A stretch of DNA of 63,283 bases, counting the filler, from Octopus bimaculoides (taxonomy: Eukaryota), in the NCBI RefSeq assembly GCF_001194135.2. It is 5 parts of 5 records of this genome, joined end to end, with 100 filler letters (N's around TTAATTAATTAA, not from the genome) between each part and the next. Parts side by side here need not be neighbours in the genome. Positions count along the whole stretch, not along the records: positions 1 to 31,875 come from NC_068995.1; 4 more parts are not named here. The stretch is one strand, 5' to 3'. The notes under the pieces were generated by a model. The model did not search any database. It had not been told where the DNA came from and worked only from the letters and a program-made list of their open reading frames with translations. A program made the position numbers and the translations under genes. Shown here in pieces: positions 1 to 63,283 of the stretch (within the stretch, counting starts at the first letter, position 1; every line of letters begins with the position of its first letter).

Positions 1-54
<54 letters not shown>

Positions 55-1766
55 AGAAAGACACATGGCTTAGTGGTTAGGTTATTTGTGAGTTCAATTC
101 CCTGCGACGTGTTGTGTCCTTAAGCAATACACTTTATATCACGTTGCAGGAAAAAAATGAGGTGTGACTATATTTTAAAGGGCCATCTTTGTCACGCTGA
201 ATCCACTCACACCCCACACCCCACTCTCACATACCCGGCCCCTACCCCTACCATCACGGATCGAGAACACATGTAGCGCACCAGTTCCAACAGTACCAAA
301 GTGAGATGTCGGAGAAAGCGAAAGGCAGGCAAGTTAGTCGAGCAAGCAGTGGATCGGGTGAAACACAATCCCCATTTTGGGAGCGTAACACACGGCAGGG
401 CTGAATTCGAAAGCTTCGCTACAACACAATGATATGATGTTGCTAATAGGATGGAAAGAAGGAAACTCGTGCAGTTATAGGTATGAGCAACAGTAGAGGA
501 AGGGCGGGCGAGCAGAGCGATGGCAATGTGGGAATAGGGTACGTAGATGTAGTGAGATGTCAGTTGACGGATATGGAAGTGGAACCTGCAGAGGATCGAG
601 TTCTTGAATCACAGAGTTTATGGAAGAGAACTACGTACTTAGGACTACGTATTATAGACAGTGGAGGGGTCGCAGGTCATTCTCTGTGAAAGGTCTATGG
701 AACTTTGTGCATTACTGATGTAGGTGAAAGAAGAGCAAGCAAGCAAGAATACAAAGACTGTTGAGAAGCGTCTGGCGGGCTCCAGCTAAGAAGAGGTAAT
801 CGGTGGGGGGGGGGCACCTGAGCGCCGTTTAGAAAAAAAGCTTTGGACTGATAAACCTTGGACGAGTTTCAAAATGACGGCGTATGTTGTTAGACCGGAA
901 ACACCTGATGACCCCAGGATGCAACACTGATGACGTGCCAAAGTATTGCTCCAGTAGACGGATGTTTAACGCATTTATATATACACTCATATGCATATAA
1001 ATACACACCTATACAATATATTGGATATATATTTTATGCAAGCTATATGAAAGGTTATAAGAAAGCTAAGTCAGTTTTCAGTATCTATCTATCTATCTAT
1101 CTATCAAAACAGAGATGTATATGCTAATATATATTAAATTAATATAAATGTATACACACACACATATACATAACATAGATAAATTTATATATAATACATG
1201 TGTGTGTGTGTGTGTGTGTGTGTAAAAGAAAAGGTATATGTGCAGATCGACGACGACTGTTCCTGTCGTTATATCATTTAGAAATGAGATAATGGCCACA
1301 TCTCTCATATGACGTAATCTCTTCGATTGCATATTTCACAGCAATCTTTACAGATTCTGGTTACGTTGCTATTTTCTGGAACGTGAGAAAAGCAATTAGA
1401 CTTGCGCTGCAACGCAGAAATCCGAGCTGTGACACGTGAACGAGAGTTCGCTGCTCAGGTACAAAAGAAGGAGAGGAAAAGAGAGAGAAGACAAGTGGAC
1501 ATTAACAAAGAGAGAAAAAAATGAAAGAAAGGAAAACGCTGTTTCTAGCGCAGCACCATTTGCAATTGCAACGATAGTGGAAGAAATAGCTTCGTTTGTT
1601 CCTGCTAGGATCGGACGAGTTAGAGAGCGACGGATTAGATCGTCCGGCAACGTTGTTAGAACGTTACATCGTTGCATCATGATGCGATAGTACGAAGGAT
1701 CATGAGGAGGACTGGAGACCCCTTTCTCTTCTGGAGGTACAAAGGAAGAGACAGCGATTCGATACA

Positions 1767-2151
1767 TGGCGGAATTTCAACACAAAACGTAACATCGGAA
1801 GAAATGCTGCCAAGCATTTTATCCGGCGCGCTAACGATTCTACTGCACGTCACCTTGATAAAAATATAACAATGATAATAATTTCTACTATAGGCAAAAA
1901 GCCTGAAATTTGGCGGGAGGGGACTAATCGATGATATCAATCCCAATGTTTCGCTGGTACTTAATTTATCAACCCTGAAAGGATGAAAGGCAAAGTCGAC
2001 CTAATAATAATAATCGTTATTTCAAATTTTTGCCACAAGGGCAGCTTGGTGGGGTAGGGGAGGTGGAGATGAATCGATTACATTGACCCAGTGTTCAGCT
2101 GGTACTTATTTTATCGACCCCAAAAGGATGAAAGTCAAAGCCGACCTCGGC
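1767..2151 (-). mobile_element. Cluster of partial family A SINEs (similar copies at 10380-10570, 13481-13640, 26015-26360 and 55350-55550 on minus; 50866-51050 on plus)
   Basis: Shared GGTACTTATTTTATCGACCCC..AAGGATGAAAGGCAAAGTCGACCTCGGCGGAATTTGAACTC segment. Confidence 0.75.
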
Positions 2152-2924
2152 GAACATCCGGCAGAAGAATTTCAGATAGACCGAGCGTGACCAACTGAGA
2201 CTACGGTTGATATCCGTAGTATTAGGTGGCCACGCTTGGGAATCCAGCCAGAAAGTGTAATGGTTGCTTCTGATAGGACTCTATGGATGGGGTGCTTGAG
2301 GATTCAACCGCCATGGCTCTCGAGAATGGGGAGCTGAGAAAATGAATGAATGGATACTACTACTACTACTACTACAACAATTTCCATTCCTTTATAAATG
2401 GACATCAACAAAGGCGATGGTGGCTCAACAAGGGAGCCTCTCTAAAGGATAACTCATACGGCTAGAAATACTAGACAAAGCCCTTCATTTTAGCTTCAAA
2501 GGGATAACGGAAAGATGCTGAGGAGAACAAAAAAACAAACAAAACAGTGACTGTGGTAAGGTCTGCAACCCCAAAGTAGGGTCTGCTCGATGGGGTTGAC
2601 CTGGGGCTAAAGAATAACAACAGCAGCAGGAACAGTGGTGGATATAGAATTGAATGTCGTTGTCCGTACAGGAATGTCAAAGATAAACAACAGCATTAAC
2701 CATCCACTCAAAGAATCCAGTATTCTTATTTCTAAGGAATTCGATTATCGTTATTTAAATTCAAAAGAAATATCTTTATTTGGAACTAAGACATACACGC
2801 ACCTGATTCAGAACTATCTCGAAACTACGCACCTACAAAACCCACACAGCTTTACACATTCATTAAATAAAGAGAAATAAACAAATAAGCTCTCTCTCTC
2901 TCTCCCTCTCATTCTCTCTCTATC

Positions 2925-2973
<49 letters not shown>

Positions 2974-3083
2974 GTATGTGTGTATAATGGAAAGTCGAGA
3001 AACAAACTGACAAAGATAAAAAAACAAACAAAAAAGACATAAGAAAACTTGACTAAACTTGACTAGACAAGATGTCTATAGCG

Positions 3084-3124
<41 letters not shown>

Positions 3125-3215
3125 GAATATATATATGCATGTATCTATATATTTTTTCATATACGCTATATATATATATATACACATACATACATAACAC
3201 ACACACACACATATT

Positions 3216-3246
<31 letters not shown>

Positions 3247-3936
3247 TTATATATATATTTACGAATATAAACAATATACATACTCACGCACACGCGTATG
3301 TGTGTGCGTGAGTGTTTGTGTGCGTGTGTTTGTGTAATTTACAAACAAGGGGAGAGAGGAGGGGTGAAATGAAAAGAAAAACGAACAAATAACGAATTAA
3401 TTCATTTTTGTTCAATTGTAATGCGAAATAACCTTCCCCCCTTCCTCTGTACACACACACACACACACACATACATACAAATGCATACATACATACATAT
3501 GATAGCGTGTCTGTGGGTTGGTGGTGGTGGTGGTGGTGGTGGTTTGTGCCCGTGGACAGCGAGGGAAGGCACCTATCGTTTTCGAAACACGTGTCGCGTG
3601 TAATAATGGCCGTAAACTGTCGATGGGTCGATATTGGTGTTTGTCATTTAGTGATGGAGGTATTTCAGCCGGATGTACATATGTCACGTGAGCTGTTTTA
3701 TTGTTGTATTCGTACTTTTAGTCATTTTGAGTTTATTCCTAAATGATCGATGGCGCGATTTATGCTTTGATATTTGCTGTTTGTTGAATTACTTGTTTGC
3801 ATGGATGTATGTGCGTGCGTGCGTGCGTGCGTGAGTATGTATGTATGAATATATGTGTATGCTGAGTAATGAGATGGGTGTTGTGTGTCAAGTTGATGCA
3901 ATCAAGATACATGTGGATGTAGACACACACACACAT

Positions 3937-3969
<33 letters not shown>

Positions 3970-5263
3970 ACATACACACGTAGATATATACGTATGTATA
4001 AATATTTGGGCCCTGCAGCTGTAAAGAACCGGTTTCGATCTCACTGATAAGGGCTAGGGTGAGTGAGTGAGTGAGTGTGTGACTAAATTTTCACTCGGAA
4101 ACGATTAGCTATCTCACACAACCTCTCACCATTTCTCTTCAAATCTTTCCAATCGGAGATTTTCTGATAAAAGATCGCGTCCAATCCCTTTGTATTTACT
4201 ATCAGCAGATCATTCGTTTCTTGTTTTCTACTGTAGACTTATACCATGCGCTCAAATATTTCATAGCTTTATGACTATTTTATTGAACACTTTCACTGAA
4301 TAGTACATTGCTGAGACTAATTACGGTGTGCTTTATGAAATGCGGATCAATTTTTGATTGCCCACGATGTACGTTCTTCGGAACTTTATTCTGTGCTGAT
4401 CACTTGAATTGATTTTTCCTAGTAAGATGATTTTAGCCGGTTGGATATAGAAATGCCTGCCTTTCGACATATTTCTCTTAAGTAAATGCTGGTTACAGAT
4501 GGATTTTGTCTTTTTACATCGCCTGATGACAGATACAGTTCCCGAAAGCTTTTAGTCAGGAGGGGGTAATGCCCATGACTCTTTATATGGTCACCGATGC
4601 TTGTGACGTAGTGTGGGAAGGGGAAGAACGAACTCTCAAATCAGAAATGTGGCGCAAATAATTGTAAGGGAGTAGAGTCTGTTAAAAGCATTTAAGAAAC
4701 CCCTTTAGCGGGGTCGGTTCCATAGCCAGTTAGTGTTAAAGTACGCCATGAAATGTAGATGCATGTATGTGTGTGTGTATGAATGTCATTGTTCAGTTTT
4801 ATTTCAAGATTTTTGGCCAATAGAGAAAGAGCCGGTTTCGAACCTAGATCCAGGGCTCCTTCATTGGAATTTCAACATCAACAACAGGGTATTTTTGTTT
4901 GTTTGTTTGTTTGTATTTATATGTGCAGATTTATATATGTATTCTCATACATATCGCTGCATATCTAGACATGCTCATACACACTTAAATGATAAACTAC
5001 TGGAAAGTTTTACAGATTCTTACAGTTCCAGTGATGGATCGGATCTGTAGTCTTCGGATCAGCTTTTTCCTTTCTAATTTTGAGAAGCCTAATTTCCTAA
5101 GTTTCGTACTCACCACAACTTTCTCTCACTCTTTCTTCCTGTTTCTGTTGTACCTGTTTTTCAAAGGTTCTTTGAAAAACAGGAACACAACGCACCACCA
5201 GGTCTAGGGATTGAAATCACAATCGTAAGATCGTGAGTACAACACTTTTACCACTAACCCATG

Positions 5264-5308
<45 letters not shown>

Positions 5309-6881
5309 GAGAGAGAGAGAGAGAGGTGTAAGACGTGGTAAAAAAAAGAGTGACTGAGTGGAAGACCTGCAAAATCCTGTGGGATTTCCAAATCCAATCA
5401 GACCAAGTGCTTGAGTACAAGAAGTAGGACCTAGTGGTGGTGTACAAGGTGAGCCACATACGCTGTACAGTTGACGTTGCGTGCTCCTCTGACACATGAA
5501 CAGCCAAGAAGGAAGACAAAGAATGAGATATATACAATCTTTTTATATATGAGAATGCTCGACTGGGAAAGGAAGAGGTTATTGATGTGTGTTTGGTGAA
5601 AAGGCATCAACGAATTGTGTAGACTATAAAGGAAATAGGGACAGCGTGCCCAACAGAGCTGCCACAAAAGCCTTTCCTTCTTGGCACAGCCAGAATCACA
5701 AAGAAAGTATCAACTGGTTGAAAATAACAGATAGAGAGGTAGCGTAGGCTCCTTAGCCATTATCAATGGGAAATACTAAGGGGGGCAACTCTGCACAGAT
5801 CTAATCAAGAAGTGGCTTTAACAAAAATACAGTCAACAACTTTGCTCGATTTGCGTTAGGAGACGGCCAAGATCGGGACAATTACAGTAAAATACCAGCG
5901 CCAAGCAAGATTTAGACATAAATGAACTTTAGGTTAGTTTTGTAAAAAATGTAAAAACACCATATTTGTCCAGTGCTGCCACCTGTCGGATTCCCAGACA
6001 CTGATGTTTCTAACTTTCTAGCCGTAATCAATGGAAAATACCGAAGAGAGACATCTCTGGACATAGTGTTTTCACACCTTTTTTTTTTTTTTCATCATAA
6101 GAGGAAATTTTTTTTCTGCACGGTAACTGCAGTAGATTTATCTTTAGCAGTTCAGATATGTCACAAACAGATTCTAACTAACCTAAAGTACGCTTATACT
6201 TAAAGATCTTCAACATACTTCTATCCCTGTTACTAACGCTAGTTTCATCATTCAAACGCTTGTCATGTTGTTCTTTCTTCTCTTAGTTACACACAACCTG
6301 TTGACGCCCATCACACAAAGCGAACTGACGAACGTTAATTGAGGAAATGTTTAGCCATATTTTGGCGGAGTAAAAAATGACGTAATCATTATGAAGGCTC
6401 GCCTTGACCGTTATCTGAAGACTTATTCAATGAAAATGAAAGGAGACGATTAGGAAATATTTGCTTAACATTAAAGAAAAAATAAGAGGAATTTTCGGGT
6501 TTCTTTCTTCTTTCATTTATATTTCTTTTCCTTTATTTTCTCATATTTTATTTCTTTTATTTTCCCTGTCTTTGTTTCCTTTGACGAAATCATAGAAAAG
6601 AATAAATCTTAAAATTCAACAGCAGAAAGAGTGAGAATTGTGGAAATGTGTATGTTTGGATGCGCATGAGGGTACGTTCGCGTGCGTGTGGACGTTTGTG
6701 ATAGAACAGGTTTAATTGTACCGAAATTGTGTGTTGAAAGGTATGAATATACAGACATATATATATATATATATATATACATTATACGCACACACAACAC
6801 ACAAATATATAAACGTGTGTATATATCTATATTATGCACATGAGTGTATGTTTGCACGTATGTGTGTGTATATGGATGTAA

Positions 6882-6988
<107 letters not shown>

Positions 6989-7599
6989 GTTGTCTATGTG
7001 TAACTGGGCGTTCTTACTGTTGAGATGTTATTTGGCTCCGGTCCTCGTTTGCATTTTGGTTGAAGGACTTTAAACTCTGTTCCACGCACCTGCCCACTTT
7101 GCCCAACCAACCTACGACACAGCGAGACGTGAGTTCAATACTATTGAAAAGCCTTGAAACACTAATGGGAAGAGCAGATGTCTCAAAGAGATTTATAGAA
7201 ATACTACAAGGATAATAACAACAAAGAAAGGAATAAAACAACAAATAACAAGGTGTGATTGCAAGCGTCCGTTTGAAAAAAAAACTTGAGTCTGAAATAC
7301 TACTACTAGTACTAATAATAATAATCTTTATTATTATTATTATTATTATTATTATCATTGATGACAATGCGTCGACAATAGCAAGAAAGGAAAATTCGCT
7401 TTTGAATTAAAACTTTATACTGGCCAACAATGCTACGGCAGAAGCAGCAGCAGCCACCACCACAAACAACAATAGCAACAACGGTAACAACAACTACAAC
7501 AATAGCAACAAGTGTTGCTTTTAACGAAATTAAATCAAAATATATACACCCACACAAACACATACATATGTATATAGATCTATATATACACACACACAT

Positions 7600-7631
<32 letters not shown>

Positions 7632-7676
7632 CACCCACACAAACACACATATAGATCTATATATATACACACACAT

Positions 7677-7710
<34 letters not shown>

Positions 7711-8369
7711 ATACACCCACACAAACACATACATATAGATCTATATATATACACACACATTATNNNNNNNNNNNNNNNNNNNNNNNNNNNNNNNNNNNNN
7801 NNNNNNNNNNNNNNNNNNNNNNNNNNNNNNNNNNNNNNNNNNNNNNNNNNNNNNNNNNNNNNNNNNNNNNNNNNNNNNNNNNNNNNNNNNNNNNNNNNNN
7901 NNNNNNNNNNNNNNNNNNNNNNNNNNNNNNNNNNNNNNNNNNNNNNNNNNNNNNNNNNNNNNNNNNNNNNNNNNNNNNNNNNNNNNNNNNNNNNNNNNNN
8001 NNNNNNNNNNNNNNNNNNNNNNNNNNNNNNNNNNNNNNNNNNNNNNNNNNNNNNNNNNNNNNNNNNNNNNNNNNNNNNNNNNNNNNNNNNNNNNNNNNNN
8101 NNNNNNNNNNNNNNNNNNNNNNNNNNNNNNNNNNNNNNNNNNNNNNNNNNNNNNNNNNNNNNNNNNNNNNNNNNNNNNNNNNNNNNNNNNNNNNNNNNNN
8201 NNNNNNNNNNNNNNNNNNNNNNNNNNNNNNNNNNNNNNNNNNNNNNNNNNNNNNNNNNNNNNNNNNNNNNNNNNNNNNNNNNNNNNNNNNNNNNNNNNNN
8301 NNNNNNNNNNNNNNNNNNNNNNNNNNNNNNNNNNNNNNNNNNNNNNNNNNNNNNNNNNNNNNNNNNNNN

Positions 8370-8426
<57 letters not shown>

Positions 8427-8483
8427 GTATATATATATATATATATATCTTATGTGTGTGTGTGTGTATAACGGTATACTTAC

Positions 8484-8709
8484 TGCTAGAAACATATCCA
8501 ACATGTCGTCGTTATTCCGGAAGGTTATGTCGTTCCATGGTATTCGTTCCTTCTTGTACTGTTGCTGTTCAAAAACGAACACGTGATCATTGAAGAATGA
8601 CTGAAGCTGCTCATTGGCCACATTGATACACAGCTGCTCGAAGCTGTTCACTCTGGCATTCTCGAATCCAGACATGTCCAGTATAGCCACCGCCGACAAA
8701 TCTTTGTCT
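8484..8709 (-). CDS. Myosin exon 10 containing switch II and the relay helix ([37 protein letters not shown]...DMFLA)
   Basis: tttggcAG / GTAAGT boundaries, 226 nt, phase 2-0. Confidence 0.96.
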
Positions 8710-11700
8710 CTGCCAAACGATAAACACAGGTAGTAGTAGTAGTAGTAGTAGTAGTAATAGTAGTAGTAGTAATTTATAACAAAAGTATAAAGTCGTTTGC
8801 AGAAAGGTAAAAGTTGATGAAATCGATCCCCAGGAATTGAGCGCCAACCAATTTTATACTTCGGTGAGATTTCAACTCTGAACGTGAAAAGCCCAAATAC
8901 CACGATGCTGTAATGATTCTAATAACCGACCGCCCAATGCACACATATACTGGTGGTAAATTGCAAGATTTGTTAGAGAGCACCAAACTACATTCGTTTC
9001 AGTATCAAGTATTGTCCAACTAAGCCATACAGGTTTCAAATCTTATCAAATTAGGTGTTGACTCTCAACAGTCCGGGGGCTGGCCGCATTACAATATAGA
9101 AATAGAGTTTAAAACAGATATAAAAGAATAATAAGGAAACCTTGTAGACTTACTTGTATTGAATGAGCGCCCCCAAGCGGACGTTCACTTGACGTACGAT
9201 CCAACCAAAGAGTCTGGCATATAAGACCTTGGCCAACGCATCACGACCGTCTGTGGCTTCGAAGAGAGTCTTGTTCTTGATCACTTTCTCATCTAAAGAC
9301 AGAGATAAAACGACGTAAAGACATCATCATCGGCATTGAAATTAATCATTATCGTCGTCGGCGACCATCGTTAGAAAGGAAAGTCAACCTCCTCCTCCTC
9401 CTCCTCCTCCTCATCATCATCATCATCGTCGTCGTCATCTTTAATCTTTTCTTTATACTCTTCCTCATTGTTATCGTCGTCATAGTCGATGATATATTTA
9501 CACACACAACACCTCCCACGCACACACACACCTGTCTATATACATCACCTCCGTAAAGATAGACAGAAAGATGCATCATTTATAAAGAGCGAGGCTGACA
9601 TAGAAATATATAAATAAATAGATTGCAGGTGAGGTGGGTGGATATATAGATTTTTATGCATAGACACATATATAAAGACACTCACCTCTTGTGAACGACG
9701 CGTTTGTAAGAAGAGCCTCTTCAAAACTGTCTTCTTGCAAACTCATCAGCTTACAAACTGCAAGATAAAAATAATAATAATATTATTGTTATTTCACAGA
9801 TGCGTAGAAACTACTGAAGGGAAATAAAAATGTTTTAGTGTTTTTCAATTAAGTCGATGTTCTGCAAAACAGTCGAGTAAAGGAACAATAGTTATGAGCG
9901 TCAGTGTTGGATTTAGCTTAATCTATCCGGAATATTGGATCTATTTGGGAAGATGTTGAGACGTACACATAAACGAAGATGACTTCTCTGCAAATGAATC
10001 GCTTTTCTCTCATCTTTTCACTAAAGAAACAAATGCAGCAAATCAACAAGTTGTGGGGGGGGGGGGTAAATAAAATAAAATTAAATTAAAAAATAATAGA
10101 GAAGCTTACCGTGATGTAAAGACATTTTGTCTGCAATAGTCACAGAATCAGTGTCTTCGACTTTAGAGAATGAGATATTGGTAATATGGAGGACAGAGGC
10201 GAGTAAAGTGAAAATGATGGAGATTTCCTGTGGGGGTTAAAACAACAATAACAACATCAATCAAAACAGTAACATCAACTTTGATTTCTAATACAGTCAC
10301 AATATCTCACACACTTTCTCTCTCTCTCTCACACACACAGTCACAATGCCTCCACATTTTGTGAGCAAGTAACAAGCGATGATACACACTCTAGCATTTC
10401 GCTGGTACTTTACATACACTCCAGTACTTGACTGGTCCTTCATTTTATTGGATTTTCCCTTGGAAGGGTAAACGGTCTTTGATAGGATTTGGACGAACGA
10501 GAAACGAGCGCAAATGAATACCGCAAACTATTTTGTTCGCTGCTCTACCGATTCTGCCAGTCCACAGCATCAACGTCAGCGAGACAACTAATTGCCTTTA
10601 CTAGGTTGCTTGATCTGCTACAAACAGCCGCCAAATTCCCATCAAATCATACCATAACGTCTTAAAAGATACATTGTATAATGCAGTCCTAGATATTGTC
10701 TAAAAATCAACGAGATGGTCATGGCTGGAGCATTGTTGATAATTGGTATGAATGAAGGATAACTTAAGGCTAAACAACAATACCACCAGCAACTACTACT
10801 ACTGTTTCTGTTGTTGCTGCTGTCGCTATTACTACTGCTACTACTAACTTTAACATAGGCCTAGGGTCACAAGTTTTAGAACAGGAGAGCTGTCAATTAC
10901 ACATTTTGTAATGTAGTCCTAGATACACTATGTACGAATATAAACGTAACGGCTGGAATTCCTGCTCGAATGTCTTTCAAAACAGGTCTACTCGCAGAAT
11001 CCTGACCTAGGGTTAAACAACAACATCAAGAACACCAGTGATCGCCAATCTTACCCAATCTGTGAATCCCACCACTTTTAGTAAAGTCAGTTGTTTATGG
11101 AACATGAATTTGTTGTGTTCGAAGTCTTCTTTGTCGCCGTAGATTGGTTGTTTCTTGTTTTCATTATGTAGGATTCTATAATAAATAGATAAACAAATAA
11201 ATAAATAAATAACAACAATAATAATAATTTTGCCTCACGTGCTAAAAGTTCTGCCAGCTTGCATCACTGGTGATGAATATGGTGATGGTAGTGATGGTGG
11301 TGTCACCCATTTTTAGAGGATGAAGCAGCCGATTATATCAGCACCAGTATTTGAATTGTACTTAACTTATACACACACACACGTATATATAGGGAGAAAA
11401 AAAATAGGGAATCTAATTAGAGAAGTAATATTTAATTACAAACCTGAAATCTTCCGGAGATTTGAGAAAATAATCACTGAGTTCGTTGTTTGTCATTCCA
11501 GCAAACATGTAGTAAAATATATGGAAGTTCTTTTCTCTGCAGCTTTGTTGAATGACGCGTGTCTTCTCCAGCAGGAAATCCTGAATTTGGGCTGAAATAC
11601 GTAAAACAACATATAGGTGTCGCTTTTACTTAGGCTAAAGACCCTCTCTCTGTTTCTATCTACCTATCTATCTATCTATTAATATTTGTTTTTTCTTATT

Positions 11701-12088
11701 AAAAGTCATAAATAAAAACAATCTAATATTAAATTGAAGGATAATTCGATACTTTTTGGTAGAGAGTGTATTTCTTATACCCATATTTCTTATACCCATA
11801 TTGTTGACGTCATAAGAATTTTATTGATTTTCGAAAGTGAAATAATACTTTTTCGGAATTGCAGGCCTTGAAGCAAACATAAAGTCATAAATAATTACAT
11901 ATAAATATTGGATTGGAAAACACTTTTGGATAGAAAAAGTCGAAGCTTTCCCATGGGCTCCAGGCCATATATCTGGAAAATGTGGGTTCAATTCTTATCG
12001 CCAATCTTCGATTTTTTTGTATCCCAAAGGGTTTTTCAACCCAATACTACAGGGTATTATATCTATATATATATACACACACACGTGT

Positions 12089-12141
<53 letters not shown>

Positions 12142-14663
12142 TTCGCATATATGCATGTTAATGTGACACCTACCACCAATGAGGTTTCCTTCCTGCGTAA
12201 ATTTCATCTCGAGATATTTGCCAAACCTGCTCGAATTGTCATTCATGATTGTCTTGGCATTACCAAAAGCTTCCAAAAGAGGGTTGACCTGTTTAATAGA
12301 ATAAAAATTAAAGACGTTCAGTTCTTTCTGCAAATCCAAAAAATATAACCTGCAGGATTTTTTACATTTTCTTTCATAACCGATTTAATTTATTTTCTTA
12401 TGCCCTGTTCAGAACAGGGGGGGGGGTCGTTAGATTCCATCACTTGTATTGGGGTCCTTCTTTATTGCAGGGGTTCACTGCAAAATGGTTTATCTCTGGG
12501 AATTGAGTAAGCCAATGCGACTTGTTTTATAACCGGTTCATTGGTGACTAAACCGGAAAACGGGCAACACTCCTCCTCCACGACATCGCCTTGGTGGGTC
12601 TAAAGTGCGACAGCTTGAAAGGTCTCGAAAAACTTGTTTAATTATGGCACATGAACTAAACAAAGAGTCAACGGCCATCGACCAAATCTAGAGACGGAGA
12701 GTGAGGAAGAGTTCCAATTAATGCTGTTGAGTATAGCATGGTTGATACGGCGCAGATTCTGTTGGCAGTCCCTGTCCCCCCCACCCTCGCTGTTGTATGT
12801 GTGTGTGTGTGTGTGCACGGATGCACGTATATTTCCGTTATCTATCTTTATGTTTAGTTCTGTATATGTGTGCATGCTCATCTACCTCTGTCTGTGAAAA
12901 TGAATGCATGTACATAAATGCAATAGCGCACGCGCGCATGCAAATATATATGTATATTTATTTTATTCTTTAATTTGAAGAGGTAGAGAGGAAGAAGGGA
13001 GGATGAAGACGAGAGGAAGGCCGTGACCTTTGCAAGCTCCCACCCTGAAGTGAACACGGTTGTTGACAAAATTAAGTCCTTGTCGGTTAATGTTGCAAAC
13101 GGCCTCGATCCCAAAAAACGTGGCAAAGAGAAAATTAAAGAAGTATCGGTTAACTTACCTCGGTGATTTTATTGGCCAACTGTTGTTGGCAATTGGATGT
13201 ACTCTGTTTAGAGATGTGTCGTATCATGTGTTTTGTACTTTCCGTTTTACCGGAACCAGACAGACCACTAACCAGAATGCACTGCACTCGGCCGGTCTCT
13301 CGCATTTTTTGGTACGCATTGTCAGCCAACCAGAAAATATGTGGTTCCAAAGAGCTTCGTATTTGCAAATTCTTATAACTTTCGTGAATCTGAAAAGACA
13401 AAATTTTCTGAATTATTATTCTGTCTTGTTTGGGGCACAAAGCAAGTTTTATTCTGATGGGAAGAAATAAGTTGATTAGACCCCCACCCCAGTGCTCAAC
13501 TAGTACTCATTTTCTCAACGCCAAAAGGATGAAGAGCAAAGTCGACTTTGGCGGAATTTAAGCTCCGAGCTTAATGAATCGGAAGAAATGCAGCTAAACA
13601 TGTTATCCGGCACTCTAATGAATCTGCCAGCTCACCACCCTTGTATCAGTACGTAAAGGAACGTAACTTACACCACAAACGTGTCATTGATTACTCTACC
13701 GATTCTGTAATAATTTCCCCCCTCATAATGAGATCAATTAATTAACTACAAAAGAAGCTATGTAAAAGTTCCTTTCTCGAATCGTGTTGGAGGAGGTCCT
13801 CTGCTGGCCCTTGTACGTGCTTGTGTAGGGGCTGCTCCTGTCAGTTTTTATAGGGGATTCTTCGTTGTTTTATGTGAAGGTTGTTTCTTTCATTTATGAA
13901 AGGGATCCCACATTAACGTGATGGTGCTTGGCGCAGAGGCTGGAGGTGTTACGATTGTAAGATAGTTGTTTCAATTCCAGAACTGAGAGGAGAGTTGCAT
14001 GCTTGTGCAAAATGCATCGTTTCACGTTGCTTCAGTCGACTTAGCTGTAAATAGCGTCCATGAATAGCAGGGAAATCAATCCTGCGATAGAACGACGTCC
14101 TATTCGGGGTTGGTGTGATTAGAAGAGAGTGTTGTGATCTCGGTTGCTTACTTGCGATAGAAATTTGGTATCGGGCCTCATGAGTTCTGGGGTCCGAGAC
14201 AGACCTTACGTTAAGCCCTATATTGACGCGAGTCCGGACTCATCCTTTGGTTTCTGTAATGATCCACTGCTTAGATCGATTGTGAGGTGATGCAGTGGCA
14301 TTCATGTCCGATGCATAAACAGAAAAATATATAAATGTATGCTAAACACTTGAGGACTTTCAAGAGCTGAACATTTAGTTATGAGAAGGGCTGACCTCGG
14401 GACATTGCAAACCAATCTAATTTGCTACAGAAACCGATCAAAGTTCTCTCTATAAGAAAAAGAATGACAGGTTTGAGGCAGAAATAACGCGCATGAATGG
14501 TCCAGTTGCGATTTCCAATGGAAGGGATTAAGACACAGATGGCTCATAAACACAAGGAAACGCTCAATGTGGATGGCGAAGCTGCTGCGATAATGGGGAA
14601 GAAACAACCCACCGAATACTGTGCCCTCTGGAACATCCTATCTCTATATGGACGTATTTTCCC

Positions 14664-14698
<35 letters not shown>

Positions 14699-15103
14699 AG
14701 GGATGACCAGCAAAAGTGGACTCCTATATGCTAGAAATAGATGCCGAATCATCTAACCACAAAAAAATATATGTTCTCAGTAAAAATTCAGCGACACAAC
14801 AGACAGTTTGTTGTGTCGCTGAATTTTTACTGAGAACATATATATTNNNNNNNNNNNNNNNNNNNNNNNNNNNNNNNNNNNNNNNNNNNNNNNNNNNNNN
14901 NNNNNNNNNNNNNNNNNNNNNNNNNNNNNNNNNNNNNNNNNNNNNNNNNNNNNNNNNNNNNNNNNNNNNNNNNNNNNNNNNNNNNNNNNNNNNNNNNNNN
15001 NNNNNNNNNNTTGTATGTAATATAATTTTAATCTTCGGATTTTTTTAATATGCTAGACCACTGGTTCAAATTGATTAATATCAATTTCTACCCTCATAAA
15101 TAA

Positions 15104-15141
<38 letters not shown>

Positions 15142-16380
15142 CCAAGACAATGTGTGATGGTGTATGGCAGTTCTTTAGAAAGAATTTTCTTTTACGTACC
15201 TCATTGGTGTAGCAGTCGAGTGATTGGAAAGGGTTAATTGACACCAGGACATCGGCGATGTAAGTCTGAAAATAGATATAATCATAGTTTTTACACACAC
15301 ACACACATATATATATATATATGAAACAAACATATAAAAATAATGACGTCGACGATGGTCCTAAACAGCAGGGCTTACGAATATAGACGACATACAGGAA
15401 ATAGCACTGCTACGGGCTGCACACATCAGTAAAAATAATAAAACGGAAACAAACCACAGCACATACACAAAGCATAGAGATACACGTTTGGTAGTGGAGT
15501 GGAAAGCAAGGAATAAAAAAACCCTGTAAAAGAATCATGATGAAAGAGACCATTAAATGAAGTGCAAGCTAAGACCTTTTTACAATAGTTCTGCAAGAAC
15601 AGAGCTGATCTGGGGGCAACAAAGTAATTCAAACGATCCAATAAAGAGAAATCTCTGTTATGTGGTGGTTTAAACTGTTAGAAAAAGCAGCCAAATCACA
15701 CACCAATGGACCTTACTGACTTAAATACTTCGGATATTGGAGTACTTGATATCGCTAAAAAGAAAAAAAACAATGGGTCCACAACGTCGGAAGGTCTTTT
15801 ATTGTATATTTACTCGGTCAGAGCTGACCAGGGGTTAAACAATAACAACGACTCTAAAGCGTGGATGTGCTGTAAATTTGACGAGTGCTTTTCGTTAGAA
15901 CTGAGGGGCGAGTTCAAATATTTTAATGAGCGCAATTAGACGCAAATTATACAACAGCGAGACGCAGTAAGTATATGTAGTGCTGTTCCAGCAATTAAAA
16001 GAAATAATAGAACTTTTAAAGTATGATGTTTTATAAAATATCATTTAATTCAATTTACAAAAACTTAACAACTATAGAAAAAAAAAAAAAAATTTTTTTT
16101 TAATCTTTAATATTTGCTAAAACAGGAAACGAAACAGTTTGTGGTTAAAAAGCTGGACGGGAAAAGTAAATCGGATGACTAAGAAGTGAATGTTTTAACT
16201 GGAGCATTGTTTACAATAAATTAATAAAAAGAGCTTCATTACAACAATGTGTATGTGTGTATGTACACACACACACACACACACACACACANNNNNNNNN
16301 NNNNNNNNNNNNNNNNNNNNNNNNNNNNNNNNNNNNNNNNNNNNNNNNNNNNNNNNNNNNNNNNNNNNNNNNNNNNNNNN

Positions 16381-16424
<44 letters not shown>

Positions 16425-16887
16425 TTATGCAGAGAGTTTACCAGTGCATTTCCCACACAATTTCAACCGGAATTAGCATGTTTACATTATCTTATAAAGA
16501 TTCCGTGTGTCTTTCACCTCGGCTTGACAATAAGGTCACATGGCTCCGACTAAAGAGGAACTGATATTCACTTTAAGAAACCGCAAAATATGCTGCACAT
16601 TTGCCTGCTCTTCTCACTCTGTAGCTGACTCTTCCTCTCTCTCTCCGCCCTCCTCTCGCGCGCTTTCTAAATGTGTGGTTAAAGAGTCTACTTACGAATT
16701 CATGCATTGAATTTAAATTCATGCGCGCACTAACACAGATGCACACTGCACTTCACTCACACATCCGCACTCACACACATAAATGTATGCATACATACAC
16801 ATCTATCTATCTATATATAAACACACACGCATGCATACATACACTCACACATATACACACACACGCCTACATGCATACATGCATGCA

Positions 16888-16927
<40 letters not shown>

Positions 16928-17181
16928 TGTGTGTGTGTGTCGTTTGTAGAAATACATAAATCCGGAGAAGCACACTAAGATGTAGAGCAGTTAAGATTAT
17001 AATGGGGGAGGCCGGTTTATGGGATTACCCTGAGTTTGTCGCTCATAAGGGGTTTAGATATTTCCATAATTTTCAGGAAGTCTCTCTCTCTCTCTCTCTC
17101 TCTATTCCTTTGACAAATCATTTCACTAAGGAAGAAAGAGACAGTATTTTAGCATTTTCTACCTTGTCTTATTTTCCTTTC

Positions 17182-17222
<41 letters not shown>

Positions 17223-19159
17223 TATGTATATAGCTATGTATAGATAAATATGTATGTGTGTGTGTATCCATATACAGAGAAGATATTCGCACAATTCCCA
17301 CACCATTTAAACAATAATTTGTATATTATTATCTAACAAGGATTCCATGTGTCTGTCTATTAAAAGCCTGATAATACGTCACGTGGCTTCGGCCAAAGAG
17401 GAATTGACTTGAATTATAAGATAACACAAAAGGTATGACGAACTTTTTCTCTGCAATCTTTCTGTATGTTTCTCAGGTCACCTCTCGCTTTCCCTCCTGA
17501 AATCTATCTTTTAACAGTGACTATGTAGGAATTTACATATAAAAATTGAATAAACTCATCTTCAAACACAGACACGTATGTACACTGCCTGCATACGTAC
17601 ATCCACACACACAAACACACACACACACACACACACACAGACACTCACAATGGCACTCACACATACATATATGCATACATATGTATATGTACACATATGT
17701 GTGTGTATGTGTGTGTGTGTGTATACCTATATGTGTGTATTCGTTTACTCTTTTACTCGTTTCAGCCATGCGGCTGTGGTTATGCTGGAGCACCACCATG
17801 GGAATATATATACGTATATTACATATACATACATACGTATATTTTTGTATATGTATATGTGTGTAAGTGAATCTAACGGTTTTTGTGTGTTATTTTAAAT
17901 GGCTTATAAACACCTTCCACGCTGTATTTGTTTTCGCTCCAGCCCATGATCTCAGATCAGGGTATTTGCTATGCAAGTACATCTCCGTAATATATATACA
18001 AACATGAAATAAAAGCAGCAGTAGTGTAATTAACATTATCAACCACCTATACTTAATGCTTCGTGTATTCGCCGTTGCTAATGACGTCCTGGAGAATACC
18101 ATCTGAAAGCGCCGGATGTTTTTACTTATGCGTTAAGTCTATGGAGCGGATAACGCTTATTAATACATATATTGATTTGGCCAAGGAATAATTCTTGTGA
18201 ATTACTTTTCTTCTACTGTAGGTTTTCTGATGAGTGATGACGCTAATACGGATCAAAGAGAACTAGAAATAGGGACAAACGGTTCTAGTTGCTTCCAATG
18301 GTTGCATCAAAAGTAATGTTCCGCGTTTAAGTGTTGATGTGTCTTGATGTGTTCTCCTTCTTCTTTTGTCCTCAACGTCAACCTTGAAGGCATTCCCAAA
18401 AGAAGTTATCGACAAGCAAATGGGGCGTCCATTAGGCCTCTCTCCTTTGAAGAATCTGACAGGCCACTGGTGATACTTGATATGACAGTTATCAAGAGAT
18501 TTCCTCAGAAATTCACTGCACCGTTTTTTCCACACCCCTCACTCATGGCAACCACAGGAGAAGATCTTGTCATATTACCGATCTTGGATAGGAGATGAGA
18601 GTCAACTTTGGATAGTACCCTGCTCAGTATGACCTTGATGTTGGCCATTTCTTCATGTTCGTAGACTTCAGTATAAGTAACAAACGTAACCAAGTGGAAA
18701 GTATGTATATGTTCCAGTCACTGGTTCAAGATACAGCCTTGCTTATAAAGGGCGCCTATCTATTAGAAGTACCCATGGAGTTGGTGCGAAAGGCTACACA
18801 ACTGATTCCCAGCCTCATAAAACCCTCTGTTGCCTACGACTCCGACGAAAACCTGATTTTGGAAATTCTTTTTATTCTCCCCAAATTTTTCCTTTGCTTA
18901 GCTTACTCCATAATCATTTACAGAAAGTAAACAGAAAGTTACAAAAAATATTCATTATTTCGGTTGGTTAAAACTGAATAAACACAAAAAGGGGACCAAA
19001 CTAGATAACTTTTTATATTTATGACGAATCGCCTTTATTTGAGGAAACGGAAAATGGAAGCCGAGCACGTGGTACGTAACGTGAGACTGAAATATTGGCT
19101 CATACTCCGATAAACGTTTCCAACGTAAGTAGATTCGCTACCGCAAGGAACATTTTGTA

Positions 19160-19203
<44 letters not shown>

Positions 19204-21055
19204 AATATGTGTGTATGTGAATGTATGTATGTGTGTCTGCATATTCGTCCAGTTCCCACAAATTTCCACTATAATTTGTATAGTTATTTTAGTCAATTGT
19301 CATATCTTATAAAGATTGCATGCGCCTATCGTCAAAGCTTGACAATATGTCACGTGGCTTCGGCTACAAAGAAACTGACGTTAATTCGAAGTAAACATAA
19401 AAAATTGGCGAATACTTTATCTGCTTTTTTTTCTCTCAAACTTCATGATTTAACACAGGTTATAGACTAATTGATGTACAGAATTTACGCGCACACACAA
19501 ACACACACACACACACATGTATCTATATTGTAATGGGTCCTTAACTTCCGATGAAGTAATATGTTGTCATATACTGAGCCCCAGTTTCCTCTATCTGTTG
19601 TGTGCCAGAGTTCAGTTCCAACAATTCACCAATCCCCTATCTGTCCAACTTTTCCGCTGACCGCAGCGTCTTTCCCCGTCAAGAGTCCTTTGAAAAATGG
19701 TTTTCGCAAGGCTATTGGCTTATGTTCTATGACCCATATCATTCCAGCTTTATTTTCTTCACCATTGTGAGATCTGTGTGGGATCGAATGTGATATAGGA
19801 CGGTTTCCCAAACCCTCACATTCGTGCTGCGGTTCAAATATGAGAAGACTAATCCACCGAGGAGTACGTCTTCCAGTTCGGTGAAAGAAACAAATTTTGT
19901 AAACATTTCTTGTGAACTCAAGATCAGAGATATTCAAAAAAGTTCCATGCACCTCGACAAGTTTCAGTTGTCAAAGTGAACGACGCATTTGCTCCCTAGA
20001 TTAGAGAACAGTTTTTAATGCCCATTAACCCTTCCCTATTGCGCATAGTATTTTACATGTAAACACTCAGCATCGATGATATTCTTCATTAACAGAAAGG
20101 GACATATCGTTGATCCCCGTTCCCTTCAACGATTTCTTAATTTTTTTCTCGGAGTAACATCATCATTTGAGCCTGATCGATTGCCTGATCGATTCTAGTA
20201 GTACTCTTTCTTTCTCTCACATACACACAAACCCATACACACTTACATACAAATACATATATATACTTACACACGTGCATCATACATATATTCCGAAGCA
20301 ACAATTTCAGATTAAATATTCATCGGATTGAACGCGCGTGCGTGTATGTGTGTGGGTGGGTNNNNNNNNNNGTGTAATTTAAACATTATATCAGAACCGT
20401 TACGAAACGACCCCATTTCCTACGTTTTGTTGATTCGTCCTCACACACAAAGAAAAGGGCCGGGCATGTCAAAATACACGCCTGTAAGTGTGCTTGTGTA
20501 AATGTGTGTATATGTGTGTGTGTCTGCGCGCGCGCGCGTGTGTCTAGTGGTGGGGTGTAAATGACGTCGAACTCTTTACACTATAACACCATCAACACAT
20601 CACGTGATCTGTTCGAGGACAAAAGTTGAATCCAAGTTGTATTTCTTTGTCCCTTTCAATAACTGAGAACACACACTAACGTACACATTCATATATATAT
20701 ATATATATATATATATACGCATACACACAAACAAACGTACATACATACACATACATATATGCATAACACAAACATATACACATAAAAACTTTAAAAAATA
20801 GGCTGCGAGCTGGCAGAATCGTTAGCACGCCGGGCGAAATGCTTGACGATACTTCGTCTGCCGCTACGTTCTGAGTTCAAACTCCGCCGAGGTCGACTTT
20901 GCCTTTCATCCTTTCGGAGTCGATTAAATAAGTACCAGTTACGCACTGGAGTTGATATAATCGACTTAATCCGTTTGTCTGTCCTTGTTTGTCCCCTCTG
21001 TGTGTAGTCCCTTGTGGGTAGTAAAGAAATAACACATAAAAACTTAAATAGGTAC

Positions 21056-21090
<35 letters not shown>

Positions 21091-21922
21091 GATAGATAGA
21101 TAGATGATCCATACAAAGAAATACATAAACAACGCACATATATATGCATACACACATGAATATATACAACCGTAGATGTACATACGTATATACATACATG
21201 TAAACATATATATACATACACAAGCATATCTATAATATTCTGTTACTGGTTTCAGTGAAGGAACTGCGGCCATGTTAGTCCATCAATCTCAAGGGTTTTC
21301 GACACTTGAAGTTGATGGCTCAGCATTATCAATATTATTGCATATATTTATTTTATCGATCTGCATTTATCGATTCGGAATAATATGCTTTAGACATTCG
21401 TAAGTCGACATCTGGGTTGACATGATTAAATGTAAAGGTAGACACAGGTGTATGTATGTATGTATCTGTATGCATGTATGCATTTATGTAAGATGTATGC
21501 CGTATGTATATATACATATATATGGTTTCTTCTACTATATAAAGTTAATTTTGAACGATCACTTGATGAGTAGCAAAGTTGAATCGATAAATGCAGAATA
21601 AACATCTGCAATGGCATTAGATGCTGAGTCATCAACTTCAAGTGTCTAAAACCTTATAAATTGATGGACTAACATGGCCGCCGTCCCTTCACTGAGACCA
21701 GTAACAGAATATTATAGGTAGGCTTGTGTATATATGTTTAAATGTATGTATATACATATGTGCCTCTACAGTTGTATATATGCATGTGTGCATATATTTA
21801 CGTACGTGTTTATGTATTTCTTTGCATAGATTATTCATATATATATATATATATATAAAGACGGTGTTCTAGCATAATTGCAGTCAGCTGACTGAAGCAA
21901 GTAAAAAAATAAAAGATTATAC

Positions 21923-21975
<53 letters not shown>

Positions 21976-22476
21976 TGGTAACTGATCTGTTATAAAACTG
22001 CTGCTGCTAATGATGATGATAATAATGATGATGATGGTAATTGTAGTTTATAACAAAGTGCACACATTTGAAGAAGAGATGAAACTCTTTTGTTCGGAAG
22101 GCAAACCATTTCATTGATCCCAGAAGAATTGGATGAAAAGAAATCAAAATTCTATTCTGGTGGAATTTGATCTCAGAATTTAAAAGAAACGGAGATAAAT
22201 TCTTAAGCTTTTATTCCGTTCTCCCTGTCTTCCTGTCATCCTCCCATATATATCTGCGTGTGTATTTGTGTATGTGTGTTTGTGTGTTCGTGTGTGCGTA
22301 TGTGTGAGTGTTAGAATTAATCTAACGTGTTTCACATATGTGTTTCCCGTCCATTTGTTTAACAGCAGGCTGCAAGGTCAATATAGGGACCACCTTTGAA
22401 TTATAACACCAGTCTATCAAAATTATACAAAAAAGAAAGAAAAAAGCAAAATAAAAACAGAGTCAATACTAATGTG

Positions 22477-22559
<83 letters not shown>

Positions 22560-24530
22560 NNNNNNNNNNNNNNNNNNNNNNNNNNNNNNNNNNNNNNNNN
22601 NNNNNNNNNNNNNNNNNNNNNNNNNNNNNNNNNNNNNNNNNNNNNNNNNNNNNNNNNNNNNNNNNNNNNNNNNNNNNNNNNNNNNNNNNNNNNNNNNNNN
22701 NNNNNNNNNNNNNNNNNNNNNNNNNNNNNNNNNNNNNNNNNNNNNNNNNNNNNNNNNNNNNNNNNNNNNNNNNNNNNNNNNNNNNNNNNNNNNNNNNNNN
22801 NNNNNNNNNNNNNNNNNNNNNNNNNNNNNNNNNNNNNNNNNNNNNNNNNNNNNNNNNNNNNNNNNNNNNNNNNNNNNNNNNNNNNNNNNNNNNNNNNNNN
22901 NNNNNNNNNNNNNNNNNNNNNNNNNNNNNNNNNNNNNNNNNNNNNNNNNNNNNNNNNNNNNNNNNNNNNNNNNNNNNNNNNNNNNNNNNNNNNNNNNNNN
23001 NNNNNNNNNNNNNNNNNNNNNNNNNNNNNNNNNNNNNNNNNNNNNNNNNNNNNNNNNNNNNNNNNNNNNNNNNNNNNNNNNNNNNNNNNNNNNNNNNNNN
23101 NNNNNNNNNNNNNNNNNNNNNNNNNNNNNNNNNNNNNNNNNNNNNNNNNNNNNNNNNNNNNNTATATATGTCTTCTCTCGTTTTGTGCACACACAAACAC
23201 ACACATTCATACATACATATTAATATATCCATCTATCTGTGTCTGTGTCTATCTATCTATCTATCTACCTGTGTGTCTATCTACCTGTGTGTCTATCTAT
23301 CTGTGTGTCTATCTACCTGTGTGTCTATCTATCTGTCTGTTTCTATGCATACATAGATATGCGTATGTGCGTGTGCGTGCGTGTGTGCGTACATATGTTT
23401 GTGTATTCATGTTTTCTCTCTCTGACCGTCTCTCTCTCTTTCTCTCTTTCTCACTCTCTCTCCCTGTACACACACAAATTAATATATATTTATTTTTTGT
23501 TTTTTTTTGGAACGCAACACCCAATCCAGTCCGGGAATCGAACTCACTACTTCCTGATTGTGAACCTTCACATATGAAGGCGCATGGCTCAGTGGTTAGA
23601 GCATCGAGCTCACAATCATGAGGTAGTAAGTTCGATTCCCGGACCGGGCTGCGTGTTGTGTGTTCTTGAGCAAGACACTTTATTTCACATTGCTCCAGTT
23701 CCCTCAGCTGTAGAAATGAGTTACGACGACAGTAGTGCCAAGTTGTATCGGTCCCTTTGCCATTCCCTTGGATAACATCGGTGGTGTGGAGAGGGGAGTC
23801 TGGTGTGCATGGGCGACCACTGGTCTTCCATAAACAGATTTGTGCCTCAGGAGGGGAGGGGGACTTTCTAGGTGCAATCCCACAGCCATTTATGACCGAA
23901 GAGTCCTTTATATAGATGTGTATGTAGGTATGTATGTATGTGTGTGTGTACATGTGTGTGCGTATGCATCTGTGTACATGCGTTTCTCTCTCTCTCTCTC
24001 ATATATATATATANNNNNNNNNNNNNNNNNNNNNNNNNNNNNNNNNNNNNNNNNNNNNNNNNNNNNNNNNNNNNNNNNNNNNNNNNNNNNNNNNNNNNNN
24101 NNNNNNNNNNNNNNNNNNNNNNNNNNNNNNNNNNNNNNNNNNNNNNNNNNNNNNNNNNNNNNNNNNNNNNNNNNNNNNNNNNNNNNNNNNNNNNNNNNNN
24201 NNNNNNNNNNNNNNNNNNNNNNNNNNNNNNNNNNNNNNNNNNNNNNNNNNNNNNNNNNNNNNNNNNNNNNNNNNNNNNNNNNNNNNNNNNNNNNNNNNNN
24301 NNNNNNNNNNNNNNNNNNNNNNNNNNNNNNNNNNNNNNNNNNNNNNNNNNNNNNNNNNNNNNNNNNNNNNNNNNNNNNNNNNNNNNNNNNNNNNNNNNNN
24401 NNNNNNNNNNNNNNNNNNNNNNNNNNNNNNNNNNNNNNNNNNNNNNNNNNNNNNNNNNNNNNNNNNNNNNNNNNNNNNNNNNNNNNNNNNNNNNNNNNNN
24501 NNNNNNNNNNNNNNNNNNNNNNNNNNNNNN

Positions 24531-24571
<41 letters not shown>

Positions 24572-24574
24572 TAG

Positions 24575-24607
<33 letters not shown>

Positions 24608-24608
24608 A

Positions 24609-24645
<37 letters not shown>

Positions 24646-25660
24646 TCATATGATCATATATATGTGTATATACATACATAAATAAATACATGTATAGATG
24701 TAAATGTATAAATATATATGTACACATTTACATATGTACATATATATACATATATATATATGTATATACATACATACACATATACATTACATACACATGC
24801 ATAGACACACTCAAACATACGCACACATGCCTATATACATATTTTCTGTATATAAACAATAACATGGTTTATATACATATAACTGGATACTCGTATGTTT
24901 GTATGTGCATACATATGCACGTTTGAGTGCTTGTAGGTCGGTAGGTAGGTAGGTAAGTAGGCATCATCGAAAATGATAATGCAAAGATCCTATGGGATTT
25001 TATGATTCAGTGCGACCATGAGATAGAAAATGGGAAACCAGACAGTGTTAATTGAGAAACCAAGCAAATGATGCTGGATCATAGATATAGCATACCCAGC
25101 TGACAACAAGGTATGTGATAAGGAAGAAAGAAAAGTCGATAGATATGACAGGTTAGCTTGGGAGGTGAAGACAGTTGTGGTCGATGAAAAAGGTGGTAGT
25201 AGTACCAATAATTGTCGGAGCCCTGGAAACAGTGAATAAAAATCTTGAGAAGTACATGGAACAAATAGGGGTTGCAATAAGGGTGGAGCACTTGCAGAAA
25301 ACAGCACTGCTTGGAACCACTCGAATACTCCGGAAGGTGCCCGAAAAATATGAGGTGTTACCTTAGTTCACTGGAAGTGAACAACTGACACCGTAGTACA
25401 TCTCCAGCATTAGAAACTGTGCAAAGGCAATAATAATAATAATAACCGTTTCTGTTATAGGCACAAAGCCTGAAATTTAGGGTAAGGGGGCCAGTCGATT
25501 TTATCGACCCCAGTACTCAACTGGTACTTATTTCATCGACCCCAAAAGGATGAAAAGTAAAGTCGAAACTCGGCGGAATTTGAACTCAGAACGTAGTGAC
25601 GAGCGAAATACCATTAACGCTTTTCGTCCAGCGCGCTAACGTCTCTGCCAGCTCGCCGCC

Positions 25661-25707
<47 letters not shown>

Positions 25708-25846
25708 GAGGAAGAAGGAGAGAAAGAAGACTTACGTAGTATTTCTGCAGTAAGTATCTGTCATGTAAATGTTTCAGAATGATATTTTCCTCCAAGACAG
25801 GTAATTGCGATAAGTCTTCGATTGAAGTGGTCATCATTCCGGCCAT
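8484..25846 (-). CDS. Unconventional myosin motor domain gene (class III-like, no kinase recognised; candidate myosin-motor chitin synthase), 10 coding exons, 3' incomplete
   Basis: Hand-spliced exons 25846-25736, 15265-15200, 13389-13159, 12288-12174, 11591-11444, 11175-11055, 10227-10110, 9757-9686, 9292-9154 and 8709-8484 total 1347 nt (449 aa). All introns are GT-AG with matching phases. Motifs in the correct order: [100 protein letters not shown]. Confidence 0.95.
9154..9292 (-). CDS. Myosin exon 9 ([46 protein letters not shown])
   Basis: tctttAG / GTAAGT boundaries, 139 nt, phase 1-2. Confidence 0.95.
9686..9757 (-). CDS. Myosin exon 8 ([24 protein letters not shown])
   Basis: tcttgcAG / GTGAGT boundaries, 72 nt, phase 1-1. 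Confidence 0.9.
10110..10227 (-). CDS. Myosin exon 7 ([39 protein letters not shown])
   Basis: cccacAG / GTAAGC boundaries, 118 nt, phase 0-1; I..LLA.ILH..NI.F motif. Confidence 0.93.
10585..11025. repeat. Degenerate dispersed repeat, family F (also 15655-15850, 42290-42490, 55860-55925)
   Basis: Recurrent GTCCTAGATA...GGCTGGA...GACCTAGGGTTAAACAACAA segments. Confidence 0.5.
11055..11175 (-). CDS. Myosin exon 6 ([40 protein letters not shown])
   Basis: ttatAG / GTAAGA boundaries, 121 nt, phase 2-0. It bridges the phases of exons 5 and 7 and ends in the ..GF.. motif. Confidence 0.88.
11444..11591 (-). CDS. Myosin exon 5 ([32 protein letters not shown]...PEDFR)
   Basis: Not in the ORF track; read by hand. 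tttcAG / GTTTGT boundaries, 148 nt, phase 1-2. Confidence 0.95.
12174..12288 (-). CDS. Myosin exon 4 containing switch I ([38 protein letters not shown])
   Basis: aacAG / GTAGGT boundaries, 115 nt, phase 0-1. Confidence 0.96.
13159..13389 (-). CDS. Myosin exon 3 containing the P-loop ([11 protein letters not shown]...[18 protein letters not shown])
   Basis: cttttcAG / GTAAGT boundaries, 231 nt, phase 0-0. Confidence 0.95.
15200..15265 (-). CDS. Myosin exon 2 ([22 protein letters not shown])
   Basis: ttcAG / GTACGT boundaries, 66 nt, phase 0-0; YTY.G.IL.A.NP-type motif. Confidence 0.93.
18380..18840 (+). mobile_element. Decayed CR1/L2-like LINE fragment
   Basis: HITDLG...MYMFQSLVQ...[18 protein letters not shown] resembles KDLG...LYKSLVRP...LE.VQRKATKLIP; many stops. 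Confidence 0.3.
19530..20140 (-). mobile_element. Decayed CR1/L2-like LINE 3' fragment
   Basis: SSQEMFTK...[31 protein letters not shown] resembles VQRRFTK...SY.ERL..L.L..L..RR.R.DL..VYKI. Confidence 0.3.
20801..21031 (+). mobile_element. tRNA-derived SINE, family A
   Basis: GCGAGCTGGCAGAATCGTTAGC head, GAGTTCAAA B-box and a GTCGACTTTGCCTTTCATCCTTTCGG core; many copies in the window. Confidence 0.85.
21103..21836. repeat. Long fold-back repeat (~270-bp arms, ~200-bp spacer)
   Basis: Arm 21103-21376 is the imperfect reverse complement of 21581-21836 (e.g. TATAATATTCTGTTACTGG / CCAGTAACAGAATATTATA). Confidence 0.9.
23577..23910 (+). mobile_element. tRNA-derived SINE, family D (second copy 34089-34420 on minus; decayed copies near 60-150 and 53005-53140)
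   Basis: GAAGGCGCATGGCTCAGTGGTTAGAGC A-box and GTTCGATTCCC B-box, with a shared body in both full copies. Confidence 0.85.
24975..25440 (+). mobile_element. R4/Dong-clade (restriction-like endonuclease) LINE, 3' fragment
   Basis: Fragments [16 protein letters not shown] and [14 protein letters not shown]...[16 protein letters not shown] are typical of the C-terminal RLE region. Ends at (TAA)n. Confidence 0.8.
25430..25662 (-). mobile_element. tRNA-derived SINE, family A (full length)
   Basis: Reverse complement of the family A consensus, flanked by (TAA)n on both sides. Confidence 0.85.
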
Positions 25847-25860
25847 CTGTTGACCACTGA
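25736..25860 (-). CDS. Myosin exon 1 ([37 protein letters not shown]); ATG at 25846
   Basis: Acceptor ttttgcAG before 25860 and donor GTAAGT after 25736. Matches the motor N-terminal DL..L..L.E..I...L..RY motif. Confidence 0.85.
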
Positions 25861-40500: not shown

Positions 40501-40641
40501 TATTGAAAGAAAGAAAATGGAGAATAATGGACGTACAAATAATTTATTTGTATTGTTTTTATACAACAAATTCCAACATCTTTATATCATACAAATAAAT
40601 TATTTATACGTCCATTATTCTCCGTTTTCTTTCTTTCAATA
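40501..40641. repeat. Short MITE-like inverted repeat (~53-bp arms)
   Basis: TATTGAAAGAAAGAAAATGGAGAATAATGGACGT... / ...ACGTCCATTATTCTCCGTTTTCTTTCTTTCAATA. Confidence 0.85.
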
Positions 40642-40647
40642 TATATA

Positions 40648-41452
40648 CAGAGTGTCCAAAAAGTTTCGCCCGATTCTTATTTTGATAACTATTGTAGGTT
40701 TTTCAATTAATTTTATTGTATAAAACAATGATGAATAATAACTACGAATGAAATTATGATGCAACAATGATAACAACGAAAGAAATTGTTCAAACTCTTC
40801 TCCATTATTTCCGATACAAGAAAGCAATCGCGAAGCAACTCTGCGACAAGCCTTTTGGCACAGTTCCACGTCGATTGTGGCAAATTGCTCGTTAATAACT
40901 CGACGGAGATCAGGAATGGTTCACGGTTTCATTTTGTATACCATGTCTTTAAGAACAACCTACAAGAAGAAATCCATAGGGGTTAAATCGGGTGAACGCA
41001 CCGGCCATTCGATCGGTCCACACCGTCCAATCCATCTGCGATTAAGATTGATGTCTAGCCATTCACGAACATCATGCGCATTGTGGGTTGGAGACCCTTC
41101 CTGTTGGAAGCGAATGTCTCTTTGTTCCTGCACTTGAGGAAAGAAGGAGGTTTGAAGCATGTTGAGGTACCGTTCTCTAGGGACTGGCTCATCGAAGAAG
41201 AATGGGTCGATAATCCCGTTGCATAAAATCGCAGCCCAGACAGTTTCTCCTAAGAGGTTAACTTCTTTCTCTAATATCACATGTGGATTTTCATGACTCC
41301 CATACGAGCTATTGGGTCAGTTAATGTGGCAGTTTAATTTAAAGCACGCTTCATCTGACCACCAAATCTTATCCTGTAGAGTTTCGTCATCGCGCATCAA
41401 GGCAAGGAGCATCTCCGAAAACTAAAGTCTGCGATCAGGATCTCCATCTTGC
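40648..41452 (-). mobile_element. Tc1/mariner transposon remnant, DD41D (rosa-like) spacing
   Basis: WWSDEACFKLN...ENPHV...FQQEGSPTH...WIGRCGPIEWPVRSPDLTPMDFFL, with 41 residues between the QQ(E)G acid and the final D. TA followed by CAGAGTGTCCAAAAAGTT, a TIR-like end, at 40646-40665. Confidence 0.85.
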
Positions 41453-42604
41453 AGCACCAATGGGAATGGTGATCGTTTCGGTGCCGGTAGCAAGGGCAGT
41501 GACCTCTGGAGTGCTACCGATTAAAAGAGCAGAGGTGTAGCCTCTCATGGAACAGGGATATGAATGATGTCTTCTTNNNNNNNNNNNNNNNNNNNNNNNN
41601 NNNNNNNNNNNNNNNNNNNNNNNNNNNNNNNNNNNNNNNNNNNNNNNNNNNNNNNNNNNNNNNNNNNNNNNNNNNNNNNNNNNNNNNNNNNNNNNNNNNN
41701 NNNNNNNNNNNNNNNNNNNNNNNNNNNNNNNNNNNNNNNNNNNNNNNNNNNNNNNNNNNNNNNNNNNNNNNNNNNNNNNNNNNNNNNNNNNNNNNNNNNN
41801 NNNNNNGTGTTTATTGAGCGAAAACACCTAAAGCTCCACGAGGCTCCGGCAGGAGATAGTGGTGAACCCCTGTTGTACGCTTTCGCCCCAACTTTCTCTC
41901 ACTCTTCCTTCCTGCTTCTTGAGTAAAGCTGCAATGGACTGGCAACCCATCCAGCTGGTGGGGGGGGGGGAACACATACGCTATTGAAACCGGGAAAACC
42001 GAGCCCATGAGCCTGGCTAGGCTTTGAAAGGGCGAGAAAAAAAGAAAAGATGAAGCCACTGAAGCTTTCTAAAATTACTACCTTTCATATCGATCGTGAA
42101 ATATCTGCGTTTCTGAAACATATGTAATCAATATGGTTGCGTAAATGGTTCTCTTTATATTATAACCTGGATGACATTCTGTACAGGGTGACCCAACAAG
42201 CTGCTGAATTAGCTTTTAATTAAACATTACATGTTGTTGTTGCTTCTGCTTCTGTTGCTGTTGCTGCTGCTGCTGCTGCTGCTGCTGTTGTTGCTCTTTA
42301 ACCCTAGGTCACATTTCACTAAAGAAACTTATGACAAAAGTGCCCGAGGCATGACTTCTTTTATTTTCTCTGCGTTTACCTTTTCTATTACTACCTTATA
42401 CAGTTTGCTGCTTTATTTAAGATAATATAGTGTTAATTCAGGGAAACTTGGCTGTTGATTTTTGCGGGTCTAGCGATCTAGTGGGTACTTTCTCGTTGGG
42501 TAGTTATACAGTGATGTTTCGTCAGAATGTGTAGCAAAAACCGCATCGTACTTGATCCTACAGACATGGCAGTGTAGAATTCTAGTGTACTGTTTCCCTT
42601 CTCA

Positions 42605-43420
42605 GTGATAGAAATTTCACTTCTGAATATTAGTTCCTTCACCTCAAATTTATCACTATTTCACCTTATGGTGTAACTATTTCACCTCCTAGATTGGCTA
42701 TTTTATCTCTTAGGATTGATATTTTCCCTTCTGGGGTAGCTATTTCATCTCCTGGGCTACGTATTTCCTCCACCTAGCATAGCTACTTCACTTTCAGAGA
42801 TAGCTATTTCAACTCCTGGGTTAGCTATTTCATCTCCTGGCGTAGCTATTTCCCCTCCTACGTATCTACTCCACGACCTGGGGAAGCTACTTCACATTCT
42901 AGAGTAACTATTTCACCTCCTGGGGTAGAAATTTCACGTCCTGGTGGAGACATTTCACTTCCCACGGTAGCTATTTCAATTTCGGTGGGAGCTATTCACC
43001 TCCTACAACAAGTATTTCACCTCTCTGGAGTACCGCTTCATCTGGAGTGGATATTTCACCTCCCTAGATAGCTATTTCACGTTACGGTATAACCAGTTTA
43101 CCTCCCACTGATACACTGACTGCTACATTTCCCAGTGGTAGCTATGTCACATCCCAGTAGTATCTATTTCACTTCCCCGTGATGGCTATTTCATCTCACA
43201 GTGGCAATGTCATCACCCTCTAGTGGTAGCGACTCCACTTTTCAGTAAAAGATATTTTACCCGCATGTGATAGTTTCCCACATCCTAGTGATAGAAATTC
43301 CATCTCCTAGTCTTAGCAACTTAACACTCCAGTGTCAGAGACTCTCCCTGCCACTGATAGCCATTTCACCCACCAGTGGTACCTACTCCCCATCCTTGCG
43401 CTAGAGACTCCACCTGTCAG
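42605..43420. repeat. Degenerate 21-bp minisatellite (consensus TAGCTATTTCACCTCCTGGGG), followed by three CAAAGTACATGTGCCACA units to ~43495
   Basis: Recurring GCTATTTCAC core at about 21-nt spacing over ~800 bp. Confidence 0.85.
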
Positions 43421-43868
43421 ACAAAGTACATTTGCCACACAACCTACAAAGTACATGTGCCACATTTAAACAAAGTACATGTGCCACACAACCTTAATTT
43501 GAAGCTCAGCTAATTAGCTGTATCACCCATTAATGGATAGTCTTGATGTTAAAAGGCCAAGCATTAATTACCCTCTAATTACAGAATCAATCAGAGCATT
43601 CAATAAATATTTATCTGATTTTATTTTTGGATTGGAAACTAATGAACTTGAAGTTAATTAGTTCCTTTAATAATAGAAATATATAAGAATAATTTGGCGA
43701 AACAGAAAATGTTTAAAAATAAAGATTTGTGAAGCATTAAGATACACCAAAACTAGAAAACTACGCACGCTTACGCACAGACACATATGCAGAGATACAC
43801 GCAGACATCCACTGACATATATACACATATATAAAACTTCGTACATCGTTATATATATATATATAACA

Positions 43869-45085
43869 TTTAGGATCCACAATTACTCTGGGAAAAACCA
43901 AAGTAATGTTTACTCCATTGCCAGGACAAACATATTCTGAACCAAACATTTTTGCGAATGGAACAAGGTTAGAAGTCATTGACACCTTTATTTACCTAGG
44001 AAGCACACTGTCAGGAGGTGGTAGTCTTGATGCAGAGATATACGATCGAATAGGGAAGGAAAGTGTTGCATTTGGAAANNNNNNNNNNNNNNNNNNNNNN
44101 NNNNNNNNNNNNNNNNNNNNNNNNNNNNNNNNNNNNNNNNNNNNNNNNNNNNNNNNNNNNNNNNNNNNNNNNNNNNNNNNNNNNNNNNNNNNNNNNNNNN
44201 NNNNNNNNNNNNNNNNNNNNNNNNNNNNNNNNNNNNNNNNNNNNNNNNNNNNNNNNNNNNNNNNNNNNNNNNNNNNNNNNNNNNNNNNNNNNNNNNNNNN
44301 NNNNNNNNNNNNNNNNNNNNNNNNNNNNNNNNNNNNNNNNNNNNNNNNNNNNNNNNNNNNNNNNNNNNNNNNNNNNNNNNNNNNNNNNNNNNNNNNNNNN
44401 NNNNNNNNNNNNNNNNNNNNNNNNNNNNNNNNNNNNNNNNNNNNNNNNNNNNNNNNNNNNNNNNNNNNNNNNNNNNNNNNNNNNNNNNNNNNNNNNNNNN
44501 NNNNNNNNNNNNNNNNNNNNNNNNNNNNNNNNNNNNNNNNNNNNNNNNNNNNNNNNNNNNNNNNNNNNNNNNNNNNNNNNNNNNNNNNNNNNNNNNNNNN
44601 NNNNNNNNNNNNNNNNNNNNNNNNNNNNNNNNNNNNNNNNNNNNNNNNNNNNNNNNNNNNNNNNNNNNNNNNNNNNNNNNNNNNNNNNNNNNNNNNNNNN
44701 NNNNNNNNNNNNNNNNNNNNNNNNNNNNNNNNNNNNNNNNNNNNNNNNNNNNNNNNNNNNNNNNNNNNNNNNNNNNNNNNNNNNNNNNNNNNNNNNNNNN
44801 NNNNNNNNNNNNNNNNNNNNNNNNNNNNNNNNNNNNNNNNNNNNNNNNNNNNNNNNNNNNNNNNNNNNNNNNNNNNNNNNNNNNNNNNNNNNNNNNNNNN
44901 NNNNNNNNNNNNNNNNNNNNNNNNNNNNNNNNNNNNNNNNTTAGAAGTCATTGACACCTTTATTTACCTAGGAAGCACACTGTCAGGAGGTGGTAGTCTT
45001 GATGCAGAGATATACGATCGAATAGGGAAGGAAAGTGTTGCATTTGGAAAACTCGAAAAGCAAGTATGGGCGGATAGAGGCAGGA
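43869..45085 (+). mobile_element. RTE-clade LINE RT fragment spanning an assembly gap
   Basis: LGKTKVMF...LEVIDTFIYLGSTLS...LDAEIYDRIGKESVAFGKLEKQVW; the segment next to the gap is duplicated. Confidence 0.85.
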
Positions 45086-46541
45086 CGTACACGAAGTATT
45101 TTGATGTACATTGTAACAATGGTAGTGTCATCTCTTACATTAAGGAATATAACACTCTACATTTGTAACGTTTATTGTGAGATAAATTAATAAATTTGAA
45201 GAAGTTTATTTCGAGTGAAACAATTTCAACGAAGATAATGGATCAACGGCAAATATTACATGCATATATATTAAGCATATAATTCATATATACATGCATT
45301 TATATATGTTTGTATGAGTGTGTATGTGTGTCTACGCATGAAGATTTGTATGTCCGTATGTATGTACAAATGTGTATATACATATATATATATGTAGAGA
45401 AAGAGAAACATCAGGGAAGGAAAAATAAAGCACGCAAATTGGAAAGTGGGAAAATTTGAATGCTATATAGCAATAATTACCACATGGGAATTTGATAAAA
45501 GTGGGTATTTATTAAGAGTCTTAAGAAAATCAGAAGTCAAGCTTGAAATATTAAAATAAATTGTTTCAGAAAGCATCTTTTTCTCCACATATTAAATTTT
45601 CTAGAATACTGAAGCACAGTTTCACAGTTTTGATATGCGGTTCGCTTTATAATATTAGAAAATTATTGAAGAATTTAAACCAAATTACAAATTTTTCAAC
45701 TTCACCGCTACTTTCAAGCTGTAATAATTTACATACATTCTGTAGCAGAATGCTAATTTTTCAATTTACACTTTCTCATTCCTAAAATTGTTTTTTTCAT
45801 CAAACAGAAATATGACAAACAAAGAAATTTCTCTGTTTTATTGTTGAGAATTAATAAATATGATTATACGATGTACAAAATATATGTAGATTGAACATTT
45901 AGCTATTAGATTTCTGTGCAACAAACAATTATGTAATGCACCATTGAACGAAGGTGTCAGTCGCGTACAAGATGGTATATTTATTTACTTTCTGTTAAAT
46001 TACAATGTATTCTGGATCCTCACAATATTCATGCTTTTAGATTACAAACTTTCTCTCTCCGTCTTTCCTCTTCTGTGTTCTTCTCACTCCATATATTAAA
46101 TTACTAAATTATTATACAAATATACATAAACACGCACACATATATGTGTATGAAAGAGTTGTGTCAAATATGGATTGAGAGAATAATGTGGTTATCACAG
46201 TAAGATTCCCATTCAGGATCAGCTATCAGTTTATCTCATTATCAAATACAACGTAGTGCAATGTATTAAATGTGTTCCAGAAAAATCAGAGCAATAATTT
46301 TTTTCAGTTAGGAGTGGTGAGAGGTGAAGATACATTTATGTATCCACTTGACTTCCATGCAATTACGGCCGTTTCATAACCTTCTTCGGGCAGGATTCCT
46401 TTCAGTATGGAATAAATTATATTTATATATTTGCATCAATATGTATTTTCAGCGTTATATAATAGTATGGTCGCAAATCAATGTAAATAATGAAAGCTAA
46501 CTCATTAGATCACCGGAATGTCGTGGTTTCATCTGCAGATC

Positions 46542-46597
<56 letters not shown>

Positions 46598-47167
46598 NNN
46601 NNNNNNNNNNNNNNNNNNNNNNNNNNNNNNNNNNNNNNNNNNNNNNNNNNNNNNNNNNNNNNNNNNNNNNNNNNNNNNNNNNNNNNNNNNNNNNNNNNNN
46701 NNNNNNNNNNNNNNNNNNNNNNNNNNNNNNNNNNNNNNNNNNNNNNNNNNNNNNNNNNNNNNNNNNNNNNNNNNNNNNNNNNNNNNNNNNNNNNNNNNNN
46801 NNNNNNNNNNNNNNNNNNNNNNNNNNNNNNNNNNNNNNNNNNNNNNNNNNNNNNNNNNNNNNNNNNNNNNNNNNNNNNNNNNNNNNNNNNNNNNNNNNNN
46901 NNNNNNNNNNNNNNNNNNNNNNNNNNNNNNNNNNNNNNNNNNNNNNNNNNNNNNNNNNNNNNNNNNNNNNNNNNNNNNNNNNNNNNNNNNNNNNNNNNNN
47001 NNNNNNNNNNNNNNNNNNNNNNNNNNNNNNNNNNNNNNNNNNNNNNNNNNNNNNNNNNNNNNNNNNNNNNNNNNNNNNNNNNNNNNNNNNNNNNATATAT
47101 ATATATATATATTATATTATATTATATTATATTATAGTATATTATATTATATTGAGAGGCGAGGACG

Positions 47168-47590
47168 AGTGACAATTCTGTAAATAATAATAATATTTTG
47201 TAAGCTTATGAGCGATCATCATGTATTAACAAAAGAACATTGTCTAATATTGGGGCATATAAGCCCACGACGGAAAAGAGGGGGTTTTCCGTATGCATGG
47301 GACTTGAATCAACACCTTTTATATTCGCGATAAGTGTGCTAACCATTACATCGGTGTATCCACTTACTTCTTCCCGTTAGATTTAAGAACTATAATTTCA
47401 TGGTGCTTTTGAGACAAGCATGCAAGTGCGTTTTCTGCGATGGATTGAGAAGCGGTAACGAATGACAATTCTGTAAATAATCGCTTATAAGCAATCACAA
47501 TGTATTGACTAAAGAAAATAATCTAATATTGAGGCATATAAGCCCTCGACGGGAAAAGTGGGTTTTCCGTACGCATGGGACTTGAGATGC
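47168..47590 (+). repeat. Diverged direct duplication (~130 bp) with an intervening minus-strand tRNA-like segment
   Basis: TGACAATTCTGTAAATAAT...TCTAATATTG.GGCATATAAGCCC.CGACGG...GGGTTTTCCGTA.GCATGGGACTTGA occurs at ~47168-47310 and ~47460-47587. Confidence 0.75.
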
Positions 47591-48989
47591 AAGTAAACAT
47601 TAATGTTACTTCGCCTTGGTTTATTTGCAAAGGAAATAATGCTGTTTGTATATCTCTGGATTTTTGGTAACGCGGGCTAGTAAAAGTACAATTTAATTGA
47701 ATTGGTGATATGATAGTTGGATTCTTGTCTGGATAGTTTACAGAAGGTTCTACTCGATTTTTCGAATTCAATTCCTATATCTTAAAATATATATGAGAAA
47801 TGTAGGACACGAACCACAGCCAAAAGGCAGAGGACAAGATAAAGACAAGATAAATCTTACTCTTTTGTTACCTGTTGCCTGAAACTTATAGCAACATCGA
47901 TGCAATAATCAACAGAAGTGAACACTCGCTTCAGTGCGCTCGAATTTGAAACCAAAACTGGGCGACAAGTATACGGCAAACATATTAAACTGAGTTCTTC
48001 CGACTAAAGAAACAAGCTGAAATTGAAGAGCAAACCTTTGAAGATTGTGTGAAGTGTTACACTAAGAGGAAATGGATGATTGTTTGGTCGTTAACCCATG
48101 AACAAAGAGAGGGACAAGTTGGAGAATGAAGTGACTTGTAGCAGGTCAGATAAAAAAATTTAACAAGATATGCTAAGTTGTATGAATAGAATCATGGGAA
48201 TATAAAAACATTGTGGAATGGTTAGTATCGAAAACAGAGGTGATGAGAGAGAGAGAACAGACTAGAGAAAGAAGAAAGGATGGAAGGGAGAAAGAGAAAA
48301 GTGGAGAAAGACACATAGAGAGAAAGAGAAAGACTGGGAAATAGAGAGAGAGAATGAGAGACAGGAAGGGGAAAGTGAACGGAAAGATGAAGAATGGAGG
48401 TTGCTGAGAAATTCATACAAATCTAGATAATTTTTTTGCGTGATTGAAGAAAATTCAAGCATGGACAACTAGTAAAACAGACACTACAAGATACAAAAAA
48501 AGGCAACTAGAGTATGGATAATTTATACACTGTCCTCACTGTATCTAATGACCTTGAGAATGACACTTCATAACTTTATTTCACGTTACTCCAGTTCACT
48601 CAGCTGGCAAAAATTTGTGGTACCTGTAATTGGAAAGGGCCAACGTTGTCACACTCTTTGCCACGCTGAATCTCGTTGAGAACTACGTTGAGGGTTCGCC
48701 TGTCTGCCGAATGCTCAGCCACTTGCAGATTCATACCAGGAGCAGGCTGTTCCGATTATTCGGATCAACTGGTACCCTCGTCGTCGTTATCGACGGAGAG
48801 TCAGTTGTGCAATTACATATCTTTTTGCCACTTACATCTCTAGCAGTCGTATGCTTCCTCCTCTCCTACCACACACACACACACACACANNNNNNNNNNN
48901 NNNNNNNNNNNNNNNNNNNNNNNNNNNNNNNNNTTAATTAATTAANNNNNNNNNNNNNNNNNNNNNNNNNNNNNNNNNNNNNNNNNNNN

Positions 48990-49379
48990 TAATTTTCCTC
49001 TTTTCAGGGTTGCTTTGGCACATTTTTCTAATCCGAATTTCATATCTATTTCCTTGGTAAAGCCGTGTACTGTCTGTAGTAGTGTTTCTAGCTCTTTGTC
49101 GTTTTTAGCATATAATTTTAGGTCATCCACATATAGAAGGTGGCTGACTGTTTTTCCGTAGCATTTGTAACCGCATCCAGTTCTATTTAGCAATTCTGTT
49201 AAAGGTGTGAGTGCCAGGCAGAACAGGAGTGGAGAGAGCGTGTCTCCCTGGAATATTCCTCTTCTAATGGGGATGGCTTTCGTTTTCACAAGTCCCTCTT
49301 TTGTTTCGAGCTGTAGCACTGTCTGACATTTGTTCATTGAGTGCCCTATGTATTTTATAATAATTGAGTGCCCTATGTA

Positions 49380-49384
<5 letters not shown>
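48990..49384 (-). mobile_element. R4/Dong-like LINE reverse transcriptase fragment (5' truncated)
   Basis: IRRGIFQGDTLSPLLFCLAL, HLLYVDDLKLYA, MKFGLEKCA. Bounded by a gap on one side and (TAA)n on the other. Confidence 0.9.
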
Positions 49385-49445
<61 letters not shown>

Positions 49446-49461
49446 CATCATCATCATCATT

Positions 49462-49683
49462 AAAAGTGACGAGCTGTCAGAGTCGTTAGCACGCTGGACG
49501 AAATGCTTAGCAATATTTCCTCTGCCGCTACTTTCTGAGTTCAAATTCCGCTGAGGTCAACTTTTCCATTCATCCTTTCGGGGTCGATAAATTAAGTACC
49601 AGTGAAACATAAGGGGGAGGCCGATGTAATTGACTAGTCCTCTACCCTCCAAAATTTCAGGCTTTGTGCCTAAAGTAGAAAGG

Positions 49684-49733
<50 letters not shown>

Positions 49734-49950
49734 CATAGCGGCGAGCTGGTAAAAAAGCCTTTGCACGCCGGGCAAAATGCTTAGCGGCATTTCGTCCGTC
49801 TTTACGTTCTGAGTTCAAATTTTGCCAAGGTCGACTTTGCCTGTCAGCTATTTTGGGTTAGATTAAAATAAGTACCAGTTGAAAAACATGGTCCGATAGA
49901 ATCGACTCAACCCTTTGCACCGAAACTTCTGACCCTGTGCTAAAATTAGA
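49462..49950 (+). mobile_element. Two tandem family A SINEs separated by (ATT)n
   Basis: Copies at 49462-49731 and 49738-49950. Confidence 0.8.
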
Positions 49951-51294
49951 AAACCTTGTTATTTTATTGTTACGTTTTAATATAGAGCTATAGTAATTTC
50001 ATTCTACTATTTACTATTCATACAAGGAAATAAAGTAACAGTAATATGTTAATGCTCAGCCTGGAGTAAAAATAGACTGTAATTTGAATAAGTTATGCCA
50101 TTTAAGGCTATCTGCACCGCTATCAAACCGGACCTTGTGTAACCAATGATTAAGTTGTTGTCGGCTTGTAGTAGCTGCTGTGGGCGGTATGCTGTTATTG
50201 CTATGAGTAGCAAAATATATAAATATGTATGAGGTGTTTGTTGTGGTGTTGCTATTGTGTGTGTGTCTGTGTGTAAACATATATATATATATGTCCGTAT
50301 TTCGACAATATTCAAACACACATATATATATAAACACATGCACACACACACACACTCACACATATGCTTATATATTTATATCTCACTCGCCCCACCCCTC
50401 AATCTCTCTCTCTCCCTCTCTCTCTGTCTCTGTCTCTGTCTCTGTCTGTCTGTCTCTATTTATCTATCTATCTATCTATGCAAATGCAGTTGTATGTGGT
50501 TATGCATGTGTGTTTAACCCAAAAAGGCTCGTTATGCATGTGTATTTAACCCAAAAAGGCTTGGAAACGCTGCACCCTCGAGAAAAAGGAATTTGATTTT
50601 CGGAATCTGCGTTCCAAAGACAATATCGTCCATAAATAATAATGAAAAGACAAGAAAAAAGAAACAATAATTTGCTGCAAAAAATAACTCAACTTTTAGA
50701 TCGACCACTCTCCTACTTTCTCTCTCTCTCTCTCTCTAACTATTTATCACTCTCTTTATCACGCACACTCTATCTCCCCACCTCTCTCTCTGTATATATT
50801 TTATCTCTCACGCATTGCTTTCAGTTTGCTGAAAACTTCGTCTTCTAATATTTACTTTCATTTTAAGGCGGTGAGCTGGCCGAATCGTTAGCACGCCGGG
50901 CGAAATGCTTCGGGGTATTTCATCCGTATCTACGTTCTGAGTTCAAATTCTGCCGAGGTAAACTTACGCACTGGTGTCGATGTAATCAACTTAATCCCTT
51001 GGTCTTTCCTTGTTTGTCTCCTTCTGTGTTTAGTCCTCTGTGGGCAATTTGACGAATTTTTTGTCTTCCTTTTACCGGAACAGTTTGATGCATTTGGTGA
51101 ACGATCAACGGCGTTGGAGAGCATAATGATTATAGTTGTAGTTGAAAAAAAAGTAGCTGACATGGAGGACTTACAGCCATCTGATTATTGAAAAAAATGT
51201 TACCTGTATCATGATGTTTCGCGCCCGGTATCAAAATGCCGACATCGGGACTGCTACTCAATGTTCTGTAAGCACTGTAAAGACTATATATCGT

Positions 51295-51612
51295 GGCATT
51301 CCGTCGGTTACGACGACGAGGGTTCCAACTGATCCGATCAACGGAACAGCCTGCTCGTGAAATTAACGTGCATGCGGCTGAGCACTCCACAGACACGTGT
51401 ACCCTTAACACAGTTCTCAAGGAGATTCAGTATGACACAGAATGTGGCAAAGCCGGCCCTTTGAATTACTGGTACAACCGAAACAGGAAGAAAGAGTAAG
51501 AGAAGGTTGTACAGCAGGGTTCGCCACCACCCCCTGCCGGAGCCTCGTGGAGCTTTAGGTGTTTTCGCTTAATAAATACTCACAATGCCTAGTCTGGGAA
51601 TCGAAACCGCGT
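51295..51612 (-). mobile_element. tRNA-derived SINE, family E (related pieces at 41807-42045 and 48605-48810 on plus)
   Basis: Shared GAAAACACCTAAAGCTCCACGAGGCTCCGGCAGG and GCTCAGCC...GAGCAGGCTGTTCCG...GATCAACTGG segments. Confidence 0.75.
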
Positions 51613-52031
51613 AGTATGGTGAAGCTTATCATCAAAACGATAAATTGGACCATTCTTTTCTTACGGTTCTGACTCGTTCCATTTACTTGAACATGGCGTG
51701 ACAATCTGTCATGCTAAGCATTCAAAAGGACTTCGAAGATGTGAACTTTTACTTCCAGTAAGATGGAGGCAATCCCACACAACCATAATGATGTAAGAGT
51801 CTACCTTGATGAGATTTTGTCAAACCGGTGGATTGGACGAAAAGGTTCAGTAGAATACTCGCCGGATCTCATACCACTAGCCCCTTTTTTTATGGTGATA
51901 CTGAAAAGAGAAAGTTTATGGTACAAAACGGCGACAGTCAACAAACTGAAAACATTTCTAAATTTAAGAGATGAGGAATTATTAACATTATTTACATTTG
52001 ACGGATATTTGTCCTTGTCTTGTTTGTTGTT

Positions 52032-52077
52032 AACACAACGTTTCAGCTGATATACCCTCCAGCCTTCATCAGGTGTC
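52032..52077 (-). ncRNA. Minimal type I hammerhead ribozyme motif (intact CUGAUGA core)
   Basis: Minus strand reads GACAC-CTGATGA-A-GGCTG-GAGGGTATAT-CAGCT-GAAA-CG-TT-GTGTT. Stem I is GACAC/GTGTT, stem II is GGCTG/CAGCT, and stem III is a loopless ACGT. Confidence 0.8.
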
Positions 52078-52244
52078 TTGGGGAAATTTCGAACCTGGGT
52101 TCTCATCGAACTTGGAATCTTGGAATCGAACTTGGAATCGAACTTGTGGTTAGTAGCCCGCGCTCTTAACCACTACGCCATATACCAGTGGTTAAGAGCG
52201 CGGGCTACTAATCCCAAGATTCCGAGTTCGATTTCAAGCAGTGA

Positions 52245-52292
<48 letters not shown>

Positions 52293-52344
52293 TAACATCG
52301 AAAAATGCCTTAAAAATTAGAACCCAGATTCGAAATTTCCCGAA

Positions 52345-52390
52345 GACACCTGATCAAGGCTGGAGGGTATATCAGCCGAAACGTTGTGTT
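52345..52390 (+). ncRNA. Minimal type I hammerhead ribozyme motif, core-mutated copy (CUGAUCA)
   Basis: GACAC-CTGATCA-A-GGCTG-GAGGGTATAT-CAGCC-GAAA-CG-TT-GTGTT. Stem II is perfect but the core carries G8>C. Confidence 0.75.
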
Positions 52391-53368
52391 AACAACAAAC
52401 AAGATGAGGACAAATATCCGTCAAATGTAAATAATGTAAGCTGAAGGCAGTTATTAAACCAGAATGCATACAAATACCGAACGAAATGTTTCTTGATGTC
52501 TGCAATTCCATTGCTTCGCGTTGTCAGCAGCGCCTAAACCAAAATGGTTATCAGTCTGAAAGCAAGAATTCATGAAACAATGAAATTTTGTCTGTTGATT
52601 CTATTAAATTTTGAAAATGAAATGTATTTTAAGAAACACTTACTTAAATTATTCGCTGTGTATATACATTCTTTTGTGTATACAGAACGCGTATATCTAT
52701 ACAAGTTTGTGTATATTCCTGCATACTTGTGCATGTGTGTGCGCGTGCGTGCGTGTACATATATGCAGGTGTGAATGATATAACAGTGCACGCACACACA
52801 CACACACACACACAACACACACACATACACACAAACATATATATACACACAACACACACAGACATATATATACACACAAAACATACACATAAGCACGCAC
52901 ATACACACACACATACATATATATATACTCACAACACATGCACACACACACATACACACGCACACACACATACACATACACACGCATACACACACATATA
53001 CACAAAGTGAAGGCTGCGGTCTGATGGATAGAGTGTGCAGCTCACAATCTGGATCTCGTGAGTTCAATTCTAGAACTGAGCGGTATGATGTGTCCTTGAG
53101 TAAGGCACTTCATTTTACTCTGCTACAGCCTACGCAGATATAAATTCCCTCAAGCGATTTCCTCTCTCCAGCTGTCACATCCTGGAGGTGCTACAAGCAG
53201 GGAAAGGGAGCGGAGATTCAAGAGAATATTTCTATGTGACTACACAAGCAACTACAACAATTAACAAAAGCCTGGACATATTACCAAGGCATTCTCGCTC
53301 GCGAGTGACGGCTGTCTGTATTACATACACAAACACACATATAGATATTGATATACATACACACACAC

Positions 53369-53439
<71 letters not shown>

Positions 53440-54342
53440 ATTTTATAATAAACAAGAATCAACATACCACGATGTTGCTTATTTTTTGGTAGTTTTTGAC
53501 TTATTTAGTCTCTCGAAGCGTGAGGCATTACTACACAGTTAATGCCCTTTATATAAATTATATATATTTATGGAAAAAAAATGATGAATTTTTTTTCATT
53601 ATGAGGTTTTTTCACGCTGACTACTTGATAAATTCTTATAAAGATTTTATCCTATATTATATTATAAATAATTAGAATATATTCAGTGCTGAATATTATT
53701 CTGTATAAGCACATGTTACTGAGATGCACCGGATAAATTCAAATCTCTTTCACGGATATATAATTATGAACAGAGGTCATCGTACTGTGTTGGGAACATC
53801 GTGGTATGTTGATTCTTGTTTATTTTTATGTATCTCGACCATNNNNNNNNNNNNNNNNNNNNNNNNNNNNNNNNNNNNNNNNNNNNNNNNNNNNNNNNNN
53901 NNNNNNNNNNNNNNNNNNNNNNNNNNNNNNNNNNNNNNNNNNNNNNNNNNNNNNNNNNNNNNNNNNNNNNNNNNNNNNNNNNNNNNNNNNNNNNNNNNNN
54001 NNNNNNNNNNNNNNNNNNNNNNNNNNNNNNNNNNNNNNNNNNNNNNNNNNNNNNNNNNNNNNNNNNNNNNNNNNNNNNNNNNNNNNNNNNNNNNNNNNNN
54101 NNNNNNNNNNNNNNNNNNNNNNNNNNNNNNNNNNNNNNNNNNNNNNNNNNNNNNNNNNNNNNNNNNNNNNNNNNNNNNNNNNNNNNNNNNNNNNNNNNNN
54201 NNNNNNNNNNNNNNNNNNNNNNNNNNNNNNNNNNNNNNNNNNNNNNNNNNNNNNNNNNNNNNNNNNNNNNNNNNNNNNNNNNNNNNNNNNNNNNNNNNNN
54301 NNNNNNNNNNNNNNNNNNNNNNNNNNNNNNNNNNNNNNNNNN

Positions 54343-54379
<37 letters not shown>

Positions 54380-54854
54380 CACGAGCATGCGCATCACTGA
54401 CAGAGTGTCTGCAATGCCAGTGCAAGGGTTTAAAATCGAGTGCGGTTTGCACAACACCACAACGACTCCCACTAGCAATATCAAGACTTCCAGAGATAAG
54501 CAAAATACAGGATATCCGTCTCCAGTAGAGCAGTGGGTTTTGTGTGCATGTTAGCCCTTTCCTAGAAGGACACCTTAACAAAGACCAGGGGTCCCTCATT
54601 TCCAGTGGCCTTACTGCGCTCTTGGTGCATTACCGGCAACACACGCAGGGGCGGTAACATTACCGACACAAGCACCACCTCCAGCGGCACCAACACCAGC
54701 AGCCCCAGCTCCAAACATCATCAGCATCGGCAGCATCAACAGAAGCAGCAACAGCAACATCGGTGACAGCAACGACATCAGCAGCTACAACAACAACAAC
54801 AACAGCAGCAGCAGCAGTAGCAACATCAACAATAATAGGTACAGCACCGACAGC

Positions 54855-54935
54855 GTACGTCCACGGAAATACATTGGTTGTACTGGAAATTCTTTCAAGA
54901 AACGCGTTTCCAACCATAAATCCTCATACCACTCC
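54855..54935 (+). mobile_element. Penelope-like GIY-YIG endonuclease fragment
   Basis: VRPRKYIGCTGNSFKKRVSNHKSSY matches the YIG.T...FK.R..NHK.SF motif of Penelope endonucleases. Confidence 0.6.
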
Positions 54936-56450
54936 CGCTTCTTCTTATTCTGTCGTTCAAATTTTGTCCATCCGCTAAGTTAAGGGAACGTAAACAAACC
55001 AACACCGGTTATCAAGCAGTAGGATAACAAACACACACACACATGACGGGCTGCGTATATACTCAGTTTCCATTTGCCAAATTCACTCACAAGGCATTTG
55101 TTGCCCCGGGGCTATCGTAGAAGACACTTGCTCAAGTTGTCAAGCATTAGGACTGAACCTAACTCCATGTGGTTACGAAGCAAATAGCCTTGCCTGTAGA
55201 CCCTTGTCTACGCCTTGCCCCAGAGCCTTGCCTGCGCCTTGCGACAGAGCCTTGCCTGTGCCTTATCTCAGAGTCTTGCCTGCGCTGAACAAAAAGAATT
55301 TTATTTTTTACTCTTTGAAGAAAATATGTTTAAACAGGGAATAGTCCAAAACAATAATTGGTTTCAAATTTTGGAACACGGCCAGCGATTTCGGGGGAGG
55401 GGCTATGTCGATTACATCGACTCCTGTACTCAATTGGTACTTATTTTATCGACCCCAAGAAGATGAAAGGCAAAGTCGACCTCGGCGGAATTTGAGCTCA
55501 GAACGTAAAGCCAGACGAAATACCACTAAAAATTCTTCCCGGCATGCCAAAGCCATTATTAACAGCAGGAATAACTCCGCAAATATGAACGCCTCTTAAA
55601 CTAAGTTCATTTAAAGCACACATCTTTCAATAAACTGTAATGTGTGATATAGAAGTATAAAACAAAAGGACAATACTAATGCTTCTTCTGTCACCTGTAA
55701 TTTCTCAGAACAGAATTATATCTATGAGATAATAAGTCTCATTATCATAATTAATAGTAATCGTTTTTTACTCTTTCAATCTTTATATAATTGTGCAATT
55801 ATTTTACTTCCTGTGTTTATTTTTTTAAATATATATATAACCTACGCAAAGTTTTCCTCTGAATTTAAATCCTGGGATTGTCGTCTGCTCCAGCCATGCT
55901 TGGTCTGCAGTCTAGATACATTACTAAGGTGAGAGAGAAAAAAAACCCCATCTGTTGTAGGTACACACTGCATACTTTATCGTAGTTCGTTAACTGAATT
56001 TCAATTTAATTTTCTTCAGAAAATCCATTCGTTATTCAATGTGTTCATTTAGAGGACCGTTCGTATATGAATTTCTCACTGTATTTTTTATTTTTATGAT
56101 TTTATTAATATTATCAATAAAGGCGTATTGGCGTATAAGATTAAAGACGTCTCTAAGATCTCCGGACTGGCCGTACTCTTCACAATGCTCTAGCTCTGAT
56201 GTGAGGAAGCATCCATTTCGCAAACATCCATCTCAAAATGATTATCTGATAGAATCATGCATTGTGAGTGAAATTCTCCTCTAGAACAGCTGATAAAGAC
56301 TTGGCCATCAGAAGCGAAGAAATTAAATTTCAACTCATCCGATCAAATCCAGCTCTTATTCGCAGAAGCGAACTCAAAGTAGGCACATAGGTATTTCACA
56401 ATCATGTAACGATTTTTTTTTACGTCTAACATGTCCAACGTAACAAGCCA

Positions 56451-56494
56451 GGTTCTGTAGTGTAATAGTTAGCACGCTGGATTCTGAAGCCAAC
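56451..56494 (+). pseudogene. 5' fragment of tRNA-Gln(CTG), T-arm missing
   Basis: GGTTCTGTAGTGTAATAGTTAGCACGCTGGATTCTGAAGCCAAC aligns to the metazoan tRNA-Gln 5' half (GGTTCCATGGTGTAATGGTTAGCACTCTGGACTCTGAATCCAGC) and then diverges. Confidence 0.65.
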
Positions 56495-56892
56495 TCGATA
56501 GCTGTTTCTGGGAGTTCAGAATTTTGTAATAATCTTAATGTCCATAATTTGCACTTCGACAGGGTAGTTATATGATATCGAATATTTAAATTATTGGGTT
56601 ATCAGATAAATTCTTTCATATTTTTCTACTTGGTACTTCATTGCCATATATCTGGAAAGAGGTAAAATTTATTCAAATTTCAAAAGTTGAAGAGGAAGAT
56701 TAGAGCTATAAAGAACACTACAATGAAAACATTCTTCGTGTTAATTCAAATAAAATTGGAAAGGAGTAAAATAAATAGAAAAGAAAAGAGCCCAGAAAAA
56801 AAATAAAAACAAAATCGAACGAATTTGTCTCAAAATTCAATAAAATAAACAATAATAAATCTCTGAGCGAGATGTAAACTGTAGCAGCACGA

Positions 56893-57077
56893 AATCGTTA
56901 AGTATATTTGCCACCTAAATGTGGTAGACCCATAGGGGATGATGTTACAGTTTATAGCCCCAGGAAGACATCTCCTCCAGCTGGCTAACGAGGAGATGTC
57001 TTCCTGGGGCTATAAACAACAATAACATCGTTCCCTATGGGTCTGCCACATTTAGGTGGCAAATATACTTTACGATT
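56893..57077. repeat. Near-perfect hairpin (~85-bp arms, 12-nt loop)
   Basis: AAGTATATTTGCCACCTAAATGTGG...GACATCTCCTC / CAGCTGGCTAAC / GAGGAGATGTC...CCACATTTAGGTGGCAAATATACTT. Confidence 0.92.
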
Positions 57078-57313
57078 CCCATAAAATAATTTATTCTAAA
57101 ATATCCTTACATAGCCTTCATTTTTGTGGCTTCAATGTGGCTGTCACTAATTTTAATACACTAATTAAATCTTTCCTGTTTCAACATATTTAAGAGTAAA
57201 GGCAGCTATTTTCCCATCCATTTATAGATTGGATTATTAAATAAGGCTAAATAAACAGAAATAATAAACGTTTAACTATCTGTAGCGTCTTGCCTTTAAA
57301 CTGACATTATCTG

Positions 57314-57370
<57 letters not shown>

Positions 57371-58043
57371 AAGATCGNNNNNNNNNNNNNNNNNNNNNNN
57401 NNNNNNNNNNNNNNNNNNNNNTTAATTAATTAANNNNNNNNNNNNNNNNNNNNNNNNNNNNNNNNNNNNNNNNNNNNTATATATGTATATATATATATAT
57501 GTAAGCACAAAATAAAGGTTACAAACTTTATTCAGGGATAGTAAAATGCTATGAATGTACTAGTTAGTTACCTGTACAAAGAATATTGAGCATTACATTT
57601 AATACTTAACTGCACGGTAAACTATATAAACCGTGGTTTATATATTATTTTATTTTGTTCCAGTCATTTGATTCAGGCCTTTCTGGAGCACCGCCTTTAG
57701 TCGAACCTTAAGACTTATTCTTCCGGTCTCTTTTGCCGAACCGCTAACTTACGGGGACGTAAACACACCAACTTCGGTTGTCAAGCGTTAGTGGGGGACA
57801 GATACAGACACACAAACACACACGCACACATGCAGACACATATATATAAACGACGGACCTCTTTCAGTTTCCGACTACAAAATCTACTCACAAGTCTTTG
57901 ATCGGCCCGAGGCTATAGCAGAAGTGCTTGCTCAAGGTGCCCCGCCGTAGAACTGAACCCGGAAACCTGTGGTTGGTTAGCAAGCTACTTACTACACACC
58001 CACTCCAGCGCCTACAAATATATTTATTTAATATAATAATAAA

Positions 58044-58333
58044 ATGAGAAACTAGAGAGGTAATTAATAAATTATTATTTATTAATTTAAAAAATTCACA
58101 AACAGCCCAAACAGGTGTTTCAATTCCAGACCTTCAGAAAATTAGTTAATTAAATAAAAAATTGTTTCAAAGTCGAATGAATCTCTTCAGAGGTAGATAA
58201 AGATATACAAAATAAGTGTTCAATTCCTGTATGTTGTGTAAACGGCAGCAAACCGTTAACGAAACAGCTGTAAGTGATATTTGTCAGTTTTTTTAATGAA
58301 TAAATAATAATTAATTACCTCTCTATTTTCTCA

Positions 58334-58334
<1 letters not shown>
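58044..58334. repeat. Inverted-repeat-bounded element (~75-bp imperfect arms)
   Basis: ATGAGAAACTAGAGAGGTAATTAAT... / ...ATTAATTACCTCTCTATTTTCTCAT. Confidence 0.7.
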
Positions 58335-58381
<47 letters not shown>

Positions 58382-58479
58382 GATGGAATTTCATTTAACA
58401 AAAGTGAATTGAAACATCATGCCAAACGGTTTCGTAACTTAAATCATGTAGGCAATTTATATTATTATAACTAATAAAA

Positions 58480-58790
58480 AAAATAAATTATATACACATC
58501 TGCATTGAGGCAAAGTGCAAAATTCTTTCAAAACAATGCAGAAATTAAGCTACGTCCTCATGTGAAAGAAAGTGTTAGATAAACACTAAATTCTCGACGT
58601 AACGTTTCAAGAACGCAAAGTCAATATTTAAAAGATAATGGAAAACAATAATAATATAATGAATATAAAATAATAAGACCATTGTCTTATAACTGGAAAG
58701 GAATTTTAGTAATATAAATGAAAATTACAGAAACAGAAAAGAAATATATTTAGTACTAAAAATCTAGAGAACAAAATATCGTTAAAATAG
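58480..58790 (+). mobile_element. Highly decayed Penelope-like C-terminal fragment
   Basis: Broken fragments QNSFKTMQKLSYVLM, CP....G...VI and EKKYI resemble KIFN..T.KLSYSCM / CPL.G.C....VIY / K.YIG. Confidence 0.3.
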
Positions 58791-58974
58791 AGATTAAAAA
58801 ATTGTGAAATGGAATTTCATCAAATTATTTCTGTCATTTATAACTTTATACACTCCTTACCATTTTCTCTTGTATCGGTGTGTATATTTTATATGTTTTG
58901 TAGAAAGATACATTAAGGAGCTTTTTTCATTAGTACTACCGGATTACTTGAATGCTTATATTATGTATGTATAG

Positions 58975-59041
<67 letters not shown>

Positions 59042-61659
59042 GATAAGTACCCGCCTTCCGTCTACCCACACACACATGTGTGCGTCCAAGCTATTTGCGA
59101 TGTCAGTAAATGTATAGAGACTGGAATTCTATATATTATTCACAAGGATATTCCGTTGTTATATCGCTACCACAAGTCTGCTACCAGGGAGCCCAAACCG
59201 CACTTCCGGCGCCCGGAGCAGACCGTTCTCATTTGTCAACGATATAAATATGAATGCTCTTATGTACCATGTGTCCATGTGAAAGGCTCATTCAAGGTAT
59301 AGACTGCAGTATTCTTTCTTGTAACACAACATTCACGTCAAGTTGTATTTGAGCATTGCCTTTTGGTCGTTATACTGCTTCTGTCCATATTAATTAATTA
59401 ACTACCTACTTACATTCATATATANNNNNNNNNNNNNNNNNNNNNNNNNNNNNNNNNNNNNNNNNNNNNNNNNNNNNNNNNNNNNNNNNNNNNNNNNNNN
59501 NNNNNNNNNNNNNNNNNNNNNNNNNNNNNNNNNNNNNNNNNNNNNNNNNNNNNNNNNNNNNNNNNNNNNNTATATATATATATATGTATGTATATATAAT
59601 ATACACTGTGAGTGTATCTGATGCCCGATATGCCATTCATTTAGAGAAACAGACTCGGTTAAGCAGAAAAGTAAACTGCTCCCGAGAAATTTATGATGTT
59701 TGTTTGCCTCATGGGTGGGTACTTTTGTGTTCTTCATTTTGTCGCAGGACGATGAAGGTGATATAATTATCTTGAGTACAGCTAACCATAAAATTTGGGC
59801 ATTATAGTGTTTGTATAGGAAGCAATAGAAAGTGTTTGCCGATGTTGCCGATACATATAGAATATAGGGGTGATTACTTCCCTGTTTCTAAATATAGTAA
59901 GCACACCTGCGAATGGCTGCATCTTAAAAGTTAAAGCCACGATTTTATATCACCGAAATATACAAAATTTTCAGTTTCCATGTCATAGAGCAACAGCTTG
60001 TAATTTCGACTTTCATCCAATTTTGAGTGTAATGCCTCGAAGCATACACTTACAATTTGTAGACCTATTATCGATGATATAATTACACTAACAGCTAAGT
60101 CTGGAGCAAGAAATTGTCCGTTCTGCTTTGTACAATTTTGTATGGTGACAGTGAGGCAATGTTAGTCTCCCGTTGTCCGAGAAAGACGTTTCTGCAATTT
60201 CTTGCTAAACAACCTGCGCAGATGATTTGTTTATAGTGATCAAATGTATGTGGTATACATTAGTTCAATCACGCCATCAAGTCAGCTTAAATAAAGGCCA
60301 ATCGACAAAGTTCAGATAATGAGGTATTATGAATATTTGCAACAGATGCATTCTAATCCAAATAATTTATAAACGTGGCGGCTACAAGTCTCAACGTTTA
60401 TCCTTATTTACAATGATAATAATAAAGAATGATAAACGAAAATAATTATACGCAGTAAGATCTATGATCTTTTCACTCTTATCACTCTTTGAAAAACTTC
60501 TCCACAGTAGACAAAAGAAGTATATGCAAAAGCTCTTCTCTCCTCTTCAGCAGCAACTTTCTTTCGTCCTCCGTCTTCACCACACAATATGCAATTTCCA
60601 GGAAGACCACCACGTGTGTCTATATATACACATATATATATATATATAGATAGATATATATATANNNNNNNNNNNNNNNNNNNNNNNNNNNNNNNNNNNN
60701 NNNNNNNNTTAATTAATTAANNNNNNNNNNNNNNNNNNNNNNNNNNNNNNNNNNNNNNNNNNNNCTTTTAACAATTGTGGTGGAATTGTGGGACAGAGAA
60801 GGTCACAGAGACTCTGTGACACTTGATGACTATTTAGAAGTAAACAAACCAACAAACAAATATAACAACGGCTTTGATTGGTCAACGCCATCGACAACAG
60901 AAAGATTTGTTACTGAAAGAAGCCAGTCTTTAAAATTAACTTTGAAATTGACTGGAATCGAAAGCTTAATTCTTTACTATGATATCATAATTACGTAATT
61001 AGTTAAGTTTTGGCAGTGCAAATTGAATTAAGTGCTTTTTTTTGTTTGGTGGTGGGTTTGTTATTCCACTGGAGAAAATAAAACCAACATTTAATGAATG
61101 AAATCGAGTGATATTTATTTAAACAATGTGGGCAGAAATTTTTCATTTACGGTTCAATGGAGAACTGAAGTATTTCTGGAATGCTGAAGGTCTGGATAGC
61201 GATTTGTGGAAATTCCTTTCTTAACGTGTGTGACTGTAGGGATATATGTGCATCTGTGCGAGTGTACACACACACACACACACACACGCACATACACACA
61301 CATTTCGTGTTACGCTAAAAAGTGGTTCACGGTACCAGAATTTTCTACAACGAACTACACTGAATCGTTGTTAGTGTATCCGCACCCGGTCTACACTTCA
61401 CCTTTGCGGATACTTTAATACCAATCTGGGGCTTATTATATTTGGACTGAGTCGAAAATTCTGGTATAGTGCACTGCTCTTTTTAGTGTAACATGATATT
61501 ACGATGAACGTAAACAAACAAATGAAGTTTGCTTTTAGAAGCGTTAAGATGTCTTAGAAAGTTAAAGAAGTGATTTTAAATTCTCAAACGCAGGATAATG
61601 CTAATAATATAGCCTGAACAGGATAAGCTACTCCTATTTTGCAGAAAAAAGTGTAGGCG

Positions 61660-61699
<40 letters not shown>

Positions 61700-62753
61700 N
61701 NNNNNNNNNNNNNNNNNNNNNNNNNNNNNNNNNNNNNNNNNNNNNNNNNNNNNNNNNNNNNNNNNNNNNNNNNNNNNNNNNNNNNNNNNNNNNNNNNNNN
61801 NNNNNNNNNNNNNNNNNNNNNNNNNNNNNNNNNNNNNNNNNNNNNNNNNNNNNNNNNNNNNNNNNNNNNNNNNNNNNNNNNNNNNNNNNNNNNNNNNNNN
61901 NNNNNNNNNNNNNNNNNNNNNNNNNNNNNNNNNNNNNNNNNNNNNNNNNNNNNNNNNNNNNNTGAGAAACGTGGTTATGGTTATTTAGAATAGTAGGGTA
62001 AAAAATTGGATATTAATTAATATCAGTTTAATACCAGAAAAGTAAGACTTTTGAATATTACTCTATATTACTCTATATTACTCTATATAATCGTTGGGAA
62101 CAACTAGTATACGATTCTGGGAATTATATCTCTATGGCAGTCCGTACTGAGGAGAAACAGATATTTTCGGTAAGAAAGTATCGATTTCGAAACCATGGTC
62201 TACGGATAACCTTATATTTATTTCTATAATTTTCATTAGTCTCGCCCGTATGTTTTTGCATCGCTAAATTTTATCTTTGAGAACTTTTCGGTGATATTCT
62301 TCTAGCACATTAGCAGTCCACTTAGTGGTCTCTTTTAGACTGTCCTTTAAGTAAACATCGCACAGAGTAATCTGGATACGATATGATATATATCCACCAT
62401 TGCAACTATAATTATCACTGGAAAATACCCACACGGATTCTATACATGGATGTTTATTGTTGGAATGGAACTATACTACAAGTACTTTTTCTTCTTTGTT
62501 TTTTCTTCTCCGCATCGCTCTCATTTCTTACCGCAAATCTCCTCATATAGATGTAATAATCCATTCTTCTACTATTACCGTCTCCGATGGATACATTGAA
62601 TTTTCCCTGAAACAGCTGTTAAGACATTCTACATAAAATATAAATTTATTTATGCCATTGGTCTCTTTATCTCATTCTTTTTTTTATATATGTATGTATA
62701 TATGTATATATGTATGCATATTTGTATGCATATATACACACACATAAACATAG

Positions 62754-62791
<38 letters not shown>

Positions 62792-63283
62792 GTTTGTCTG
62801 TGTTTATATGTATGCATGTATGTATGTATGTGTGTGTATGTATGTATAGTTATGCATACATAGATATATGCCTATGGGCCTATATATATGTACATATCTG
62901 TNNNNNNNNNNNNNNNNNNNNNNNNNNNNNNNNNNNNNNNNNNNNNNNNNNNNNNNNNNNAGTGAATGTATATCTGTGTCTGGCTGTATGTGTACGTGTG
63001 TGTTTGTGTGTACGTGTACGTATGTGTTTGCTGCCTCATCAAACACCGAGATTTCGGAACCACTCTTCTCTTCCCGTTTTCCTCCTTCACCTGCTCACCT
63101 ACCTCTTCCTTCCTCCTTCTCATCAACATCGCCATCTCTACCGTCGACGCCGTTCTCATTATCATCATCATCATCCTCGTCATCATCATCATCACAATCA
63201 TCATCTCAACCATAGAGACACAACCACCTCCGCATTCGCCTCCCCCACACCAACAGACGCAATATATTATATATATACATATA

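Follow-up and report, generated by a model that had tools for sequence, protein, structure and literature searches.

The window analysed here, 63,283 nt of Octopus bimaculoides DNA (assembly GCF_001194135.2) joined from five parts, most probably contains the 5′ part (coding exons 1–10, residues 1–449) of the O. bimaculoides orthologue of the lophotrochozoan myosin-chitin synthases of myosin class-36. All ten exons lie in the first part (positions 1 to 31,875, from NC_068995.1). They encode a myosin head that falls within a clade of chitin-synthase-tailed motors, and its orthologues include proteins in which motor and synthase are fused; in Octopus itself, the fusion is predicted from orthology.

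Gene structure in the window

Ten exons on the minus strand, running from position 25846 down to 8484 and separated by introns that are all of the GT...AG type, splice into a coding sequence of 1347 nt. Its stop-free translation of 449 aa is identical to residues 1–449 of UniProt A0A0L8GZY1 (P0001, Octopus bimaculoides). Exon 1 (25736..25846), which we placed by tblastn with P0001, P0274 and P0300, starts at the ATG at 25846, encodes residues 1–37 ending in QKYY, and is followed by a GTAAGT donor. An AG acceptor lies immediately 5′ of this ATG, and at this site the O. vulgaris model P0274 gains 54 further N-terminal residues, in which we found no recognised domain and no kinase similarity. Exon 2 (15200..15265) encodes residues 38–59 and exon 3 (13159..13389) residues 60–136, the latter holding PHIFWLAD and the P-loop GLSGSGKT (about 13243–13266). 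LEAFGNAKT and switch I (NDNSSRFGK) lie in exon 4 (12174..12288), HIFYYMFAG in exon 5 (11444..11591) and VVGFTDW in exon 6 (11055..11175); three further motor exons follow at 10110..10227 (exon 7), 9686..9757 (exon 8) and 9154..9292 (exon 9). Exon 10 (8484..8709) carries switch II (LDMSGFEN) and ends in DMLDMFLA at a phase 0 GTAAGT donor. The spliced 449-aa motor frame that an earlier note had read from this DNA was thus rebuilt in ten intact exons, with its ATG at 25846 and with IEDLSQL starting at residue 9.

The Pfam Myosin_head profile matched residues 10–446 over profile positions 2–432 of 679, with an E value (1.4e-134) far beyond chance. The window therefore holds the N-terminal two-thirds of the motor, which is cut after exon 10 at Pfam position 432/679. 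The motor begins at the N-terminus, with the ATG 8 residues before IEDLSQL, and this agrees with the other members of the family, in which the motor starts no later than residue 10.

Intron 1 (15266..25735, minus strand, 10,470 nt) encloses four assembly gaps (16292–16380, 20362–20371, 22560–23162 and 24014–24530), while a fifth (14847–15010) lies inside intron 2. Because homologues align across the joins of exons 1, 2 and 3 with no residues missing, and because the O. vulgaris orthologue P0274 aligns colinearly with the full 449 residues at 97.3% identity, we concluded that these five gaps hide no coding sequence and that no exon is missing from intron 1. Dinucleotide microsatellites directly adjoin four gap edges within the gene, as well as one edge of another gap (7764–8369).

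This last gap starts 115 nt past exon 10, in the start of intron 10 (1..8483, minus strand), downstream of the last exon found, and it could conceal exon 11. No later motor or synthase exon was detected in positions 1–8483 by tblastn with P0002, P0006, P0007, P0122, P0123, P0279, P0274 and P0300, eight homologues that include the 86% identical Argonauta protein (P0300), and neither a motor exon beyond residue 449 nor a synthase exon lies in the window. We attribute the absence of the tail from this 32-kb piece to the size of the gene, which in Argonauta spans about 108 kb. The segment 7101–7187, which the O. vulgaris model uses as an exon, was considered as coding and rejected: translation from the corresponding acceptor hits a stop codon in O. 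bimaculoides, and the segment is only 79% identical to the odd P0274 exon, compared with 97% for the motor exons. Five other long open reading frames in the window, examined as six translated stretches of which two overlap, had no Pfam match, and tRNA and Rfam scans of the window found nothing.

Orthologues and the predicted synthase tail

The Argonauta hians orthologue (P0300, 'chitin synthase chs-2-like, partial', GCA_054771915.1) is a protein of 2327 aa that is 85.65% identical to the octopus head over residues 4–449 of both. It is matched by Pfam Myosin_head, Chitin_synth_1, Chitin_synth_2 and Glyco_trans_2_3, and it holds GEDRW, QRRRW and SWGTRE. P0300 shares its start point and its GLSGSGKT P-loop with the window protein, with which it groups at bootstrap 1.0; unlike the window's 449 residues, it is a full-length model with a membrane region and a GT2 chitin-synthase domain, although the model has no converter segment (the relay region is present). 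Outside the cephalopods, the closest relative whose tail is known is Lottia gigantea LOTGIDRAFT_111741 (P0313, 2293 aa, synthase tail), which is 51.6% identical to the octopus head and differs in coming from a gastropod and in having the canonical P-loop Glu. All three octopod sequences (O. bimaculoides, O. vulgaris and Argonauta) read GLSGSGKT where the P-loop is otherwise GESGxGKT, with a near-invariant Glu; the other 246 aligned motors all lack this change.

The O. vulgaris orthologue (P0274, CAI9733599.1) presents a different picture. This 667-aa model, with a span of 166 kb, ends after the converter, is missing about 110–170 aa of the motor core and has no synthase domain, and no neighbouring gene has been called closer than 10 kb. 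Taken at face value, such a model would suggest that the gene is motor-only or decaying in the genus Octopus, its synthase part having been split off by fission or lost, so that what is left encodes a free short motor or is bound to become a pseudogene; the P-loop Glu-to-Leu change unique to octopods, and a Liolophura relative with two single-base frameshifts and a LOW QUALITY flag, would point the same way. We consider this unlikely. In Argonauta the orthologue is a complete fusion protein, and the ten O. bimaculoides exons are intact, with frames and splice sites kept and with the sequence conserved against both O. vulgaris and Argonauta (97.3% and 85.7%, respectively). Moreover, different parts of the motor are missing from the two octopod models, P0274 having the converter and P0300 the relay region, and this fits missed exons better than loss. 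The odd P0274 exon, for its part, meets a stop in O. bimaculoides and falls well below the identity of the motor exons.

Split or truncated models are also common for this family in other species. In Gigantopelta, 170 bp separate the relative P0006 from a synthase gene downstream of it (P0279), and the sole myosin match of P0279 covers profile positions 550–679; the rotifer proteins P0002 and P0004, taken together with the synthase genes downstream of them, are colinear with Lottia P0122. No synthase exons were found within 10–12 kb downstream of the Batillaria and Liolophura relatives, a result that is uninformative given the large introns. The matches to a 411-aa query, which were 334–719 aa long, all near query length and without synthase domains, had suggested a 'motor-only' protein family; this idea was dropped because a chimeric query of 2203 aa (the octopus head joined to the Lottia P0122 tail) recovered full-length fusions. 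The synthase half of Lottia P0122, used as a query, returned 16 proteins, none of them from a cephalopod.

Phylogenetic placement and signature residues

We compared 250 motors over 439 columns in neighbor-joining (NJ) trees built on distance estimates, using two distance measures and 100 bootstraps. The 449-aa window product grouped with O. vulgaris at a bootstrap of 1.0 and these two with Argonauta at 1.0, and the addition of Liolophura and Lottia P0313 to the octopod group was supported at 0.98 and 0.95. The octopus head fell within a clade of 86 sequences (bootstrap 0.89 and 0.76, a moderate level of deep support). Of its members, 75 have some recognised tail or additional domain, and in 73 of these it is a synthase tail. 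Among the closest relatives of the octopus head, every known tail is a chitin synthase, and earlier trees gave the same placement among chitin-synthase-tailed motors. The sister of the synthase-tailed clade was a separate clade of 28 MH2-tailed sequences, including mollusc, annelid and brachiopod members, that excluded the octopus head; SH2-tailed sequences lay further out. The 45 kinase-headed sequences, cephalopod and bivalve MYO3 among them, were placed outside the synthase and MH2 clade, and XVI-like sequences also clustered apart from the octopus head.

Residue counts from the same 250-sequence alignment, which amount to an empirical signature and not a published definition, were in keeping with this placement. 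Trp follows PHIF in 37 of 73 synthase-tailed motors, versus 7 of 176 others, and the octopus head has W. At position x of the switch II motif D-I/M-x-G-F-E, where the octopus head has S, all but one of the 73 synthase-tailed motors (72 of 73) have S, A or C, while F or Y occupies it in 145 of the 176 others. The earlier note had argued from motifs (PHIFW, LDMSGFEN) that this head resembles those of chitin synthases and is not a true class III myosin, and had proposed a phylogeny as a check; the counts agree with its motifs, the head groups with synthase-tailed and not with kinase-headed motors, and tblastn with three MYO3 kinase domains gave no kinase exon across the whole piece, with its 6 kb upstream of the gene (best E 0.34). 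The octopus head is not class III: it falls in class-36 of Kollmar and Mühlhausen (2017), and the reading given in the earlier note is largely right.

The step from a kinase-less, class III-like head to a chitin synthase, on which the earlier note had relied, is nevertheless insufficient, since similar heads that also lack a kinase can be joined to MH2 or SH2 tails. By raw score these are about as similar to the octopus head: in an exhaustive HMMER search, the Acanthaster protein P0121 (MH2) scored 429 bits, against 432 bits for the best synthase-linked match, and the SH2-tailed Antedon protein P0124 scored 377 bits. Lophotrochozoan MH2 myosins have also been reported to group near class-36 (PMC5583752). 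It is still very unlikely that the gene ends in an MH2 tail, as in class-80 of Ambulacraria and the lophotrochozoan myosins related to it, or in an SH2 tail, as in proteins named 'myosin-IIIb-like', since the trees separate both groups from the octopus head, its nearest tail-bearing neighbors are all synthases, and it bears the S/A/C signature at switch II. Extremely unlikely is a true class III (or XVI) myosin with kinase (or ankyrin) exons upstream of the piece or in the gap at 26823–27350, for which the source-database name of the O. vulgaris orthologue ('myosin-IIIb-like'), the extra 5′ exon of its model and the 6-kb reach of the upstream kinase search might speak, but against which stand the lack of kinase similarity in the 54-aa extension, the separate clustering of kinase-headed MYO3 and XVI-like sequences, and the start of the motor within the first 10 residues in the family and the octopus gene alike.

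Comparison with known systems

Atrina rigida CS1 (Q288C6, P0302, 2286 aa) is the founding member of the mollusc myosin-chitin synthases and of myosin class-36. Like the octopus gene, it has a kinase-less N-terminal motor in the same large clade, and the two heads share the Trp that follows PHIF as well as a small switch II x residue. The Atrina head is, however, only 47.3% identical to that of the octopus, which marks it as a paralogous lineage within the family, and it keeps the canonical P-loop Glu; Atrina is also a shell-forming bivalve, whereas the octopus has no external shell. Class III myosins (MYO3A/B, ninaC) are a related motor family with a head identity of about 38–44% to the octopus, but they have an N-terminal protein kinase, DIFGFE and PHIFA/G, while no kinase exon accompanies the octopus gene in the window, and its head belongs to another clade. 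Many relatives, like the O. vulgaris orthologue, have been given the automatic name 'myosin-IIIb-like'. The fungal class XVII myosin-chitin synthases, which we liken to this family by description, follow the same domain logic of a motor fused to a chitin synthase; theirs is an independent, convergent fusion involving another myosin lineage (PMC3942024, PMC3942036).

Discussion

The earlier note had taken this gene for the 5′ half of a motor-coupled chitin synthase. The clade and the 2327-aa Argonauta fusion uphold that reading, while a synthase part is found neither in the window nor in P0274. As a myosin-chitin synthase, the whole octopus protein would be about 2300 aa long, with an actin-binding ATPase head from its first residues and no kinase, followed by a short IQ-like neck, a multi-pass membrane region and a GT2 chitin-synthase catalytic domain, and its remaining exons would be expected tens of kb beyond position 1. 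Judging from the family, the cytoplasmic head would couple the membrane-embedded synthase to cortical actin, so that the cytoskeleton would control where the enzyme is placed or delivered and, through this, where chitin is extruded. The activity of the head and the tissue in which it would act are likewise predictions.

The octopus gene is a correct re-annotation of a truncated model within a known family; it is not a new kind of gene and opens no new kind of biology. Two public models would be corrected to the head of a chitin-synthase gene: CAI9733599.1, and A0A0L8GZY1, whose 477 aa, annotated as 'myosin motor domain-containing protein', include a spurious tail. The myosin-chitin-synthase family has been described for bivalves, gastropods, annelids, brachiopods and rotifers (PMC3942024, PMC3942036, PMC5583752), and an animal chitin-synthase survey (PMC3942024) mentions neither cephalopods nor Octopus; our analysis places octopods within this family.

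Ordinary ATPase activity of the octopod head is not assured, because the P-loop Glu is replaced by Leu. It is conceivable, if doubtful, that the head, slow or nucleotide-locked, anchors the synthase to actin instead of working as a cycling motor, and if this were true, it would represent a lineage-specific rewiring of the tie between chitin deposition and the cytoskeleton in shell-less cephalopods. The octopod-specific P-loop change is biochemically testable, and the gene is a candidate for cytoskeleton-guided chitin deposition in the cephalopod beak, radula, stylets and sucker linings.

Gene Structure of the Octopus Motor

Ten coding segments were located on the minus strand of positions 1–31875 (37% G+C; eight N runs, artificial end included) by stop-to-stop translation and tblastn with homologues; we set exon borders from splice sites and verified them by assembling the CDS. 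The segments lie at 25846–25736 (exon 1), 15265–15200 (exon 2), 13389–13159 (exon 3), 12288–12174 (exon 4), 11591–11444 (exon 5), 11175–11055 (exon 6), 10227–10110 (exon 7), 9757–9686 (exon 8), 9292–9154 (exon 9), and 8709–8484 (exon 10). Every intron starts with GT and ends with AG, and the spliced CDS of 1347 nt gives 449 stop-free residues, identical to residues 1–449 of O. bimaculoides UniProt A0A0L8GZY1 (P0001). The earlier note was thus right about the product length, the start codon (ATG, 25846), and the placement of IEDLSQL. Pfam Myosin_head matched residues 10–446 at profile positions 2–432 of 679 (E = 1.4e-134), and therefore the window carries about the first two-thirds of the motor, ending in phase 0 after ...DMLDMFLA.

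Four assembly gaps fall inside intron 1 (10,470 nt) and one inside intron 2. Three observations indicate that these gaps have removed no coding sequence: rotifer and gastropod homologues align across the joins of exons 1, 2, and 3 with zero residues missing; P0274, the O. vulgaris orthologue, matches the full 449 residues colinearly (12 differences, 97.3% identity); and four gap edges within the finding directly adjoin microsatellites (TA, TG, or AT), repeats that usually cause gaps of this kind. Gap 7764–8369, outside the list of gaps drawn up for the finding, starts 115 nt past exon 10, has one edge adjoining a TA array, and could hide exon 11. Dinucleotide microsatellites are dense across the whole window; long TA, TG, AT, or AG arrays (7562–7713, 8370–8448, 16381–16421, 22495–22559, and 24531–24645) border several of the gaps.

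Upstream of the gene, at 28735–29365 (minus strand), are two overlapping ORFs of 174 and 75 aa that gave no match in a Pfam search; these may be a retroelement gag remnant, since the second contains a degenerate zinc-knuckle-like CFKCGLKGDIRAKC. Short translated motifs recurring on both strands (1680–2000, 2098–2280, 13430–13561, 20877–21242, and 26022–26305) suggest dispersed-repeat copies within introns and flanks.

The Octopus Head Groups With Synthase-Tailed Motors

A first, word-indexed search found only 334–719-aa "myosin-IIIb-like" proteins, none with a synthase domain, because such a search lists only matches near the query's own length. An exhaustive HMMER search with motif and domain checks revealed three tail types on kinase-less, class III-like heads: chitin synthase (Lottia P0122, 2202 aa; Lingula P0123, 2374 aa), MH2 (Acanthaster P0121), and SH2 (Antedon P0124, Pleurodeles P0131). 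The MH2-tailed Acanthaster protein belongs to what Kollmar and Mühlhausen termed class-80 (PMC5583752). The raw HMMER scores (432, 429, 403, and 377 bits) did not separate the tail types, so a proper test was required before arguing from a missing kinase to a chitin synthase.

First neighbour-joining trees covered as many as 273 motors, aligned over the 449-aa region, with two distance measures and bootstrapping. Labelled full-length proteins were obtained with a chimeric query, the octopus head joined to the tail of Lottia P0122, which brought in Atrina rigida CS1 (P0302), Argonauta hians P0300, and Lottia P0313, along with lophotrochozoan MH2 myosins and mollusc MYO3. In the final neighbour-joining tree (250 sequences, 439 columns; paired bootstraps are for the two distance measures), O. 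bimaculoides and O. vulgaris grouped with a bootstrap of 1.0, as did this pair with Argonauta P0300, and the octopods were joined by Liolophura P0009 and Lottia P0313 (0.98/0.95). The octopus head fell in an 86-sequence clade (0.89/0.76); 75 of the members have a recognised tail or additional domain of some kind, and in 73 of these it is a chitin synthase. The sister group comprised 28 MH2-tailed motors; SH2-tailed motors lay outside, as did 45 MYO3 sequences with kinase heads. The head thus groups with synthase-tailed motors, with MYO3 elsewhere, which supports the earlier note's conclusion in part; its reasoning, which took a missing kinase to mean a chitin synthase, was incomplete, since MH2 and SH2 tails also occur.

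Motif counts on the 250-sequence alignment also bore out the motifs cited in the earlier note. Trp follows PHIF in 37/73 synthase-tailed heads versus 7/176 others, several of these seven being untailed fragments of the same clade, and the x position of switch II is S, A, or C in 72/73 synthase-tailed heads versus F or Y in 145/176 others. At these two positions the octopus head carries W and S, respectively; its switch I (NDNSSRFGK) is intact, as are the switch II residues D, G, F, and E. Its P-loop (13243–13266, minus strand, exon 3) reads GLSGSGKT, not GESGxGKT. Among 249 aligned motors this Leu position (residue 102) holds Glu in 241–242 and Asp in 5, with Leu only in O. bimaculoides, O. 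vulgaris, and Argonauta; because the change is conserved across octopods, it is not a sequencing error.

Full-Length Orthologues and Split Gene Models

Over residues 4–449 of both proteins, the octopod protein Argonauta P0300 (2327 aa) and the window product share 85.65% identity. P0300 contains the Pfam domains Myosin_head, Chitin_synth_1, Chitin_synth_2, and Glyco_trans_2_3, and carries the motifs GEDRW, QRRRW, and SWGTRE. Lottia P0313 (2293 aa, 51.6% identical) also has a synthase tail. Against the window, P0300 gave no match past residue 456, nor did any synthase sequence match. Given spans of ~108 kb for the Argonauta gene and 166 kb for the O. vulgaris model, the 8.4 kb downstream would not be expected to reach the tail.

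P0274, the O. vulgaris model (667 aa), contains no synthase. Its N terminus is extended by 54 aa that lack any recognised domain; the 449 residues of the window product come next, then a non-myosin stretch, and finally the converter. The counterpart of this non-myosin stretch is window 7101–7187 (minus strand; 79% identity over 29 residues), where the O. bimaculoides frame, read from the equivalent acceptor, runs into a TGA stop; we rejected the stretch as a probably spurious exon, an annotation artefact. P0274 has the converter and lacks the relay region and P0300 the reverse, which suggests a complete motor whose exons were missed differently in the two models. The last 28 residues of P0001, LLLPLLLLLFVVVAAAASAVALLASIKF, come from low-complexity 7410–7493 (minus strand) across gap 7764–8369; absent from the O. 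vulgaris and Argonauta orthologues, this end seems to be an artefact of the gene model.

Split gene models account for the short relatives that the first search found. Gigantopelta P0006 sits 170 bp upstream of a synthase gene (P0279) whose sole myosin match is to profile positions 550–679, and in two rotifers a 640–650-aa "motor" gene and the next gene jointly follow Lottia P0122 in colinear order, starting at its residue 13 and taking in the synthase domain. At the Gigantopelta (L001), Adineta (L004), and Didymodactylos (L005) loci, public annotations cut the myosin-chitin-synthase gene into a motor gene and a chitin-synthase gene at a similar point each time, in the loop 2 region ahead of the converter, leaving motor genes of 584–650 aa that are "myosin-IIIb-like" or unnamed. 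Downstream of the Batillaria and Liolophura relatives, no synthase exon lay within 10–12 kb, a distance that large introns could easily exceed. The Liolophura sinensis copy (L003) has two frame-breaking single-base insertions (26469–26482 and 30823–30830), one within LEAFGNAKT just upstream of switch I and the other in the exon also holding switch II, which means either a pseudogene or an error in the assembly.

O. vulgaris also has a further chitin synthase with a myosin head, P0354 (2151 aa, 135.6 Mb contig), on a different chromosome, so at least two paralogues of the family persist in octopods.

Implications for Octopod Chitin Synthesis

Myosin-chitin synthases have been known since 2006 and were classified in 2014–2017 (PMC3942024, PMC3942036, PMC5583752), and Argonauta P0300 is already auto-named chitin synthase. 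Cephalopods and Octopus go unmentioned in a survey of animal chitin synthases (PMC3942024), and our literature search found no paper on a cephalopod myosin-chitin synthase. What is new is that an Octopus locus listed in databases simply as a myosin motor or as "myosin-IIIb-like" belongs to this family. By family membership, the protein would be a multi-pass membrane chitin synthase with a cytoplasmic N-terminal myosin head that binds actin; our guess is that it acts in beak, radula, stylets, or sucker lining. The head would tie delivery or position of the enzyme to the cortical cytoskeleton, a coupling that has been suggested for the synthases of mollusc shells and demonstrated in the class XVII enzymes of fungi, which are convergent (summarised in PMC3942024).
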